In this document: positions 1 to 64,000 of the stretch, piece after piece
Layout of the letters: each line of letters begins with the position of its first letter
Position numbering within the stretch: position 1 is the first letter of the stretch
Source: an uncultured delta proteobacterium
Lineage (GTDB): Bacteria; Desulfobacterota; Syntrophia; Syntrophales; UBA2185
Direction of reading: 5' to 3'
NCBI GenBank assembly: GCA_963729715.1
Contig: CAVSPA010000005.1
Span: 288,001 to 352,000 of the forward strand
Length of the DNA: 64,000 nucleotides
Notes under the pieces: model-generated
The model's input: only the letters and a program-made list of their open reading frames with translations
What the model was told of the DNA's origin: nothing
The model's database searches: none
Translations under genes and position numbers: made by a program

Positions 1-402
1 GCAGTAATCGACGCACCCTGGTTCCGGGGGAGGAGTCGGACAGTAGGACTTATCCTTGTACGAAGTGAAATAGGGGGTATTATGGAGATAGTCTTTGGCC
101 GCAGCCGGGAGTCTGAAGGACATAAGCCCGATCCGCATATTGTTCGCGTTCGCATTAACCAAACCCAGCAGCTGCCTGCGGCCCTCGACAGACCTGCTGC
201 CGGTTGCCCAGGAACAGATGGCGTTTCCCAAAAAATCCTCGTCCATTTTGTTTGAGTTGTCCAGGATGATAAGCACGTTGGGCTGAAGGTTGCTTAAAAA
301 TATGTCCGCCTCGTCGGCGTAAACTGATTTAACGCCGCCTAGGACAACTGTGAGAGATAACCAGATAATGACTATAATGATATTTCTAAATATCGTCCCC
401 AT
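1..402 (-). CDS. pilY1: PilY1/PilC-like type IV pilus tip adhesin, N-terminal part (runs off the window edge)
   Basis: Not in the ORF track; hand translation from ATG at 402 (SD AAGGAG upstream): MGTIFRNIIIVIIWLSLTVVLGGVKSVYADEADIFLSNLQPNVLIILDNSNKM...MRIGLMSF. Signal peptide plus vWA-type PNVLIILDNS motif; follows pilX. Confidence 0.8.
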   Translation of the reverse strand, partial: MGTIFRNIIIVIIWLSLTVVLGGVKSVYADEADIFLSNLQPNVLIILDNSNKMDEDFLGNAICSWATGSRSVEGRRQLLGLVNANANNMRIGLMSFRLPAAAKDYLHNTPYFTSYKDKSYCPTPPPEPGCVDYC

Positions 403-432
403 AGAACACTCCTTTACCTCGCGGAAACACCG

Positions 433-759
433 TTAATGTAAAACGACCTCCTTTAATACACCGTTTATGAACGTCAGATCCGCCATTATCTTCTTCGCGG
501 AGACGCGACTCGTGCCGGTAAGATCGGTCACATTGACACCGTTCAGATCATAGCTCCCGCCGTTTTCCAGGTAGAGCACATTATTTGCGATGGTCTTTAC
601 AAGTTGAGAGGATTTAGAAAACTGTGTCTGATTCGAGGGCTGGGCGCCTGTCCCGCTTACGGCGCCGGTCTCCATCCGAGCCCCTGCATCGGTGACGGAA
701 AAAAGAAACAAAAAAGATATAATCAAAACATATAGAATTTTCTGGTTTTTCGACATCAT
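433..759 (-). CDS. Small exported hypothetical protein in the pilin operon
   Basis: Strong SD GAGGAGGTG; hydrophobic signal peptide ending DAGA; lies between pilX and pilY1. Confidence 0.7.
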   Translation of the reverse strand: MMSKNQKILYVLIISFLFLFSVTDAGARMETGAVSGTGAQPSNQTQFSKSSQLVKTIANNVLYLENGGSYDLNGVNVTDLTGTSRVSAKKIMADLTFINGVLKEVVLH

Positions 760-901
760 TCACCTCCTCGTCATTTCCCCCGAGCTGACGCCAGTTCCGC
801 CGATACTCTCAGGTTAAGGATATGCTTGCTTCTGGAAAGCATGGAAAAGTTGCGATGAACAATACAGTATGGCTTGATTTCCATGCTATTACGGTATCTC
901 C

Positions 902-1384
902 CTATCGTGACATGGTTGACATTTCCACTGGACCATATCCGATCCCCACGCCTATGGTTACCTGTGTATTATATTCCGTATTTTTCCCGATCACATCGAC
1001 ATTATATCTGCTCTGCCCCCAGCGCTGTCCGCCGCCGATTGAGTAGCCGGCAAGCGGTATCATTATCGCGCCTATAGTCGGTCGTGTGGTAGGATAATTA
1101 ATAGTATAGCTGGACACACCGTCCGCCCTGTTGACAGTCTGAGGGATGAGGACGGGGTTCTGGGGATCAAATACCTGCGAAAGGTCGTTGATACCGGTGT
1201 CCGCGGCAGCAAGGGCCCGCTTTTCTCCGACAATTTTCACGCTCACCCTGATGTCCTGTGTCGATAGAGAAATAACCAGCATTCCCAGGGCGAGGAGGAT
1301 CAGGCAGGCCATGATGGCTGCGATGAGGGCGAATCCTGCCTCGGAGTTCTTCTTGGGAAGCGTTCTCAGTATATTATTATCCAT
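902..1384 (-). CDS. pilX: PilX-like minor pilin
   Basis: Prepilin site G/FALIA (no Glu5, typical of PilX), hydrophobic helix, ALAAADTG motif. Confidence 0.85.
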   Translation of the reverse strand: MDNNILRTLPKKNSEAGFALIAAIMACLILLALGMLVISLSTQDIRVSVKIVGEKRALAAADTGINDLSQVFDPQNPVLIPQTVNRADGVSSYTINYPTTRPTIGAIMIPLAGYSIGGGQRWGQSRYNVDVIGKNTEYNTQVTIGVGIGYGPVEMSTMSR

Positions 1385-1397
1385 AGTTGCTCCAGGA

Positions 1398-2150
1398 TCA
1401 ATTGTTTCTCAGGGTCTCACGGGTCTTATAGATCATCCTTCGCGTCAGGCCTGTGCTCGGATCGATATCCTCCGTTTCGACTGCAAGCGTAATCTCTATC
1501 ATTCTTATATCTGTGGTACATCCCGGCATGCAGTTCCTCCCTACACCTGGCCCAAAAAGGAGCTCTACTCCCTGGCCGTCGAAGTAACGGAAGACCGGAA
1601 CGTTGACATCGGCGTCAGCATTGATGACTCTTACCGTCCGGGGATTGGCGCTCACGAGCGAATCCCCCAGGAAGGCTTGGGGCCCACCGCAGTTTGCTTC
1701 TCTTGTAATATACCTGTCATTGCCTGTCTGCACAAAGTTATACCTGATGATCTCGTTGCCTTCGGTTAGTGCGCCGTTACCGTCCGGATTACCGTTAGCG
1801 TCGACACCACCCGCGATATCCATTTCCACGGTGATCGAATTCGCTGTAGCCTCCTGTATTCCCTTGTATGTCTGATTTGCAGACGGGGTAGTGCAAAAGT
1901 TAGGCCCTCCCGGATTTCCGTCACTCTGCCAGACGACTGAAAATGACGGGTTATAGGAGGCCATCTTAATCTCCAGGGCCATGATCTCCAAGGCACCCCT
2001 TACATCCTGCTGGGCCGTAACCTTTCTTTCTATACCCCCGGAAGACCTTGATGCCGACTCGATGGCGACGCCGATGGCGAAGAGCATAATGAGCGAGACG
2101 CAAATGGCTATCGCGATCTCGACAAGTGTGAAACCTCTTGCGTCATTCAT
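1398..2150 (-). CDS. pilW: PilW-like minor pilin
   Basis: Start reassigned to MNDARG/FTLVE (ATG 2150); QQDVRGALEIMALEIKMA resembles the PilW motif. Confidence 0.85.
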   Translation of the reverse strand: MNDARGFTLVEIAIAICVSLIMLFAIGVAIESASRSSGGIERKVTAQQDVRGALEIMALEIKMASYNPSFSVVWQSDGNPGGPNFCTTPSANQTYKGIQEATANSITVEMDIAGGVDANGNPDGNGALTEGNEIIRYNFVQTGNDRYITREANCGGPQAFLGDSLVSANPRTVRVINADADVNVPVFRYFDGQGVELLFGPGVGRNCMPGCTTDIRMIEITLAVETEDIDPSTGLTRRMIYKTRETLRNN

Positions 2151-2163
2151 ACGGTTTGACCCA

Positions 2164-2649
2164 TTAGAAACCAACCGGCACGGCATTTGACCCATTCACA
2201 CACCCTGCCGGAAATCTGAAACTTTCCTGTTGCGCAACATCGGCGCTCTCCACAAGATTTCTGTAATTGCGCGCCACTTGATCCGGCCACGTAACCGTAA
2301 CGGTAACGGTCCATATATTTGCGGGACCGACAACAGAGGCGATACTCGTGTTCACTGTGTACGTGGCATCCCCACGAACCTCTGCCCCCAGACCGCTGAC
2401 AATGATGGTTTGCACCGGCCGATTTCCCGTGGGAACAATGTTGCAGGGATTCATGATCCATGCCTCCCGGAGTTCAAGCTCTCTATGCATGATGCCGGCC
2501 CCCCTGCCCATGTAGTCCGATTTTCCTACGGTTCGCCATGCCGAGGGCTGCATTGACAAAATTGCCATGACGCCGACGGTGACCAAAAACATGGCGATGA
2601 CCACCTCGATGAGACCGATACCCCGTTTAGACAATATTAAACGTGACAT
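2164..2649 (-). CDS. pilV: PilV-like minor pilin
   Basis: KRG/IGLIEVVIAM prepilin motif, VTVTVTW near the C-terminus. Confidence 0.8.
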   Translation of the reverse strand: MSRLILSKRGIGLIEVVIAMFLVTVGVMAILSMQPSAWRTVGKSDYMGRGAGIMHRELELREAWIMNPCNIVPTGNRPVQTIIVSGLGAEVRGDATYTVNTSIASVVGPANIWTVTVTVTWPDQVARNYRNLVESADVAQQESFRFPAGCVNGSNAVPVGF

Positions 2650-3115
2650 ACGTTCTTCCCGTCAAATTGACTGTAATTGTGGCTCGAGAGTTTCTGCTGT
2701 TCTGCAGGACCACGCCGTCGAGAACTGCATTTCCCAGGGGTGATACTGTGCCTCTGGGGTTAAAAACAACCGTCTGCAATGCGCCCGGACCAAATGTGGC
2801 GCTGAAGATTGTAATATCTGACCCGAACGTTGAGGGGCTCTTGGTCGTCAGGTTGGTGACAACTGCGTTCACCACCGACTGTATCGTATAGCTGCCGGGG
2901 ACAGGAGTATTAAAGGCAATTTGATATGTAATGCTTTCGGAAATCGCTCTTTCCTTGTATATGGCAAAGTCAGAAGCAATATCTCTCGCTGCGCTCCTGA
3001 GATTTCTATTTATAGTATAACTTTGCAGCCACAATCCAGCGATGGTTGAAATGAATGCCAGCAGAAAGACGACGATCATCAGCTCCACCAGCGTGAATCC
3101 TTTAGGTCGTTTCAT
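2627..3115 (-). CDS. fimT: FimT/FimU (GspH-like) minor pilin
   Basis: MKRPKG/FTLVELMIVV, VFNPRG, C-terminal TGRTYV. Confidence 0.85.
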   Translation of the reverse strand: MKRPKGFTLVELMIVVFLLAFISTIAGLWLQSYTINRNLRSAARDIASDFAIYKERAISESITYQIAFNTPVPGSYTIQSVVNAVVTNLTTKSPSTFGSDITIFSATFGPGALQTVVFNPRGTVSPLGNAVLDGVVLQNSRNSRATITVNLTGRTYVTFNIV

Positions 3116-3116
3116 A

Positions 3117-3926
3117 CTATTTCTTCCCGTCAATGAGGTCTAACAGTTCTGCCTCGGGTAAAGCCCCTATTTTGAGTCTGCCATCCGGCAGTATCAGTGA
3201 GGGTGTTACCCCAATCCCCAGCAAGTTGGCAAGCTTCATAGAATTATCTATCTCAGCGGTGGCACACTCCGTCTTAGGAATCTCCCTCTTTTCGAAGTTA
3301 TCATCCAGCATCTTCACCGATTTGTTGCAGACGATGCTCTTTGCCTTCCAGTAAGCGTCTTTATGAAACTCCAAAGGCAAAAACTTTATATAAAATGCTA
3401 TGTCCTTTCTTTTGGCTATGAGCTGTTTCATCGTCTGGTGAAACTGTCTGCAGAATGGACAATCAGGGTCTGTAAATACGACTACCTTTTTCGCTGCGTC
3501 CTTCTCCCCCAGGACGAGGGCATCAGTCAGCGGAATCTTCGCTATGTCGATCCTTTTATTGTCTTCAATCCTGCGAATAGCCTCCATGGTCTTGCTGGTC
3601 ATGGTAGACACTTCTACGAAATTACCACCAAGGATCAGATAGTTTTTATCAACGTCAAGATAAAATATCTTCGTCTGTCCCATGATATCGATAACTACTT
3701 CACAGACGCCCTTGATGGGACTGTCCGCGATGCCGAGCACCTTCGCATCAGGCAAGTTGAGCTTCTTTAATATCTCTGTTATCCCTTCCCCGCCTAAGGA
3801 GACGCAGTCTTTCTTTACCTGGCCCGTTTCTGCTCCCCACGCGCTGCCATATCCTGAAGAAGCGGAGACAAAAAGCAATGCACACGATAGACATAAGAAA
3901 GCAGAGAATAAGCTTTTTCTTGTCAA
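3117..3926 (-). CDS. dsbC: DsbC-family periplasmic thiol:disulfide isomerase
   Basis: FTDPDCPFC active site, GVTP cis-Pro loop, signal peptide; probable TTG start at 3926 after SD AGAGGT (track ORF extends to 4007). Confidence 0.88.
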   Translation of the reverse strand: MTRKSLFSAFLCLSCALLFVSASSGYGSAWGAETGQVKKDCVSLGGEGITEILKKLNLPDAKVLGIADSPIKGVCEVVIDIMGQTKIFYLDVDKNYLILGGNFVEVSTMTSKTMEAIRRIEDNKRIDIAKIPLTDALVLGEKDAAKKVVVFTDPDCPFCRQFHQTMKQLIAKRKDIAFYIKFLPLEFHKDAYWKAKSIVCNKSVKMLDDNFEKREIPKTECATAEIDNSMKLANLLGIGVTPSLILPDGRLKIGALPEAELLDLIDGKK

Positions 3927-4115
3927 TGCGCCACCTCTCTTGCTATTATTTTGACACTTTTTTATCTCATATTTTCTGAGTGAAATCAAGAAATCCATTC
4001 CTTGCAAACGTTAAATGGCGCGGTATCTTACAATATGGCAGGGTTTAGACGGTACAGACGGGCCCCTCAGTAAAGGGGCCGTAGGCTAACTTCATCACAG
4101 AAGGTCATTTCAATC

Positions 4116-4211
4116 GTCCGGCAACCCTGCCGCCGTATCCGCTTTAATAAAGAAGATTTAGGCCAGTGGCTTTACGTCCCGTCCTTTCGGACAGTTTGCC
4201 TTTTTCAGGAC
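4116..4211 (-). ncRNA. c-di-GMP-I (GEMM) riboswitch
   Basis: Minus strand: GGCAAAC-TGTCC-GAAA-GGACG-GGACGTAAAGCCACTGGCCTAAA...TACGGCGGCAGGGTTGCCG. Shows the GNRA loop, receptor and the G14/G20/A47/C92 equivalents. Confidence 0.9.
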
Positions 4212-4278
4212 TCTTTTTATGATTTCAAAGATTATACGGTTTCTTCAGGGAGTCTTGCTATTCTCCCTCTCCATATTC

Positions 4279-4305
4279 ATATCGGCAATAAAAGAAAAAT
4301 CTTTA
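4279..4305 (-). promoter_or_regulatory. sigma28 (FliA)-type promoter
   Basis: TAAA-N15-GCCGATAT (TAAAGATT...GCCGATAT), about 65 nt upstream of the riboswitch. Confidence 0.7.
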
Positions 4306-4345
4306 GTGCTTTTTCCAAATAAAATTTACAACTAAATATCTATGA

Positions 4346-4361
4346 TGCAATCAATATGCCA
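4346..4361 (-). promoter_or_regulatory. sigma54 (RpoN) -24/-12 promoter
   Basis: TGGCAT-ATTGA-TTGCA with exact GG-N10-GC spacing. Confidence 0.7.
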
Positions 4362-4657
4362 CGCAGTGCACGTCCGCAGCCATCGCATGAACAAAACCAA
4401 ACGCTTGCAATTTTCGCAAATTAGATTCGCCTTATCAGATCGAACGAGAAAAACATCTCGGGCGTCTGACTAAGAATCGGTGATTTTGACCAATCATTTG
4501 CATGAAATTTGTCCGAAAATTGACTTACGTTTATTGGGTATTTTTTCAATTAAATGGTGTGGATTTCTTGCTTGACACGTTATAGGTGCTGTGTTACAGC
4601 TCACACCTGTCCGGGCCGCTGCAGGAAAATTCGCTAAGATTTAAGATACATGACCAT

Positions 4658-5356
4658 ATGGACGATACTGCCACCAAAGAAAGAGAGGAGTTTCTTTCGA
4701 TCGCGGAAGCCTATATAGAGAAGAGTCTGTATAAAGAGGCGTCACATATAACCGAGTCATGGTTAAAGCGTTACCCCATCGATGCTGATGCGAATATTAT
4801 CCGCTGCCACGCACTCCTCAAGATGGGGAATATTGAGAAAGTCAGTGAAGTCCTCGATGATCTGGAAGCAAAGGTCCTTGAATTGTCGCGCATCTACAAT
4901 CATGTTGGTGATCTCTGCCTGAATGCAGGACTGACGAAAGAGGCAACTAAATTTTATCGGAAATTTATATTTCTGAATCCCACTGTAGCGAGTGCAAAAG
5001 GAATCTACGATAAGGTCAATAACCTCGCAGCGCAAATGGATGAATCAGACGTCGAAGGAGATGCGGTAACGCATAGTCGTTCTGACGATGTTGTAACTGA
5101 TTTCTGCACCACAACCCTGGCTGAGCTGTACATCAGACAGGGTCACTTTGATATGGCTATCAATGTGCTCCGTGAGATACTCAAAAGAGAACCGGAAAAC
5201 AGATTGGTTGCAGATAGGTTAAGCGATGTAACGGCGATGCAGCGTGACCGCATCGGAGAAAAGACATCTTTACATATAGAGCAAGATGAGGCCGTAATCA
5301 AGGAGCTCTCAAGATGGCTCGAAAATGTAGGCAGGTTAAGAAGCCATGCATCGTGA
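4658..5356 (+). CDS. Tetratricopeptide repeat protein
   Basis: TPR helices and TTTLAELYIRQGH motif; likely ATG at 4658. Confidence 0.75.
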   Translation: MDDTATKEREEFLSIAEAYIEKSLYKEASHITESWLKRYPIDADANIIRCHALLKMGNIEKVSEVLDDLEAKVLELSRIYNHVGDLCLNAGLTKEATKFYRKFIFLNPTVASAKGIYDKVNNLAAQMDESDVEGDAVTHSRSDDVVTDFCTTTLAELYIRQGHFDMAINVLREILKREPENRLVADRLSDVTAMQRDRIGEKTSLHIEQDEAVIKELSRWLENVGRLRSHAS

Positions 5357-6434
5357 CTCTCCGGCACCTCCTGAAAGGATGGCAAGAGTCAGGGATATTC
5401 TTCATGAGCTTGATATCGACGCCCTGCTTCTTCTTGATATGAAGAATATCCGGTATCTTACGGGATTCACAGGCAGTGACGGTGCGCTAGTGATAGGAGA
5501 AAAGCAAGAGACTCTTCTTGTTGACGGCCGCTATACTAATCAGGCGAAAAAAGAAGTCGAGGGGTGCCATATCTCTGAATACAAAGAAAAAATAGATGGA
5601 ATCACGACGATTCTTTCGGACGGTAATTTGACATCCGTCGGGTTTGAATCGCAAGCGATGAATGTCAATATCTATTTGAACCTGAAGGATAAACTCGGCG
5701 CCTTGAGCTTGAACCCGCTCTCCAACGAAATCGCTGCCCTCAGAACCGTCAAAGATGAGAAAGAAATCGCGTGTATCAGAAGAGCAGCAGAAATATCGTG
5801 TGAGGCTCTTACTGCCGTTCGAGATCTTATAAAGCCGGGCGTAAGAGAGACTGATATCGCCATAGAACTGGATTTCCAGATGAGGAGACGCGGTGCGGAA
5901 CAAGTTTCCTTCCCGACCATTGTGGCGTCGGGAGCAAACTCAGCGCAACCTCACGCGCAGCCGGGATTGCGGGCGATTGAAAATGGAGATATGGTAATAA
6001 TAGATTACGGCGCTGTACATTGCGGTTATCATTCTGATGAAACCTGCACTTTTGCCGTAGGCTATAAAGACAAGAAACAGGAAGAGACATACTCCCTGGT
6101 AAAGACTGCTCACGACAGGGCATTGGCGGCTGTCAAAGCCGGCATCCCTTGTGTAGAAATCGACCGCATTGCCAGAGAGTGCATTGAGACTGGCAAGCTG
6201 GGCAAGTATTTTACGCATGGTACAGGCCACGGTGTCGGGCTTGATGTCCACGAATCGCCGCGGATTACAAGCAATTCGGAAATGGTCCTTGAGGCGGGGA
6301 TGGTATTGACCATAGAACCCGGTGTCTATATCCCGGACCTCTGGGGCGTCCGCATTGAAGATATGATATTGGTTAAAGGGGAAGGGTGTGAGGTCTTGAC
6401 AAGAGTGTCGAAGGACTTCACAGTGCTCCATTGA
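5346..6434 (+). CDS. Xaa-Pro aminopeptidase (M24 family)
   Basis: NIRYLTGFTGS, HGTGHGVGLDVHESP, TIEPGVY, GVRIED. Confidence 0.95.
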   Translation: MHRDSPAPPERMARVRDILHELDIDALLLLDMKNIRYLTGFTGSDGALVIGEKQETLLVDGRYTNQAKKEVEGCHISEYKEKIDGITTILSDGNLTSVGFESQAMNVNIYLNLKDKLGALSLNPLSNEIAALRTVKDEKEIACIRRAAEISCEALTAVRDLIKPGVRETDIAIELDFQMRRRGAEQVSFPTIVASGANSAQPHAQPGLRAIENGDMVIIDYGAVHCGYHSDETCTFAVGYKDKKQEETYSLVKTAHDRALAAVKAGIPCVEIDRIARECIETGKLGKYFTHGTGHGVGLDVHESPRITSNSEMVLEAGMVLTIEPGVYIPDLWGVRIEDMILVKGEGCEVLTRVSKDFTVLH

Positions 6435-6480
6435 TACTAAAAAAGGAATGCAATAAATTCATGTATTAGGATGCCGCGCT

Positions 6481-6879
6481 ATGAAGGTATTTCCAGATGA
6501 TCTTCTTTACAACAGGGAACATGCATGGGTCAGGGTTGAAGGTGAATTAGCTACCATTGGTATCACGGATTACGCCCAGGAAAAATTGGGAGAAATCCTC
6601 GCTATAGAACTGCCCGAAGTTGACTCTTATGTGGAAAGGGACGAACCTTTCGGAACTATTGAATCTGCAAAGGGTGTATTCGAGCTTATTTCACCCGTGA
6701 GTGGTGAGATCGTGAGTGTCAACGAGGACATATTGGACGACATTGGCATTGTCAACAGTGACCCCCACGATACAGGATGGATGATCATTCTGGAGATGTC
6801 GGATTCGGAGGAGCTTGACGATCTCCTGGATCCAAGAGAATACCATGACTTTGTACTTAAAGAAGCGGAGAGTGACTGA
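6481..6879 (+). CDS. gcvH: Glycine cleavage H protein (lipoyl carrier)
   Basis: HAWV, IGITDYAQ, IESAK (lipoyl Lys), SPVSG, NSDP..GW. Confidence 0.95.
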   Translation: MKVFPDDLLYNREHAWVRVEGELATIGITDYAQEKLGEILAIELPEVDSYVERDEPFGTIESAKGVFELISPVSGEIVSVNEDILDDIGIVNSDPHDTGWMIILEMSDSEELDDLLDPREYHDFVLKEAESD

Positions 6880-6888
6880 CCCTGTTTC

Positions 6889-7734
6889 ATGATATGGAGA
6901 TTCCTTTCATTCAAGCGCTTTAATGCCTTTGAAAACATGGCCATTGACGAGGCCATATTCCGGGAAAATCAACGAACCGATTCAACGCCCACACTCAGAT
7001 TCTACAGTTGGTCCCCCCCCTCAGTGTCTCTGGGATATTTTCAGGCGGCCCGGAAAGAGGTTAATGTTGAAGCGTGCAGAACATATTCGGTAGACATCGT
7101 CAGGCGCCCGACAGGGGGGAAAGCTGTCCTTCATGAAAATGACCTGACCTATGCCGTAATTGCCAGCGAGCATAATCCCCTCTTCCCACCGGACATCCTG
7201 GGAACATATAAGGTCATCAGTGACTGCATCGCCGGAGGACTAGCGGAGCTTGGGATAGAAGCAGAGATGGAAGACAGCGGGAGGTCATATCAGGACGACT
7301 CCCTGAAAGCCGCCTGCTTTTCGTCTCCTTCCCGATATGAGCTTCTGGCCAAGAGAAAGAAGATATGCGGCAGCGCTCAACTAAGATCAAAGGGGATTTT
7401 CCTTCAACATGGCTCAATCCTGTTGGATTTTAACCCCGCTAAGACATGTGCCCTCCTGCTGCCCGAGGAGGGCGACCGGAGTCGGCAAACCGAGAAGTTG
7501 CGCAGGTCCGTAACCTCGATATATGAGCAGGTTGGCGCTCCCGTGCCCGTAGAGAATATCTGCCGCGTCATGAAAAAGAGTTTTGAAAAGGTGCTGTATA
7601 TCAAGCTGGTAGAGGGCTGTTTGACGGCTCACGAGGAGTCCTTGAAGTTACGGCTGATGAATGATAAATACATGACTGATAGATGGAATATGGAAGGCAA
7701 GGTCGCTTTGGATGGACGTAAGAACTCTGATTAA
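6889..7734 (+). CDS. Lipoate-protein ligase / octanoyltransferase (LipM/LplA-like)
   Basis: NMAIDEA, VRRPTGGKAVLH, KKICGSAQ, LQHGSI. Confidence 0.93.
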   Translation: MIWRFLSFKRFNAFENMAIDEAIFRENQRTDSTPTLRFYSWSPPSVSLGYFQAARKEVNVEACRTYSVDIVRRPTGGKAVLHENDLTYAVIASEHNPLFPPDILGTYKVISDCIAGGLAELGIEAEMEDSGRSYQDDSLKAACFSSPSRYELLAKRKKICGSAQLRSKGIFLQHGSILLDFNPAKTCALLLPEEGDRSRQTEKLRRSVTSIYEQVGAPVPVENICRVMKKSFEKVLYIKLVEGCLTAHEESLKLRLMNDKYMTDRWNMEGKVALDGRKNSD

Positions 7735-8776
7735 GAAGGAAGTGCGCGAGCAGGAAGGTTATCAGGCCGACATCGTGCCCTCGCGCGCAAAAATGGATGC
7801 TAATGAGAGCCCCTTTTCGCTCCCCCCCACGCTTAAAAAAGAACTGTTTGACAAGATGCAAAACATTTCCTTAAACAGGTACCCGGAGCCGGGTGCGCCC
7901 CTGATCAGGAAACGCTTTGCTGGATACTATGGTGTAGCCGACGACATGATAATGATCGGCAACGGGTCTGATGAGCTTATTCAGATCCTCTGCACTGCTT
8001 TGATAAATTCATCTTCGGTCGTCATGGTTCCGGTACCGACTTTTGTCATGTACAGGATTATCGCATCAAATTCCGGTCATGCAGTTGCAGAGGTGCCCCT
8101 AAATGCCTCCTTTGATTTGGACCTCGATGCAATGCTGAACCGGATTGCCACTGATGCACCCGTACTGACCTTCTTGAGTTACCCTAACAGTCCTACGTCA
8201 AACTGCTTCACTGAAAAGAGTGTTGCGGCCATCCTTGACGCATCAACAGGAATTGTGGTTGTCGATGAGGCTTACGGCAGCTTCGCTGGCAAAACCTTGC
8301 TGCCCTTATTGAAGAAATATGAAAACCTGGTTGTCTTAAAGACCCTCTCTAAAGTGGGACTTGCCGCCATCAGGATGGGCTTCCTGATCGGCCCCCCCAC
8401 TCTCGTGCATGAACTCGACAAGGTCAGACTCCCCTATAATATCAATACACTTTCCCAGGTCGCTGCCGGATTCTATTTGGATCACATTGATACGTTTTTG
8501 GGTCAGACCGGGGATATAATTGCAGGTCGTGAAGAGCTCCTCGGCGCTCTGGGGAAGATTGAGGGTGTACATCCCTATCCTTCAGATGCAAATTTCATTT
8601 TTTTTCGTTGCGATTTCGATACGGATAACATATACTCCATTTTAGCCCAGGAGGGAATTCTTATTAAGAACCTAAACGTTCCCGGGGTTTTAAAGAATTG
8701 TATGAGAGTGACGGTTGGTAACCGTGAAGAAAACCAAGAATTCTTAAAAGCGTTAAAGAAAATCTTTCTAAAGTAA
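7712..8776 (+). CDS. hisC: Histidinol-phosphate aminotransferase
   Basis: DANESP, NRYP, GNGSDELI, VDEAY, KTLSK, RVTVG. Confidence 0.95.
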   Translation: MDVRTLIKKEVREQEGYQADIVPSRAKMDANESPFSLPPTLKKELFDKMQNISLNRYPEPGAPLIRKRFAGYYGVADDMIMIGNGSDELIQILCTALINSSSVVMVPVPTFVMYRIIASNSGHAVAEVPLNASFDLDLDAMLNRIATDAPVLTFLSYPNSPTSNCFTEKSVAAILDASTGIVVVDEAYGSFAGKTLLPLLKKYENLVVLKTLSKVGLAAIRMGFLIGPPTLVHELDKVRLPYNINTLSQVAAGFYLDHIDTFLGQTGDIIAGREELLGALGKIEGVHPYPSDANFIFFRCDFDTDNIYSILAQEGILIKNLNVPGVLKNCMRVTVGNREENQEFLKALKKIFLK

Positions 8777-8801
8777 GGAGTGTGGTCTAACATAAGGTAA
8801 C

Positions 8802-8857
8802 AGAGGGTAGTTTACGGCAGCGGCGTAAATCGTCTGGTGTCGTACTGCCCTTTTTTT
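8802..8857 (+). terminator. Long imperfect hairpin plus T7 after hisC
   Basis: AGGGTAGT...ACTGCCCT followed by TTTTTT. Confidence 0.55.
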
Positions 8858-8923
8858 GTCCCGTTGTGGCTCAACATTTAAGCAATTTAGATTTTGTTAT
8901 TAAAAAAGAAAGGATGGATTGTT

Positions 8924-9115
8924 TTGGAAGTAAAAGTATATGATAATGACATTGAAAAGGCCTTGAAAATCCTGAAGAACAAACTTTCAAAAAGCGGATT
9001 GTTCAAGGAGCTAAAGCTGCGGAGAGCCTATGAGAAGCCTTCTGTGAAGAGGAAACGCAAAGCCATTGAAGCCCGCAGACGTTATGCCAAAGTTCAGCGC
9101 CGCAGAAGTTACTGA
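8924..9115 (+). CDS. rpsU: 30S ribosomal protein S21
   Basis: IEKALKIL...YEKPSVKRKRK; probable TTG start at 8924. Confidence 0.95.
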   Translation: MEVKVYDNDIEKALKILKNKLSKSGLFKELKLRRAYEKPSVKRKRKAIEARRRYAKVQRRRSY

Positions 9116-9198
9116 GAATTTTTTCCACAGCAAGAACCATGATCACCGAGGCCGGGGTCTCCTGCCGGATGCTAACGGAGACCCGGAGTGTACGCAAA

Positions 9199-9852
9199 AT
9201 GGACGAGAAGCAATATTTGGTTGATGCCCTGTCGATAGAGGAATCATGGCGGATATTCCGCATCATGGCGGAATTTGTGGAAGCCATCGAAACCCTGTCC
9301 AAGGTAAAAAACGGCGTTACGATTTTTGGATCCGCAAGAGTCGGAGCTGATGATCCATACTACAAGAAGGCGGAGTATCTCGCCAGAAGGCTTGCCGAAA
9401 ATGGCTTCAGTGTAATTACAGGAGGCGGCCCCGGCATCATGGAGGCAGCCAATAAGGGAGCGGCGGAGGCAGGTGGCCAGTCGATAGGAATGAATATTCG
9501 TCTTCCCTATGAGCAGAAACCAAACCCGTACGCCAAAACTATTATCGAATATAAATATTTTTTCATCCGTAAAGTAATGTTTGTAAAATATGCCGTGGCG
9601 TATGTAATCCTCCCGGGAGGCTTCGGAACAATGGATGAGCTCTTCGAGGCCTTGACTCTTATTCAGACAAAAAGGATAAAGAGCTTTCCCGTCATACTGA
9701 TGGGCAGCGAATACTGGCAAGGCCTGATGGGCTGGATGAAAGACACCATGATCGGGAAGGACAAGATCGAACCGTGTGATCTCGAAATCATCCACATCAT
9801 TGATGACCCAGATGAAGTAGTAAAACATATAAAGAAATTTGTCATTCTCTGA
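9199..9852 (+). CDS. LOG family Rossmann-fold protein
   Basis: IFGSAR, TGGGPGIMEAANKGA, PGGFGTMDE. Confidence 0.93.
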   Translation: MDEKQYLVDALSIEESWRIFRIMAEFVEAIETLSKVKNGVTIFGSARVGADDPYYKKAEYLARRLAENGFSVITGGGPGIMEAANKGAAEAGGQSIGMNIRLPYEQKPNPYAKTIIEYKYFFIRKVMFVKYAVAYVILPGGFGTMDELFEALTLIQTKRIKSFPVILMGSEYWQGLMGWMKDTMIGKDKIEPCDLEIIHIIDDPDEVVKHIKKFVIL

Positions 9853-9909
9853 AAACTCTGCAAGTTCTCGTCTGATACCCATATCAAGATTTGATAAGAA
9901 TGGCGCCGA

Positions 9910-9933
9910 ATTGTCATATCGAGCGGAGTGAGA
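9910..9933. repeat. Short intergenic REP/MITE-like repeat, copy 1
   Basis: ATTGTCATATCGAGCGGAGTGAGA; 21/24 identical to 21294..21317. Confidence 0.45.
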
Positions 9934-10038
9934 CCTTTTGTAGTTATGCGCATTAAGACTCCTAGCTCGCATGCGGGATGAAAGACATTAAACGTATCCT
10001 CAGAATTAGACGAAGGTCACGACACAAAAGCCGGCACA

Positions 10039-11391
10039 ATGGATTTTGAAAAGATACTGATGGAATTAAAGAAGGGGAAGGCGGACCCTTCTCCCTGTTA
10101 TCTCCTGCACGGTGAAGAAAAATATCTTGTCAAAGATGCCCTGAATAAAATCATGGCCGCTCTCATCCCTGCAAGCGACAGGGATATGAATCTCTTTTTG
10201 GTGGATGGAGAGTCGGAAGACATAGACAGCATCTGCGAGACAATCCTGACGCCACCCCTCATTCCGGGAAGAAAAGTTGTTGTGCTGACAAACACCCGTC
10301 TTTTTCAAACAAAAATTGCCCTGCCGGAGATAGTACAAAAAATTCGACAGCATCTTACTAATGACCCCAACGTGGCAGTCAGGTATTTTATGCAATTCCT
10401 GAAGATCGCAGGCTGGAATATCGATGATCTCAGAGACGGCGGCTGGAAGAAAATTACTAGCGACAACTGGCAAAAGACTGTTGAAGGCGACAGCGGACAT
10501 GATAGGGCAACATGGCTACCAGAAATGATCGAGACTTGCATAAGCCACGGAGTGGATATGAGCAAGCACAGGGGGGTCGCGGAACGTCTTGAAGATACCC
10601 TGAGAAAAGGTATCCCGGCAGGCATCCATCTGATCATAACCGCAGAGACAGTAGACAAGAGGAAAAGGCTCTTCAAGACCATATCCGAGACGGGAATTAT
10701 CCTTAATTTTTCTCGGCCAAAAGGGGATGCGAAGCAGAAGAATGCCCTCATGGATATGGCAAAAAATCTCTTAGCTCAGAGTGGAAAACAACTGACGCCA
10801 GGCGCATGGATCGCTATCGGCAGGAAAACGGGCTTTGACCTTGCCGATTCCATGAAAGCTTTGGAAAAGCTTATCACCTATGCAGGTGATAAGAAATCAA
10901 TTGAAGAGTCCGATATCGAAGAGGTCGTGGGAAAAACGAAAGAAGATACGATTTTTGATTTAACGGGCGCCCTTGTCGCGAGGAAGTTGGATGTGGCGTT
11001 GTCAAATCTTAAAGATCTTTTCGATCAGGGTATAAACCATATATTGATCCTGTCAATGATAGCAAGGGAACTCAGATTTCTCCTCCATGCCAAGATGTTT
11101 CTCAGATCGGGTAAGCTTGGGTCTTTTGAGCCGAATATGGACTATGAAAAGTTTCAGAGATCCGTTTATCCGGTCATTGGAGAATGGAGGGGCGATAAAG
11201 GGGGGAAAAGCGGTCTGGATGGTCAACATCCGTACGTCATTTATAGTGCCTTAAAAAGCTCTTATCGATTCTCATACGAGCGCCTGTTGAAACATTTGGA
11301 GGACCTAGTCGATATGGACATTGCCTTCAAGACCACGACGAAGGAGCCGAAGTTTATGCTGGAGCGCTTTATTGTGAAAGTCTGTACGTAA
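10039..11391 (+). CDS. holA: DNA polymerase III delta subunit (long form)
   Basis: CYLLHGEE, DKRKRLFK, LEKLITY, IFDL, DIAFKT. Confidence 0.85.
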   Translation: MDFEKILMELKKGKADPSPCYLLHGEEKYLVKDALNKIMAALIPASDRDMNLFLVDGESEDIDSICETILTPPLIPGRKVVVLTNTRLFQTKIALPEIVQKIRQHLTNDPNVAVRYFMQFLKIAGWNIDDLRDGGWKKITSDNWQKTVEGDSGHDRATWLPEMIETCISHGVDMSKHRGVAERLEDTLRKGIPAGIHLIITAETVDKRKRLFKTISETGIILNFSRPKGDAKQKNALMDMAKNLLAQSGKQLTPGAWIAIGRKTGFDLADSMKALEKLITYAGDKKSIEESDIEEVVGKTKEDTIFDLTGALVARKLDVALSNLKDLFDQGINHILILSMIARELRFLLHAKMFLRSGKLGSFEPNMDYEKFQRSVYPVIGEWRGDKGGKSGLDGQHPYVIYSALKSSYRFSYERLLKHLEDLVDMDIAFKTTTKEPKFMLERFIVKVCT

Positions 11392-11486
11392 ATGAAACCA
11401 GCAACAGATGCCGGATCTCAGCAGTAAGAGTGAAGCTCCCCTTTTTTCACTTGCAAAATGACTTTTCTTTAAGGAGACTTTTTTCT

Positions 11487-13409
11487 ATGTCTCAAAAAAT
11501 ACCAGAATATCGTCGTAAGCTATTGATTTGTCTTCTTCTTACGTTGGTAGTGCTCGCTGCATTCTGGCAGGTTAGGAACAGCGATTTCGTCAATTTCGAT
11601 GACCCGAGGTGCACCACAGAAAACCTGCATATACAGGGCGGATTGAATCCGGAATTTCTGAAATGGGCCTTCACGACGAGTCATGCCGGCTACTGGCAGC
11701 CCCTTACCTGGTTGTCCTTCGCGATGGATTATCAGCTGTTCGGACTCAATGCAGGAGGATACCACATCGTCAATCTTCTCTTGCATATAGTCAACACCTT
11801 ATTGTTGTTTCTAATTTTCAACCGCATGACCCACGCTCTGTGGAAAAGCGCCTTTATGGCTGCTCTATTCGCCCTTCATCCCATCCATGTGGAGTCTGTG
11901 GCCTGGATAGCTGAGAGAAAGGATGTTCTCAGCGCCTTCTTCTGGATGCTCACGATGGGAGCTTATGTCCTCTATGCGGAGAAGCCGGGAGTGAGGAAAT
12001 ATCTGCTCACCATTGTATTGTTTTCCTTCGGACTCATGGTGAAGCCAATGCTGGTTAGTCTGCCATGTGTGCTGTTAGTACTCGATTACTGGCCGCTGGG
12101 CCGCCTTCGCTTCAATGACTCCCTTGATGTTCCAAAAATACCAGAATCAAAAAAAGAAAAGAAGAGTGCGAGAAAAATCTCAGCTTCAGCTAGAAGCAAA
12201 GAGGCCACGCTACCGGAGCAGTCACAGTTTTTACAAAGGTTATGGCCTGTCATACGAGAAAAAATCCCTTTCTTTGCCCTCTCGGCTATCTCAAGTATTG
12301 TGACTGCCATAGGGCAACAAAAGGCGGGGGCGATGGAATCTCTCGAAATACTTCCCATCGCCACACGAATCGGCAATGCCTTGATCTCTTATATACGTTA
12401 CATCGGAATGACCATATACCCGCACGGTCTGGCCGTGTTTTATCCATATAGGGGAACGATTTCACCATGGGAAGTCTTCCTTGCCGCTGCATTCTTATTA
12501 ATCGCAACCTTAATGATCTTTCGATGGGCAGCAAAGATGCCCTATCTTGTCATGGGATGGTTATGGTACCTGGGAACACTCGTTCCTGTAATCGGCATAA
12601 TACAGGTGGGAATGCAGTCTATGGCAGATCGATATACCTATATTCCGATAATCGGTCTTTTTGTGGCAACCACGTGGGCGGTACCTGATATCACAAGAAA
12701 TTGGCGTTATCGGCAATACATACTTTCCGCCGGAGCAGTAATTGTTTTATCAGCTTTAATGTTCTCAACCCGGATGCAGGTCAAGTACTGGCAAAACAGT
12801 ATCACTCTTTTTGAGCATGCCATTCAGGTTACGGATAATAATTATCTGGCGCACAACAACCTGGGGGTTGCTTTGAGCAGCACTGGAAAAAGAGAAGAAG
12901 CCATGGCGCAATATAGAGAGGCTATCAGAATAAAACCAAACTATGAAAATGCCATCTTCAATTTAGCAAATAACTTATCTGCACAAGGCAGGACTGATGA
13001 GGCTATTCTATGTTATCAAGAAGCTCTTAGGCTACGGCCAAATTATGCCAAGGCACATAACAATCTTGCAACACTGTTAATTTCAAAGAAGATGTTTAAG
13101 GAAGCAATTGGTCACTACCAGGAAGCACTCAAAACCGATCCAACAAATTCGGCTACGCACTATAACCTGGGAGCAGCCTGGCTGTCGATTGATCACTTTG
13201 AGGATGCCGTTGGTCAGTTCCAGGAAGCAGTAAGAATCAATCCCCGATTTAGTCAAGCTCACAACGCCTGGGGGATAGCCCTAGCCCGATCGGGGAAGAC
13301 TGCTGAGGCCATCAACCATTTCAGGGAGGCTCTACGAATAAAACCTAATTTTAGAGAAGCAAATGACAACCTGAGGGCAGCATTGGCGCAACAGAATATG
13401 CGTCGTTGA
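11487..13409 (+). CDS. TMTC-like GT-C membrane glycosyltransferase with C-terminal TPRs (paralog 1)
   Basis: NFDD, WQPLTW, HPIHVESVAWIAERKD, ADRYTY, then TPR repeats (AHNNLG); SD AAGGAG before ATG 11487. Confidence 0.85.
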   Translation: MSQKIPEYRRKLLICLLLTLVVLAAFWQVRNSDFVNFDDPRCTTENLHIQGGLNPEFLKWAFTTSHAGYWQPLTWLSFAMDYQLFGLNAGGYHIVNLLLHIVNTLLLFLIFNRMTHALWKSAFMAALFALHPIHVESVAWIAERKDVLSAFFWMLTMGAYVLYAEKPGVRKYLLTIVLFSFGLMVKPMLVSLPCVLLVLDYWPLGRLRFNDSLDVPKIPESKKEKKSARKISASARSKEATLPEQSQFLQRLWPVIREKIPFFALSAISSIVTAIGQQKAGAMESLEILPIATRIGNALISYIRYIGMTIYPHGLAVFYPYRGTISPWEVFLAAAFLLIATLMIFRWAAKMPYLVMGWLWYLGTLVPVIGIIQVGMQSMADRYTYIPIIGLFVATTWAVPDITRNWRYRQYILSAGAVIVLSALMFSTRMQVKYWQNSITLFEHAIQVTDNNYLAHNNLGVALSSTGKREEAMAQYREAIRIKPNYENAIFNLANNLSAQGRTDEAILCYQEALRLRPNYAKAHNNLATLLISKKMFKEAIGHYQEALKTDPTNSATHYNLGAAWLSIDHFEDAVGQFQEAVRINPRFSQAHNAWGIALARSGKTAEAINHFREALRIKPNFREANDNLRAALAQQNMRR

Positions 13410-13555
13410 CATTATTTCTAGGCCCATTACCGGAGAAATCAAAGTTTTCAATGAAGCGCTTAACCGAGACTGTCTGGACATGAACTAACCAGGTAAGAAT
13501 ACTAAAGATTACCGTCAGGAGCGAAGTCCTCTATTCTACTTCTAAATAATCCTTA

Positions 13556-13696
13556 TTTAAGGACTTCTTTTGTCTCTCAAGAAATACCAAACTATTGTAG
13601 CCAGCTTCTGATTTGTCTCTTTCTCACTTTTGAAGTACCTGCTACATTCTGGCAGGTCATCCTTATCAACATGTCGTGATTGACGACCCAGATGCG
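13556..13696 (+). pseudogene. Decayed 5' fragment of a TMTC-like paralog
   Basis: Translates SQEIPNYCSQLLICLFLTFEVPATFWQV versus SQKIPEYRRKLLICLLLTLVVLAAFWQV of the upstream gene; start codon lost, frame broken before GACGACCCA (DDP). Confidence 0.75.
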
Positions 13697-13804
13697 ATGA
13701 AAAATTCAAACGCAGTAATAAGGTCAATTCAAGCGCATAGCATGTAGAGATGTAGCACTAATCTTAAAAATCAAAAAAGAGGAAATCTGCTTAATCAGTC
13801 AAAC

Positions 13805-14341
13805 TCAAAGTTTCCGCATTCTATCCATTGCTGACTTTTTCCTCCGGGAAAGTCTCCTAGATGGGCCTTTCTTCTTTGCTGGTCCCCTTGTTGCATCGGC
13901 TTCTTCTTTATCTGATCGTTCGGCCTCATGGCAGGCATGGCCAGTCATCGCGGTTTTCGCCCTCTCCATCAGCTCATCAAAATCATGGGATGAAATTGCT
14001 GTTCCCCCTCGGTGACTGACAAAATCGGCAATGTCCCTGTCCGACGTGACAACAACCAGTTCTTCCGCCCTTCCCTGAACCATGCGTTTGATGACTTCAT
14101 CTGCTTTCTCACCTTTTCGGGAATATATGATGTCTATCCCTGAAAGTTTATCCCTTTCTTCCTCGACAGGTCCACCTTGCCAGCCGTCGAAAACGATGGT
14201 AACCTTGTGTCCTCTCTGTTTCTTGTAACGGGATACACTTCTTGCCAGGGCATTTCTGCCCGCCTCCAGGCTTAGTCTCTCATATCGCCTCAGTGCATCG
14301 GATTGCCTTATCAGATTGTAACCGTCAATTATGATGTGCAA
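13805..14341 (-). CDS. NYN/YacP (Rae1-like) PIN-fold ribonuclease
   Basis: IIDGYNL, VFDG, ADEVI, VVTSD; probable TTG start at 14341. Confidence 0.9.
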   Translation of the reverse strand: MHIIIDGYNLIRQSDALRRYERLSLEAGRNALARSVSRYKKQRGHKVTIVFDGWQGGPVEEERDKLSGIDIIYSRKGEKADEVIKRMVQGRAEELVVVTSDRDIADFVSHRGGTAISSHDFDELMERAKTAMTGHACHEAERSDKEEADATRGPAKKKGPSRRLSRRKKSAMDRMRKL

Positions 14342-14814
14342 GATGGATGGTACCTGCTTTATTTCGTTATCGATAATTTCGGACAGGAAGAATGATCCAT
14401 TTGCCACGCCGCTCGCGAGCACCTTGTGTCAAATTATTTATTTTTTTATTGTAATCCGCTTTTTTCTTGACCTCGACACCGCGATTCTGCTATTTTCCGC
14501 TTGTTTTTATATTAGAAAGTTCTTTGCAGGTCAGTTTCTTTCTTAACAACTTCTGCAGGTAAGTGTCAACAGAATACGCTACCCCGTAACGATGAAGATT
14601 AAGATGTCCATGAACCTTCGGTATTAGTTTAGATTCCTGATGCAAATGATTCCTCATGAGCAGAGGCAATGAGTGGAAACAGATGTCTTTGTATAAAGCG
14701 TAAGCTTCAAGGTATGTCCGTCGACTACCTCATTGTTGACGGAGCTCCCAAGACCAGTACGGGTAGGATTAGTATAATTCGACTTAGAAAATTATATGCC
14801 TAGGAGGACAAGAA

Positions 14815-15957
14815 ATGGATTTTGAATTGAACGATGAACTGAAGATGCTGAAGGAGATGTCATACAAATTTGCCCAGGCCGAATTTACCGGGATATCCCA
14901 CGAATGTGACGAGGGAGAGAAATACACTCCGGACATTCGCAGAAAGGCCGCTGAAAATGGTCTCATCGGGGCCTGGATTTCCGAAGAATATGGTGGCGCG
15001 GGAGCAGGTTTTTTAGGCAATGCCATCATCATGGAAGAATTGTCCAAGGTGGATATGGGGATCGCCTTGAATGTCGTTGCCGCCACATTCGGCTGCGAAT
15101 CCATAGTACACTTCGGGTCGGAAGAGCAAAAAAAGACCTATCTCCCTCCCGTATGCAGGGGTGAACAGGTAAGTGCGGGGGCATTTACGGAGCCCAACGC
15201 CGGCACAGATGTGGCAGGATACAGAACTAAGGCTGTTAAAGACGGAAATAACTACGTCATCAGCGGAAATAAGATGTTCATAACCAATGGAAGCGTCTGT
15301 GACTTCATGGTAGCCCAGTGCATTACCAACCCGGAGGAAAAAAAGCACAACAGCTTCAGCCTTATTATCGTTCGTGCCGATACCCCGGGAATAACGAGAA
15401 ACAAGATCCATGGAAAAATGGGTATCCGTTCCAGTGACACGGCAGAAATCGCTTTCGAAGATGTGCGGGTTCCCCGGACTAACCTGGTTGGCAAGGAAGG
15501 AAACGGCTTCCGGCAGTTGATGCATTTCTTTGATACAACAAGAGTGATGGTTGCCGCCCAGGCCCTCGGCCTCTCCGAAGCCTGTCTGGAAACGAGCATC
15601 AAGTATGTCAAGGAAAGAACGGCTTTTGGAGCCCCCCTGGGTTCCTACCAGTTGACCCAGATGAAACTGACGGAGATGGCGATCAAGGTAGAGGCTCTAC
15701 GGGGTCTTATTTATAGATCGGCATGGCTTCTTGATGAGGGCAGGCCGGACTACACTCTGGCTGCGATGGCAAAATATTACGGAGGTCAGACGGCGGTCTT
15801 CTGTGCGAACTACGCCGTGGAATTGCACGGCGGGTATGGTTACATCGATGAGTACAGCGTCCAGAAATGGTACCGTGACGCTAAGATTCTCGAACTTTAC
15901 GAAGGAACCAAAGAAGCTGAAATCATGACCATCGGCAGGATACTGCAGACACGGTAG
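14815..15957 (+). CDS. Acyl-CoA dehydrogenase
   Basis: FTEPNAGTD, GNKMFITNG, KMGIRSSDT, LHGGYGY, YEGT. Confidence 0.96.
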   Translation: MDFELNDELKMLKEMSYKFAQAEFTGISHECDEGEKYTPDIRRKAAENGLIGAWISEEYGGAGAGFLGNAIIMEELSKVDMGIALNVVAATFGCESIVHFGSEEQKKTYLPPVCRGEQVSAGAFTEPNAGTDVAGYRTKAVKDGNNYVISGNKMFITNGSVCDFMVAQCITNPEEKKHNSFSLIIVRADTPGITRNKIHGKMGIRSSDTAEIAFEDVRVPRTNLVGKEGNGFRQLMHFFDTTRVMVAAQALGLSEACLETSIKYVKERTAFGAPLGSYQLTQMKLTEMAIKVEALRGLIYRSAWLLDEGRPDYTLAAMAKYYGGQTAVFCANYAVELHGGYGYIDEYSVQKWYRDAKILELYEGTKEAEIMTIGRILQTR

Positions 15958-15963
15958 TCATTC

Positions 15964-16010
15964 AAAAAATGCCCCCATCCCCGCCTTGACATATGGGGAT
16001 AGGGGCATTT
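15964..16010. terminator. Bidirectional hairpin between convergent genes
   Basis: AAATGCCCCCATCCCC...GGGGATAGGGGCATTT. Confidence 0.7.
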
Positions 16011-16027
16011 CCAATTTTGAGTGGAAA

Positions 16028-16687
16028 TCAACCGCCTATTTGGCCTTTCATGGCGCTGATGGCATGAGCATAGTCTCCACTCCCGAAAACAGCGGCACCC
16101 GAGACTATGACGTCTGCACCGGCTTCGGCAACCAATCTGATATTATCGAGAGTAATGCCGCCATCAACTTCAATGGCGACATCCGGTGAAATGGCATTCA
16201 CCATATCCCTGGCTTGCCCTATCTTCGTGAGGATACGCTCTATGAATTTCTGTCCTCCGAATCCGGGATTGACGGACATAACAAGAAGGAGATCAACGTC
16301 TTTCAGAATCGGTTCAACCTGAACGAGCGGCGTGGCAGGATTAAGAGACACACCCGCCTTGACGCCCCTTTCCTTTATCTGGGCAATTGTCCTGTGGAGG
16401 TGCAATGCCGCCTCGACGTGAACTGTTATGATATCACTCCCAGCTTCGGCAAAGGAGTCTATATAACGTTCCGGATTTGAAATCATGAGATGCACGTCAA
16501 GAGGAAGTCTCGTGATCTTTCGCAGCCATTTTACCGGATTTGGCCCGATTGTGATATTTGGAACGAAATGACCATCCATTACATCCACGTGTATCCAGTC
16601 GGCGCCCGCCGCTTCCACGGCCATGATTTCTTCGCCAAGCCTGCTGAAGTCAGCAGAAAGAATGGAGGGGGCAATCTTTTTCACCAC
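16028..16687 (-). CDS. rpe: Ribulose-phosphate 3-epimerase
   Basis: IAPSILSADF, HVDVMDGHFVPN, MSVNPGFGGQ, VDGG. Confidence 0.98.
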   Translation of the reverse strand: MVKKIAPSILSADFSRLGEEIMAVEAAGADWIHVDVMDGHFVPNITIGPNPVKWLRKITRLPLDVHLMISNPERYIDSFAEAGSDIITVHVEAALHLHRTIAQIKERGVKAGVSLNPATPLVQVEPILKDVDLLLVMSVNPGFGGQKFIERILTKIGQARDMVNAISPDVAIEVDGGITLDNIRLVAEAGADVIVSGAAVFGSGDYAHAISAMKGQIGG

Positions 16688-16884
16688 ATGCCTTCTTTTC
16701 CGTTCTCTTGAAACTTATGAGAAAATGTGTTTTGCGTTACTTTTAAAAGAGGAGCACTGACAGAATGTCTGTACACCATCAATGATGACCTGTCAATAAT
16801 TACTGAACGGTAGAAAAGACCCTTGACAAAATAATTGCAACAGCCCATGCTTTCGGCAAAATAGCAAATATATAATTGCAATCA

Positions 16885-18180
16885 ATGTACCTACTTTACA
16901 ACATTCTTCTAGTCATGGCTGCCCTGCTCGCTCTCCCTTACTATGCGATTAAAATGACGCTTACGGGAAAATACAGAAAGAGCATGGGGCCGAAGTTCGG
17001 GCTTGTGAGGCCTTCAATCTTTGCGGAGATGAAGGGTAGCCCCAGGATATGGATACATGCCGTTTCTGTCGGTGAGGTAACTGCTGCGGCACCGATTGTC
17101 GCTTCTTTAAGAACGCACTTCCCTGAAGCCTGTATTGTACTGTCCACCAGCACGGAAACCGGTCAGGATATGGCCAGAAGGATCGTCGCCGGAGCGACGT
17201 CTTTCATATACTATCCTCTTGATATACCATTTGTCGTAAGAAAGATGATCACGAAGGTGAGACCTGACATATTTATCCTGACAGAGACGGAACTCTGGCC
17301 CAATTTTATTAGGGTGTGTAAAAAGCAGGGTGTGAAGGTTATAATGGTTAACGGTCGCATCTCTCAGCGCTCATATCAGAGGTATGCCCTGACGAAGTTC
17401 TTCTGGAAAGACGTTATAAATTTGATCGATGAGATGGGTGTGATTTCCATAATTGACGCCGAGAGGTTGATGGCTATTGGAATGGCTCGATCGAGAGTTC
17501 ATATCATGGGAAATGCAAAGTACGACAGTCTGGCAGCGAAGGCAACACTCCCTGTCCGGGAAGAGATGGAAAGAAGGCTGAACCTGACCGCAATGGACAG
17601 GGTCTTCGTGGCGGGAAGCACGCATGACGGCGAAGAGAAAATCATCCTCCATGTTTACGGGCGCATCCTTGAGACATACCCTGATTTCAAATTGATAATC
17701 ATCCCCCGGCACCCTGAAAGAGGTCATACAGTCCTGTCCTTGGTCAAGGAGGCTGGCTTTGAGGATTGTATGACGATGACCGAAATCGCGGGAGGCAGGC
17801 AGCGAACCGGTGAACGTGTCATTGTAATTGATGTAATCGGCGAACTCTTCAAAATATACTCTCTCGCTTCTGTGGTCTTCTGCGGCGGTTCCCTTGTCCC
17901 AAAGGGCGGGCAGAACATCCTCGAACCTGCCGCATGGGGCAGGGTCATCTTTTATGGACCTTCCATGGATGATTTCAAGGATGAGAGGGAACTGTTTGAA
18001 AAGGCCGGAGCTGGAATAACGGTGAGAAGCGGCGAAGAATTACTCGCAGGTATACTGGCGCTCGTGTCTAATCCTGACACGCTTGCCAGAAGGGGAGAGG
18101 AGGGGCGAAGGATTGTGGTTTCCAATATGGGGGCCGCAGATAGATACGCCGAGATGGTTAGGTCACACATTGGGAAATAG
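16885..18180 (+). CDS. waaA: Kdo transferase
   Basis: WIHAVSVGE, ETELWPN, GSTH, PRHPER, GGQNILEP. Confidence 0.96.
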   Translation: MYLLYNILLVMAALLALPYYAIKMTLTGKYRKSMGPKFGLVRPSIFAEMKGSPRIWIHAVSVGEVTAAAPIVASLRTHFPEACIVLSTSTETGQDMARRIVAGATSFIYYPLDIPFVVRKMITKVRPDIFILTETELWPNFIRVCKKQGVKVIMVNGRISQRSYQRYALTKFFWKDVINLIDEMGVISIIDAERLMAIGMARSRVHIMGNAKYDSLAAKATLPVREEMERRLNLTAMDRVFVAGSTHDGEEKIILHVYGRILETYPDFKLIIIPRHPERGHTVLSLVKEAGFEDCMTMTEIAGGRQRTGERVIVIDVIGELFKIYSLASVVFCGGSLVPKGGQNILEPAAWGRVIFYGPSMDDFKDERELFEKAGAGITVRSGEELLAGILALVSNPDTLARRGEEGRRIVVSNMGAADRYAEMVRSHIGK

Positions 18181-18264
18181 ATTGTCGATCTACGTATTCA
18201 ATATGTGATAATGATAAATCATCAACCACGCTGAAATAGATCCCACCCTTTGATTAAGACAGTA

Positions 18265-19164
18265 TCAGCCCTCGGCCCGATTAAGGTACTCATTCCATCT
18301 GGTGTCAACCCACCTCTGGAGCTGCCTCAGTTGCTCAATGCTCATCTTCCGGAATCGCCCCTGTCTTTCCACGTAATTGATGACAGACAGCTTATTCCCT
18401 TTTTCCGCAAGTGTCTTACTTCTCCCGGTAAAGCGAAATTTGCCATCCTCAATCTCGAAGAGGACGACGATCCCCGTTTCTACGGCAAGCCTCCCGATAC
18501 GCACGGTGTCCTTGGGCGCATAACCCCATCCCGGCGGGCAGGGGACGGCGATCTGCACGTACCTCGCTCCCTTGATGCGCTTGGCCTTGACAAATTTATC
18601 GTACAGGTCAATCGGATAGGCCGATGAAGTGGTGGCGAGATAAGGTAGGTCGTGGGCTTCCATGATTCGCAGCATATCCTTCTTGGGTTGCTGCTTGGTG
18701 AGCACCGGCGTGGTAGAGGTCAATGCCCCCATGGGCGTGGCACTAGAGCGCTGTGTGCCCGTGTTCATATACCCCTCGTTGTCGTAGCATACATAGATGA
18801 AGTCCGTTCCTCTTTCGGCCGCCCCGCTCAGGGCCTGAATTCCCATGTCGAAAGTACCGCCGTCTCCGGCGATGGCCACGACAGTAATATCCGTGCGGTT
18901 CACAGCATTCAAGCCGGCGACAAGACCAGAAGCGGAGGCAGCCGTACTGGCGAATGTGCAATTGAGGGCGGGAATAGTCACGGATGTCGTCGGATACAGA
19001 CCGTGGAGAACTGTCAGGCAGCAGGCCGGAAATGTCACAATCGTATTTTCACGCAGTGCTTTTAGAACATAGCGATATGCGAGGGAGAGGCCGCAACCCT
19101 GGCAAGCTCTCTGCCCCGGGAGCATATACTCTTCAATATTAACCTTGAACAGGTTCTCTGGCAT
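18265..19164 (-). CDS. porB: 2-oxoacid:ferredoxin oxidoreductase beta subunit (POR/VOR type)
   Basis: ACQGCG, TPP motif GDGGTFD...YDNEGYMNTG, PCPPGW. Substrate not established. Confidence 0.93.
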   Translation of the reverse strand: MPENLFKVNIEEYMLPGQRACQGCGLSLAYRYVLKALRENTIVTFPACCLTVLHGLYPTTSVTIPALNCTFASTAASASGLVAGLNAVNRTDITVVAIAGDGGTFDMGIQALSGAAERGTDFIYVCYDNEGYMNTGTQRSSATPMGALTSTTPVLTKQQPKKDMLRIMEAHDLPYLATTSSAYPIDLYDKFVKAKRIKGARYVQIAVPCPPGWGYAPKDTVRIGRLAVETGIVVLFEIEDGKFRFTGRSKTLAEKGNKLSVINYVERQGRFRKMSIEQLRQLQRWVDTRWNEYLNRAEG

Positions 19165-19168
19165 ATTA

Positions 19169-20377
19169 TCACTCCGTAAAACAGTTTAGCCATTTCGGCG
19201 CAGGTTCCGTATCTCCAGCAGCGATTGCATCCCGTGATGACCGTACAGCCTCGGCGAGTTCCCTCGCCTTGACATCCCGACCCCCAAGGCCACAGATGTA
19301 ATTGTGGATAGGCAGTCGTATATCTGTCCCGTAAAAGGCCGCCTTGATTTCGGAACATAGCGCTCCTTCATACCCGTAACTGATCCCCTTTTCGAAGACG
19401 CAGATGGCCTTTGCCTTCCTGAAGGCCGCGCGGACATCTTCTTTCGGAAAGGGCCTGAAGACCCTGATTCCGATAACTCCGGCATTAAGCCCCTCTGACC
19501 TCAGCATATCCACGGCTGTGGTGGCTTCGCTTGCCACAGAACCCATCCCAACAAGTATCATCTCGGCGTCATCTGTCTTGTATTGCCATAGCATGCCGCC
19601 GCAATCTCTCCCGAAGGCACCGGCAAATTCACGGCTCGTGGAGACAATAACGTCGCGGGATTCAATGAGGGCCTTCTGAAGCTTGTATCGCATTTCCATA
19701 TAGCCGTCACACAGCACACCCTCTGTATTAGCCCTTCGCCATGGGAAAAGAACAGGGTTGATATTCATGGGAGCCTCCGGCGAGAGAATCGTGTGGGGTT
19801 TATAAGGGGGCAGGAAATCGGAGACAACCACAGCATCAGGGATATCCACAGGCATCATCGTATGAGACATGACAAAACCATCATAACAGATCATGACGGG
19901 CACATAAACCGACTCGGCAATCCGGTACGCCTGAATAATGGAATCAATAATCTCCTGGTTGTCCCGGCAGTAAATTTGTATCCAGCCTGTATCGCGCTGT
20001 GCGATGGAATCCTGCTGGTCGTTGAAGATCGTCCACGGAGCGCCCACTCCACGGTTGATGCAGCACAACACAATAGGCAGCCTTGCGCCGGCTGCCCAGT
20101 GTATCTGCTCATGCATGTAAAGCAGTCCCTGGGAGCTCGTGGAAGTGAAGACGCGTGCCCCCACAGTGGATGCCGATATACAAACCGCAAGAGCGGAATG
20201 CTCTGATTCAACGCGGATATATTCTGCCTTGAGTTCTCCGCCCTCAATCAACTGGGAAAGCATCTCTGTCACAGAGGTCTGCGGCGTAATGGGATAGGCC
20301 GCCACGACCTGAACATGGCTGAGCTTCGCCCCAAGAGCCGCGGCCTGGTTGCCCGTTATGATTTGCACTTCAGCCAT
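19169..20377 (-). CDS. porA: 2-oxoacid:ferredoxin oxidoreductase alpha subunit
   Basis: AAYPITPQT, ESEHSA, TSSQGL, RPFP, GLGGRD. Confidence 0.93.
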   Translation of the reverse strand: MAEVQIITGNQAAALGAKLSHVQVVAAYPITPQTSVTEMLSQLIEGGELKAEYIRVESEHSALAVCISASTVGARVFTSTSSQGLLYMHEQIHWAAGARLPIVLCCINRGVGAPWTIFNDQQDSIAQRDTGWIQIYCRDNQEIIDSIIQAYRIAESVYVPVMICYDGFVMSHTMMPVDIPDAVVVSDFLPPYKPHTILSPEAPMNINPVLFPWRRANTEGVLCDGYMEMRYKLQKALIESRDVIVSTSREFAGAFGRDCGGMLWQYKTDDAEMILVGMGSVASEATTAVDMLRSEGLNAGVIGIRVFRPFPKEDVRAAFRKAKAICVFEKGISYGYEGALCSEIKAAFYGTDIRLPIHNYICGLGGRDVKARELAEAVRSSRDAIAAGDTEPAPKWLNCFTE

Positions 20378-20663
20378 TCTTCTCCCCCTCGTTCACCATG
20401 GATATCGCTTTTCCGGGACACTCCTCAGCACATATGCCGCAACCTTTGCAGTATTCCAGATCAATTTCCAGGGGAATCGTCGCTTTGATTACTCCTTCCG
20501 GACAATAGAGCCAGCAGAGAAAGCAGGCAGCCTTTTTCTTAATGGAGGGGATACACTTTGAATGATCGCAAACGGGCCTCATGTCCCGCCAGTCCCCCGT
20601 CTTCCCCGCTTCTCCAACTGCCGGTGTGGCCATGGCGGAAATATTCGTGTCTCTTTTCTTCAC
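20370..20663 (-). CDS. porD: 2-oxoacid:ferredoxin oxidoreductase delta subunit (2[4Fe-4S])
   Basis: TGDWR..RP, CFLCWLYCP, YCKGCGICAEECP. Confidence 0.93.
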   Translation of the reverse strand: MKKRDTNISAMATPAVGEAGKTGDWRDMRPVCDHSKCIPSIKKKAACFLCWLYCPEGVIKATIPLEIDLEYCKGCGICAEECPGKAISMVNEGEKNG

Positions 20664-20665
20664 AA

Positions 20666-21241
20666 TTATTGTCCTCCATTGGCGGTTTTCATTATGGTCT
20701 GCGCAAATGCATCTCGCAGGGCGACGATATTGGCAGCAGAAACAGCGCTTGATAATTTAGCCTTCAATCCTTTTTCCATCGCATCAAGAGACACAAGGTT
20801 TGATACCCTGGCAAATGCCCCCAGCATCGTGGTGTTGACAATCGGCTTCCCCTCCCTTATGAGATGGTTTTTGAGGGCAATATTTCCCGCATCAACCGTG
20901 GCTATGCTGATCCTCACGTCAAAATTCAGTTCATCAGGCTTCAAGGGACTGTTGACAATGATAAGCCCCCCTTCTTTGAGCGTTGTCAGAATGTTTACGG
21001 CAGAAAGGAGAGATGAATCCAGAACAACAGATATATCTGCATACTCAATCTGCGAGACCATCCGGACAGGCTCTGACGAGATCCTGGTTGAAGCTGTCAA
21101 CGGGGCACCTCTTCTTTCCGGACCGAAGGTCGGTGCGGATGTGACCCCTTTGAATCCTTGAATATAAGCTGCTTCTGCCAAAATCTGCGCAGCGATGACA
21201 ACGCCCTGACCGCCTCTTCCGTGCCATATTATTTCATGCAT
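20666..21241 (-). CDS. porG: 2-oxoacid:ferredoxin oxidoreductase gamma subunit
   Basis: MHEIIWHGRGGQG, FGPERRGAP, NTTMLGA; start reassigned to 21241. Confidence 0.92.
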   Translation of the reverse strand: MHEIIWHGRGGQGVVIAAQILAEAAYIQGFKGVTSAPTFGPERRGAPLTASTRISSEPVRMVSQIEYADISVVLDSSLLSAVNILTTLKEGGLIIVNSPLKPDELNFDVRISIATVDAGNIALKNHLIREGKPIVNTTMLGAFARVSNLVSLDAMEKGLKAKLSSAVSAANIVALRDAFAQTIMKTANGGQ

Positions 21242-21293
21242 ACGGCCTACCTTTATGAATTTAATTACATCAATTTCCAAATGCACATGCACT

Positions 21294-21317
21294 ATTGTCA
21301 TTTCGAGCGGCGAGAGA
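21294..21317. repeat. Short intergenic REP/MITE-like repeat, copy 2
   Basis: ATTGTCATTTCGAGCGGCGAGAGA; matches 9910..9933. Confidence 0.45.
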
Positions 21318-21389
21318 AATCTTGAGATCACTCATCGCTGACGCTTCATCACAGTTAAGGGTTTCCGCTTGTCCAAAAGCCAGGTTTTA

Positions 21390-21430
21390 TTAAAATAAAA
21401 AGGCCATGGATTTTTTTACCCATGGCCTTT
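21390..21430 (-). terminator. Attenuator-type intrinsic terminator upstream of porG
   Basis: AAAGGCCATGG-N10-CCATGGCCTTT followed by TTATTTT on the minus strand. Confidence 0.85.
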
Positions 21431-21450
21431 AGGATGATATAAACGTACTA

Positions 21451-21567
21451 TTATCCTGTCCTAAAAACGACGGGTGACGCGGGTAGCCGCGCCAACAGAA
21501 GAGCGAGGAGGAGCAAGCGAGAATCGCACAAATAAAAAATCTCTCTTCTTATTGATCCAAAGGTCAT
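21451..21567 (-). CDS. Leucine-rich leader peptide (38 aa)
   Basis: MTFGSIRREIFYLCDSRLLLLALLLARLPASPVVFRTG*; stop lies 20 nt before the terminator. Confidence 0.65.
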   Translation of the reverse strand: MTFGSIRREIFYLCDSRLLLLALLLARLPASPVVFRTG

Positions 21568-21598
21568 TTTCAGGAAATCCTGTCCAAGGTTCGCGGAA

Positions 21599-21627
21599 AA
21601 CATAGAATAAATAACAGCAGATGTCAA
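21599..21627 (-). promoter_or_regulatory. sigma70-type promoter of the leader/por operon
   Basis: TTGACA-N17-TATGTT. Confidence 0.65.
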
Positions 21628-21649
21628 TAGACAAATCGTAGTCTAATGC

Positions 21650-23377
21650 TCACCTGAATCCCTTCTTCACCGCCATAGCGTTTTTAAGGTTCTCCTGCGC
21701 TAATGCGTAATCCGGGTTGAGACGCAAAGCTTCCCGATAGTTGGCGATGGCCTCATCCAGCTTTCCCTGATAAAATAGCGCGTTTCCCAGATTGTTATGT
21801 GCCTTTGCATAGTCCGGACTGATGCGGATACTTTCACGAAACTGATTAATTGCTTCATCGAGTTTTCCTTGTGAAGCCAGCATTATGCCCAAATTGTAGT
21901 GTGCATCGGCCGGATTGTTGATACTGATAGCCTTCTGGAAGCGGGCAATAGCCTCTTCTCTTTTTCCCTGGAGGGCCAGAGCATAACCCAGGTTATTTTG
22001 CGCCCAGGCATTTGCAGATGTAACCTTTATGGCATGCTCATAAAGGATAATATTATTGCGCCAAAAACCAATCTGGACATACGTCATAATTACACAAGCG
22101 AAAAGAATCCCCACAGCGGCGGTAGTGAGTGCGATTCTTCGATGACGCCAACGATTGAGGAGTTCCGGAGCACCCCAGGCAATCACGATGAATATGCCGA
22201 TAAGTGGCACATAGGTATAGCGATCGGCCATAGACTGCAATCCCACCTGTACAAATCCAATGACGGGGACGAGAGTTCCCAGATACCACAACCACCCAAC
22301 TATAAGATAAGGAAACCGCCTAGCTGTTCGAATAGCCAAATAGGTTATAACCATTAGAACTAAAACGGCCGATATTGCCTGCCATGAGGAAAGCGCAACA
22401 CCGACATAAGGATAAAAGATGGAGAGCTTTACAGGCCACAGCATCTTTCCAATGTAGCTGACATAGGAAATCACCGCATTGGCAATGCGGAGGCCGAGGG
22501 GATACAACTCCATGGGTTTCACGATCCGATGCTGGGCGTAGACTGTTATGAAGCAGAAGAGTATGGTGATAGCAAAAAACGGTATCTTCTCTTTTAGTAA
22601 CGGCCGCATCTCCTGCCACAGGACATGCGATTCTATATTACCCTTGGTATGTACGGTATCCTTGCCGGGCCGCTGCTGCGACTTCTGCTTCTTCTTCGCG
22701 CGGCTTGCCGGCCCAGGTGTTGCGGCAGCATTACGGACACCCGCCGTAGCCATCTGGAGCCGCTTTAGGGGCCAGTAATCCAAAAGCAGCAGGACAACGG
22801 GCAAGGTGACCAACATAGGCTTGGACATGAGACCCAGCAGGAAGAATGCAAGGACAAATAGATACCTCTTATATCCGGGACGTTCCACATAGTAAGCGTA
22901 CGCCCCCATGGTGAACATCCAAAAAAGGGTGGAGAGGACATCCTTCCTTTCAGCGACCCAAGCGACAGATTCTACATGGAGGGGATGCAGCGCAAAAAGC
23001 CCTGCCACAAAGGCACTCTGCCAGAGGGCGTTTGTCATACGGTGGAGAATCAGGAAGAGCAAGAGAGTGTTGGCAATATGAAAGAAGAGGCTGACCAGAT
23101 GATGCGGCCCCGGTTTCAGTCCGAATACCTGACAGTCCAGCATGTGTGAAAGCCATGTAAGTGGGTGCCAATTATGGGCGTGCGGCTCGGAAAAGGCCCA
23201 GGCTATGCCCTTTAGAGTAATCCCGTCCTGTACATAACGGTTCTCTGTCACATAATCGTTATCATCGAACGATATGAACTCGTGGTTTCTGACCTGCCAG
23301 AAGACCGCGACGGTTGTCATTGACAGGGCAATGCAGACTGCCAATACTAAATAGTTTCTATTTATCTGACTTGTCAT
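21650..23377 (-). CDS. TMTC-like GT-C/TPR membrane protein (paralog 2)
   Basis: SFDD, WHPLTW, HPLHVESVAWVAERKD, ADRYTY, TPRs. Confidence 0.85.
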   Translation of the reverse strand: MTSQINRNYLVLAVCIALSMTTVAVFWQVRNHEFISFDDNDYVTENRYVQDGITLKGIAWAFSEPHAHNWHPLTWLSHMLDCQVFGLKPGPHHLVSLFFHIANTLLLFLILHRMTNALWQSAFVAGLFALHPLHVESVAWVAERKDVLSTLFWMFTMGAYAYYVERPGYKRYLFVLAFFLLGLMSKPMLVTLPVVLLLLDYWPLKRLQMATAGVRNAAATPGPASRAKKKQKSQQRPGKDTVHTKGNIESHVLWQEMRPLLKEKIPFFAITILFCFITVYAQHRIVKPMELYPLGLRIANAVISYVSYIGKMLWPVKLSIFYPYVGVALSSWQAISAVLVLMVITYLAIRTARRFPYLIVGWLWYLGTLVPVIGFVQVGLQSMADRYTYVPLIGIFIVIAWGAPELLNRWRHRRIALTTAAVGILFACVIMTYVQIGFWRNNIILYEHAIKVTSANAWAQNNLGYALALQGKREEAIARFQKAISINNPADAHYNLGIMLASQGKLDEAINQFRESIRISPDYAKAHNNLGNALFYQGKLDEAIANYREALRLNPDYALAQENLKNAMAVKKGFR

Positions 23378-23396
23378 CTTTCAGCCGTAATGAGAT

Positions 23397-25343
23397 TCAT
23401 TGCTTTCTATTATGCATCGCAAGGGCATTCTTCATGTTGTCCTTTGCCAGCTTGAAGTCGGGGTTAATTCGCAGGGCCGCACGGTAACTGTCAATGGCTC
23501 CGTCAATCTCCCCCTGCGAAAGCAAGGCACTTCCCAGATTGTTATGGGCATCTGCCAAATCAGGCTTGAGTCTGATGGCCTCCCGAAAGTGGGTGATGGC
23601 TTCGCCTTCTTTACCCAGTAGGGCCAGGACGTAACCGAGGTTATTTTGATATTCTGCAGAGCGAGGTTTAAGTCTCACAGCCTCCTTGAGTTGGACAACA
23701 GCTTCTGTCAAATTACCCCCGCGAGCCAAGGCATTACCCAAGTTATAATGTCCATTCGAGTGATCCGGATTGATCATCAAGGTTTCCTTGTAGTCTGCAA
23801 TGGCCCTTTTATAATCGCCCAGATTGACCCTTGCGTTTCCCCGATTGTAATAGGCATCATAAAACCGCGGGTTCAACTTAATCGCCTTATCGTAATACGT
23901 TAGCGCCTCGGACGCATTTCCCGCATCGGCCAGCGCCTTCCCATAATTGCTTAACGGCCTCGGTTTATTCGGAGATTTCTTCAGACAATCGGCCCAGAGG
24001 GTATAATCACTTTTCCAGACCTTATTGCGCTCATAGGTCAATACGGTGTTTGTTAAGATCAGTAAAAACAGCGCTCCCACTGAGACCTGCCTGTACCAAT
24101 CCCATATGAAGTAAAAGACCACTGCAGTCAGCACAAGAAAAAACCCAAAACCGGGTAGGTATGTCCGATGTTCAAATATGACATTCTGGGAAATCGGGAT
24201 AATACTTGATTCTACGGACAGGGTTAAAAAACCCCAGAATATCCCAAAGGAAATAAGCCGATACCTCCGGAAAAGCAGTATGCCGAGAACAAAAATCCCG
24301 GCCAGGGATAACAGGCCCAAGAGCGTATGCCATTCAAAAAAGCTATGCGAGATCGGATAATCATAATCCAGATTCTGATTTACGGGTAGTATGAATAGCC
24401 TCATATATGTCAGTATAACGCTAAACTGTGTGATGAGATATTCCCAAGCGGTTATGGGATAATCGTAGCCTTGGTGAAGAAGAGGCGGTATGGGGTTAAA
24501 TATCTCGAATGAGAAATTGAGGAAAAAAAGGACAATGAAAATCCCGAGGATGGTGATAGGAATCTGAATGCCCCTGTCTTTTAAATCGATCTTCCATGCA
24601 TCGGTCCTTATAAAGCTGAACTCGTACAAAACAAGGGCGAAGGGTAGTGTAAAAACGATCTCCTTGGTCAGCATCCCTAAGACCGCGCAAAATAGGGCGC
24701 CCGCATAGTAAAAGAAAACCTGTGTGCCTCTATTTCCCTCCCCAAGTCTGCCCTTCACATACAACGCCAGCGACAACAGATAAAACAGCGTGGCCAGTGA
24801 AGCCAGCCGTTGCACGATGTACGTGACCGATTGGGTTGCCAGGGGATGGGATACGAACAACAAGGCGGTAAATAGGGCCATTGCTCCTTTATGTCGGCTT
24901 ATCGGCTGAGCCCTCATTACAGGCGTTGCCATCGTCAGCAGTACGAGCCACCATACCAATATGGCATTGACAATATGTATCGCCAGATTAACGAGGTGGT
25001 ATCCCCACACATCAAGCCCATGAAAATAATAATTCAAGGCAAATGATAGATACCCTATGGGACGACTGGGGTAAAACCCCCACCAGGCTTGAACGTCGGA
25101 GAGATTCCGTACGGCGATATTCTCCTCAATGGTTGGGACATCATCAAAATGAAAAGAGCAATCAAACGAGTTGGAATACGCTGTTACGCCCACGAGACAA
25201 ATAAGCAGTATAGATATCAGAGTCCAGGGGACGCTTCTGTTCTTAACTTGTTCTTTTCCCTTACTGGGAAAATCACTTATCTTCTTTTTCGTAGTCTTCG
25301 ACGTCCGTCTATTACCCACGCTACCTCCGACGGTCTTTTTCAA
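23397..25343 (-). CDS. TMTC-like GT-C/TPR membrane protein (divergent paralog 3)
   Basis: HFDD, HPLATQSVTYIVQR, FEHRTYLP, TPRs. Confidence 0.85.
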   Translation of the reverse strand: MKKTVGGSVGNRRTSKTTKKKISDFPSKGKEQVKNRSVPWTLISILLICLVGVTAYSNSFDCSFHFDDVPTIEENIAVRNLSDVQAWWGFYPSRPIGYLSFALNYYFHGLDVWGYHLVNLAIHIVNAILVWWLVLLTMATPVMRAQPISRHKGAMALFTALLFVSHPLATQSVTYIVQRLASLATLFYLLSLALYVKGRLGEGNRGTQVFFYYAGALFCAVLGMLTKEIVFTLPFALVLYEFSFIRTDAWKIDLKDRGIQIPITILGIFIVLFFLNFSFEIFNPIPPLLHQGYDYPITAWEYLITQFSVILTYMRLFILPVNQNLDYDYPISHSFFEWHTLLGLLSLAGIFVLGILLFRRYRLISFGIFWGFLTLSVESSIIPISQNVIFEHRTYLPGFGFFLVLTAVVFYFIWDWYRQVSVGALFLLILTNTVLTYERNKVWKSDYTLWADCLKKSPNKPRPLSNYGKALADAGNASEALTYYDKAIKLNPRFYDAYYNRGNARVNLGDYKRAIADYKETLMINPDHSNGHYNLGNALARGGNLTEAVVQLKEAVRLKPRSAEYQNNLGYVLALLGKEGEAITHFREAIRLKPDLADAHNNLGSALLSQGEIDGAIDSYRAALRINPDFKLAKDNMKNALAMHNRKQ

Positions 25344-25523
25344 CGATAGAGAGAACTAATAAATACGCGATAGTTGAGCAAAACAACTGTGATGTCCAAC
25401 GAACTTACTCTAAAATGATGCCAGCAGGCAAGAATTACGAAAAGATCATGACGAACATTTAATTTTTTTGTCCACGTTCTTGAAACATCAAACCTCCGTT
25501 ATAAGCAGAGCAGTACACAAAGA

Positions 25524-27482
25524 TCATCTCTTCCTCCTCCGCTGAGCAAGAGCATCCTCGAGGTTTTTTTGTGCAAGCGCATAGTCCGGTTTGAGAAGTA
25601 ATGCTTGCTGAAAACTGCGAATGGCTTCATCAATCCCGCCCTGTAAAAACAAGGTGTGTCCCAGATTGTTGTATGCTTTTGCATAGTCCGGCTTGACGCG
25701 GATAGCTTCCCGAAAGTGATAAATGGCTCCACCGAAGTCACCGCGTGAGAGCAGCATAGTACCTACATTATAATGCACCTCCGCCGAAGCATCTGACATC
25801 ACCGAGCGCAAATCCGATTTGATCTCGAGTGCCTTGGAAAAAACTGCCATTGCTTCAGTGAATTTCCCTTGCGAAGCCAGGGCCTCTCCCAGATTTACAT
25901 AGGCTTTTATGTAATTCGGGTTAATCCGGATTGCCTCACCATAATGACTGATAGCTTCTTCGATACGGCCTTGTTCTTGCAGGGATATGCCGAGGTTATT
26001 GTTTTCCTCGTAGCAATTTGGACAAATCCGGACGGCTTCGGAATAATGATGGATGGCCTCTTCAAATTTTCCCTGCGTGAGCAAACTATGCCCCAAATTG
26101 CTGTGAGCAGTATAGTTATTTGTTGTCACGTCGATGGCATGTGTAAACAGGGTAATGCTGTTTTGCCAGTACTGCACCTGTTTCCAGGAAACGAATGAGA
26201 GGATGCAAATTATGATGACAGCAAGTGTTGCAAGAGCAGCATTCATATGTCGCCATTTCTTTATAAGCTCAGGCACTCCCCAGGCAACCATGATTAGAAT
26301 GCCGATAATGGGTACGTAGGTGTAACGGTCCGCCATGGCCTGCACGCCAACTTGGACAAGACCTATAACGGGAACCAGTGTCCCCAGATACCAGAGCCAC
26401 CCTGTCGTGAGATATGGGTAGCGCTTCGCGGTCCAAAGAATCAAGTACGTTGCAATGATAAGAAAGAGGACTGCCCCAATGATCTCCCAAGTCGGAAGCC
26501 TGCCGGGGTAAGGATAAAGAACCGCAAGATTTGCGGGCCAGACTATCTTCCCAATATAACTGCAGTAAGAGACAATGGCATTTGCAATGCGGGCGGACAA
26601 GGGATAGCTTTGTAGAGAACCCATCGCCCCGCTTTTCTGCTGCGCTATGTATGTCACTATACTAAGTGCCAGAGAAAGAACAAAGAATGGAACCTTTTCC
26701 AGTATAATATGGCCGATGGCAGGCTGTTGCTGGCTCTGCTTCGCGGTCTTGTCTGCCTGCTTTGGCTTCTGTCTATTCCTTACACGTTCCTTTTTCTTGC
26801 CTTGTGTGTTCAGAGATTCTTCAGATTGCGTGTGCTTATCTACTGACGGTTTCCCTATTGTCACGCGACGGAGGGGCCAGTAATCAAGAAGGAGCAGGAC
26901 AAAAGGAAGTGTGACTACCATGGGTTTGGCCATGAGGCCCAGGGAAAAGAAGAGAAGAGTGAGAAGATACCTCTTTAGCTCTCGCCTTTCAACATAGAAA
27001 GCATAAGCCCCCATGGTGAGCAGCCAAAAAAATGTGGAGAGGACGTCTTTGCGCTCGGCAACCCAGGCAACAGACTCCACATGGAGAGGATGAATGGCGA
27101 AGATAGCGGCTACAAAGGCGCTTTGCCACAGGAACTTCGTCATCCGGTGAAGTATGAGGAATAGCAAAAGCGAATTTGCGATATGAAAGAGAAGATTAAC
27201 GATGTGGTAGCCTGTCGGGTTCAGCCTGAACAAGTCGTAGTCCAGCATATAGGATACCCATGTAAGCGGATGCCAGTATCCTGTATAACTGGTCGTCAAT
27301 GCCCAGCGAATTCCCCCTGTCGTGATACCATTCTTTACATAACTGTTTTCCGTCACGTATTCATTATCATCGTAATTTGTGAAATCACAATGATTGACCT
27401 GCCAGTAAATGGCAAAGGCGGTAATCGCCAGAAAGACGCAGACGTATACTGTGCGGTGATTGTCACTTAATCTATTCATCAT
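25524..27482 (-). CDS. TMTC-like GT-C/TPR membrane protein (paralog 4)
   Basis: NYDD, WHPLTW, HPLHVESVAWVAERKD, ADRYTY, TPRs. Confidence 0.85.
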   Translation of the reverse strand: MMNRLSDNHRTVYVCVFLAITAFAIYWQVNHCDFTNYDDNEYVTENSYVKNGITTGGIRWALTTSYTGYWHPLTWVSYMLDYDLFRLNPTGYHIVNLLFHIANSLLLFLILHRMTKFLWQSAFVAAIFAIHPLHVESVAWVAERKDVLSTFFWLLTMGAYAFYVERRELKRYLLTLLFFSLGLMAKPMVVTLPFVLLLLDYWPLRRVTIGKPSVDKHTQSEESLNTQGKKKERVRNRQKPKQADKTAKQSQQQPAIGHIILEKVPFFVLSLALSIVTYIAQQKSGAMGSLQSYPLSARIANAIVSYCSYIGKIVWPANLAVLYPYPGRLPTWEIIGAVLFLIIATYLILWTAKRYPYLTTGWLWYLGTLVPVIGLVQVGVQAMADRYTYVPIIGILIMVAWGVPELIKKWRHMNAALATLAVIIICILSFVSWKQVQYWQNSITLFTHAIDVTTNNYTAHSNLGHSLLTQGKFEEAIHHYSEAVRICPNCYEENNNLGISLQEQGRIEEAISHYGEAIRINPNYIKAYVNLGEALASQGKFTEAMAVFSKALEIKSDLRSVMSDASAEVHYNVGTMLLSRGDFGGAIYHFREAIRVKPDYAKAYNNLGHTLFLQGGIDEAIRSFQQALLLKPDYALAQKNLEDALAQRRRKR

Positions 27483-29146
27483 AGGAGGGGCGATCTTGAT
27501 TCTATAGGATTCATCCTCGGGCGGGTTTTATTGATCATCGCCTCCATCCTTTCTGCGAGTGGGGGAAGTGTTTTCGTATTCAGGGCTGATATGGCTATGG
27601 CATCAAACCTTTGACAGAGGTTTTGCAGCGTTGCTTTGTCGGAGAAACGATCTTTCTTGTTGAAGACAAGAAGGGTGGGCTTCCCGATAATCGCAAGCTC
27701 CTCCAGGATTTTCTCAACTGCCGCTATATGGCTTTCAAAATTTTGGTTGCTTATATCAATTACATGCATAAGAACGTCGGCTTCATGGAGTTCATCAAGG
27801 GTGGCCCGAAAAGCGGCGAAGAGGTCCCGGGGAAGGTCTCGTATAAAGCCTACCGTGTCGGTGATGATGGCCTCCGTATCGCGTGGAAATCGGAGCCTCG
27901 AGCTTTTTGGATCAAGGGTTGCAAACAGGCGATCCTCCGTAAAGACGCTGCTTTTTGTGAGCGTATTCAAGAGCGTCGATTTCCCGGCATTGGTGTACCC
28001 GACGATAGATACTACGGGAAGTCCCATTCTTCCCCGTTTAACGCGACGTTGTTCCCTGGCCCTTTCGATATCATGCAGTTCACGTTCCAGCCGGTGGATT
28101 CGATCCCTCACACGGCGGCGGTTTATCTCGAGTTTGGTCTCTCCCGGCCCCCTACCGCCGATACCTCCCGTGAGCCTCGACATGGCCGTATTTTTTGTCA
28201 CGAGCCTAGGGAGGAGGTACTTCAACTGTGCAAGCTCTACCTGGAGCTTGCCCTCTCTGCTGTGGGCACGACGGGCGAAGATATCGAGAATGACCTGCGT
28301 GCGGTCGATAACTTTCATCTCTGTAAAATCAGTAATGGATCTGAGCTGTGCCGGTTGCAGTTCGTGGTCGAAGATTAGAAGATTAGCCCCTATCTGCATG
28401 GCCCTGATGACGAGCTCCGACATTCTCCCTCTGCCAAGGACGAATCGAGGATCTATCTGATCACGGTACTGGATGATGCTGTCGAAGACTTCAACCCCGC
28501 AGGAGCGGGCAAGCTCCTTCAACTCATCCAAGGAGCCCCGGCTGTCGACAAGGGGACTCGTTTCCACGCGGATCAGTATGGCGCGGTCAGTAGAATCTAC
28601 CTTCCTCGTCATCTGTTTTTTTGCAAATTCTCTCTCCAAGGCCTGAATGAAGGCGAGAAAATTGAGGTCCATCTCCGACGGACGCGCCTTTTCCATGATA
28701 AGCCAGTACCTGCCATCGGGGTTTTCCGGAATCAGATGGGCAGTGTGGGCATAACCAGGAAGTCCATCCTCTCCCGTCTCCACGGCTGAGATTAGATCGA
28801 AGCGGAGTAGAGCCAGGTCCGTGAGGTCATCACTAGTGAGTCCCTCACCGTTTAGATGGGTATGGATTAGGCGAAGGCCCTTGAAACGCGTGGAAGAAGA
28901 ACGGAAGCCGTCGAGTCCGGGAATCATGATGTCTTTGGGTGAGCCGGCGATTACGTATGCGACCTCGCCTCTGCGGCTGATCAGGATGCCTATCTGACGG
29001 TTGATTTCTCGTGAAATGGATGTGAGTTGTCTCGCCAGTTCGTAGGTGATGATACGTTCCGGCGGTACTTTCCTCCGGTAGAGTTGACCGATCCTCCTTA
29101 TCTGTTCTGCTCCGAGACCGGTCAGATTGCCATAGACTTTATTGAT
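27479..29146 (-). CDS. hflX: Ribosome-splitting GTPase HflX (long form), probable non-canonical ATC start
   Basis: GYTNAGKS, LFATLD, DTVGF, NKKD. Frame stays open upstream of the track start (28927) as INKVYGNLTGL...QLYRR, with SD AAGGGGG 6 nt before ATC at 29146. Confidence 0.9.
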   Translation of the reverse strand: MNKVYGNLTGLGAEQIRRIGQLYRRKVPPERIITYELARQLTSISREINRQIGILISRRGEVAYVIAGSPKDIMIPGLDGFRSSSTRFKGLRLIHTHLNGEGLTSDDLTDLALLRFDLISAVETGEDGLPGYAHTAHLIPENPDGRYWLIMEKARPSEMDLNFLAFIQALEREFAKKQMTRKVDSTDRAILIRVETSPLVDSRGSLDELKELARSCGVEVFDSIIQYRDQIDPRFVLGRGRMSELVIRAMQIGANLLIFDHELQPAQLRSITDFTEMKVIDRTQVILDIFARRAHSREGKLQVELAQLKYLLPRLVTKNTAMSRLTGGIGGRGPGETKLEINRRRVRDRIHRLERELHDIERAREQRRVKRGRMGLPVVSIVGYTNAGKSTLLNTLTKSSVFTEDRLFATLDPKSSRLRFPRDTEAIITDTVGFIRDLPRDLFAAFRATLDELHEADVLMHVIDISNQNFESHIAAVEKILEELAIIGKPTLLVFNKKDRFSDKATLQNLCQRFDAIAISALNTKTLPPLAERMEAMINKTRPRMNPIESRSPLL

Positions 29147-29168
29147 TGCCTGCCCCCTTGCTTTCCGC

Positions 29169-29363
29169 TTAACGCGTTGCCATTCTCCTCGCTAGACGTT
29201 CTTCAAATCTCTCCCGGCTGTGGAAACTGGTTCGTCCTATCAATTTTCTGGGATTCATCGCCCCGCATGTAGGACAGGTGACGCTTTCCTGATCTTCACT
29301 TACCTTCATGAAGCATTCGAAGATATGCTTGCAAGCGCTGCATTCAAATTCATAGATGGGCAT
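29169..29363 (-). CDS. FmdB-family zinc ribbon protein
   Basis: MPIYEFECSAC...CPTCG. Confidence 0.9.
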   Translation of the reverse strand: MPIYEFECSACKHIFECFMKVSEDQESVTCPTCGAMNPRKLIGRTSFHSRERFEERLARRMATR

Positions 29364-29434
29364 GGGAAATTCCTACTTCTTCATTTTGCAAAAAATTACC
29401 ACACTCACATGATATGGGTCAAGTAATTTTAGGC

Positions 29435-29472
29435 AAAGAAAAAGCCCCGGAAGGGCATCCCTCCGGGGCTTT
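29435..29472 (-). terminator. Intrinsic terminator after the porin gene
   Basis: AAAGCCCCGGA...TCCGGGGCTTT plus T-tract on the minus strand. Confidence 0.85.
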
Positions 29473-29496
29473 AAGATGCAACTGATAACTACCGGA

Positions 29497-30885
29497 TTAG
29501 AAGGAGAGAGTCAGTTTGTGAGTTATAAGGTAGTCGTTATCAATCGTGGCTGCTGCATTGGTGCCCTTCCAGAAGTCGCCTGCCCACAAGTAGCCAAAGC
29601 CGACCATGTAGCTGAGGTTGTCATAGATCTTGTAGGTTGCTGTAACGTCAAGTTCACTACCGTAGTTCTTGGACTGCCAAAGTGCTGCCGCTGCCGGAGT
29701 TGCGCCGACGTTCTGGTCCGCCTGAGCAATGGTATAGCTCGCTTTGATGTCCAGTTTCGGCATAGGCTTCACACCGAGGAAGAACTGCCCCATCATCGCA
29801 TTGGAGATACCTCCCTGCATGGCGGTGAGAGAGCCATTAACTGAACTACCATAACCACCTTCCCACCTGCCAAGGTCATAGTTGAACAGCATCAGACATG
29901 GGTTAAAGTCCGTGCCTCCTCCAGCTCCGGCTTCACTCTTGTCTGTCGAGTTCGGGTCATCGCCCTGCACATAGATAAATGTAAGACCTGCGTACATAGG
30001 CGCGAAATCGTAGGTAGCCGAGACATAGCCTTCCCATCCAGCTCTGTCGATGTCTGGGGCGCCATTTTCGAACGCTTTCGATTTGCCTGTAATGTAAACG
30101 ACCTCACCCTCTAAATAGATAGGACCCATCTGAGCCTTCACGTACGGGTCAAATATCCAATACTGTGACTTGTATCCCGCATCCGCCGAAGAAGGATTCA
30201 CGGACGCACCGGAAGTATTGGTAAGGTTGTAGTAATAGACGAGTAAACCCGTCTCACCCTTGCCCCAGTTGTAAACAAAGGCGCCAACGTACTTATCCGC
30301 CTGTGAATCAACCTGGTAGCTCGCTACATTTACATTGCCTGCGGGACCGGCTGGGCTGTAGTACTCGGACCCTTCTATCTTATCCCAGAGGACTATGAAT
30401 GTCCACGGACCGGTCACGTAATCGTACCTTACCCTGGGGCCATAGTACTGTTCGCCACTGTCAGCGAAGTCGGTGCCAAACTTCGCCTGCGTCTGGTAAC
30501 CAACTCTCAAGAGACCACCGAAGATATTGGCGTTCACATACGCATGCGTGAACTTGATGTTCTCGGATTCGGCATCTACCCCGTTGGTGCCAGTTAACGG
30601 ACCTCCGTTAACGGATGTACTCCGCGTGGCCCCCCACACCTTTTCCAAGATGTCGGCTCTGGTCGTTAACGACAAGCCTTCCTGGACCTTGATGTCCGCC
30701 TGGAGTCTCAGTCTCTGCCAGACATTGGAAACGGATGCGCCACCGTTGGTGACTAAAGTACGGTTGTTGTCATAATATCCCTGAGCGACGTAAGATCCGC
30801 TGAACTTCACATCCGCCGCACATACGGGCATCGCGAAGGCCATGATCAGGGCAACTGATAGTAAAACTATCCAAAGCTTCTTCAT
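29497..30885 (-). CDS. Outer-membrane beta-barrel porin
   Basis: Signal peptide, amphipathic beta strands, GSELDVTATYKIYDNL, C-terminal Phe; strong SD AGGAGG. Confidence 0.85.
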   Translation of the reverse strand: MKKLWIVLLSVALIMAFAMPVCAADVKFSGSYVAQGYYDNNRTLVTNGGASVSNVWQRLRLQADIKVQEGLSLTTRADILEKVWGATRSTSVNGGPLTGTNGVDAESENIKFTHAYVNANIFGGLLRVGYQTQAKFGTDFADSGEQYYGPRVRYDYVTGPWTFIVLWDKIEGSEYYSPAGPAGNVNVASYQVDSQADKYVGAFVYNWGKGETGLLVYYYNLTNTSGASVNPSSADAGYKSQYWIFDPYVKAQMGPIYLEGEVVYITGKSKAFENGAPDIDRAGWEGYVSATYDFAPMYAGLTFIYVQGDDPNSTDKSEAGAGGGTDFNPCLMLFNYDLGRWEGGYGSSVNGSLTAMQGGISNAMMGQFFLGVKPMPKLDIKASYTIAQADQNVGATPAAAALWQSKNYGSELDVTATYKIYDNLSYMVGFGYLWAGDFWKGTNAAATIDNDYLITHKLTLSF

Positions 30886-31078
30886 TGTTTCCTCCTGTTT
30901 AAGTTTTTAAAATTGATCTTTCCGGGCATGTTCCTGAAAGACCATTATTCTTACAAATACCTCAAGCAAATTCGGCCTTCAGAATTTAAAGGCCTTTCGA
31001 ATCTCTCTTTCACCTCCTTTCATCAAGATTTACGGTAAAAATAACTAACACCCTCAATATTCGTTGTCAAGCACTTTC

Positions 31079-31112
31079 GCCGCTTTTTAAAAAGGTCCTC
31101 GTAAAAAGCGGC
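31079..31112. promoter_or_regulatory. Perfect 11-bp inverted repeat upstream of the porin promoter (candidate operator)
   Basis: GCCGCTTTTTA-N12-TAAAAAGCGGC next to a minus-strand TTGACA at 31065..31070. Confidence 0.4.
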
Positions 31113-31488
31113 CCTTCATATGGTTATTCGACCAGCAATAAGCATACCAGCGCAGCGAGCCAAGAATACCAGAGAAGACGTGATAGCGGTAACATATCGT
31201 ATATAAAGGAATAAATGACAAACATTGTTGCCTTTAAAAAAACGTGGAGACACCTGTAAGAGCCCTTGAACACCAACAATTCATTTTCTTGTACTCGATA
31301 ATAGCGCCGAAGTCGCGGGGTAAAGCCCTGGCAGGACACGAAAAATATTTTTATTTATCAATAAGTTGTAGCTTTTATCGCAGAGTTTTCCCTGGGTAAT
31401 ACGAAGGGATCGAAATGTCTGGCAAGCCCTAACCTATAACCGAGATGTGTTGCGAAATAGACACACTTGGTCGAAGTAGCGGGATTTT

Positions 31489-32469
31489 TTACAACAGGGC
31501 TTGATGATCTTTTACCATTTCTATGTCTGTTTTCATGTTGCGTCCCCGGGTTGTCAAATAGTTACCGATCATCAAACCATTTGCACCGGCAAGCATGGCC
31601 CATGATTGATAATCTCTGAGAGTAATTTCTCTCCCGCCGCAGATGAGGATATTCTTGTCGGGATTGACAAATCTGAAAATAGCTATGCACTTCAATGCCT
31701 CGAGAGGCAAGAGCAAGGGTTTATTTTCCATTCTGGTACCGGCAATCGGATTGAGAAAATTTATCGGTATACCGTCGACATCGAGTTCCTTCAGAGTAAC
31801 GGCAAGTTCGACGCGCTGCTCCCACGTTTCTCCAAGTCCTAAGATACCGCCCGAACAAGTTTTCATCCCGGCAGCCTTGGCAACTCTAACTGTAATAATG
31901 TCCTCTTCGTAGTCATGCGTGGTACATACCTTATCGAAGAAACTGCGGGCCGTTTCCAGATTATGATGGTACACGGCAATCCCCCCCTCCTTGAGGCTGC
32001 GCGCCTTGGCCTCAGTAAGCATCCCCAGAGAGGCGCAGACCGTGAGGTCCGTTTCTCGGGAAATGGCAGTGGCGCTACGGCAGATGATGTCCAGTTCCTC
32101 ATCTGTCGGCATATAGCCGCTTGTTACCATGGAATACCTTGTGGCCCCTCCCCTGTTTGATTCCATTGCGCTTTTCACAATCTCTTCTTCATCCAATAAA
32201 GGATATGTCTTGATCTCAGTTCTGTGATGGGACGATTGGGCGCAGAAGGCGCAGTCCTCGGTACAAGAACCAGATTTGGCATTGATGATGGAGCACAGAA
32301 TAGTTTCTTTTGCCTGTCGCATCTTCTTGATCTTGTGGGCGCAGAATAATAAGTCCATGGTATCCTTTTCTGGAAGACGGGCAAGTTCACATGCATCTTC
32401 ATAGGAAAGAGCATCACCGCCAGCGTCAATAATCTTCTCAGTGAACTCGACGATTTTCTTATTGAACAT
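31489..32469 (-). CDS. bioB: Biotin synthase
   Basis: NAKSGSCTEDCAFCAQS radical SAM motif, HHNLET, CSGGILGLGE, GNYLTT. Confidence 0.98.
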   Translation of the reverse strand: MFNKKIVEFTEKIIDAGGDALSYEDACELARLPEKDTMDLLFCAHKIKKMRQAKETILCSIINAKSGSCTEDCAFCAQSSHHRTEIKTYPLLDEEEIVKSAMESNRGGATRYSMVTSGYMPTDEELDIICRSATAISRETDLTVCASLGMLTEAKARSLKEGGIAVYHHNLETARSFFDKVCTTHDYEEDIITVRVAKAAGMKTCSGGILGLGETWEQRVELAVTLKELDVDGIPINFLNPIAGTRMENKPLLLPLEALKCIAIFRFVNPDKNILICGGREITLRDYQSWAMLAGANGLMIGNYLTTRGRNMKTDIEMVKDHQALL

Positions 32470-32566
32470 ATCTTTCTCCTTATTTTAATAGGATGTTCAT
32501 CTCGCGAAATAGTCCGCCGCTTGTCTGTCCGAAATGGTATTTGCCCATATCAGAGAGCGGAACGTA

Positions 32567-32596
32567 AGTCAACCGTATTTATATTTTGGGTTGACA
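32567..32596. promoter_or_regulatory. BirA operator between divergent bioB and birA
   Basis: GTCAACC-N14-GGTTGAC palindrome; the right arm contains a TTGACA -35 box. Confidence 0.85.
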
Positions 32597-32625
32597 ATTA
32601 GACATGGCGATGTTATGAGCCGCGG

Positions 32626-33612
32626 ATGTCTACTAGACAGCAATTACTCATCTATCTGAAAGAAGGCAAAGGAACCTGGGTCTCTGGCGAATTCCTCGCC
32701 CATAAAATGGCGGTTTCCCGGTCGGCTGTATGGAAGCATATTGGCAGTCTAAAAAACGATGGCTACGTTATCGAATCGTCACGAAAGAAAGGATACCTCC
32801 TCCGCCAGACATCCGATTTGCTTCTCGCTAATGAGATCCGGGAAGGGCTGAACACAAATGTCTTCGGCAAAGGAGAAATTATTTATTTCAGGGAAACAGA
32901 CTCAACCAATGCAAGGGCTAAGTATCTGGCAGGCGATGGTACTCCTGAGGGAACGGTGATTGTCGCGGAAAAGCAAACAGAGGGAAGAGGGAGAAGGGGA
33001 AGAAGTTGGTTTTCACCTCCCGGTGAAGGAATCTACACATCTGTCATCCTGAGGCCGCCCATTCCTCCAAATGAAGCGCCTAAGCTGACTTTGCTCGCAT
33101 CGGTGGCGTTAGCTGAGGCGTTGCTTTCTCTTACATCACTAGAGGTCAGTATTAAATGGCCCAACGACATCCTGATCAGGGGCAGGAAGGTTGCGGGCAT
33201 ACTGACGGAGATCAGCACGGAAATGGACAGAATCGATTATGTGGTCATCGGTGTTGGTGTAAATGTGAATACGCCTAGCAAAGGCCTTCCCCCTGATATC
33301 GCACACACGGCCACATCGGTTTTTATGGAGACGGGCAAAGAGTTCCCCAGGATAGTTCTTCTCCGTGCTTTTCTGGAGTGGCTCGAAATATATTACGAAA
33401 CATTTAAGACCAAGGGCTTTGATCCCATATTGAATCGATGGAAGCACCTTGCTGACATCATCGGGCACCGGATCAGTGTTGACCTCATGGACAGTACACG
33501 CGTCGGAAAGGTCCTAGACGTAGACAAAGACGGTTTTCTCATTCTTCAGGATCGCAAGGGAACGATTGAGAGGATAATTTCCGGCGATGTAGCCCTGTTG
33601 AGCAAGGTGTAG
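32626..33612 (+). CDS. birA: Bifunctional biotin repressor / biotin-protein ligase
   Basis: N-terminal HTH (SGE.LA...VSRSAVWKHI), DSTN, GRGRRGRSW, KWPND, KVAGIL. Confidence 0.97.
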   Translation: MSTRQQLLIYLKEGKGTWVSGEFLAHKMAVSRSAVWKHIGSLKNDGYVIESSRKKGYLLRQTSDLLLANEIREGLNTNVFGKGEIIYFRETDSTNARAKYLAGDGTPEGTVIVAEKQTEGRGRRGRSWFSPPGEGIYTSVILRPPIPPNEAPKLTLLASVALAEALLSLTSLEVSIKWPNDILIRGRKVAGILTEISTEMDRIDYVVIGVGVNVNTPSKGLPPDIAHTATSVFMETGKEFPRIVLLRAFLEWLEIYYETFKTKGFDPILNRWKHLADIIGHRISVDLMDSTRVGKVLDVDKDGFLILQDRKGTIERIISGDVALLSKV

Positions 33613-33728
33613 AGCGCAGGACGTTCTAAAGGTTTGATGTGACTTCAAGACGAAATGTCATTTCGCCTGGAGAACTGTGAAACGAGTGGCGTGATGCGAC
33701 TGAGTTAAACTAGCGAGGCTTAGGTGTC

Positions 33729-35090
33729 ATGACTTACGAAGACAGTAAAGAATTGGAGATCGACGACAAGAAGTATGTTTGGCATCCCTTTACCCAGATG
33801 CGGGGTTATGAAAAGGAAACGCCACTCATCATTGAGGATGGCAACGGATGTCTCTTAAGAGATACGGCAGGCAATAGCTATATTGATGGTGTTTCTTCGC
33901 TCTGGACGAATGTTCATGGCCATAGGAAAAAGAGACTTGACGACGCATTGAAGAAGCAGCTTGGCAAGATTGCCCACTCAACCCTGTTGGGACTTTCCAA
34001 CATACCCGCAATCAGACTGGCAAAGAAATTAATTGCAATTGCCCCTGCGGGATTGACAAAAGTATTTTATTCCGACAATGGCTCCACGGCCAATGAAATA
34101 GCCCTTAAGATGGCCTTCCAGTACCATCAGCAATGCCCTTCGGGAAAGCGCAGCAAGAAGAAATTCATTCGCCTGTCCAATGCCTATCATGGGGACACCA
34201 TAGGCTCAGTGAGCGTGGGAGGGATTGATCTCTTCCATTCCATGTATAGGGACTTGCTTTTCCCGTCTTTCAAGGCGGAAGCGCCGTACTGCTACCGCTG
34301 CGCCTTGGGAAAGTCCCATCCCACTTGCGGGCTCGAATGTCTTACGCACGTGGAGGACATAATGAATGCTCATAACCATGAGATTGCCGCTCTCATGATA
34401 GAGCCCTTGGTCCAGGGAGCCGGTGGCATATTGGTGCAGCCACCGGGATACCTGAAAGGGGTAAGAGAGTTGTGCACCCGTTACAATATCTTTATGATCG
34501 CTGACGAAGTGGCGGTCGGCTTCGGCAAGACGGGAAAGATGTTTGCCTGTGAACATGAAGGCGTGACGCCGGACATCATGACCCTGGCAAAGGGAATAAC
34601 AGGAGGGTATCTCCCGCTTGCGGCAACCCTCGTGACGGAGGAAATCTATGAAGGATTCCTCGGGGAGTTCGAGGAGTTCAAGACATTCTTTCACGGACAC
34701 ACATTTACGGGAAACCCTCTGGCATGCGCAGTTGCAAGTGCCAGCCTTGAGGTCTTCGAAGAGGAGCGCACCCTTGACAAACTCCAGACAAAAATTGCGC
34801 ACCTCGCAAAGAGGCTAGAACCATTTGCTTCTCTCAGTCACGTCGGAGAGGTGCGCCAGTGCGGCATCATGGGAGGTATAGAACTTGTTTACAATCGGGA
34901 GACGAGGCAGCTTTTCCCTCCGGAGAAGAGAATCGGCCATAGGGTCATCATGGAGGCTAGAAAGAAGGGCGTGATTATCCGCCCTTTAGGGGACGTAATT
35001 GTCCTGATGCCGCCCTTGTCAATTTCTAAAAAGGAAATGGATCTGCTCTGTCAATCTGTATACGATGCGATTCGGATTGTGACAGAATAG
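33729..35090 (+). CDS. bioA: DAPA (7,8-diaminopelargonate) aminotransferase
   Basis: WHPFTQM, DGVSSLW, YHGDT, ADEV..GFG, AKGITGGYLP, RPLGD. Confidence 0.97.
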   Translation: MTYEDSKELEIDDKKYVWHPFTQMRGYEKETPLIIEDGNGCLLRDTAGNSYIDGVSSLWTNVHGHRKKRLDDALKKQLGKIAHSTLLGLSNIPAIRLAKKLIAIAPAGLTKVFYSDNGSTANEIALKMAFQYHQQCPSGKRSKKKFIRLSNAYHGDTIGSVSVGGIDLFHSMYRDLLFPSFKAEAPYCYRCALGKSHPTCGLECLTHVEDIMNAHNHEIAALMIEPLVQGAGGILVQPPGYLKGVRELCTRYNIFMIADEVAVGFGKTGKMFACEHEGVTPDIMTLAKGITGGYLPLAATLVTEEIYEGFLGEFEEFKTFFHGHTFTGNPLACAVASASLEVFEEERTLDKLQTKIAHLAKRLEPFASLSHVGEVRQCGIMGGIELVYNRETRQLFPPEKRIGHRVIMEARKKGVIIRPLGDVIVLMPPLSISKKEMDLLCQSVYDAIRIVTE

Positions 35091-35105
35091 ACGTGGGACC
35101 TCGAA

Positions 35106-35432
35106 ATGGCAGGTTATAAGAAAGCATCAGAGAGAAGCCCCGAGGATGGCTCCTGGGAGGGCGTCTTCTATTTTCATCCGGATGACGGCATCTACCAGGA
35201 TCATTTCCCCGGTTACCCGGTTGTCCCCGGGAGCTTGATAGTGTATGCATTTTTGGAAGCGGCCGCAGAAGCTTGCTTCTTACCGAATTATGTTACAATA
35301 GAAAACTTCAGGTTCAGAGAGTTTCTCTCACCTGGCCATCACGCATTTCGTATCGAACTGGAGGATGACCGGCTGATATGCCAGATTTATCGGGGAGAGA
35401 AGATACTCGTTACGGGAGTCTTAAAGAAATGA
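35106..35432 (+). CDS. FabZ-like hotdog dehydratase subunit carrying the catalytic His motif
   Basis: DHFPGYPVVPG; the usual Glu position holds Tyr. Confidence 0.75.
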   Translation: MAGYKKASERSPEDGSWEGVFYFHPDDGIYQDHFPGYPVVPGSLIVYAFLEAAAEACFLPNYVTIENFRFREFLSPGHHAFRIELEDDRLICQIYRGEKILVTGVLKK

Positions 35433-36172
35433 GCCTCCATTTTTCGGGAAATCGCGCCCTTATTCTGGGAGGCACCTGCGAGCTTGCTCTGGCTTTGGCT
35501 CAATCCATGATAGAGTCTAAACTTTTTCCCATTCTTACTTACAGAGATGATAAGGGTCTAAATGCAATCGGAGAGTCTCTGAGGCCCTTTCATGGGAGAT
35601 ACGAGACTTGCTATCTGAATTTCGGTCATCATGATTTGCTGGAATCAGCCTTTGCCCAAATCGGTGATGATCTCAATTTCCTGGTAGATTTTGCCCAGGG
35701 AAATTATGAAAGCCTTATCGCTGCAGCAGACGAGGACAGCGTTAACAGTTATTTCACGGAGAATATCTCCTTTCGCGCTGAGATTCTGAAAAGGGCGGGA
35801 AGGGCGATGCTGAAGAGAAGAAAGGGGCGGCTCGTCTATATTTCTTCTGCAGCAGCGTTAAGACCCAATCCCGGCCAGGGATTTTATGCGGCGTCAAAGC
35901 TCGCTTCAGAGGCCCTCTATCGCAATATGGGACTGGAACTGGGGGAACGAGGTGTGACCACGGTGATCCTTCGTCCCGGTTATATTGATGCCGGGCGGGG
36001 CAGAATTTATCTGCAAAAGCAGGATCGAAAAATTCTTGAGATGACACCGATAAAGAGGACTATAACAGTCGAAGAAATTGCCGAGACGATTCTCTTCCTT
36101 CTTTCCGACAGCGCCGTCGGCATCAACGCAACAGCGATTTCCATGGACGGCGGTCTCACATCCGTAAAATAA
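35429..36172 (+). CDS. fabG: FabG-like 3-oxoacyl-ACP reductase (SDR)
   Basis: ISS, GQGFYAASK (YxxxK), PGYID, DGG; ATGA-coupled start at 35429. Confidence 0.85.
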   Translation: MSLHFSGNRALILGGTCELALALAQSMIESKLFPILTYRDDKGLNAIGESLRPFHGRYETCYLNFGHHDLLESAFAQIGDDLNFLVDFAQGNYESLIAAADEDSVNSYFTENISFRAEILKRAGRAMLKRRKGRLVYISSAAALRPNPGQGFYAASKLASEALYRNMGLELGERGVTTVILRPGYIDAGRGRIYLQKQDRKILEMTPIKRTITVEEIAETILFLLSDSAVGINATAISMDGGLTSVK

Positions 36173-36241
36173 AAAGCTGCTGAAGCTCTCCATCGGAAGG
36201 GAAGAGAGGGCTTGAGCGGCACATCTGAAAGTTGAGGACAC

Positions 36242-36613
36242 ATGGACATTTTTACTGAATTAAAAAAAATGCTGGAGGAACTGCTTGACATCGAAGACAG
36301 GGAAATTACGCCTGAGACTCTTCTCATCCAGGATTTGGGCGCTGAGTCCATTGACCTCCTGGAGCTCGCCGTAACTATAAACAGCCGGTTTAAAATCGCC
36401 GTGAAGGATGATGAGGTATTCCTGACACGATTCAGACTCTATTCTACGGAAGCGAAGCAACAGGGCAAGGACACCATCCATTATGTTGCCGGAAAATATC
36501 CTTTTCTCGGCGAAGACCGGATAGCGGAGATAATTGCGCATATTAAAGAAGGTCCTCAGTTGAAGATAAAGGACCTCATCAGTTACGTAGAATACCGGTC
36601 ACAGAGGGTTTAA
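36242..36613 (+). CDS. Acyl carrier protein with a large internal insertion
   Basis: DLGAESIDLLEL phosphopantetheine site; 123 aa long. Confidence 0.88.
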   Translation: MDIFTELKKMLEELLDIEDREITPETLLIQDLGAESIDLLELAVTINSRFKIAVKDDEVFLTRFRLYSTEAKQQGKDTIHYVAGKYPFLGEDRIAEIIAHIKEGPQLKIKDLISYVEYRSQRV

Positions 36614-36617
36614 CGCC

Positions 36618-37256
36618 TTGGATATGACGCCTCTCGATAAACTGATCAATCAGCGGAGAAGCATCAGGAAGTACAAACCCGAATGCCCGCCCGAAGAATG
36701 GTTAAAAAAGATGATCCTGGCGGCAATGAGGGCGCCTTCTCCTTCCAACAGCCAGCCCGTACGGTTCATCCGCATACTTTCGCCCGAGTTGAAGGATTGT
36801 CTCCTTCGGGCCATGCGCGCAGGTGAGGAGCGTTTGATGGATGCCGTTGGGAATTCGAGCAATCCAAAAAGATTGAGAAACTGGATCAACGCCTACCGAC
36901 GGTTCTCAGAGTTCATGTTCGATGCCCCGGTACTCTTTGCCGTCGGCACCACCATGACATTTCTCAATCTTGCAGTAAGGCTAGCCCGCGCAGGTGCGAT
37001 GGAACAGGGGCATAAGAGACACCGGGACATTGACATTGCCGTGGGTCTGGCTCTTCACGGATATCTGCTTAAGGGGGAGGAACTTGGCCTGGGTTCTTGT
37101 ATTCTCACAGCTCCCCTGCTCTTTATCCAGGAACCAGAGGGAATCCTCGGATTGAAGGGGATGGAGATCGAATGCTTTGTTACAACGGGGTATCCCGATG
37201 AAGAACCACTTTATATCAAGCGAAAAGATATCACCGAAATCTACAGGGAAGTATAA
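36618..37256 (+). CDS. Nitroreductase-family FMN oxidoreductase
   Basis: RRSIRKY, APSPSNSQP, GLGSC, GYP. Confidence 0.9.
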   Translation: MDMTPLDKLINQRRSIRKYKPECPPEEWLKKMILAAMRAPSPSNSQPVRFIRILSPELKDCLLRAMRAGEERLMDAVGNSSNPKRLRNWINAYRRFSEFMFDAPVLFAVGTTMTFLNLAVRLARAGAMEQGHKRHRDIDIAVGLALHGYLLKGEELGLGSCILTAPLLFIQEPEGILGLKGMEIECFVTTGYPDEEPLYIKRKDITEIYREV

Positions 37257-38471
37257 ATGACAAGAAGGGTCGTTATTACCTCAATGGGAATTCTCTCATC
37301 TCTCGGCTCTGACCGCGAAGAGATTATAAGGAGCTTCAGAGAGGGAAAAGTAAATTTCGAAAGACCCGCCTTTGACGACGAAGTCGTTACCTCCCCCGTC
37401 AGGGGCTTCAACGTGCGGGCATATACAGGCCCGTTTAAGGATGGCCGGTATCTAAACCGCTGCTCTCAGTTTGCTGTTGCCTCAGCCATCTCAGCGATAA
37501 AGAATTCGGGCTGCAAAAACGACTATCTGGAAGGAGCAGGACTCTTTGTCGGCGCCGGACCGAACCTCGATATCGGGGGCGAGTTCCCCGAGATCAGGAG
37601 AGGGGAAATTGACCGTGAGAACCTTCAGGCCTTATGGATCCTGAGATTTCTGCCCAACACCGCTGCATCTGTTATCGCAAAGCTTACAGGTGTCCACGGA
37701 GAGAACCTCACGGTATGTACTGCCTGTTCGGCTTCCCTACAGGCAATTGGAGAGGCGTTTCGAAAGATAAAGAACGGCTATCTCGATTGCGCCCTTGCCG
37801 GAGGCGGTGATTCCCGCCTGAGTCAGGGCGGAATACTGGCATACAAAAAGGCAAGCGCCCTCTATAAAGGTGACGGCGAACCTGATAAGGCAAGTAGGCC
37901 CTTCGATTGCAGCCGGAGCGGCTTTGTCCCCGGGGAAGGAGCGGCCTTTTTTCTTCTCGAGGAATTGGAAAAAGCGAAAGCGCGGGGGGCACAGATATAT
38001 GGCGAGATTTGTGGTTACGGAAGTTCCATGGACGCTGGCGGCATGATTGCCCCGGAAGGTACTGGAAAATGGGGAAGAATAGCCGTGCTTTCCGCTTTAC
38101 AGGAGGCGGAAACGTCTCCCTCTCAGATTGATGTGATTTCCACACACGGAACGGGAACCCTCCTCAATGATGAAGGAGAGGCCAACCTCATAGACGACAT
38201 CTACATGGGCTGCAGCCCCCGGGTAATGGCACTGAAATCCTGGATAGGACACACGGCTTCAGCCTGCGGAGCTATGGAGCTTGCTCTCTTACTAATCTGT
38301 CTCCAGGAGAATTATATCCCCGAGATCAGAAACCTGAGAGATCCCTGCTCAGAGAAAATCGATTTTGTTCGGAGCGGAGGAACTTTTACATTTGGTACGT
38401 GCGTCATTGAAAATTTCGGGTTTGGAGGACAGAATAGCGCTCTCATAGTGAAACGGCAGGAAGAGGTTTAA
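37257..38471 (+). CDS. fabF: FabF-like 3-oxoacyl-ACP synthase
   Basis: Cys-His-His triad TACSAS / HGTGT / KSWIGHT; SRPFD, GEGA, NFGFGG. Confidence 0.93.
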   Translation: MTRRVVITSMGILSSLGSDREEIIRSFREGKVNFERPAFDDEVVTSPVRGFNVRAYTGPFKDGRYLNRCSQFAVASAISAIKNSGCKNDYLEGAGLFVGAGPNLDIGGEFPEIRRGEIDRENLQALWILRFLPNTAASVIAKLTGVHGENLTVCTACSASLQAIGEAFRKIKNGYLDCALAGGGDSRLSQGGILAYKKASALYKGDGEPDKASRPFDCSRSGFVPGEGAAFFLLEELEKAKARGAQIYGEICGYGSSMDAGGMIAPEGTGKWGRIAVLSALQEAETSPSQIDVISTHGTGTLLNDEGEANLIDDIYMGCSPRVMALKSWIGHTASACGAMELALLLICLQENYIPEIRNLRDPCSEKIDFVRSGGTFTFGTCVIENFGFGGQNSALIVKRQEEV

Positions 38472-38504
38472 GAATCGTGTACGTGCCATGGCAGGAAGTA
38501 TCGT

Positions 38505-38972
38505 ATGGAAGCGAATAGTATGGACACGAACATTGTCATCAACACAGGACTCACAGGCTTCATAATGCTCGACAGGATTCTGGAAGTGAATGCCGCCAGC
38601 ATCGTTGGTACGAGAACATTTACCGGCGCGCCGGCCGATTTGCCTCTGGAGTCCTTTGCCCAAATTGGCGCGTTCCATATCCGCTACATTACCGGGTTTT
38701 CCAGACATGTCTTTCTTATAAAAATCGTGAACTGCTCCATCCCTTTAAGGATGCCCTTGCAGGGGAAATACGTATTAACCGGGAACCTGCTCAGTCGGAC
38801 CGATTCATCCTTTCGCTCTTCTGTGAAGGCGGAAAGGGACAAAGAAACAGCTGCCGAGGCGGAGCTTCTGTTCACCGCAGTTGATTACGATCATAATTTT
38901 AAAAAGGGCATCTTGTGCGACCACTACATGAGGGTATTTTCATGTTTGCAGAGAGATACAGAAACCGTCTGA
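38505..38972 (+). CDS. FabZ-like hotdog dehydratase subunit carrying the catalytic Glu motif
   Basis: FIMLDRIL and LESFAQ match FabZ FLLVDRVL and LEAMAQ; the HFP loop is absent. Confidence 0.7.
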   Translation: MEANSMDTNIVINTGLTGFIMLDRILEVNAASIVGTRTFTGAPADLPLESFAQIGAFHIRYITGFSRHVFLIKIVNCSIPLRMPLQGKYVLTGNLLSRTDSSFRSSVKAERDKETAAEAELLFTAVDYDHNFKKGILCDHYMRVFSCLQRDTETV

Positions 38973-40087
38973 TGCTGCAGCAGCAGACGGGTCTATACCG
39001 CAAACCGCCGGAAGTGAAAGAAAGAGACGGGAAGTACCTCAACATAGAGGGAAGGAGGGTATTGAATTTCGCCTCCAATGACTACCTGGGCCTCGGCACT
39101 TCTGAGGAACTGCGACAACGGGCGGCGCGAAATTTCGGGAAGTATGGAACGTCATCTTCATCATCGCGCCTGGTGTCAGGAAACTATTCTACAATAATCA
39201 ATGCGGAAAAAGAATATGCATCATATTTCGGTTATGGCGATGCCATATTCTTCCCGAGCGGTTACCAGGCGAACTTGGGCATTCTTTCCACCCTTCTGGA
39301 ACGGGGGGACACCGTCATTTTTGACAAGCATATCCATGCAAGCTCCGTAAAGGGAATGATGATGAGCGGAGCGAACTTTCTCGGGTACAACCATAATTCC
39401 ATGCCCCACCTTGAGAAGAGACTGGAAATGTGCACGGGTGAGCAGGTTGCCGTCCTGACAGAGTCTCTCTTCAGTATGGATGGAGATCTTCTGGATGTAA
39501 CTGGTCTCAGCAAATTAAAGGAGCGTTGCCGCGTCCTGGCAATCGTAGACGAAGCCCACGCTTTCGGCGCCATAGGTTCCGGAGGGCGGGGCATCGCTGG
39601 TACTATTGCGGATATTGCTGTTGGAACCTTTGGAAAGGCTTTCGGCTTTTTTGGCGCCTTTGTCCTTCTTCCCGTGGGATTCAAGGAATACCTATTTAAC
39701 TTTTCCTCTCCTCTCATTTATACCACAACCCTTCCGGAAGCCCATGCCGCAACGGCAATAGACATTCTGGAAATTGTAGAGCGCAGTAATGACAGGCGGA
39801 AACGCCTGAGAGATACCAGTCAATTTCTGAAGAAACGCTTGCGTCTTGAGGGATTTCGGGTGACGGGTGATGCTCACATTCTGGCCTTGGAGATCGGCGA
39901 TGAGGCTAAGGCTATAAATATGGCCCGGAAGCTTCTCCAAAGGAATATATTTGTCCTCCCGGCCCGCTATCCCACAGTGCCTCTGCACCGCTCAATACTG
40001 AGAATAGGCGTCACGGCGCTTCACGAAGAAAAAGATATTATATCATTCATTGACCACGTAAAGGAAGCAAGTGAAGAGCTCGAATAA
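38942..40087 (+). CDS. bioF: 8-amino-7-oxononanoate synthase
   Basis: NFASNDYLGL, SRLVSG, SGYQAN, FSMDGD, DEAH, GTFGKAFG. Confidence 0.96.
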   Translation: MFAERYRNRLMLQQQTGLYRKPPEVKERDGKYLNIEGRRVLNFASNDYLGLGTSEELRQRAARNFGKYGTSSSSSRLVSGNYSTIINAEKEYASYFGYGDAIFFPSGYQANLGILSTLLERGDTVIFDKHIHASSVKGMMMSGANFLGYNHNSMPHLEKRLEMCTGEQVAVLTESLFSMDGDLLDVTGLSKLKERCRVLAIVDEAHAFGAIGSGGRGIAGTIADIAVGTFGKAFGFFGAFVLLPVGFKEYLFNFSSPLIYTTTLPEAHAATAIDILEIVERSNDRRKRLRDTSQFLKKRLRLEGFRVTGDAHILALEIGDEAKAINMARKLLQRNIFVLPARYPTVPLHRSILRIGVTALHEEKDIISFIDHVKEASEELE

Positions 40088-40778
40088 GAAAATTCAAAAT
40101 CTATTTGTTGTGGGAACGGATACAGGGGTAGGAAAAACAGTACTTGCCCTTCTCCTGATGCAATTCTTTTTTGCTAAGGGATATAGCCCTTTCTATCTCA
40201 AGCCCGTGCAGACAGGATGCACCGATGCAGACGATGCTGACAGTGATGCAAAATTCATTTACAGGCATGTCGAATCTTTGAATGGCAGACAGCCGACTGA
40301 ATCCGTGATCTACTGCTTCAAGAATCCGAAGGCACCTCTCTATGCCGCGAGCAATGAGGGAAAATTAATAGACCTATCAAAGATAAAGAGAGTCGTAGCT
40401 CAGAAGTCAGAGGCCCACTCCCCCGTAATACTCGAAGGTGCAGGGGGTGTGCTGGTCCCCGTAGCGGAGAAGAAGCTTATAGTTGACATTATCAGCTTAG
40501 TAGATGGAACTCCCGTCATAGCCGCAAGGGCGGGATTAGGGACAATTAACCACACCCTCCTTACGATTGAAGCCATAGAAAAAAGAGGGATTAAGCCTCT
40601 CGGAATTGTCTTTATTGATGCCGGCGAAAAGGAAACACCCGCTGAGATGATTAGGGAAAACATATCCGCTATCGAAGAAACTTCCGGCATAAAAGTGGCC
40701 GGGGTTATCGGCAGAATTCATGATTTTTCGCGGCCGCCGCATGATTGCTACAAACCTTTAGCAAAGATGTTTAGTTGA
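40071..40778 (+). CDS. bioD: Dethiobiotin synthetase
   Basis: GTDTGVGKT, KPVQTG, EGAGG, LGTINHTLLT. Confidence 0.97.
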   Translation: MKSSNKKIQNLFVVGTDTGVGKTVLALLLMQFFFAKGYSPFYLKPVQTGCTDADDADSDAKFIYRHVESLNGRQPTESVIYCFKNPKAPLYAASNEGKLIDLSKIKRVVAQKSEAHSPVILEGAGGVLVPVAEKKLIVDIISLVDGTPVIAARAGLGTINHTLLTIEAIEKRGIKPLGIVFIDAGEKETPAEMIRENISAIEETSGIKVAGVIGRIHDFSRPPHDCYKPLAKMFS

Positions 40779-41257
40779 TTACGATTGTCCCCGGAAATCA
40801 GCCGCATATCTTTCATTTATAAAAATATTTCTTGACATCAATCAATTAATGATGTAGCCGACGTGTCGCAGGTGTGACTGAGAGTCATATAGTGACTGCT
40901 GTTCAACCTTTGGATTGGTTCCCTACCATCTCCTAATCATTAATTCTTCAAGTGTGGAAACGTTTCTTGTTTGAGAACTTCTTTTGTGGTAGGAACAAGA
41001 GCAATTTTCGCGTGCCAAAAATATTTAAATAATCTTAATATTATTTATTAATCTTTTAATATTGATATTTATCAATTATATGGTGTAAGGTCAGCAACTC
41101 AAGCTAAAGCCTGACCACCATCACTTCCGCCTTGGGAGAGGTTCAGAACCGCAAAGAAAGAGGCGGATTCCAGTTTACACAAGGGCCGTGCCGAATATAG
41201 GGAAACTTAATTTAATGCAAACATGAAAGATATAGAAAAGGGAGGTTATTCATTGAC

Positions 41258-43234
41258 ATGGGAGATACAGAAAAGCTTGAATTGAAGGAAGTTTATCCTG
41301 TTCCTGATTGGGCGCGCAAACAGGCGTACATTAAGAGCAGGGCCGAGTACGAGAAACTGTGGAAGCGTTCCGTGGAAGAACCTGACGCATTCTGGGCGGA
41401 GATCGCAACCGAGTATGTGGAGTGGTTCAAGAAATGGGACAAGGTAGAAGACTATAACTATGACGTTCAGAAGGGCCCAATTTACGTGAAGTACTTCGAG
41501 GGTGGTAAGCTCAATGTCTCATACAACTGTTTGGACAGGCAGCTTAAGACTCGGGGGAACAAGGTCGCCATCCAGTGGGAAGGCAACGAGCCCACTGAGG
41601 ACAAGTCTTACACCTACAAAGAGCTTTATACGGAAGTTTGCAAGTTTGCCAATGTCCTGAAGTCCCTGGGCATAAAGAAAGGTGACCGGGTATGCTTCTT
41701 TCTTCCCATGATCCCCGAGCTTGCCATCGGGATGCTGGCGTGTTCCAGGATTGGCGCTATCCACAATATAGTATTCGGCGGATTCAGCGCCGAGTCCTTA
41801 CGTGACAGGATTCAGGACAGTGAAGCCAAGATACTGGTGACCTGCGACGGGACCTTCCGTGGTGCAAAGGCAGTTCCCCAAAAGAGTGGTGCGGACGAGG
41901 CATTGAAGACCTGTCCTTCCGTCGAGAAGTCTATCGTTGTTAAGAGGGTGGGCGACAAGATCGCGTGTGAAATGAAGGCAGGCAGGGATCTCTGGTGGCA
42001 CGAATCGATGGCAAAGGCAAGCGATAAGTGCGAACCGGAGTGGATGGATGCTGAAGATCCTCTTTTCATCCTGTACACCTCGGGTTCCACTGGAAAGCCA
42101 AAAGGCGTCATGCACACAACGGGCGGGTATTTGGTGTATGTGGCCTATACACACAAGATGATTTTCGACTACCACGAGAATGACATCTTCTGGTGCACAG
42201 CCGACATCGGCTGGGTAACAGGGCACAGTTACATTGTGTACGGTCCTCTTTGCAACGGCGCTACGACGGTGATGTTTGAGGGTGTACCCAATTACCCAGA
42301 TGTGAGCCGTTTCTGGAAGGTCTGTGAAAAGTATAAAGTGACGATTTTTTACACTGCCCCTACGGCCATCCGCGCTATTGCGAAGGAGGGAACGGATTGG
42401 GTAAAGAAGGCTAACATATCATCTCTGCGGCTCTTAGGTACGGTAGGCGAGCCGATTAACCCCGAGGCGTGGCACTGGTATCATCACAATATCGGGCGTG
42501 ACGAGCTTCCTATTGTTGATACATGGTGGCAGACCGAGACCGGGGGCATTCTCATCACGCCTCTACCCGGCGCTATTGATCTCAAGCCCGGCAAGGCCAC
42601 GGTCCCCTTTATGGGAGTAGATCCAGCCATTATTGATGAAAGCGGTGCGGAGATAAAGACAACGGTTGCGAGCGGGCCCCTCTGCATAAAGAAGCCCTGG
42701 CCGGGGATCATGAGAAGGGTATACGGGGATCCCATGAGGTTCCAGGAGACCTACTTCATACAGCGCCCCGGATTCTATTACACTGGTGATGGAGCCACAA
42801 GGGACGAAGACGGCTATTATCAGCTTATGGGCCGGATCGATGACGTTATCAATGTCTCCGGGCACAGATTGGGAACGGCAGAAATTGAAAGCGCCCTCGT
42901 TGCTCATGAGAAGGTGGCAGAGGCCGCTGTTGTGGGCTATCCCCATGACATTAAGGGTCAATCCATTTACGCATATGTGACTCTCAAAACGGGCGTAAAG
43001 AAATCTGATGACTTGAGAAAAGAACTCGTAGCACACGTCAGGAAGCTCATTGGGCCAACCGCTACACCCGAAAAAATCCAGTGGGCCGATGGTCTGCCGA
43101 AGACCAGAAGTGGCAAGATCATGAGGAGGATATTGAGGAAGGTCGCTGCGAATGAGATCAGTGATCTGGGAGATACAACTACCCTGGCAGATCCTTCTGT
43201 CGTCGACGATATCGTGAAAAACAGGGTACTCTAA
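41258..43234 (+). CDS. acs: AMP-forming acetyl-CoA synthetase
   Basis: [39 protein letters not shown]. Confidence 0.97.
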
Positions 43235-43250
43235 GAGAAAGGAGGCAAAT

Positions 43251-44021
43251 GTGAATATCGTAGCATGTGTAAAGCAGGTTCCGGACACAGAAACCCTTAT
43301 CAAGGTGAAGCCTGATGGAACAGGGATTGACGAAGCTGGCATTAAATGGGTCATGAATCCCTATGACGAGTTTGGTGTTGAAGAAGCCCTGAAACTGAAG
43401 GAAAAGTTCGGCGGAGATGTTACCATCGTTTCCGTTGGTCCAGCGAGGGCACTGGAGACCATCAGAACAGCCCTTGCCATGGGAGCTGATAAGGGAATAC
43501 ATATAAACGATGCGGCTCTTGAAGGTGCTGATGCCTATAACATAGCCGCTGCTCTGGCTGCGGCAATCAAAGGCATTCCACACGACATTATCTTTTGCGG
43601 ACAGCGCGCCATTGATGATGACGCCGGCCAGGTAGGTTCCGTCCTTGCAGAATTCCTGGGTATCCCTCAAGTAACCTTTGTTACAAAGCTCGACGTCGAA
43701 GGTGCGTCAATAAAGGTCATAAGGCCGATTGAAGGGGCTCAACTTCTGATCGAAAGTTCACTGCCATGTGTCGTTACCGCGCAGAAAGGGCTGAACGAGC
43801 CGCGCTATGCATCACTTCCGGGAATAATGAAGGCAAAGAAAAAACCTGTCGATGTTAAGGATGCTGCAGGTCTGGGAGTAACTGTTGCCCCCAAAGCAAA
43901 GATCGCCAAGACCTTGCCGCCTCCTGCCAGACCTCCCGGAAAGATTATCTGCGGTGAAGAGCCGGCGGAAAAGGCCAGAGAACTGGCGAAACTGCTCAGG
44001 GAAGAGGCGAAGGTTATTTAA
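43251..44021 (+). CDS. etfB: Electron transfer flavoprotein beta subunit
   Basis: CVKQVPD, NPYD, ALAMGAD, NEPRY. Confidence 0.97.
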   Translation: MNIVACVKQVPDTETLIKVKPDGTGIDEAGIKWVMNPYDEFGVEEALKLKEKFGGDVTIVSVGPARALETIRTALAMGADKGIHINDAALEGADAYNIAAALAAAIKGIPHDIIFCGQRAIDDDAGQVGSVLAEFLGIPQVTFVTKLDVEGASIKVIRPIEGAQLLIESSLPCVVTAQKGLNEPRYASLPGIMKAKKKPVDVKDAAGLGVTVAPKAKIAKTLPPPARPPGKIICGEEPAEKARELAKLLREEAKVI

Positions 44022-44065
44022 GAGCTTGTGGCTGAGCTTTCTTAATATATATGGAGGAAAGTAAA

Positions 44066-45043
44066 ATGGCAAAAGGTGTATGGATCGTTGCGGAGCAGAG
44101 ATATGGAGCTTACCGCAAGATAAGTTTTGAACTTGTCAGTGCAGCCAGAAAACTCGCCGACCAACTCGGGGAAGAGGTGGGCGCCATCCTGCTTGGTTCC
44201 GGGATTGAGGGGATAGCAGGTGAGTTAGGAAAATACGGTGCAGATAAAGTCTATGTGGCGGATAACGCCCTTTTTGAACCCTACACAACAGACGCACATG
44301 CTGCGGCAATTGCAAAGCTGGTTAAGGAACAGAATCCGTCCATTCTGCTTCTTGGCGCTTCCGCCCAGGGCAAGGATCTGTCTTCACGCCTAGTGGGCAA
44401 GCTGGCAACCGGAATGGCAACGGACTGTGTTGACTTAAAGATAGCTGATGGTAAGTTGATTTCTGTAAGACCCATGTACGCCGGGAAATGCAATGGCGAG
44501 GTCGTTGTATCTGCATTTCCCCAGATGGCGTCGCTCCGTCCGAACGTATTTCCTGCCGTTGAAAATCCTAAGACGGCGGAAGTTGTCAAATTCGATCCCG
44601 GTCTGGATGCAAGTCAGCTGAAAACGAAGGTGCTTGAGGTACAGAAGGATACATCCGGAAAGGTTGACCTCACGGAGGCCAACATAATCGTATCCGGCGG
44701 ACGCGGAATGAAAGGTCCCGAAAACTACGTGATCATCGAGGAACTGGCGGACGTTTTGGGAGCCACAGTCGGAGCATCAAGAGCAGCAGTGGATGCCGGC
44801 TGGCGGCCGCAGAAGGACCAGGTGGGGCAGACCGGAAAGGTAGTCTCCCCCAATCTTTACATTGCCTGCGGCATATCTGGAGCTATTCAGCATCTTGCCG
44901 GTATGGGTTCTTCCAAATACATTGTGGCAATCAATAAAGACCCGGACGCCCCCATCTTCGCAAGGGCTGATTACGGCATTGTGGACGACCTTTTCAAAGT
45001 CGTCCCGGAACTGACGAAGGAAGTCAAAAAGCTTCTGGCGTAA
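44066..45043 (+). CDS. etfA: Electron transfer flavoprotein alpha subunit
   Basis: [29 protein letters not shown]. Confidence 0.97.
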
Positions 45044-45054
45044 TGAAACAAACC

Positions 45055-45083
45055 TGGGGGTGCTACATCACCCCCATTTTTTT
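45055..45083 (+). terminator. Intra-operon hairpin plus T7 between etfA and the Fe-S oxidoreductase
   Basis: TGGGGGTG-N6-CACCCCCA-TTTTTTT. Confidence 0.7.
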
Positions 45084-45098
45084 GTAGCGAGGAGACTT

Positions 45099-47228
45099 AT
45101 GGAACTGTCAAAGTTTTCAGTCGGTAATGAAGGACGAGAGGTTTTCTGGAATGCTGAGAATTTTGAGGGACTCCTTTTTGCCTTTACTGCTATCGCCATG
45201 GCCATTTTTGTTTACGGCATTTACAGAAGGTGGCAGTTGTGGACCGCTATCGGCAAACCAGAGATCAGAAATGATCAGATCAAGGAGCGAATCAAACTGC
45301 TTCTGAAAAACGGCCTCTTTCAGATTAAGACATTCAGAGACATCTATCCCGGCATAATGCACGGATTGATTTTTTTCGGATTCATCGGCCTTATATTCGG
45401 CGCTGCGTTTGATGCGACGGAATTCCATGTGGGCGAGCCGTATGGTTTTCCCTTCGTGATAGGAAAATTCTATCTTATCTTCTCCTTCCTCATGGAAGTG
45501 TTCGGATTGTTCGTTCTCGCCGGGGTATTCATGGCGTTGGATAGGAGATACATAACCAAGCCTGAGCGTCTCGGTTATAAGGGTGAGCCGGATAATACGC
45601 CCGATGATGCAATCGTGCTTCTTCTTCTGGGAGGCATCATCCTTACGGGATTTGTCATCGAGGCACTGAGAATCCACGTCACCAATCCACCGTGGGAAGT
45701 ATGGTCGTTCGCCGGCTATACCCTGGCAAAGGCATTCGCCGGAGTGGATAACAACACTGCAAGAATTCTTCATAAGGTAATGTGGTGGACTCACACCTTT
45801 ATGGCCTTAGGCTTCATAGCCTATATCCCCTACTCACGGCTGATCCATATCATTACCACCCCCGCGAATCACTTCATGGCATCTTTGAAACCGGTGGGTA
45901 ATATTGAACCGATCCGGGATTTTGAAACAGCAGAATCCTTTGGTGCGGGGCAACTCGAGGATTTCACCTGGAAGCAGGTGTTCGATTCCGACGCCTGCAC
46001 CCGTTGCGGACGGTGCCAGGATGGTTGCCCGGCTTACCTGTCGGGCAAGGCACTTTCTCCAAAAAAGGTCGTGCAGGATTTGAAGACCTACTGGCTTGAG
46101 AGAGCTCCATTGGTAGCAGCCGCAAAGAAAGCCGCTGGCAAAGCTACGGAAGGCTCAGCACCGGAAATGCCGGCGCCAGCAAAGGCCATGGTAGGTGAGG
46201 TCATCGATCTTCATGAATTGTGGGCCTGCACAAACTGCATGTATTGCATGGAGCACTGCCCATCGTCTATTGAACATGTTCCCAAGATCATCAACATGAG
46301 GCAGTACAAGGTCTTGACGGAAGCGGATTTTGCCCCCGAACTCCAGTTAACGTACAGAAACATGGAGAACAACTCCAACCCCTGGGGCGTCGGTTCCCAT
46401 CTCAGGTCCGACTGGGCAAAGGAATTGGGTGTCAAGACCTTGGCTGAGGATCCGAATGTAGAGTATCTGTTCTACGTCGGGTGCTCCGGGTCCTTCGACG
46501 AAAGAGGAAAGAAGGTGTCTATGGCCTTTACGAAGATCCTCCAAACGGCCGGCGTCAGTTTCGGCATCCTCGGTACTGAAGAGGGATGCTGCGGCGACTC
46601 AGCCATGAGAGGAGGAAATGAGTATCTCTCTCAGACTCTGATGCAAACGAATATCGAGATCATGAATGGCTATGGCGTCAAGAAAATAATCTGCACGTGT
46701 CCTCACGGGTATAATACCCTGAAGAAGGATTACCCCCACTTCGGCGGCAACTATGAGGTATATCACCACACTGAAATCATCGCTAATCTGATTGCCGCAG
46801 GAAAGATAACTTTGAACAAACCCGTGGACGGCATGTTCACTTATCATGACTCGTGCTTCCTCGGCAGATACAACAATATCTATGACCAGCCGAGGAGAAT
46901 TCTAGCTGCCATTCCCGGAATGAAACTGGCGGAGATGGATCGTAAGCTTGATAAGAGCTTCTGTTGCGGCGCCGGCGGTGCGAGAATGTGGATGGAGGAA
47001 CATGACGGCGAAAGAATCAATAATATGAGAACCGACCAGGCCATTGACGTAAATGCAACTAACATTGCCGTCGCATGCCCTTTCTGCCTGACCATGTTGA
47101 CAGACGGCATCAAGGCAAGAGAAAAGGAAGAAAAAATGGCTTCCCTTGACATTGCCGAAATCGTCTGGAGGGCAATGGGCTTGGAAGAGGAGAAACCATC
47201 GGCAGATGTGTGCGCAACGACTGAATAG
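45099..47228 (+). CDS. Membrane Fe-S/CCG oxidoreductase (DUF224; ETF:menaquinone oxidoreductase-like)
   Basis: N-terminal transmembrane helices with His, CTRCGRCQDGCP and CTNCMYCMEHCP, two CCG domains. Confidence 0.9.
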   Translation: MELSKFSVGNEGREVFWNAENFEGLLFAFTAIAMAIFVYGIYRRWQLWTAIGKPEIRNDQIKERIKLLLKNGLFQIKTFRDIYPGIMHGLIFFGFIGLIFGAAFDATEFHVGEPYGFPFVIGKFYLIFSFLMEVFGLFVLAGVFMALDRRYITKPERLGYKGEPDNTPDDAIVLLLLGGIILTGFVIEALRIHVTNPPWEVWSFAGYTLAKAFAGVDNNTARILHKVMWWTHTFMALGFIAYIPYSRLIHIITTPANHFMASLKPVGNIEPIRDFETAESFGAGQLEDFTWKQVFDSDACTRCGRCQDGCPAYLSGKALSPKKVVQDLKTYWLERAPLVAAAKKAAGKATEGSAPEMPAPAKAMVGEVIDLHELWACTNCMYCMEHCPSSIEHVPKIINMRQYKVLTEADFAPELQLTYRNMENNSNPWGVGSHLRSDWAKELGVKTLAEDPNVEYLFYVGCSGSFDERGKKVSMAFTKILQTAGVSFGILGTEEGCCGDSAMRGGNEYLSQTLMQTNIEIMNGYGVKKIICTCPHGYNTLKKDYPHFGGNYEVYHHTEIIANLIAAGKITLNKPVDGMFTYHDSCFLGRYNNIYDQPRRILAAIPGMKLAEMDRKLDKSFCCGAGGARMWMEEHDGERINNMRTDQAIDVNATNIAVACPFCLTMLTDGIKAREKEEKMASLDIAEIVWRAMGLEEEKPSADVCATTE

Positions 47229-47258
47229 TTCAGCCAAAAAGAGAATATAGATTTTCTC

Positions 47259-47292
47259 AAAAAGCCCCATTGCTGATGAGTGGGGCTTTTTT
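47259..47292 (+). terminator. Intrinsic terminator of the acs-etf operon
   Basis: AAAAAGCCCCA...TGGGGCTTTTTT. Confidence 0.85.
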
Positions 47293-47299
47293 ATTACCA

Positions 47300-48632
47300 C
47301 CTATTGCCTCATAAATAAATGTTACCGAAGGATAGCTGCATGAGAGGAACGTTGCCTCATAAAGAATGTTACCCATGGTTGTCGTTTATGGAGGAGATTT
47401 TTTTAAGTTTTGTTTCCATAGTTTTTCTTAGCAGAAAGTGGTTAAGATTTTCAAGTTGTTTAGAGAGTGAGAGTTTTACTGTTTCAGGCAAATGAGGAGA
47501 GTCCATGACTCTCTGATAAGGTGTTTTCGGTTTGTCATGTTGTTTGACAGTTTTAGAACCGATACGTTCTTTGGCAATGAGTTTCACGGAGGGGCAGAAG
47601 AAGTTATGGAAGAGCCTCCATTCGTTACGGTAGAGGTTATTAAGAAGGGGTACGGCCCGTGGATTATCTAATCTCTGGTAGCCGAGCCATTGACGTACAT
47701 GGGTCCAGTTTTTCTGTTCCACATGTGCGTTATCATCTTTGTGGTACGGTCTGCTGCGGGTGAATTTTACGGGGTGTTTTCGTTGGGTAAAATGCCTCAC
47801 GAGGTGATAATTTAAGAACTCTGATCCGTTATCGCAATCGAAGCCAAGGAGTGGGAAGGGGAGCGTTTTTTCTATGTCTTTGATTTGTTGAAGGACACCT
47901 GTTTCTCCTTTACCCCACACAGCTCTTTGTTCTGTCCATCCGGTGGCGATGTCCACGCAGTCTATGGTATATGCGTACATTCCCAGCAATGACTCGCCAC
48001 AATGGGCTACGGTATCGGCTTCAAGGAATCCCGGTTTTGATTCATCCCACTGGTTTGTTTGTATAGGGATTTGTTTTCTCAGGAGGGTCCCTGGCTTTGT
48101 AGTGGATCTGCCACGTTTCTTGTATTGTATACGGGTAGGTTGAAGGAGCCTGTCTATGGTGGCCGGGGAGATTTTCACCAGGGCTTCAACAACCGTGGGA
48201 GGAAGTTTACCAAAGAGTTGGACATAGCTTGGCAGCCAGAGCGGTAAAATAGCTTTTAGGCGTTTTGAACAGGGGAGATTCGCTGCCAGCCATATCTGTT
48301 TTAAGGGCTTCAGAATCTCCTCATTTTGATAAACGGGAGGCTTCCCTCGCTTCTTCGGTCTTGGCTTTGTGAAGCGTTTAAATCTCCTGAGAAGGCGTAT
48401 GGCATGTTTCCTATGGTATCCGCACGTTGTGCAGAACTCGTTCAGGATAATTGTTTTTTCATGGCGGGAAGCATTTTTATAGCGTAAATGGATTGCCCTG
48501 GTGTACTCTTTTTTCGATCGTGGACTCATCGATTACCCTCCTTTCGGAAGTCGATGTTCGGTAACATCGAATTATGAGTCAACGATCTCTTTTATTCACC
48601 TCCTTGGGTAACATTTAATGTGAGGCAATTCG
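47300..48632 (-). mobile_element. Insertion sequence (IS481/ISNCY-like) with doubled terminal repeats and a putative 4-bp target duplication
   Basis: TTGCCTCA-N-ATGTTACC units at 47304 and 47352, inverted copies at 48560 and 48607; ACCA flanks both ends symmetrically. Confidence 0.85.
47369..48529 (-). CDS. DDE (rve integrase-core) transposase
   Basis: PGFLEADTVAHCG, DCDNGSEF, SRPYHKDDNAHVEQKN. Confidence 0.92.
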   Translation of the reverse strand: MSPRSKKEYTRAIHLRYKNASRHEKTIILNEFCTTCGYHRKHAIRLLRRFKRFTKPRPKKRGKPPVYQNEEILKPLKQIWLAANLPCSKRLKAILPLWLPSYVQLFGKLPPTVVEALVKISPATIDRLLQPTRIQYKKRGRSTTKPGTLLRKQIPIQTNQWDESKPGFLEADTVAHCGESLLGMYAYTIDCVDIATGWTEQRAVWGKGETGVLQQIKDIEKTLPFPLLGFDCDNGSEFLNYHLVRHFTQRKHPVKFTRSRPYHKDDNAHVEQKNWTHVRQWLGYQRLDNPRAVPLLNNLYRNEWRLFHNFFCPSVKLIAKERIGSKTVKQHDKPKTPYQRVMDSPHLPETVKLSLSKQLENLNHFLLRKTMETKLKKISSINDNHG

Positions 48633-48822
48633 ACCATGTCATTGGAGTTGTATTTGAATGACATATGATGTAAAATCGGCGCTGCTCGCAATGGAATATT
48701 TAGATCTTAACAGCAAACATCGGCGGCGTTTGACCGTTAAGGAATAGTCCTGTTGGGCATTCACTCGCTTCCGTATTCAATACATGACCTAATAGAGAAT
48801 ACTTATACTAGAAAAGGAGGGC

Positions 48823-50526
48823 ATGCATATGGCTGAAAAGATCAGGTACCAGGATAAACCATGGCTGAAGTTCTATGAAAAGGGAGTACCGGAAAAAATC
48901 AGTTACGAAGAGATATGCATGCCGGATATACTCGACAGGACGGCGAAAGAGTTTACCGATAAGACAGCGCTTATATTTCAGGGGTACAAAGTAACTTATC
49001 GCCAATTTAAGGAAATGGTGGATAAATTCGCAGCATGCCTCGCCGACTTCGGCATTAAGCAGGGAGATGCCGTGGCGATCCTTCTGCCAAACCTGATACC
49101 ATGTGTTGTAGCATATTTTTCCATATTGAAGGTTGGTGCAATTGCGGTGATGAATAACCCCCTCTACACGGACCGCGAGCTCGAGCATCAATTCAATGAC
49201 TCCGGTTCCAAAGCCCTGATCACTCTTGACCTGCTGGCAAACCGGATGATTGATCTCAGACCCAAGACAAAGATCAAGCAGATCGTATACACTTCCATAG
49301 GCGATTATCTGCCATTTCCCAAAAGCCTCCTCTTCCCACTCATCGCTAAAAAGAAAAAGCTTGCCGCAGATGTCAAAGAGGCGCCGGATGTATTTAAGTG
49401 GAAAGATTGCATTGCCAAGTATCCGCAGAGACCGCCGGCTGTTCAATTAGGTTTCGAGGATGTCGCCATGTACCAATACACGGGAGGCACGACAGGAGTA
49501 TCGAAGGGCGTAATGCTCACCCATGCCAACCTAAGCAAACAGGTCCAGCAGTTGGAAGCGTGGTTTCCCCAATTTGAGAAGGGAATGCAAACAGTCCTGG
49601 GGGCGCTGCCGTATTTTCATGTTTTCGGCCTTTCGACAGCCATGAATTTTGCTGTCCACACAGGTGCAAATCAAGTATTGGTTCCGAGGCCCCAGCCCGA
49701 GCCTCTTCTGGAGGCCATAGGAAAATTCAAGCCCACATTCGCAGCACTCGTGCCTACCATGTACATCGGAATGCTCAATCACCCTGCCCTGAAAGAAACT
49801 GACATGAGTTGCATCAGAGGTGCCTTTTCCGGAAGCGCTCCTCTCCCCGTAGAAGTCATCCATGAATTTGAGAGAATAACAGGGGCCGTAATTGTTGAAG
49901 GATTCGGCTTGACAGAAACGACACCGGTTACCCATATCAATCCTTTCGGGGGTGTCCGTAAAGTAGGCAGTATCGGTGTGCCCATCTCCGACACTGAGTG
50001 CCGCATTGTCAGCCTTGACGACGGTGTGACAGATATGCAGACAGGGGAGCCTGGAGAGCTGATCATCAGGGGACCGCAAGTTATGAAGGGCTACAAGGAC
50101 ATGCCGGACGAGACGGCAAACACGCTTCGTAACGGCTGGTGTTATACAGGAGACATCGCCACAATCGATCAGGATGGATATTTCTATATTGTGGATCGAA
50201 AGAAGGATATGATCATATCCGGCGGTTTCAATATCTACCCAAGGGATATTGACGAGGTATTATACGAGCACCCCAAGGTGCAAGAAGCATGTACTATCGG
50301 AATCCCCGATCCCAAGAGAGGGGAAAACGTGAAGGTATTCGTAGTCCTCAAGCAAGGAGCAACGGCGACCCAGGAAGAACTTCTGGAATATTGTGCAACA
50401 AAGCTGGCGAAATACAAACTCCCCGCAGAGATTGAGTTCCGCAAAGAGCTGCCGAAAACAAATGTGGGGAAAATCCTGCGTAAGCAGCTCAGAGCCGAGG
50501 AGCTGGAAAAAAGAAAAAAGAAATAG
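48823..50526 (+). CDS. fadD: Long-chain fatty acid-CoA ligase
   Basis: YTGGTTGVSKG, EGFGLTE, TGD, LPKTNVGKILR. Confidence 0.93.
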   Translation: MHMAEKIRYQDKPWLKFYEKGVPEKISYEEICMPDILDRTAKEFTDKTALIFQGYKVTYRQFKEMVDKFAACLADFGIKQGDAVAILLPNLIPCVVAYFSILKVGAIAVMNNPLYTDRELEHQFNDSGSKALITLDLLANRMIDLRPKTKIKQIVYTSIGDYLPFPKSLLFPLIAKKKKLAADVKEAPDVFKWKDCIAKYPQRPPAVQLGFEDVAMYQYTGGTTGVSKGVMLTHANLSKQVQQLEAWFPQFEKGMQTVLGALPYFHVFGLSTAMNFAVHTGANQVLVPRPQPEPLLEAIGKFKPTFAALVPTMYIGMLNHPALKETDMSCIRGAFSGSAPLPVEVIHEFERITGAVIVEGFGLTETTPVTHINPFGGVRKVGSIGVPISDTECRIVSLDDGVTDMQTGEPGELIIRGPQVMKGYKDMPDETANTLRNGWCYTGDIATIDQDGYFYIVDRKKDMIISGGFNIYPRDIDEVLYEHPKVQEACTIGIPDPKRGENVKVFVVLKQGATATQEELLEYCATKLAKYKLPAEIEFRKELPKTNVGKILRKQLRAEELEKRKKK

Positions 50527-50536
50527 CGACAACCCC

Positions 50537-50584
50537 AAAATCCCCCTGACCTTCCCTTTACCGAAGGGAGGATGGGGGATTTTT
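50537..50584. terminator. Bidirectional hairpin between convergent genes
   Basis: AAAATCCCCC...CCTTCCCTT...AAGGGAGG...GGGGGATTTT. Confidence 0.65.
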
Positions 50585-50622
50585 GCGCCTGAACTCCTTA
50601 TTACGGAGCCTTTCCTCTAATT

Positions 50623-51831
50623 CTATGCCCCGAACTTCTCGAGTCTCCCGGCATGGGCCAAGGCAAGCCCCATCAGATGGACCATCGGCATCCTTCCCAA
50701 CCCACCTGAGATACAGTCTCTTTCGCCAAACCGCTTTACGCGGTCCGGCCTCGCGGTTGCCGAATAGAGGAGAATCGGCAACGGATGCCAGCTATGGGAG
50801 GCAAGAGCAGCCGGGGTGGAGTGATCACCTGTAATAACCAATACGTCAGGTTTGAGATCCGTAACCATGGGGACAAGCGAGTCCACCTCTTCGATAACCT
50901 TCACCTTCGCATCGAAATTGCCATCTTCGCCCCGCGAATCCGTTGCCTTGACATGAACGAAGAAGAAGTCATACTTTCCGTAGTTTTCGCGTAGGGCCAT
51001 AATTTCCCCTTTAAGCGAATCTGGCTGAGGGCCAATAACCATGCCCAGAAGCCGTGCAATGCCGCGGTACATAGGATAGGTGGCAATGGCCAAGGCATTG
51101 AGACCGAACCGTTCGCTTAAGTACGGATACCTTCTGTACGTGGAATAGCCTCGGAGGAGAAGCATATTCGCCTTCTCTTCATCGGAAAGCACTTCCTTCG
51201 CCTTGTCGATAAGCTTCTGAAGAATACCAGATGTTTCTTCCGCTTCTGGGATGAGAGCTTTCGGCGGTAACGCCTGAAGCCCCGTCTTTTGCGGGTCCGT
51301 CTCTTGAATCTCCTCCCGGAGGCGATCTCTTCTCAGGGCTAAAAGGGCACGGTGTTCCCGAACCGGCTCAAAGATGACCTCGACATCCGATACTTTCTGG
51401 ATCTTGTTCTGCAGTTTTCTGCAGATTCTCTTGTTAGTCTCATTGTCGATCCGGCCTGCGCGGCGATCAGTGATAACACCGTTCTTGTCGATCGTGGCAA
51501 AGTTGATCCTGATAAGGAGATCCCGCTCAGTCATGGGGAAGTCGATCCCGGCTGCCTCCAGTATCCCCCGGCCGATGTTGTTCTTGATCGGATCATAACC
51601 AAAGAGGGCGAAGTGGGCGGGTCCGCTGCCCGGTGTGACCCCATATCCCACAGGGTCCAGAAGGCCGCAGACGGATCTTGCGGCGAGGGCATCCATATTG
51701 GGTGTCTTCGCCGCTTCCAACTCCGTTTGATCCCCTTGTCCCATGGGTAGGCCGCCAAGCCCGTCCATGATGAGAAAAATAATCTTCGTGCTATTTTTTA
51801 CAACAAGGCTGTCAATGAATTCTGGATCCAT
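50623..51831 (-). CDS. apgM: 2,3-bisphosphoglycerate-independent phosphoglycerate mutase (ApgM type)
   Basis: MDGLG, PGSGPAH, DRRAGRI, TGDHSTP, HSWHP. Confidence 0.93.
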   Translation of the reverse strand: MDPEFIDSLVVKNSTKIIFLIMDGLGGLPMGQGDQTELEAAKTPNMDALAARSVCGLLDPVGYGVTPGSGPAHFALFGYDPIKNNIGRGILEAAGIDFPMTERDLLIRINFATIDKNGVITDRRAGRIDNETNKRICRKLQNKIQKVSDVEVIFEPVREHRALLALRRDRLREEIQETDPQKTGLQALPPKALIPEAEETSGILQKLIDKAKEVLSDEEKANMLLLRGYSTYRRYPYLSERFGLNALAIATYPMYRGIARLLGMVIGPQPDSLKGEIMALRENYGKYDFFFVHVKATDSRGEDGNFDAKVKVIEEVDSLVPMVTDLKPDVLVITGDHSTPAALASHSWHPLPILLYSATARPDRVKRFGERDCISGGLGRMPMVHLMGLALAHAGRLEKFGA

Positions 51832-51838
51832 AAGCGCC

Positions 51839-53131
51839 CTATACTCTTTCGAGAACTATGGCCATGCCCTGCCCGCCACCTATACACAATGTAGCCAGGC
51901 CGAGATTCAAATTTTTCTTCTTCATCTGCATGGCAAGGGTGTAAGTAATCCTGGCACCCGTACAACCAATGGGATGGCCGATGGAAATACCGCTTCCGTT
52001 GATGTTGCACTTGTCCATATCAATCTTCAGCTCTCTAATACAGGCCAAGGCCTGGACAGCGAAGGCTTCATTGAGTTCAATCAGATCGATATCTTTCATG
52101 GTCAAGCCGAGTTTCTTGAAAACCTTCCGTGTCGCCGGGATGGGACCCAATCCCATGTAAGCCGGATCAACACCACCCGCGGCAAATCCTTTGATCTTGG
52201 CCAGCGGTTTCAGACCGAGCTCTTTCGCCTTTTCCGCACTCATGACAACTACGGCCGCCGCACCGTCGTTAACACCCGACGAGTTCCCGGCTGTTACCGT
52301 CCCTCCGTCCCTCTTGAAAGCAGGTGCCAGTTTCGCCATTTTCTCAATTGAGGTGTCCATGGGGCGTTCGTCAACTTTAAATATAGTGGGATCGCCTTTC
52401 TTCTGAGGGATTACAACAGGGACAATTTCCGCGGCATATGTACCATTGGCTATGGCAGCCCTTGCCCTCTGATGACTCATCAGAGAAATTTCATCCTGCT
52501 CCCGCCTGGTGATCCCGTATTTTGCCGCGATATTTTCCGCGGTAAAACCCATGTGGTAGCTGTTGAATATTTCGTAGAGGCCGTCATATACCATGACATC
52601 CGTAATCTTGCCGAACGGCATACTCATGCGATATCCCCAGCGGGCATCCGGAAGAACGAACGGTGCATTGCTCATATTTTCCATGCCGCCTGCGACGATT
52701 GCATCCGCGTCACCGGAGTTGATTATCTGTGACGCCAGGGTTATGGCCTTCATACCCGAAGCGCATACCTTGTTAATGGTAAATGCATTGGTCTCTTCCG
52801 GCAGGCCCGCATATATGCTTGCCTGTCTTGCCGGATTCTGTCCGAGGGCCGCCTGGAGCACATTTCCCATGATGCATTCGTCAAAATAGACCGGTTTCAA
52901 TGCACGGTCGTAATCATAGTATTTCTTGTTGATATCCGTCATGTCAAATTCGCCGAACACGTCAGGACGGGCGGCTTTAACAGAATCACTGATGACAGGT
53001 CGCAATCCGGCTCTCTTGACAGCCTCTTTGATAACCAGCGAACCCAAGTCAACAGTCCTAACCCCATTGAGGGCGCACCCAAAACTTCCAACAGCAGTTC
53101 TCGCACCACTCACAATCACAACTTCTCTCAT
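51839..53131 (-). CDS. Acetyl-CoA C-acetyltransferase (thiolase)
   Basis: [25 protein letters not shown]; an insertion of roughly 35 aa near the N-terminus. Confidence 0.96.
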
Positions 53132-53206
53132 ACTTAAGAACCTCCTTACGTTAAAATATCTTGAATTTTGTTTTCTGCTAAACGGCAGATTATTTCTTGC
53201 TGATAC

Positions 53207-54685
53207 CTATGAAACACTTGGCATGTCAATGGATTCAACAAATTCTATTGCACGCGGCACCTTGTAGGATGATAGATAAGTCCTGCAATGCCGCGTAAGT
53301 TCCCTTTCATTCACCGGTATATCGGGATTCCTTACAATCAGGGCCTTGACAATTTCTCCTCTCATGAGATCGGGTTCCCCGATTACCATCGACGCCTGCA
53401 CAGCAGGATGAAGTTCCAGAACCATCTCGACTTCCCGGGGATAGACATTGAAGCCGCTGGTTATAATCATACGTTTCTTTCGTCCTGTCAAAAAAATATA
53501 GCCATCCTCATCTATCTTGGCAAGATCGCTCGTGTGGAGCCAGCCATTCCTGATGACTTGCGCGGTTGCCTCTTCATTCTTATAGTAACCTTTCATCACA
53601 TTGACGCCTCTGATGACAAGTTCTCCGATCTCACCGCGAGGAACCTCGTTACCCCGGTCATCGACTGCCTTGGCTTCGACACCGGGAATGACGGTTCCGA
53701 TCGATCCCGGCTTGTGCGCCATATCTCGCCTTCCCACAGAACATACAGGGGATGCCTCTGTGAGGCCATAACCTTCTCTCAAGATGACGTTAAATTTCTG
53801 CTCGAACACCGGAATAAATTCAGGTGGCATCGTCGAACCACCGGTAATGCAGAACCCTATTGAACTGACATCGTATTTTTCTGCATCGTTATGCATGATC
53901 ATGCCCAAAAAAAGCCGAGGTACAGCAGCAACGTAGGTGACTTTTTCCTTCTCGATAGTACTGAAAATAGCATCCATGGTGATCCGATCCAAGAGAACGA
54001 TGCTGGCACCAATTCGGATGGCGGCCAACATATTAGCCACAGCACCGAAAGCATGAAAAAGAGGAATAACAGCAAGCCCCCGGTCCTTTTCTGCGGCATT
54101 ATATACACTCCAGAGAAGATCAGATTGGGACAGCAGATTGCCATTGGTAAGTACCGCGCCGAGGGGGCGGCCAGTGAGGCCGGCAGTATAGATCATCACA
54201 GCCGGGTCGTCATCAGCAATATCCGGCATCTCAAGGGTAAAAGGCCCTTTCTCGATCATCTCTCTGAATTGAGAAGCGGTGTCAAGGCCACTGGTAGTAA
54301 TGATATGCTTACAGAGCGGGATATCCTCTCTGATTTCCTCGTACCTTTTCGCCAGCGGCGTTTCAGTGATCAGGCATTTCGTGTCGCTGTTTCCTATGAG
54401 ATGGCGAAGCTCATAGGATGTGGACAAAATATTTACCGTGACAGCAACGGCGCCTAATTTCTGAACAGCGAAATAGGATATCACGAATTCCGGGCAGTTG
54501 GGGAGCATGATGGCGACCTTATCCCCTTCTTGAATACCCCTGCTTCTCAATTCATTTCCCAGGGAGTTCACAGCGCTGTGGAGGGCCTCATAGGTTAAGG
54601 ATTTCCCGTCATAGATAGTGGCAGCATTATTTGGGTAACGATGGGCGCTTTCTTCAAGCATTCTTCCCAGACTCATAGCAATCAA
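53207..54685 (-). CDS. Acyl-CoA ligase-family protein with degenerate motifs
   Basis: AMP-binding fold (GYGLTEASP, GFNVYP) but P-loop YTAGLTGRPLG and no C-terminal GK lysine. Confidence 0.85.
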   Translation of the reverse strand: MIAMSLGRMLEESAHRYPNNAATIYDGKSLTYEALHSAVNSLGNELRSRGIQEGDKVAIMLPNCPEFVISYFAVQKLGAVAVTVNILSTSYELRHLIGNSDTKCLITETPLAKRYEEIREDIPLCKHIITTSGLDTASQFREMIEKGPFTLEMPDIADDDPAVMIYTAGLTGRPLGAVLTNGNLLSQSDLLWSVYNAAEKDRGLAVIPLFHAFGAVANMLAAIRIGASIVLLDRITMDAIFSTIEKEKVTYVAAVPRLFLGMIMHNDAEKYDVSSIGFCITGGSTMPPEFIPVFEQKFNVILREGYGLTEASPVCSVGRRDMAHKPGSIGTVIPGVEAKAVDDRGNEVPRGEIGELVIRGVNVMKGYYKNEEATAQVIRNGWLHTSDLAKIDEDGYIFLTGRKKRMIITSGFNVYPREVEMVLELHPAVQASMVIGEPDLMRGEIVKALIVRNPDIPVNERELTRHCRTYLSSYKVPRAIEFVESIDMPSVS

Positions 54686-54814
54686 TACCTCGCGGCGATT
54701 TTGACCTACTTAACACATATCGGTGCTTTTTTTCAAGCAGAACTATAGTTATGGAGACTCATTTCTCCTTGATGGGACGATATTTTTCACCTATAATGTA
54801 ACCTGCAAATAGTC

Positions 54815-55366
54815 ATGTTGAAAGATTGGGAGGGAAGCGTGAAGAATATTGTAATCGGTGTTCTCTTGGCACTGTTGTGGAATACATCTGCAATCGCTGC
54901 GGAACTGAGGACAGGGGATCGAGCCACTGATTTCAGTCTGAAAGACTCACTCGGCAAGGAATACACTCTAAATTCATCGGAATTGAAGGGCAGGGTTTTG
55001 TACTTCAATTACTCAGACCCCGGCTCAAAAGATATGAATAAACATGTCGATGATGCCCTCAAAGGCGATCCGGGGTTGGACCGGAGAAAGAGCTATATCG
55101 GATTGGGCATTGCCAATATGAAAGCGAGCCTACTGCCCGATTTTGCAATTGCACGGGTAATAAAAAACAAGCAGCAGGAGACGGGCGCTACTATCCTTCT
55201 CGATGATAACTACATCATACTGAATAGCTGGGGATTGAAAAATAAGGTATCCAATGTTGTCGTGCTGGATAAGGAGAGGATCTGCCGATATATCTATAAA
55301 GGGAAACTCCCTACGGCTGAGGTTGAAAGGCTGATTAGCATAATTAAAGAGTATCAGGTGAAATAG
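54815..55366 (+). CDS. YtfJ-like exported thioredoxin-fold protein
   Basis: Signal peptide, GDRATDFSLKD start, ILLDD...WGL, no CxxC. Confidence 0.65.
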   Translation: MLKDWEGSVKNIVIGVLLALLWNTSAIAAELRTGDRATDFSLKDSLGKEYTLNSSELKGRVLYFNYSDPGSKDMNKHVDDALKGDPGLDRRKSYIGLGIANMKASLLPDFAIARVIKNKQQETGATILLDDNYIILNSWGLKNKVSNVVVLDKERICRYIYKGKLPTAEVERLISIIKEYQVK

Positions 55367-55416
55367 ACGCACTGTCTGCTTTCGGTGTTCATTGTTGTTT
55401 AAAGGATTATTAAACG

Positions 55417-56277
55417 ATGGCTGTGATTATTGACGGCAAGAAGATTGCCCAAGAAATCATCGATGACGTGAAGGCGGAAGTCCTGCGCATGAAAGAAAGA
55501 GTTGGAATAATTCCCGGACTCGCTGTCCTTCTCGTCGGTAATGATCCAGCATCCAAAATCTACATCAGACACAAGGAGAACGCCTGCAAGGCGGCAGCAT
55601 TTTTTTCGCAGGAATTCAAGCTTTCACAAGACACGAGTGAGAAGGAGATCATTGCAATCATCCGTGGACTTAACCATGATAAGAAAATCCATGGCATCTT
55701 AGTGCAGCTACCCCTTCCGAAGCATATCAACCCGACGGCCGTTATCGAAGCAATTGATCCCAGGAAAGACGTCGACGGATTTCATCCGTATAATTTAGGG
55801 CGGCTCTTTACTGGCAATCCGTATCACATGGCATGCACACCTAAAGGCATACTGGAACTTATGGATCGGAGTTCGATTGCCATAGAAGGGAAGAGAGCCG
55901 TCATCGTCGGTCGAAGCAATATCGTGGGAAAACCGGTTGCACTCATGCTTCTCAACAGACATGCTACTGTTACTGTTTGTCACACGAAAACAAAACAGTT
56001 GGCGTTAGTCACAAGGCAAGCAGAGATCCTCATTGCCGCTGCCGGACGGCCGGAAATGATCAGGGCCGATATGGTCGGCGACGGCGCCGTGATAATAGAC
56101 GTAGGTATAAACAGAAGGGATGACGGCCGTTTGGTGGGAGATGTGGCATTCTCTGAGGTACTTGAGAAAGCATCCTTCATCACGCCTGTACCCGGCGGCG
56201 TAGGACCCATGACGATTGCCATGCTGCTCGTCAATACCCTCAATGCCGCCCCCGGCCGGATGCCAAGGTCAAAATAA
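55417..56277 (+). CDS. folD: Methylene-THF dehydrogenase/cyclohydrolase
   Basis: IDGK, VQLPLP, KDVDGFHP, GRSNIVGKP, TPVPGGVGPMT. Confidence 0.98.
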   Translation: MAVIIDGKKIAQEIIDDVKAEVLRMKERVGIIPGLAVLLVGNDPASKIYIRHKENACKAAAFFSQEFKLSQDTSEKEIIAIIRGLNHDKKIHGILVQLPLPKHINPTAVIEAIDPRKDVDGFHPYNLGRLFTGNPYHMACTPKGILELMDRSSIAIEGKRAVIVGRSNIVGKPVALMLLNRHATVTVCHTKTKQLALVTRQAEILIAAAGRPEMIRADMVGDGAVIIDVGINRRDDGRLVGDVAFSEVLEKASFITPVPGGVGPMTIAMLLVNTLNAAPGRMPRSK

Positions 56278-56309
56278 AAACCCCCTCTCATTCTCAGGGA
56301 GGGGGTTTT
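56277..56309. terminator. Bidirectional terminator between folD and mdh
   Basis: AAAACCCCCTC...GAGGGGGTTTT. Confidence 0.8.
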
Positions 56310-56333
56310 AACAGCGCGTAAGCTCGTACTCAA

Positions 56334-57314
<981 letters not shown>

Positions 57315-57353
57315 TCAAAATATTAGCCGGTTTTTGACCGGTGAAAGTTATCT

Positions 57354-58181
57354 TCACACCGTGTGAGGAGGAGCCTCAATTTTCGCTTTGTACGTAGCCT
57401 TATCGGGTTGCTTGTGAAGATGCGCACATTTATGCTTCGCCAAACCGAAGTAGCTGAGAACCAGATCCTTTTTCATAAGTTGTATAGCCCGTGCCGGGTC
57501 AACGCCCTTGGGGCATACATTGGAACATTCTCCGGCATAGTGACAGCTGAAAATCCCGTGGCTTGCAGCAACAAGATCCCCGCGGGCAGCGCGCGCATCG
57601 TCACGGGAATCGGCATTGTAGCGGTATGCCTGGGCTAATGGCGCCGGTCCCGGATACTCCCTGTCAGTAGCCATAGTCGGACATGCTGCCATGCAGCAAC
57701 CACACTTGATGCAGTATGTAAACTGGAGGAATTCCTCCAGCTGGTGTGGCGTCTGGTAATATTCATAAGTCGGCTTTTCCATTTCTTCCACATCGTTTCT
57801 CCGGATATGCAGTTGCAGTCCCTTGAGAACGCCAAACATGGGAACGAGATCAGCCACGAGGTCCTTGATAAGTTTAAAGTTGGGTAACGGCGCCAGCGTC
57901 AGCGCGGTCGTCGTCACATCAAGAATCTGTGTGTTACAGGACAGTGCTGGCACCCCATTAATCATCATTCCACAGGAGCCACAAACACCCATGCGGCAGG
58001 AAAAGCGGAAATTAATGGTGGGGTCCTGTGTCTGTTTGATCATGTGCAGCCCGTCGAGGACCGTCATCCCCTTTTCCACTTGAAGTGTATATTGCTGCTG
58101 CCGGGGAGCTGCATCCTTCTCCGGATCAAAGCGACGAATATACACCGCAATGCTATTTACTTTCTCAGTTTCTTTTTCCAT
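57354..58181 (-). CDS. sdhB: Succinate dehydrogenase/fumarate reductase Fe-S subunit
   Basis: SCRMGVCGSC, CIKCGCCMAACP, CHYAGECSNVCP. Confidence 0.95.
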   Translation of the reverse strand: MEKETEKVNSIAVYIRRFDPEKDAAPRQQQYTLQVEKGMTVLDGLHMIKQTQDPTINFRFSCRMGVCGSCGMMINGVPALSCNTQILDVTTTALTLAPLPNFKLIKDLVADLVPMFGVLKGLQLHIRRNDVEEMEKPTYEYYQTPHQLEEFLQFTYCIKCGCCMAACPTMATDREYPGPAPLAQAYRYNADSRDDARAARGDLVAASHGIFSCHYAGECSNVCPKGVDPARAIQLMKKDLVLSYFGLAKHKCAHLHKQPDKATYKAKIEAPPHTV

Positions 58182-58194
58182 TTTCTCACCCTTC

Positions 58195-58566
58195 CTATAG
58201 CGCTGTTTCCAAGGCTTTTGCCGCTATGGCTGCATACGTGCCAATACCGAAGAGAACCAGCCCGACTATCCACAATACAACAGTGAATCCGTCCTGAAAA
58301 GATTTCTTGGGCCCGAGTTCAAACACAATCGTCCTCAACCCATAAAACCCATGGTATAATACTGCGCCCAAAAGGATTATATAGGTAAATGCAAGGAACT
58401 GATTCTGGCTTCGGAAGGCGACGTTTCCCCAGTCTGTGACGGCACCACCTTCTGGATTAAAGACTCCAAACATGGGCAGATGCATAACCACCATATGCAA
58501 TCCTGCAATGACGAGAATTACGAGTGCTGCAATGATAAACCAAGTCCAGTATGCGGTTTCCCTCAT
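58195..58566 (-). CDS. sdhD: Succinate dehydrogenase membrane anchor subunit D
   Basis: Three transmembrane helices, YHGFYGLR heme motif; SD GGAGG before ATG 58566. Confidence 0.85.
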   Translation of the reverse strand: MRETAYWTWFIIAALVILVIAGLHMVVMHLPMFGVFNPEGGAVTDWGNVAFRSQNQFLAFTYIILLGAVLYHGFYGLRTIVFELGPKKSFQDGFTVVLWIVGLVLFGIGTYAAIAAKALETAL

Positions 58567-58579
58567 GAGACTACCTCCC

Positions 58580-59017
58580 TCAATGACTTCCAAAGATAGT
58601 ATTGTACCCTCCGGCAATGATGATAATGGCTACAAGAACCATTGCTACCACCATCAAGGGTCTTTGATTGTTAAGAGACGACTTGTAAGGATATACCGGC
58701 TCCTCGGCTTTACCCACGGCCAAGCCGAGCTCAATTAAAATAAGGCGGATGCCATTCAGTGCATGGAACGCAAAAAGCACAAAAACACAGAATTCGCCAA
58801 GCTTCAAAACCGGATTTTTCAAGATCTTCATGGCTGCCGCCCAACTTTCGGGGCCGCAGATCCTGACAGAGCTTGCAAATATATGCATCATGAAGAAGAG
58901 AAGAAGACCAAGCCCTGTGAGACGCTGCAAAATATAGAGATATCTTTCCACTCCCCAGCGGCCGCCGCCGAGCCATCCAACTATTCCCAAATGGTTATCG
59001 AATTGTTTGTTTGCCAT
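58580..59017 (-). CDS. sdhC: Succinate dehydrogenase cytochrome b subunit C
   Basis: QRLTG, FHALNGIR. Confidence 0.88.
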   Translation of the reverse strand: MANKQFDNHLGIVGWLGGGRWGVERYLYILQRLTGLGLLLFFMMHIFASSVRICGPESWAAAMKILKNPVLKLGEFCVFVLFAFHALNGIRLILIELGLAVGKAEEPVYPYKSSLNNQRPLMVVAMVLVAIIIIAGGYNTIFGSH

Positions 59018-59028
59018 CTTTCTTCCCC

Positions 59029-60759
59029 CTAATATTTACGCTCAACCGGTTTCCACTTGGTGATTGTTACCGGCTTATAAGAAAGTTTCGGTCCCTGCTC
59101 CGTGTACGTGACTAACGTGTGCTTGAGCCACTTATCATCGTCGCGATTCGGGAAATCATAACGGGCATGTCCACCCCGCGATTCTTCCCTGGTCAGTGCT
59201 GCTAAAACGAGGATTTCAGCGAGATCGAGGAGATTTTGGACTTCCATTGAATTCATCAGGTTCGTATTATAGACGGTCCCTTTATCCGCAATGGAGATAT
59301 TCTTATAACGTTCTTTTAGTTCCCTTACCTTTTTCAAACCGGCACTCATCTCAGCTCCCGTCCGGTAAACACCTACATAAAGGTCCATCGTCTCCCGCAG
59401 TTCTTTTTTAATATCGTACAGGTTTTCCGTGCCTTTTTTCTGGAGGATATCTTCATAGATACGCTTCTGCTCTGCGCCGACCTGTTCATTAGGCACATCG
59501 AGCAGTGGCGGATTGCTCTTTACATATTTAACAATTTCTCCTCCCGTAATTCCTCCCCATACGACGCATTCTGCAGTGGAATTGCATCCGAGACGATTGG
59601 CGCCGTGCATAGAATGGCAGGCCACTTCGCCAGCTGCCCATATCCCCTTCATTTTGGTGGCACCATTAATGTCCGCTTCAACTCCGCCCATGCTGTAGTG
59701 GGCGACAGGTCGCACGGGAATTGGTTCAAGGATCGGATCGATACCGCGATACTTCATACAGACTTCACGGATCAAGGGTAGCGCCTGATTGATTTTCTGG
59801 GCTCCCAAATGAGTAAGGTCAAGCTGGATATAGTCCAACCCCCCAGGCCCTTTAAATCCTCGACCTTCTTTAATCTCCGTAATCATGGATCGTGAAACAA
59901 TGTCACGTGGCGCCAGTTCCATGAATTTCGAAGCATACTTTTCCATGAGACGTTTGCCTTCGTTGTTCCTCAGGTATCCGCCTTCACCCCGGCACGCCTC
60001 CGTCATGAGAATGCCGCTGGGAATAAGTCCTGTGGGATGAAACTGGAGGAATTCCGGGTCCTCAATGTTTATCCCCGCGCGATACGCTATTGCATGACCA
60101 TCGCCGCTCACGGTCTGTGAATAGGTGGTAAAACCATAAAGGGTTCCCAGACCACCAGTGGCTATGAGCATCGCTTTTCCCCTTATTACCATAAATCGGC
60201 CGGTTGCCATATCAATCCCTGTAATGCCGGCAAAAACGCCGTCTTTATGGAGGATCGAGGTGGCAAAGAATTCATCGTAGCGTGCAAAATTACTGTACTG
60301 CATCAGAGTGTCATACAGAGTCTGTACCTCAAAGGCACCTGTTTTGTCCGCTCCCATCGTAGCTCTCGGAAAAGTGTGTCCTCCGAACGGACGCTGCATG
60401 ATCTTGCCGTCAGGTCGTCTTGACCATGGCATCCCCCAGTGATCAAGCAGCAGTATCTCTTTAGGACTGGTTTCCACAAAGCGATCAACTACGTCCTGAT
60501 CAGCAAGGAAGTCAGAGCCTTTGACGGTGTCCCACGCATGAAGCTCCAGGTTGTCTCCATCTTCCTCTCGCATCACAGCTGCAGTGCCTCCTTCAGCACA
60601 TACTGAATGGGGACGCTGTATCTGCACCTTCGATACAAGAGCCACATTAATCGAGTCTTTTGATTTTCGGGCGATCTCTACTGCCGCTCGAAGCCCAGCC
60701 AATCCCGTTCCAAAAATCAAGACATCGTGTGTAACTATTTCCACTTCATTTGTCTTCAT
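59029..60759 (-). CDS. sdhA: Succinate dehydrogenase/fumarate reductase flavoprotein subunit
   Basis: HSVCAEGG, QFHPTG, HYSMGG, HGANRLG, ESRGGH; start could extend to 60819. Confidence 0.96.
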   Translation of the reverse strand: MKTNEVEIVTHDVLIFGTGLAGLRAAVEIARKSKDSINVALVSKVQIQRPHSVCAEGGTAAVMREEDGDNLELHAWDTVKGSDFLADQDVVDRFVETSPKEILLLDHWGMPWSRRPDGKIMQRPFGGHTFPRATMGADKTGAFEVQTLYDTLMQYSNFARYDEFFATSILHKDGVFAGITGIDMATGRFMVIRGKAMLIATGGLGTLYGFTTYSQTVSGDGHAIAYRAGINIEDPEFLQFHPTGLIPSGILMTEACRGEGGYLRNNEGKRLMEKYASKFMELAPRDIVSRSMITEIKEGRGFKGPGGLDYIQLDLTHLGAQKINQALPLIREVCMKYRGIDPILEPIPVRPVAHYSMGGVEADINGATKMKGIWAAGEVACHSMHGANRLGCNSTAECVVWGGITGGEIVKYVKSNPPLLDVPNEQVGAEQKRIYEDILQKKGTENLYDIKKELRETMDLYVGVYRTGAEMSAGLKKVRELKERYKNISIADKGTVYNTNLMNSMEVQNLLDLAEILVLAALTREESRGGHARYDFPNRDDDKWLKHTLVTYTEQGPKLSYKPVTITKWKPVERKY

Positions 60760-60815
60760 ATTTCTACCATCCAATTGTCTAAGTTGTGAAAATAAATTGA
60801 GGGTGTCTCTCTGGA

Positions 60816-61364
60816 TCACCCCTTCTTATATTTCTTGACATTCTCGATATAAAGGTCATTCCCCTTTGTGTCATTAATGACAATAACAGGGAAATCCACT
60901 ACCTCAAGTTTACGGATGGCTTCAGGCCCCAGATCATCAAAGGCAATGACTTCCGCTTTCTTGACTGCCTGGGCCATAAGGGCTCCTGCCCCTCCCGTCG
61001 CCCCCAGATAGACACAACCATATTTTTTCATTGCCTCTTTGACTTCCACAGCTCTTGGACCCTTTCCGATCATGCCCCTTAATCCCTTCTCGATGAGCCT
61101 GGGAGCATAGGCGTCCATGCGGTAGCTCGTCGTCGGTCCGGCTGCCCCGATGGGACGCCCGGGAGGTGACGGTGTTGGTCCCACGTAAAATATAACTGAT
61201 CCATTAACATCAAAGGGGAGAGGCTTATTACTGTCTAACAGGTCAACGAGCCTCTTATGGGCTGCGTCCCGACCCGTATAGATCGTTCCTGTAATAAGAA
61301 CCTTGTCTCCTGCTTCAAGGGCGTCTACGTCTTCTCTTTTAAGAGGCGGCTTAAGTATCTTCAA
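60816..61364 (-). CDS. Class I fumarate hydratase beta subunit
   Basis: GRDAAH, GPTTSYRM, IGKG, DLGPEA. Confidence 0.93.
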   Translation of the reverse strand: MKILKPPLKREDVDALEAGDKVLITGTIYTGRDAAHKRLVDLLDSNKPLPFDVNGSVIFYVGPTPSPPGRPIGAAGPTTSYRMDAYAPRLIEKGLRGMIGKGPRAVEVKEAMKKYGCVYLGATGGAGALMAQAVKKAEVIAFDDLGPEAIRKLEVVDFPVIVINDTKGNDLYIENVKKYKKG

Positions 61365-61379
61365 TGTTCTCTCCCTCCT

Positions 61380-62219
61380 TTAAAAGTCGATCTCTGCATG
61401 CCGACTTGAATGGCAGTTAATGTTCACCGCGAGGGGAAGACTCGCAATGTGACAGGGTTCCATGATTACGTGGACATCGAGGGCCGTTATTCTTCCTCCC
61501 AAGCCTCCCGGACCAATTCCCAAATCATTGATCTTTTTGAGCATGCTTTCTTCCATTTCTGCCAGCTCTGGCTCCGGATTCCTTTTCCCGATTGGTTCAA
61601 GAAGAGCCTTCTTAGCGATGAGTGCTGCCCGTTCGAAGGTTCCCCCGACGCCGACACCGACAATGATGGGCGGGCATGGATTGGCCTGAGCCTCCCACAC
61701 CCGCTGCACGACAAAATCCTCAATCCCCTTCCTGCCATCTGAGGGCCTGAGCATAGTTACTCTGCTCATATTTTCACTTCCGCCCCCCTTGGCACAGAAA
61801 ACAATTTTTAACTTATCTCCTTTAACGATATCACAATGGATAATCGCGGGAGTATTATCTCCCGTGTTCTTCCGGGTTAAGGGATTACAGGCAGATTTCC
61901 GGAGATACGCATCTCCATAAGCTTCTCTTGTGGCCTCGTTCAAGGCATCAAAGAGAAGCCCTCCTTTAATCTTTACTTCGTCACCGATTTCAACGAAGAA
62001 GACAGCCAGTCCTGTGTCCTGGCAAAGGGGAATCTTTTTCTCCTGGGCGATTTCAGCGTTTTCGAGAAGCTGATTCAGAATCTCTTTCCCCAGAGGGGAT
62101 TCTTCTTCTGCCAAGGCGCGCCTGAAACTAGCCATGAGGTCATCTCCGGCAATGAAGGCCGCATCCATAATGGCCGCTTTCACCTTCTTCTTAACTGTGT
62201 TAAAAGGAATGGAACGCAT
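61380..62219 (-). CDS. Class I fumarate hydratase alpha subunit
   Basis: PLCQDTG, KGGGSEN, PCPP, HIASLP, CHSSRH. Confidence 0.93.
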   Translation of the reverse strand: MRSIPFNTVKKKVKAAIMDAAFIAGDDLMASFRRALAEEESPLGKEILNQLLENAEIAQEKKIPLCQDTGLAVFFVEIGDEVKIKGGLLFDALNEATREAYGDAYLRKSACNPLTRKNTGDNTPAIIHCDIVKGDKLKIVFCAKGGGSENMSRVTMLRPSDGRKGIEDFVVQRVWEAQANPCPPIIVGVGVGGTFERAALIAKKALLEPIGKRNPEPELAEMEESMLKKINDLGIGPGGLGGRITALDVHVIMEPCHIASLPLAVNINCHSSRHAEIDF

Positions 62220-62236
62220 TTGTACTCCCTCCCATT

Positions 62237-62473
62237 TTATCCGATATCTACCAGTACTTGTCCAACCGCTACGGAGTCGCCAGATTTTACATGAATACTC
62301 TTCACCTCCCCGTCAACCGGAGAGGGGAGAGGATTCTGCATTTTCATGGCTTCCAAGGTCACGACCTCCTGTCCTGCCTTCACCTTGTCACCTACCTTGC
62401 AGGTGACTTCAACTATAATACCAGGCATGGGCGCTGTTACTGAGCCGGCACCTGCTTTTGCTGTGGAATTCAT
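62237..62473 (-). CDS. Stand-alone biotin carboxyl carrier protein
   Basis: APMPG, LEAMKMQN; own SD AGGAGGT. Confidence 0.9.
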   Translation of the reverse strand: MNSTAKAGAGSVTAPMPGIIVEVTCKVGDKVKAGQEVVTLEAMKMQNPLPSPVDGEVKSIHVKSGDSVAVGQVLVDIG

Positions 62474-62715
62474 TTACACTACCTCCTACTTTATCCGATA
62501 TTAACAAGAACCTGTCCAACTGCTACGGAGTCACCAGACTTTACATGAATACTCTTCACCTCCCCGTCAACCGGAGCAGCAAGAGGATTCTGCATTTTCA
62601 TGGCCTCCAGGATCACGACCTGCTGTCCTGCCTTCACCTTGTCACCTACCTTGCATGTAACGTCAACAATAAGACCGGGCATGGGCGCTGTTACTGATCC
62701 GGCGCCTGCTTTTGC
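62237..62715 (-). repeat. Tandem duplication (about 225 bp) of the biotinyl-domain coding sequence
   Basis: 62237..62461 aligns without gaps to 62491..62715, stop codon included. Confidence 0.9.
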
Positions 62716-64000
62716 AGCTGGCGCTGCGGCCGGCGCTGGAGCCGCTGCAGGTCTTGGAGCCGCCGGTGCTGCTGCTCTCGCTGGTGCCGCAGGTTTCGGA
62801 GCCGCCGGTGCTGCCGCTGGTTTCGGCGGTGCGGCAACCTGCGTTACCGCAGGAGCTGCAATCATCGCCCCTCCTTCCGCTTCTACTTCTACTGCATAGT
62901 AACTGTCATCGACAAAGACGTTGAATTTCCGGATGCCGGCGCCTTTTTCGGGCGCTACCTTTTCGGGTTTTTCCACAAGTTTCCCCGCCAAGGCTTTCTT
63001 AATCAGTTCGTCTTCTTTCTTTACTTCTTCAATAGTCTTTGGCTTGGCCTCTTTGGGAACGGGCTCGAGACCATACTTCCATTTGAGGAATCTCAATCCC
63101 GTCTGCGGATAGAGGGCGTAAATGAGAACATCTCCTTTGTTTTTCGCGATATCTTTTGTCGCTTCTCTCGCTTTTTCCATTTCCGGATCTAACGCGTCTG
63201 CGGCACGGTTCGTCATGGGGGTCTCGCCACGCTTATAACCTTTCAGACACAGCTTCTGAACAGTTGGATCGATTGGTGCGGGCGGTGCACCATAGAGACC
63301 GAAACAGTAGTCCTTAACTTCCGAGGTAATCATCTTGTAACGCCCCATGAGCACGTTCATAACGGCCTGGATACCGACAATCTGGCTGGTTGGAGTGACC
63401 AGAGGAGGATATCCTAGCTCTTTCCGGGTCTGGGGAAGTTCGGCATACACCTCATTGATTCGATGCAGAGCATTTTGTTCCCTCAGATTAGACACGAGGT
63501 TGGTCTGCATGCCGCCGGGGACCTGATGGAGCAACACACCGGCATCGATGACTGCCATTCTTGTGGTGTCGAGGAACTGACGGTACTTCGGAGCAATCGT
63601 TTCCACATAATTGCCAATCTCGACAATCTTTCTCAGATCCAGACCGATTTCCCGATCTGTGCCTTCGAGGGCAACGAGGAGCGGTTCAATAGCGGGCTGG
63701 GAGGATCGCAGAGCAAAGGGAGACAGCGCCGTATCGACAATATCTACACCAGCTTCCGCAGCCTTCAGGAGTGCCATTGAACCCTGGCCGCTGGTGTAGT
63801 GGGTATGGAGCTCTATGGGAATCTTGATAGCTGCCTTCAGGGCTTTTACCAGTTCATAGGCGTCATAGGGAGAAATCAACCCTGCCATATCCTTGATACA
63901 GAAGGAGTCCGCGCCCATCTCTTCGATAATCTTCGCCTTCTTTACATAGTATTCGAGATCGTACACTTCACCACCCATGCGCCTCTGGGTCAGGGAGTAG
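62491..64000 (-). CDS. pycB: Pyruvate carboxylase subunit B / oxaloacetate carboxyltransferase with C-terminal biotinyl domain (5' end beyond the window)
   Basis: IKDMAG, LHTH, HQVPGG, PLVTPTSQIVG, Ala/Pro linker, EAMKM. Confidence 0.9.
   Translation of the reverse strand, partial: YSLTQRRMGGEVYDLEYYVKKAKIIEEMGADSFCIKDMAGLISPYDAYELVKALKAAIKIPIELHTHYTSGQGSMALLKAAEAGVDIVDTALSPFALRSSQPAIEPLLVALEGTDREIGLDLRKIVEIGNYVETIAPKYRQFLDTTRMAVIDAGVLLHQVPGGMQTNLVSNLREQNALHRINEVYAELPQTRKELGYPPLVTPTSQIVGIQAVMNVLMGRYKMITSEVKDYCFGLYGAPPAPIDPTVQKLCLKGYKRGETPMTNRAADALDPEMEKAREATKDIAKNKGDVLIYALYPQTGLRFLKWKYGLEPVPKEAKPKTIEEVKKEDELIKKALAGKLVEKPEKVAPEKGAGIRKFNVFVDDSYYAVEVEAEGGAMIAAPAVTQVAAPPKPAAAPAAPKPAAPARAAAPAAPRPAAAPAPAAAPAAKAGAGSVTAPMPGLIVDVTCKVGDKVKAGQQVVILEAMKMQNPLAAPVDGEVKSIHVKSGDSVAVGQVLVNIG

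Follow-up and report, generated by a model that had tools for sequence, protein, structure and literature searches.

A conserved leucine attenuator before a ferredoxin oxidoreductase operon in Syntrophales, and a likely role of the enzyme in leucine synthesis

Why does a four-gene 2-oxoacid:ferredoxin oxidoreductase operon stand behind a short reading frame packed with leucine codons, and what would its enzyme contribute when leucine runs short? The operon lies in the window, by which we mean the whole stretch of 64,000 nucleotides analyzed here; coordinates without further label refer to it. The source genome (G000, 3.76 Mb; labels beginning with G, C, and L denote sampled genomes, contigs, and loci) is that of a Syntrophales bacterium, and the nearest public relatives of the beta subunit carry the labels Syntrophaceae or Syntrophales.

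Layout of the leader

An earlier note on this DNA had described a TTGACA-N17-TATGTT promoter, a 38-codon open reading frame (ORF) with 7 Leu in 8 codons, an 11-bp hairpin with a T tract 20 nt beyond the ORF, and then gamma-delta-alpha-beta genes. All of these were found where the note had placed them, and the folding of alternative structures adds further elements:

21599..21627, minus strand: predicted sigma-70-type promoter (-35 at 21627-21622, -10 at 21604-21599, 17-nt spacer, 10/12 consensus matches)
21563..21575, minus strand: 5' strand of a possible protector helix in the start-codon region (partner 21471-21459; 13 pairs, -12.6 kcal/mol)
21451..21567, minus strand: leader ORF of 38 codons (ATG at 21567, stop ending at 21451), conserved in 28/30 orthologous loci
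21493..21516, minus strand: control codons, 7 Leu in 8 codons, from the reading of the leader ORF
21475..21494, minus strand: small hairpin directly after the Leu run, a possible pause hairpin (from fold and alignment)
21459..21474, minus strand: antiterminator 5' strand, made of the last codons of the leader ORF (pairs with 21434-21419)
21419..21434, minus strand: antiterminator 3' strand, with the terminator's 5' arm inside it (pairs with 21474-21459)
21392..21430, minus strand: intrinsic terminator hairpin (21430-21399) and U tract (to 21392)

The terminator has 11 Watson-Crick pairs (13 counting G-U) and lies 20 nt past the leader stop, and the -35 hexamer is at the same place in the orthologues displayed. 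As a possible antiterminator, the note had proposed the pairing of TTTAGGA with TCCTAAA. This pairing forms only the outer part of a longer antiterminator, in which 21474-21459 and 21434-21419 make 15/16 pairs and cover the whole 5' arm of the terminator. The folding energy of this segment is -21.5 kcal/mol (z = -4.0).

Taken in isolation, the promoter-like and terminator-like matches occur at or near shuffle level, and the case for an attenuator therefore rests on conservation. No T-box or other known Rfam riboregulator was found; the Rfam search of the leader returned 8 weak matches, none of them near the gathering score and none a T-box. In the spacer between the terminator and the gamma gene (21390-21242), the repeat search called no repeat; in relatives, this spacer measures about 50 to 290 nt and often contains a palindromic repeat-like insert.

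Conservation, kinship with the leuA leader, and predicted switching

Throughout the 3.76-Mb genome, only one ATG-started short ORF with 6 or more Leu among 8 codons is followed by a terminator, namely the window leader. A scan for any amino-acid run ORF with a terminator gave six rows, i.e., the Leu leader, one Val-rich and one Ile-rich leader, and three unconvincing cases. The genome leader scan considered ATG starts only and therefore missed a second Leu leader, homologous to the first and starting with GTG, upstream of leuA-leuC-leuD.

Leu runs before orthologous operons, to which the earlier note had pointed as a check on its reading, proved to be conserved. Gamma orthologues (57-100% identity, with paralogues well apart near 40%) are present in 30/41 genomes, and a leader with a terminator precedes 28 of these 30 loci, the window being counted as one of them. 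At least 5 Leu in 10 codons occur in 26 of the 28 leaders. One of the two exceptions has 28 nt of upstream DNA, and the other (G024) has no leader. Homologous leaders are equally frequent at leuA (28/30 loci). Since leuA carries a homologous leader, the window leader can be identified as a leucine attenuator.

We aligned 24 operon leaders with 17 leuA leaders, and the following pairing and covariation figures are inflated by the relatedness of the genomes. For the antiterminator, 92.4% of cells are paired and 16 cells are changed on both sides, which 0/500 shuffles reach, and slid controls give 46-63%; for the terminator, 99.3% of cells are paired, with both-side changes at 4 pairs. The possible protector helix, whose role is uncertain, is present in the minimum-energy fold and paired in 81% of alignment cells. 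In the possible pause hairpin, 6/6 pairs are changed on both sides, but pairing reaches just 68% of cells when the two leader types are taken together.

Over 79 leaders, the Leu run is confined to a single frame, with 7.9 and 7.4 Leu per 16 codons for the two types and about 1 in the other frames. The best-frame mean is 8.1 Leu per 16 codons vs 3.6 after shuffling, and all six Leu codons are used. The antiterminator strand falls in one reading frame in operon-type leaders and in another in leuA-type leaders, yet both types keep the Leu run in frame. With a covariance model, 62 matches at an E value of about 1e-12 or better were obtained in the 41 genomes, 41 of them training rows, and each lies before leuA or the oxidoreductase operon. 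Among these 62 strong matches, no third gene type (ligase, branched-chain aminotransferase [BCAT], or transporter) was found under a Leu leader. A group of 16 inspected matches comprised one leuA start and, for the rest, other attenuators or plain terminators. Altogether, order-wide conservation and homology with the leuA leader strongly support leucine attenuation, in line with the earlier note, which had matched this layout to ribosome-mediated attenuators, and we are nearly certain that the attenuator is real.

To describe how it might switch, we folded the nascent RNA of 54 leaders (one wrong-strand row of 55 having been dropped) under a 15-nt ribosome footprint. With the ribosome stalled on Leu, the antiterminator holds the 5' arm of the terminator (P > 0.5) in 52/54 leaders; with the ribosome at the stop codon it does so in 0/54, a zero that is partly built into the simulation. 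At equilibrium, the terminator wins in most full leaders even when the ribosome is held at the Leu codons, and in the window leader it is favored over the antiterminator at -17.5 vs -16.5 kcal/mol. Consequently, the switch must be kinetic and co-transcriptional. In untranslated leaders at equilibrium, the antiterminator still wins in 42/54, though the protector helix can form.

In vivo, we would expect the following sequence of events. When leucine is plentiful, the ribosome would reach the leader stop and cover the 5' strand of the antiterminator, so that the terminator would form. When leucine is short, the ribosome would stall at the Leu codons, still 18 nt short of that strand, leaving the antiterminator to capture the emerging 5' arm of the terminator, and the four genes would be transcribed. 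The signal would be charged tRNA-Leu, as in a classical ribosome-stalling attenuator.

The enterobacterial leu operon has such an attenuator, leuL, before leuABCD. Like leuL and the Syntrophales leuA leader, the window leader combines a short Leu-run ORF, a mutually exclusive antiterminator and terminator, and a stop codon placed over the antiterminator; unlike leuL, it controls a ferredoxin-dependent oxidoreductase and belongs to no Rfam family above the gathering score. It shares direct sequence homology with the leuA leader of the same genome, from which it differs in the frame in which the ORF tail is read.

The enzyme and its distribution against leuA

The four genes behind the leader are as follows:

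20666..21241, minus strand: 2-oxoacid:ferredoxin oxidoreductase, gamma subunit (TIGR02175, 178 bits, cut-off 81)
20370..20663, minus strand: delta subunit, ferredoxin-type (TIGR02179, 88 bits, cut-off 60)
19169..20377, minus strand: alpha subunit (NF040682 PorA, 446 bits, cut-off 550; VorA, 385 bits, cut-off 646)
18265..19164, minus strand: beta subunit, TPP-binding, the last gene (NF008818 VorB, 364 bits; NF008819 PorB, 341 bits; both cut-offs 405)

A convergent waaA-like gene closes the unit after beta, and the operon contains no acyl-CoA ligase or BCAT. Upstream of the promoter (21650-27482, minus strand) lie genes for three membrane proteins in tandem, each bearing TPR repeats at the C terminus, and a fourth copy is found at 11430-13409 on the plus strand.

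Membership in the four-subunit family of 2-oxoacid:ferredoxin oxidoreductases (OFORs) follows from the gamma and delta scores and from the TPP, YPITP, and Fe-S motifs. Alpha and beta miss the cut-offs of both named types, as the listed scores show, and VorD is missed at 77/166. The public label of the clade is pyruvate ferredoxin oxidoreductase. Alpha scores best with PorA, its nearest solved chain is 9BT4_B, and it keeps the YPITP motif and the Arg. Beta has a PAC-C motif in common with a VorB-passing paralogue, where pyruvate enzymes have TGC-EV, and its loop beside the proximal cluster resembles the same paralogue. In a tree of 36 rows, which holds paralogues and relatives only, no characterized VOR or POR, and long outgroup rows, the clade groups with VorB-like paralogues, and PorB and the oxalate enzyme fall elsewhere (support 99/97). 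As clues to the substrate, the VorB-like loop motif and the tree position are weak. The clade also has an active-site loop sequence of its own and a 20-residue alpha region or insertion unlike that of the paralogues.

OFORs are reversible, and the Thermococcales VOR serves peptide catabolism. Like VOR (NF006232, NF008818, NF007202), the enzyme has a four-subunit layout with beta and active-site loop nearer VorB than PorB; unlike VOR, it scores below all VOR cut-offs, has its own gamma gene and the 20-residue alpha region, and is presumably anabolic and Leu-controlled. The four-subunit PFOR of Methanosarcina acetivorans (PDB 9BT4; NF040682, NF008819) is the closest solved structure by sequence and shares the YPITP, Arg, Asn, and TPP motifs. 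Differences from that enzyme are the scores below the PorA and PorB cut-offs, the loop near the proximal cluster, the FEN motif, and the presence of a separate PorB-passing enzyme in the genome.

Indeed, G000 has other OFORs, of which one passes PorB (434), one passes VorB, and one is an oxalate oxidoreductase; three other VorB-like enzymes occur, none among the strong leader matches. The PorB-passing four-gene operon (G000:C7:345000-351200, L323) is followed by three genes that, on visual inspection, resemble NuoE, NuoF, and a short NuoG, the alpha subunit of the oxalate oxidoreductase operon (G000:C5:373650-376930, L324) passes NF045791, and in two VorB-like operons (G000:C6:86670-88412 and C4:177351-179093) a 581-aa second subunit replaces the small delta.

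How the enzyme relates to the standard leucine pathway can be seen from the host and its order. An absence of leuABCD from the host genome is refuted, since leuA-leuC-leuD lie at C7:102638-106005 and leuB at C7:93851. LeuA, LeuB, LeuC, and CimA are over NCBIfam cut-offs; leuB is an NF002898 member and is for this reason missed by TIGR00169. The biosynthetic route suggested by the earlier note, which had named leuABCD as a check, keeps its support, with the amendment that it would be a second route in the host and not the sole one. In the host, the oxidoreductase would parallel LeuA-D, and in many relatives it would be the sole visible route to leucine.

Among 141 genomes of the order with at least 90% completeness, 54 have both leuA and the enzyme, 39 the enzyme only, 43 leuA only (i.e., without the Syntrophales enzyme clade, not without every homologue), and 5 neither, vs 15 expected (Fisher P 1e-4, a value overstated by kinship). 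The leader is present in 38/39 of the leuA-less genomes that carry the enzyme, as one strong copy each (37 directly before the operon, 1 at a contig end), and all 30 leaders fetched from leuA-less genomes hold 5-8 Leu in 10 codons. The sole exception among the 39 is G126, which, like G024, has the oxidoreductase without the leader. Most enzyme-only genomes (35/39) retain ilvD.

The best HMGL-like scores in leuA-less genomes are at most 180 bits vs 315-332 for LeuA. Long LeuA-like candidates number 35 (in 35 of the 39 genomes), and 34 of them are CimA, with 66-74% identity to G000 CimA and 26-31% to LeuA. CimA is unlikely to replace LeuA, since CimA genes carry Ile leaders (32 of 34 in leuA-less genomes). 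In G025, cimA, leuC, and a leuB-like gene are clustered behind an Ile leader, and the oxidoreductase keeps its 8-Leu leader.

Several genomes deserve separate mention. No leuA or leuC was found in G022 and G027; G022 has the enzyme with its leader, and leuA, leuB, leuC, HMG-CoA lyase, and the MCC marker (described below) were not found in it. G032 was rejected as leuA-less, since its leuA starts at a contig end, which shows that assembly gaps can mimic leuA loss. Among the five genomes with neither route, G114 carries a beta gene with 85% identity, and in G120 two leaders of the operon type stand at contig ends; in the other three (G045, G080, G103), neither leuA nor the enzyme was found. Two gamma or operon-type leader copies occur in G001 (C9/C185), G018 (C465/C542), and G120 (C79/C48), through duplication or contamination.

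On more distant homologues, the leader model matched 1/40 loci, itself Syntrophales, and on 20 further loci it matched 0/20, where some loci were short and 8 of the 20 had no gamma found, so that their upstream DNA lay outside the scan. No T-box was found before distant homologues in 26 loci, and beta homologues at 52-68% (Desulfomonilaceae, Dehalococcoidia, and others) showed no leader of the Syntrophales family. The wider enzyme family is therefore not tied to leucine, and in the DNA searched the leader occurs in Syntrophales only. At the corresponding position after hflX, family f15 carries a homologue of 52% identity that lacks a leader, and leuA occurs in 13/13 sampled f15 genomes. A likely history, as read from these sequences, is that a copy of the leuA leader was placed before an existing operon and that either route was then lost repeatedly. 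In a closed 2.1-Mb genome of another order (G252:C1:2071801-2074830, L367), an operon without a leader falls within the Syntrophales clade at the end of a long branch, a possible transfer. In families f61, f97, and f111 (L368-L374, L376), a beta homologue at 63-68% occurs, and the 12 kb fetched contain no match to gamma.

Probable function and the supply of isovaleryl-CoA

Leucine control outlasts the loss of LeuA, which implies that the enzyme acts at or after 2-oxoisocaproate; for an OFOR acting there, pathway chemistry points to the carboxylation of isovaleryl-CoA. We therefore consider it likely, for the chain as a whole, that the operon encodes a 2-oxoisocaproate synthase (isovaleryl-CoA + CO2) induced by leucine starvation. 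The enzyme would run reductively, from isovaleryl-CoA, CO2, and reduced ferredoxin to 2-oxoisocaproate, which IlvE would transaminate to leucine. The isovaleryl-CoA would derive from isovalerate that the organism imports and activates through its isovalerate pathway. We infer substrate, direction, and electron donor; Rnf was rejected as the electron source, RnfC being found in 0/5 genomes. As evidence on function, the distribution across genomes is stronger than motif or tree.

Candidates for the supply lie elsewhere in G000, outside the operon, and their specificity is putative. A cluster at G000:C7:443529-455607 (L320) contains a short-chain fatty acid transporter, CoA transferases, an MCC-beta-like carboxyltransferase, a hydratase, HMG-CoA lyase, and a dehydrogenase that has isovaleryl-CoA dehydrogenases as its closest solved relatives; no biotin carboxylase was seen beside the carboxyltransferase. 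Two of its genes are tandem HMGL-like genes, one of which passes HMG-CoA lyase, and the other, of 392 aa, has no NCBIfam match at 1e-60. A BCAT-like gene is present in 40/41 genomes, and the G000 copy passes the IlvE cut-offs. The MCC-beta-like marker occurs in 35/39 enzyme-only genomes, 35/54 with both routes, 8/43 leuA-only, and 5/5 with neither, i.e., in 70/93 genomes with the enzyme vs 13/48 without it, and in 40/44 leuA-less genomes. This pattern fits isovalerate users that diverted isovaleryl-CoA to leucine and then lost leuA, and it fits catabolism equally. G022, without the marker, would need plain salvage.

It is quite unlikely that leuA-less Syntrophales also run the isovalerate pathway backwards and make leucine from acetyl-CoA without an isopropylmalate step. 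HMG-CoA would then be converted to 3-methylglutaconyl-CoA, which would be decarboxylated and reduced to isovaleryl-CoA, and the oxidoreductase would fix CO2. Pure salvage does not need the marker found in 40/44 leuA-less genomes, and the second HMGL-like enzyme could make the C-C bond; against this, HMG-CoA synthase was not found in 5/5 genomes, the CoA transferase keeps its catalytic Glu, the isovalerate cluster has no Leu leader, and G022 lacks the cluster. The myxobacterial de novo route to isovaleryl-CoA is rejected on the first two of these grounds, the retained Glu showing that the CoA transferase is not an AibAB-type decarboxylase.

The alternative that survives best, although we judge it unlikely, is that the enzyme is Leu-attenuated and supplies an upstream precursor, either pyruvate from acetyl-CoA or 2-oxoisovalerate from isobutyryl-CoA. 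It would account for an alpha subunit nearest the PorA models and the M. acetivorans PFOR and for the 54/141 genomes with both routes, and a PFOR feeds branched-chain synthesis in Rhodospirillum according to section 6.2 of PMC13768988, in which paper "attenuat" does not occur. No PorB over cut-off was found in G027 and G072, where the enzyme may have a pyruvate role. What this alternative does not provide is a reason for leucine control after leuA loss, and the leader remains in 38/39 leuA-less enzyme carriers. In addition, the retention of ilvD in 35/39, the PorB-type enzyme that G000 has of its own, and a leader without a Val or Ile run all argue against a precursor role. Retention of the leader without leuA, co-occurrence with the isovalerate marker, and the separate PorB-type enzyme likewise support the earlier proposal that the enzyme would be biosynthetic rather than a plain pyruvate oxidoreductase.

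We hold it very unlikely that the enzyme is catabolic, converting 2-oxoisocaproate to isovaleryl-CoA for the isovalerate pathway, with a leader that is opposite in sign or incidental. The co-occurrence with MCC-beta (70/93 vs 13/48) would fit as well, and so would the reversibility of OFORs and the catabolic VOR of Thermococcales. Yet the leader is of the family and geometry found before leuA, where stalling must turn genes on, and stalling favors the antiterminator in our folds. The complementary distribution with leuA would also be left unexplained, and none of the three other VorB-like enzymes of G000 has a strong leader match.

Two further readings are highly improbable. Were the leader an accidental leuA duplicate carried along, with leuA-less members importing leucine or peptides, then the leaderless syntenic homologues of f15, the leaderless operons of G024 and G126, and the three genomes with neither route would be readily understood, whereas Leu codons, frame, and both helices are retained across many families while spacers diverge, Smithella-type leaders of different sequence keep 7-8 Leu in 10 codons, and G030, G036, and G039 have the leader before the operon and none upstream of leuC. 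The own active-site loop, the alpha insertion, and the failure to pass any characterized-family cut-off might suggest a Leu-induced, biosynthetic enzyme for another acyl-CoA or product linked to leucine shortage, but no other 2-oxoacid would offset leuA loss, and the isovalerate-marker association points to isovaleryl-CoA.

The proposed synthesis of 2-oxoisocaproate has precedent in its chemistry. Rumen bacteria and methanogens carboxylate isovalerate or draw on it for leucine synthesis, according to passages of PMC7356843 and PMC10658910 that cite Allison 1962 and 1966, Whitman 1982, and Shieh 1988 for this route. The chemistry proposed here is the same; what differs is the setting in Syntrophales, a named gene candidate (those passages name no genes), ribosome-mediated control, and the apparent replacement of leuA. 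An uncultivated member of Syntrophaceae has been proposed to degrade branched fatty acids (PMC5017805), and term look-ups in PMC2965389 and PMC4833913 returned nothing relevant. A literature search covering the main text of papers found no description of an attenuator before an OFOR or of this route in Syntrophales. Both the type of switch and the chemistry are of known kinds; we found no description of their combination or of leuA being apparently replaced across an order.

Leaders of leuA in delta-proteobacteria, or oxidoreductases under T-box control, may be covered by the comparative attenuator and T-box surveys of Vitreschak and colleagues, Lopatovskaya and colleagues, and Gutierrez-Preciado and colleagues.

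If the proposal is right, it offers a testable gene set for leucine synthesis by reductive isovalerate carboxylation, a route long known from labeling. Syntrophales are central to methanogenic sediments and digesters, and about a quarter of the sampled members (39/141) would depend on isovalerate from amino-acid fermenters and would not be leucine auxotrophs, which would bear on the difficulty of culturing them. A clade labeled "pyruvate" would be re-annotated as a candidate enzyme that forms a C-C bond by fixing CO2 on a branched C5 acyl-CoA, and the locus would illustrate clearly how a regulatory leader can be copied to a second pathway, with subsequent loss of the first.

Attenuators are in use elsewhere in these genomes, and G000 has Val, Ile, and Phe/Tyr types as well. 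A conserved 31-codon leader with a terminator and no obvious amino-acid run precedes a DapA-like gene at G003:C7:73863-73954 (L162) and in G032:C478 (L156). At G000:C6:210919-211092 (L164), a Phe/Tyr/Trp-rich leader with a terminator stands before a gene that we take, from its sequence, to be DAHP-synthase-like (with loci L157, L158, L163, L166, L169, and L161 in the same group), and in G020 such a leader precedes a chorismate-mutase-like gene. A terminator-bearing leader that contains three Trp codons (G026:C15:46780-46824, L165) lies before a 453-aa gene, presumably TrpB2-like. The Ile-rich attenuator leaders of cimA, in 32/34 Syntrophales loci, are those of L327-L361, and the G025 cluster is in L152 at about 12200-12700. 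Finally, at G000:C5:665220-673000, two tandem ilvBN pairs lie ahead of ilvC-ilvD. A Val-rich leader precedes the first pair and an Ile-rich leader the second, and both leaders have a promoter-like site and a terminator of their own.

Follow-up and report, generated by a model that had tools for sequence, protein, structure and literature searches.

A compact biotin operon with a candidate dedicated synthase for pimeloyl-ACP

Introduction

How do strict anaerobes that have no BioC, BioW, BioI or BioZ make pimelate? The question was left for further study by Trotter et al. 2023 (PMC10102598). The locus described here lies in a 64-kb window (the whole stretch of DNA analysed) and is a compact copy of such a system whose candidate enzymes are all encoded by a single operon. 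Prediction of the gene set dates from 2004 (Rodionov 2004, cited in PMC10102598 alongside Lin and Cronan 2011 on the extended bio cluster). According to Trotter et al. 2023, D. vulgaris has neither bioC nor bioH, and growth without biotin specifically requires nine clustered genes and a nitroreductase; in strain Hildenborough the set is DVU2558–DVU2565 with DORF42491, together with DVU1220. The paper also reports nitroreductase-containing clusters in Syntrophobacter fumaroxidans and Desulfobacter vibrioformis, and states the same hypothesis as examined here, with enoyl reduction tentatively given to the nitroreductase (PMC10102598). Transposon effects inside an operon such as that of D. vulgaris may be polar.

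A sequence-only reading of the window had presented the pathway as uncharacterised. With the genetics published in 2023 it is less new than claimed, while the lack of biochemistry stands: none on the cluster was found in the open literature searched. The locus thus adds one more example of a known pathway, and discovery of the gene cluster is not new. The details added here are invariant arginines in the ketosynthase (KS), the ketoreductase (KR) and one hotdog protein (DH2), a His/Glu split between the two hotdog proteins (DH1 and DH2), and genomes with a reduced ACP-nitroreductase-bioF set.

Results

Organization of the locus

Six tightly packed genes, DH1-KR-ACP-nitroreductase-KS-DH2, lie on the plus strand between bioA and bioF/bioD, downstream of birA and a palindrome, as the sequence-only reading had described (Table 1). 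The intergenic distances are 15 nt (bioA/DH1), −4 (DH1/KR), 69 (KR/ACP), 4 (ACP/nitroreductase), 0 (nitroreductase/KS), 33 (KS/DH2), −1 (DH2/bioF, from ATG 38972) and −17 (bioF/bioD). Scanned from ATG 38972, bioF has TIGR00858 as its best match yet falls below the cut-off (332 versus 426 bits); the N-termini of relatives point to ATG 38942 as the probable start. The divergent bioB, missing from the earlier reading, has the operator region in common with birA.

The palindrome is the sole match to its pattern in the window and occurred in 0 of 100 shuffles, and a looser palindrome separates divergent birA and bio genes in 19/22 related loci. By the BirA consensus it is the presumed BirA binding site, and the cassette is presumed to be repressed by BirA through this putative operator.

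Table 1. Features of the biotin locus, in window coordinates.
Feature	Position	Strand	Evidence
bioB, biotin synthase	31489..32469	-	TIGR00433 395.7 bits, cut-off 225; divergent from birA
Palindromic operator GTCAACC-N14-GGTTGAC, presumed BirA site	32568..32595		pattern search of window
birA, HTH repressor and biotin ligase	32626..33612	+	PF08279, PF03099 and PF02237; TIGR00121 above cut-off
bioA	33729..35090	+	TIGR00508 555.5 bits, cut-off 405
DH1, short FabZ-like hotdog	35106..35432	+	PF07977; FabZ structure matches
KR, FabG-like SDR	35429..36172	+	Pfam/NCBIfam domain match
Dedicated long ACP, 123 aa	36242..36613	+	PF00550
Nitroreductase-fold flavoprotein, candidate enoyl-ACP reductase	36618..37256	+	PF00881
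KS, FabF-fold ketosynthase	37257..38471	+	domain match, fold, residue alignment, clade
DH2, FabZ-like hotdog	38505..38972	+	fold; no family match
bioF, 8-amino-7-oxononanoate synthase	38942 (or ATG 38972)..40087	+	TIGR00858 best match
bioD	40071..40778	+	TIGR00347 138.8 bits, cut-off 83.3

Absence of known pimelate routes

The earlier reading had found no BioC, BioH, BioG, BioW or BioI in the window and proposed a search of the whole genome. The absence extends that far: in the 100%-complete genome, none of BioC, BioH, BioG, BioW or cytochrome P450, the families searched for, scored over its cut-off. The best BioC score was 70 bits against a cut-off of 185 and the best BioH score 62 against 207, and we rejected the BioC-BioH/BioG route, finding no methyltransferase or methyl esterase over cut-off among the three families searched. 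The BioW and BioI routes were likewise rejected, with 0 ligase and 0 P450 matches in the genome and control matches in 2/14 and 8/14 genomes, respectively. BioW was also found in none of eight cassette genomes. BioC-like matches occur in 107/401 genomes of the phylum versus 0/8 with the cassette; taken alone, this exclusion is not significant (hypergeometric P 0.08, with kin that are not independent).

Ketosynthase, ketoreductase and ACP

The FabF assignment with an intact catalytic triad held up on alignment: Cys157, His297 and His332 of KS correspond to C163, H303 and H340 of E. coli FabF, and Lys327 is also intact. The pocket differs from that of FabF (A193R, F202Y, F133W and T137F/W in the alignment). 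Arg187 of KS occupies the place of Ala193 and is Arg in 125/125 family sequences, which makes it a candidate carboxylate clamp. Position 193 of FabF presumably lines the acyl pocket, a role for which we found no confirmation in the open literature searched; the KS model is poor near this position, with pLDDT < 50 at residues 103–113 and 125–131.

Two other identities for KS were rejected. It is not the housekeeping FabF equivalog, scoring 273.8 bits versus 493.75 for TIGR03150 with changed pocket residues, and a housekeeping acpP-fabF pair, over cut-off, is present separately on contig C7. Nor is it BioZ, an enzyme of the FabH/KAS III type, having instead a FabF fold with Cys-His-His. The single KAS III of the genome lies 390 kb away in a fabH-fabA-fabG-fabZ-fabF-like cluster. 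In the tree, KS falls within a distinct bio-linked clade (support 100/100) that includes the KS of Halodesulfovibrio spirochaetisodalis (P0282; 51% identity over 403 aa), whose genome is named in the Fig. S3 legend of PMC10102598. The closest named relatives are 80–86% identical, and most of them bear the label Syntrophales or Syntrophaceae, which makes a Syntrophales bacterium the most likely host. Among the matches listed there is no named D. vulgaris protein.

KR keeps Ser140-Tyr153-Lys157, has an altered glycine-rich motif and carries Arg190 at the position of FabG Met188, with 50/50 conservation at each named residue. This arginine, absent from the FabG counterpart, is a second candidate clamp. 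The ACP has its attachment Ser36 within an ESID motif (68/70 relatives) and about 45 extra residues past helix II, the median being 88 residues after the Ser versus 42 in E. coli AcpP.

Nitroreductase-fold flavoprotein

The flavoprotein lies outside the known enoyl-ACP reductase classes FabI, FabK, FabL and FabV. Its closest solved structures are 3gfa, 3eo8 and iodotyrosine deiodinase, and an RRS-x-R motif is found in 70/72 relatives. With guarded confidence, we propose it as the enoyl-ACP reductase. A rather unlikely alternative is that pimeloyl-ACP is made with a housekeeping FabK-like enzyme at the enoyl step, the flavoprotein doing another redox job, e.g., passing electrons to BioB. An orthologue was not found in 3/8 cassette genomes and is missing from 5/79 loci, NMO/FabK-family matches occur in 4/5 genomes tested, and the D. 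vulgaris nitroreductase is a distant Fe-S type for which the authors themselves name a housekeeping enzyme as the alternative (PMC10102598). However, the gene sits between those of the ACP and KS and stays with the ACP where the cassette is split (genome G231), and orthologues of at least 239 bits occur in only 7/401 genomes, adjoining the long ACP in all 7. Moreover, an enone reductase is among the proteins with this fold (4qlx), and enoyl reduction is the sole activity otherwise missing. A role in supplying BioB is further opposed by the reduced ACP-nitroreductase-bioF modules, which keep the flavoprotein while bioB lies on other contigs.

Choice of primer

The sequence-only reading had left the primer as glutaryl-CoA for one cycle or malonyl for two. 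Malonyl priming with two cycles is the better supported and probably the correct choice. If glutaryl were used, KS would extend a catabolic glutaryl thioester as BioZ does, with the private KR, DH and ER finishing a single cycle. BioZ, the sole characterised free-carboxyl KS, accepts glutaryl-CoA and gave no product from a malonyl-CoA primer; an Arg is expected and modelled in its primer pocket, and the R147A mutant is partly active (PMC7645780, PMC8024396). Arg187 would suit a C5 primer as well as C3, and the source genome has a glutaryl-CoA dehydrogenase gene (708.9 bits against a cut-off of 470), beside ORFs that resemble a symporter and CoA-transferase subunits by eye, with no NCBIfam match at 1e-20. 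Yet only 1/5 of the cassette genomes tested has this enzyme over cut-off, and genomes G177 and G343 have no match at E 1e-40. A glutarate-supply gene is absent among the ten D. vulgaris genes (PMC10102598), no ligase or CoA-transferase was seen by eye in the cassettes inspected among those listed, and searches for Oah, the hydrolase of ring cleavage, were negative in 9/9 full-cassette genomes. Finally, E. coli FabG, FabA and FabI finish the C7 free-acid intermediate from BioZ (PMC7645780, PMC8024396). Since the C7 cycle can thus be run by housekeeping enzymes, the private KR/DH/ER set is best explained by the C5 cycle, which is the harder one. We consider glutaryl priming unlikely.

A probable split dehydratase

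The catalytic residues of FabZ are divided between the hotdog proteins. DH1 keeps His33 (HFPG), with His in 51/53 sequences and gaps in the remaining two, and has the catalytic Glu in 3/53 only, both Desulfovibrio-type sequences among them. DH2 has Glu49, a gap at the His loop and Arg60, each in 66/66 aligned sequences; HFP was found in none of 148 distant DH2 representatives. We therefore rejected either protein as a homodimeric FabZ. Because His and Glu are split in this way, DH1 and DH2 very likely form one heterodimeric dehydratase with a single site. Both are FabZ-like hotdogs, as the earlier reading had it, but they are probably halves of one enzyme and not two dehydratases. The invariant and family-specific Arg60 of DH2 is a third candidate carboxylate clamp.

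A precedent for a split dehydratase is the ApeI:ApeP single-site heterodimer of aryl polyene synthesis (PDB 6qsr; PMC8041823). There too, two unlike hotdog subunits bring complementary catalytic residues to one proposed active site, in a different pathway; the pairing of DH1 with DH2 is predicted. DH1 matches 6qsr_A weakly in sequence (E 0.73), and DH2 superposes on ApeP chain 6qsr_B with Z 12.6, rmsd 4.2, 119 aligned residues and 11% identity.

Alternatively, DH2 could be a thioesterase that frees pimelate or edits stalled chains, DH1 being a dehydratase alone. DH2 has no Pfam match, and in a wide structure search thioesterase-type hotdogs (Z 13.4–13.7) tie with FabZ (Z 13.3). Nevertheless, Foldseek ranks 1–10 are all FabZ chains, and DH2 retains a start (F-x-x-x-D) and a helix (E-x-x-AQ) like those of FabZ. 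BioW, which a route through free pimelate would require, was found neither here nor in 8/8 relatives. DH1 lacks the Glu in 50/53 sequences, and the two proteins co-occur in 47/51 loci with room on both sides. A thioesterase role is accordingly quite improbable.

Linkage to biotin genes

Common occurrence apart from bio genes would count against the proposal, as the sequence-only reading recognised. The cassette proved bio-linked: among related loci with room, a bio gene flanks KS in 70/71, bioF is present in 66/67 and DH2 in 74/77. KR is missing from 8/59 related loci. Three genomes of another family (f58) have ACP-nitroreductase-bioF only, with no bio-type KS, KR or DH found; thus not every member of the family has KS. 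It is highly improbable that the product of the cassette is an unrelated lipid or polyketide and that the cassette merely travels with bio genes. In favour of this idea, locus L109 carries ACP-nitroreductase-KS but no bio gene within 3.6 kb on the upstream side or 1.1 kb on the downstream side, locus L008 has no bioA upstream and stops at KS, and polyene synthases have heterodimeric dehydratases (PMC8041823). It is opposed by the 70/71 linkage, the overlap with bioF and the lack of any tested alternative route in the genome, and is largely excluded by published genetics, i.e., the biotin-specific fitness defects in D. vulgaris (PMC10102598).

Discussion

The six genes very probably build the seven-carbon chain of biotin without a methyl-ester disguise. 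The likely best explanation is a mini type II synthase, dedicated to this task and repressed by BirA, which supplies pimeloyl-ACP, its far carboxyl free, to the adjacent BioF. This agrees with the KS/KR/DH/ER/ACP set proposed in the sequence-only reading, and fits the gene content, linkage, residues, folds and absent routes.

Herein, we outline how the synthase would work. Housekeeping AcpS and FabD would first prime and malonylate the long ACP. A malonyl primer on Cys157 of KS, its carboxylate held by Arg187, would then condense with a second malonyl-ACP to give 3-oxoglutaryl-ACP, which KR would reduce. Dehydration would follow at the single site of the DH1:DH2 heterodimer (DH1 His33, DH2 Glu49), a step that we hold with considerable confidence. 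The flavoprotein, or alternatively the housekeeping FabK-like enzyme, would reduce the enoyl group to yield glutaryl-ACP; the former is mildly favoured. A second cycle would produce pimeloyl-ACP, and BioF, BioA, BioD and BioB would complete biotin.

A broader, tentative interpretation is that the family may represent a natural three-malonate route: an Arg-clamp FabF primed with unmasked malonyl, a KR lined by Arg, a dehydratase with His and Glu on separate subunits, and a nitroreductase-fold protein forming a new structural class of enoyl-ACP reductase. Under this interpretation the long ACP and the flavoprotein are the minimal determinant, because the three f58 genomes keep only those two beside bioF; housekeeping enzymes, or aromatic ring cleavage by way of 3-hydroxypimeloyl-CoA, would have to provide their C7 chain. 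The proposal that pimelate is made from three malonates goes back to 1963 (Lezius, Ringelmann and Lynen, cited in PMC7645780); the hydrophobic nature of synthase pockets long cast doubt on it.

If the proposal is true, the pimelate stage needs neither SAM nor oxygen, engineered hosts could obtain C5/C7 diacids or biotin from the cassette, and the enoyl reductases may gain a new class. The residue mapping names the mutants to make: KS R187, KR R190, DH1 H33, DH2 E49 and R60, and ACP S36.

BioC-BioH of E. coli uses a malonyl primer and two elongation cycles to reach pimeloyl-ACP, as the route proposed here would. That system masks its substrate, whereas the enzymes here appear adapted to the charge, with no BioC methyltransferase and no BioH or BioG esterase over cut-off. 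BioZ of alpha-proteobacteria shares a dedicated KS, a free omega-carboxyl, probably an Arg, and pimeloyl-ACP formed without methylation (PMC7645780, PMC8024396). In contrast, BioZ is FabH-type and runs one cycle from glutaryl-CoA with housekeeping ACP, KR, DH and ER; here KS is FabF-type with a private ACP, KR, DH and candidate ER.

The extended bio cluster of D. vulgaris, compared by description and with KS sequence via H. spirochaetisodalis, likewise has, between bio genes, two FabZ-like genes and those for KR, a dedicated ACP and a FabF-like KS, with birA adjacent, no bioC or bioH, and separate housekeeping ACP and FabF. The nitroreductase here is of the short type inside the cluster, as in S. 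fumaroxidans and D. vibrioformis, and is only distantly related to the Fe-S type DVU1220 of D. vulgaris. Unlike in the D. vulgaris cluster, bioB is divergent here.

The cassette is a conserved module linked to biotin genes

The gene positions proposed in the sequence-only reading were confirmed, with every gene from bioA to bioD on the plus strand. Family scans supported its gene names for all but DH2, the second hotdog gene; bioF was the best match for its gene, yet below the cut-off. From bioA onward, intergenic gaps are at most 69 nt and genes overlap at three junctions. Since the G+C content of the cassette (0.501) is close to that of bioA (0.503) and of the genome (0.487), composition indicates no recent insertion. 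The proposed birA and operator were likewise found upstream of bioA. The palindrome GTCAACC-N14-GGTTGAC, presumably a BirA site by the BirA consensus, occurs once in the window and in none of 100 shuffles; of 22 related regions where birA and bio genes diverge, 19 have a looser form. The scan for promoters and terminators gave none above chance (11 vs 10.0 and 8 vs 9.8) and listed no promoter before birA. In the stretch 32591-32626, a TTGACA extends into the operator's right arm, and no obvious ribosome-binding site precedes birA, whose transcript is possibly leaderless.

Features of the biotin locus in the window and of the reduced modules in family f58
Feature	Position	Strand	Basis
bioB	31489-32469	divergent from birA	family scan
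Palindrome, candidate BirA operator	32568-32595		
birA	32626-33612	+	family scan
bioA	33729-35090	+	family scan
DH1	35106-35432	+	family scan
KR	35429-36172	+	family scan
ACP	36242-36613	+	family scan
Nitroreductase-fold gene	36618-37256	+	family scan
KS	37257-38471	+	family scan
DH2	38505-38972	+	no family match
bioF	ends 40087	+	best family match, below cut-off
bioD	40071-40778	+	family scan
Reduced module L116	G073:C76:4520-7356		
Reduced module L117	G107:C1:198324-200396		
Reduced module L119	G509:C12:2527-5345		

Gene linkage was tallied at 96 loci with a KS of the cassette (bio-type) kind, of which 9 and 80 came from two homologue searches and 7 from survey genomes. Eight short duplicate loci, L027, L031, three housekeeping regions of the window genome (G000) and two E. 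coli loci were excluded. The 80 loci are the best of 486 confirmed stretches, so close relatives are over-represented in the set and the loci in it are not independent. Where enough sequence was present on the relevant side, the bio-type KS was accompanied by DH2 at 74 of 77 loci, the nitroreductase at 74/79, ACP at 64/66, KR at 51/59 and DH1 at 50/53. The corresponding counts were 66/67 for bioF, 48/51 for bioD, 41/46 for bioA and 29/34 for bioB. The cassette was not commonly unlinked from bio genes, at least one of which stood at 70 of the 71 loci with room. The sole exception, L008, ends at the KS. Its cassette (L008:5821-9083) lies on a contig labelled Methanosarcinaceae archaeon; because its KS is sister to that of the bacterial locus L006 at 100/100, mis-binning is no less likely than transfer. 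L109, too short for the tally, carries ACP-nitroreductase-KS with no bio gene nearby. The nitroreductase is missing from L021, L075 and L083, and DH2 from L084; after the KS of L073 the sequence breaks into apparent CRISPR cas genes.

Conservation mapped across the phylum placed DH2 in 8 of 401 genomes, and the identical eight carry a bio-type KS that scores at least 267 bits. Three of 121 genomes were positive in the order of one of the surveyed genomes, G343. G106, with a KS match of 231 bits, was rejected as an orthologue: its ACP is short, its locus holds no cassette and its KS falls outside the bio-type clade.

Relation to the published cluster and to other biotin routes

Passages of Trotter et al. 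2023 (PMC10102598) list ten genes that D. vulgaris specifically requires when biotin is absent: bioF, bioA, bioD, bioB, two FabZ-like genes, KR, ACP, a FabF-like KS and the unlinked nitroreductase DVU1220. They also mention clusters of this kind elsewhere in the Desulfobacterota, those of Syntrophobacter fumaroxidans and Desulfobacter vibrioformis including a nitroreductase-like gene, and attribute the prediction to earlier work (Rodionov 2004; Lin and Cronan 2011). Both cluster and hypothesis were already in print, and the description of the pathway as uncharacterised stands for its chemistry: the search, which covered the open-access literature, found no biochemical follow-up, and the sequence-only reading had known of none. 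Kinship to the Desulfovibrio-type cluster was judged via the KS of Halodesulfovibrio spirochaetisodalis (P0282), a species named in the Fig. S3 legend of PMC10102598, which is 51% identical to the window KS; D. vulgaris is known here by published description, and its named proteins were not among the homologues listed for the cassette proteins. The closest named KS relatives (80-86% identity) are labelled mostly Syntrophales or Syntrophaceae. In a KS tree of 30 rows, 23 rows picked by the analyst as bio-type split from 7 other KS at 100/100. The cassette is real, conserved and linked to bio genes, a further case of the known cluster, and it very probably serves the pimelate stage of biotin synthesis.

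BioC, BioH, BioG, BioW and P450 were sought throughout G000 (100% complete, 6.48% contamination), and their absence from the window extended to the genome: BioC (best 70 bits, cut-off 185) and BioH (62 bits, cut-off 207) stayed below cut-off, and no BioW, BioG or P450 was found. Nor was BioW found in the eight cassette genomes besides G000. BioC-like matches (E 1e-30) were present in 107 of 401 phylum genomes and in none of the eight with the cassette. Because the probability of this by chance is 0.08, the gene distribution is suggestive only that BioC and the cassette may be mutually exclusive. Genus g76 contains four genomes with BioC-like genes and two different ones with the cassette.

The ketosynthase and the primer

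The KS alignment comprised 125 sequences: the window, 117 of 120 homologues (three short ones were dropped) and seven from loci. Cys157, His297 and His332, the triad first read as intact in the window, are invariant in all of them, as are Lys327, Arg187, Tyr196, Trp127 and Arg68. Arg187, Tyr196 and Trp127 correspond to Ala193, Phe202 and Phe133 of E. coli FabF. A D/E-S-R motif is present in 233 of 235 KS homologues; in the remaining two, the Arg was seen on visual inspection. Position 193 of FabF presumably lines the acyl pocket; no passage confirming this for Ala193 was found in the papers searched. The back gate of that pocket is given as Ile108 and Phe202 in passages of published FabF work. 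In parts of the BioZ papers (PMC7645780, PMC8024396), an Arg is expected where the BioZ pocket ends (Hu and Cronan), and Arg147 is modelled there, with the R147A mutant partly active (Zhang et al.). The KS model is FabF-like (pLDDT 84.9, TM 0.87) and unreliable at residues 103-113 and 125-131. By analogy with BioZ, we infer that Arg187 may be a carboxylate clamp, an assignment limited by the presumed pocket position, the weak model nearby and the partial activity of BioZ R147A.

The primer is probably malonyl, extended in two cycles. A glutaryl primer, which would need one cycle, is unlikely, even though G000 is the one genome of five with the cassette in which a glutaryl-CoA dehydrogenase exceeded the cut-off, and BioZ, as portrayed in those same parts, does not accept malonyl-CoA. 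The dehydrogenase went undetected in two of the five, and the ten D. vulgaris genes, as PMC10102598 lists them, include none for glutarate supply. Moreover, according to the BioZ passages, the C7 free-acid intermediate that BioZ makes is already completed by FabG, FabA and FabI of E. coli, so a private KR/DH/ER set is better explained by a C5 cycle. At G000:C5:430839-435614 (L127), the glutaryl-CoA dehydrogenase gene Acd follows ORFs that resemble a solute symporter and two subunits of a CoA-transferase, though family search did not bear this out; L127 is possibly a glutarate-use operon.

A predicted heterodimeric dehydratase

In FabZ, the catalytic His and Glu are contributed by different subunits. 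DH1 carries the FabZ His54 loop in 51 of 53 sequences (the other two rows are gapped), and only 3 of 53 have a Glu where FabZ has Glu68. DH2 has the Glu in 66/66, lacks the His loop in 66/66 and carries Arg60 without exception. Of the 150 distant DH2 representatives listed, 148 were scored; E-x-x-AQ was present in 140 of these and HFP in none. Both proteins occur together at 47 of 51 loci with room. When their profiles were compared, DH1 and DH2 showed no similarity (probability 1.7%); a DH2 sequence search against solved structures gave no match, and a DH2 profile search gave only weak FabZ matches (best E 0.035). The DH2 model (pLDDT 86.5) had FabZ chains as top Foldseek hits; in a wide structure search, thioesterases were level with FabZ, and ApeP scored Z 12.6 (rmsd 4.2, 119 aligned). 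ApeI and ApeP form a heterodimer with one active site, as passages of PMC8041823 state, and DH1 and DH2 likewise split the His and Glu. From this residue pattern and likeness, we predict with good confidence that DH1 and DH2 would form a single heterodimeric dehydratase.

Reductases, carrier protein and a reduced module

KR retains Ser140, Tyr153 and Lys157 in 50/50 sequences; its glycine-rich motif is altered and Arg190, at the FabG Met188 position, is invariant. Some otherwise full cassettes lack KR (L076, L087, L097 and L098, where DH1 abuts ACP), and there its step may fall to a housekeeping FabG or an unlinked copy. ESID is present in 68 of 70 ACP sequences, which have a median of 88 residues past the serine, compared with 42 in E. 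coli.

The flavoprotein is slightly more likely than not to be the enoyl-ACP reductase; NMO/FabK-family genes, which may serve instead, occur in 4 of 5 genomes tested. Its ESM Atlas label is generic nitroreductase only. Searches for an orthologue succeeded in 7 of 401 genomes and found none in G177, G343 and G368; G177 has an unlinked nitroreductase fused to ferredoxin-type cysteine motifs, similar to DVU1220 by description. In the split cassette of G231, the nitroreductase remains with ACP.

Two of the seven orthologues belong to family f58. Three of five f58 genomes (96-97% complete) hold the long ACP in an ACP-nitroreductase-bioF module whose proteins are 38-56% identical to their window counterparts. 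Two of the three modules also hold bioD and a PcaD-like hydrolase. With cassette queries, the five genomes gave housekeeping-level matches only and no bio-type KS, KR, DH1 or DH2, in assemblies of 60-370 contigs from which genes may have been missed. The KS therefore seems not to be needed everywhere. Since bioB lies elsewhere in all five, the flavoprotein is tied to ACP more than to BioB. The G073 module adjoins had-oah-dch ring-cleavage genes, and those of G107 and G509 a cysteine desulfurase-like gene. Of the five, G073, G509 and G510 have Oah; it was not found in G107, G511 or nine full-cassette genomes. The residue map and the reduced module ease testing of the chemistry.

Other genes in the window genome

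G000 has a single KAS III, in a fabH-fabA-fabG-fabZ-fabF-like cluster. At G000:C5:710488-714591 (L018:8488-12591), KAS III, FabA, FabG, FabZ-like and divergent FabF/FabB-like genes lie behind an acyl-CoA dehydrogenase gene; a housekeeping acpP-fabF pair lies apart on contig C7. FabD and an AcpS-like motif were found in G000, and biotin carboxylase (AccC) was not. Transcarboxylation may supply its malonyl-CoA. Clear biotin carriers are limited to a PycB/5S-type fusion and a 78-aa frame that follows it (window 62491-64000; G000:C5:350491-354363), with one MmdA-like carboxyltransferase next to them. A 386-aa ORF on the minus strand (window 47369-48529) resembles an integrase-core transposase on visual inspection, and several ORFs at 902-3133 have pilin-like N-termini.
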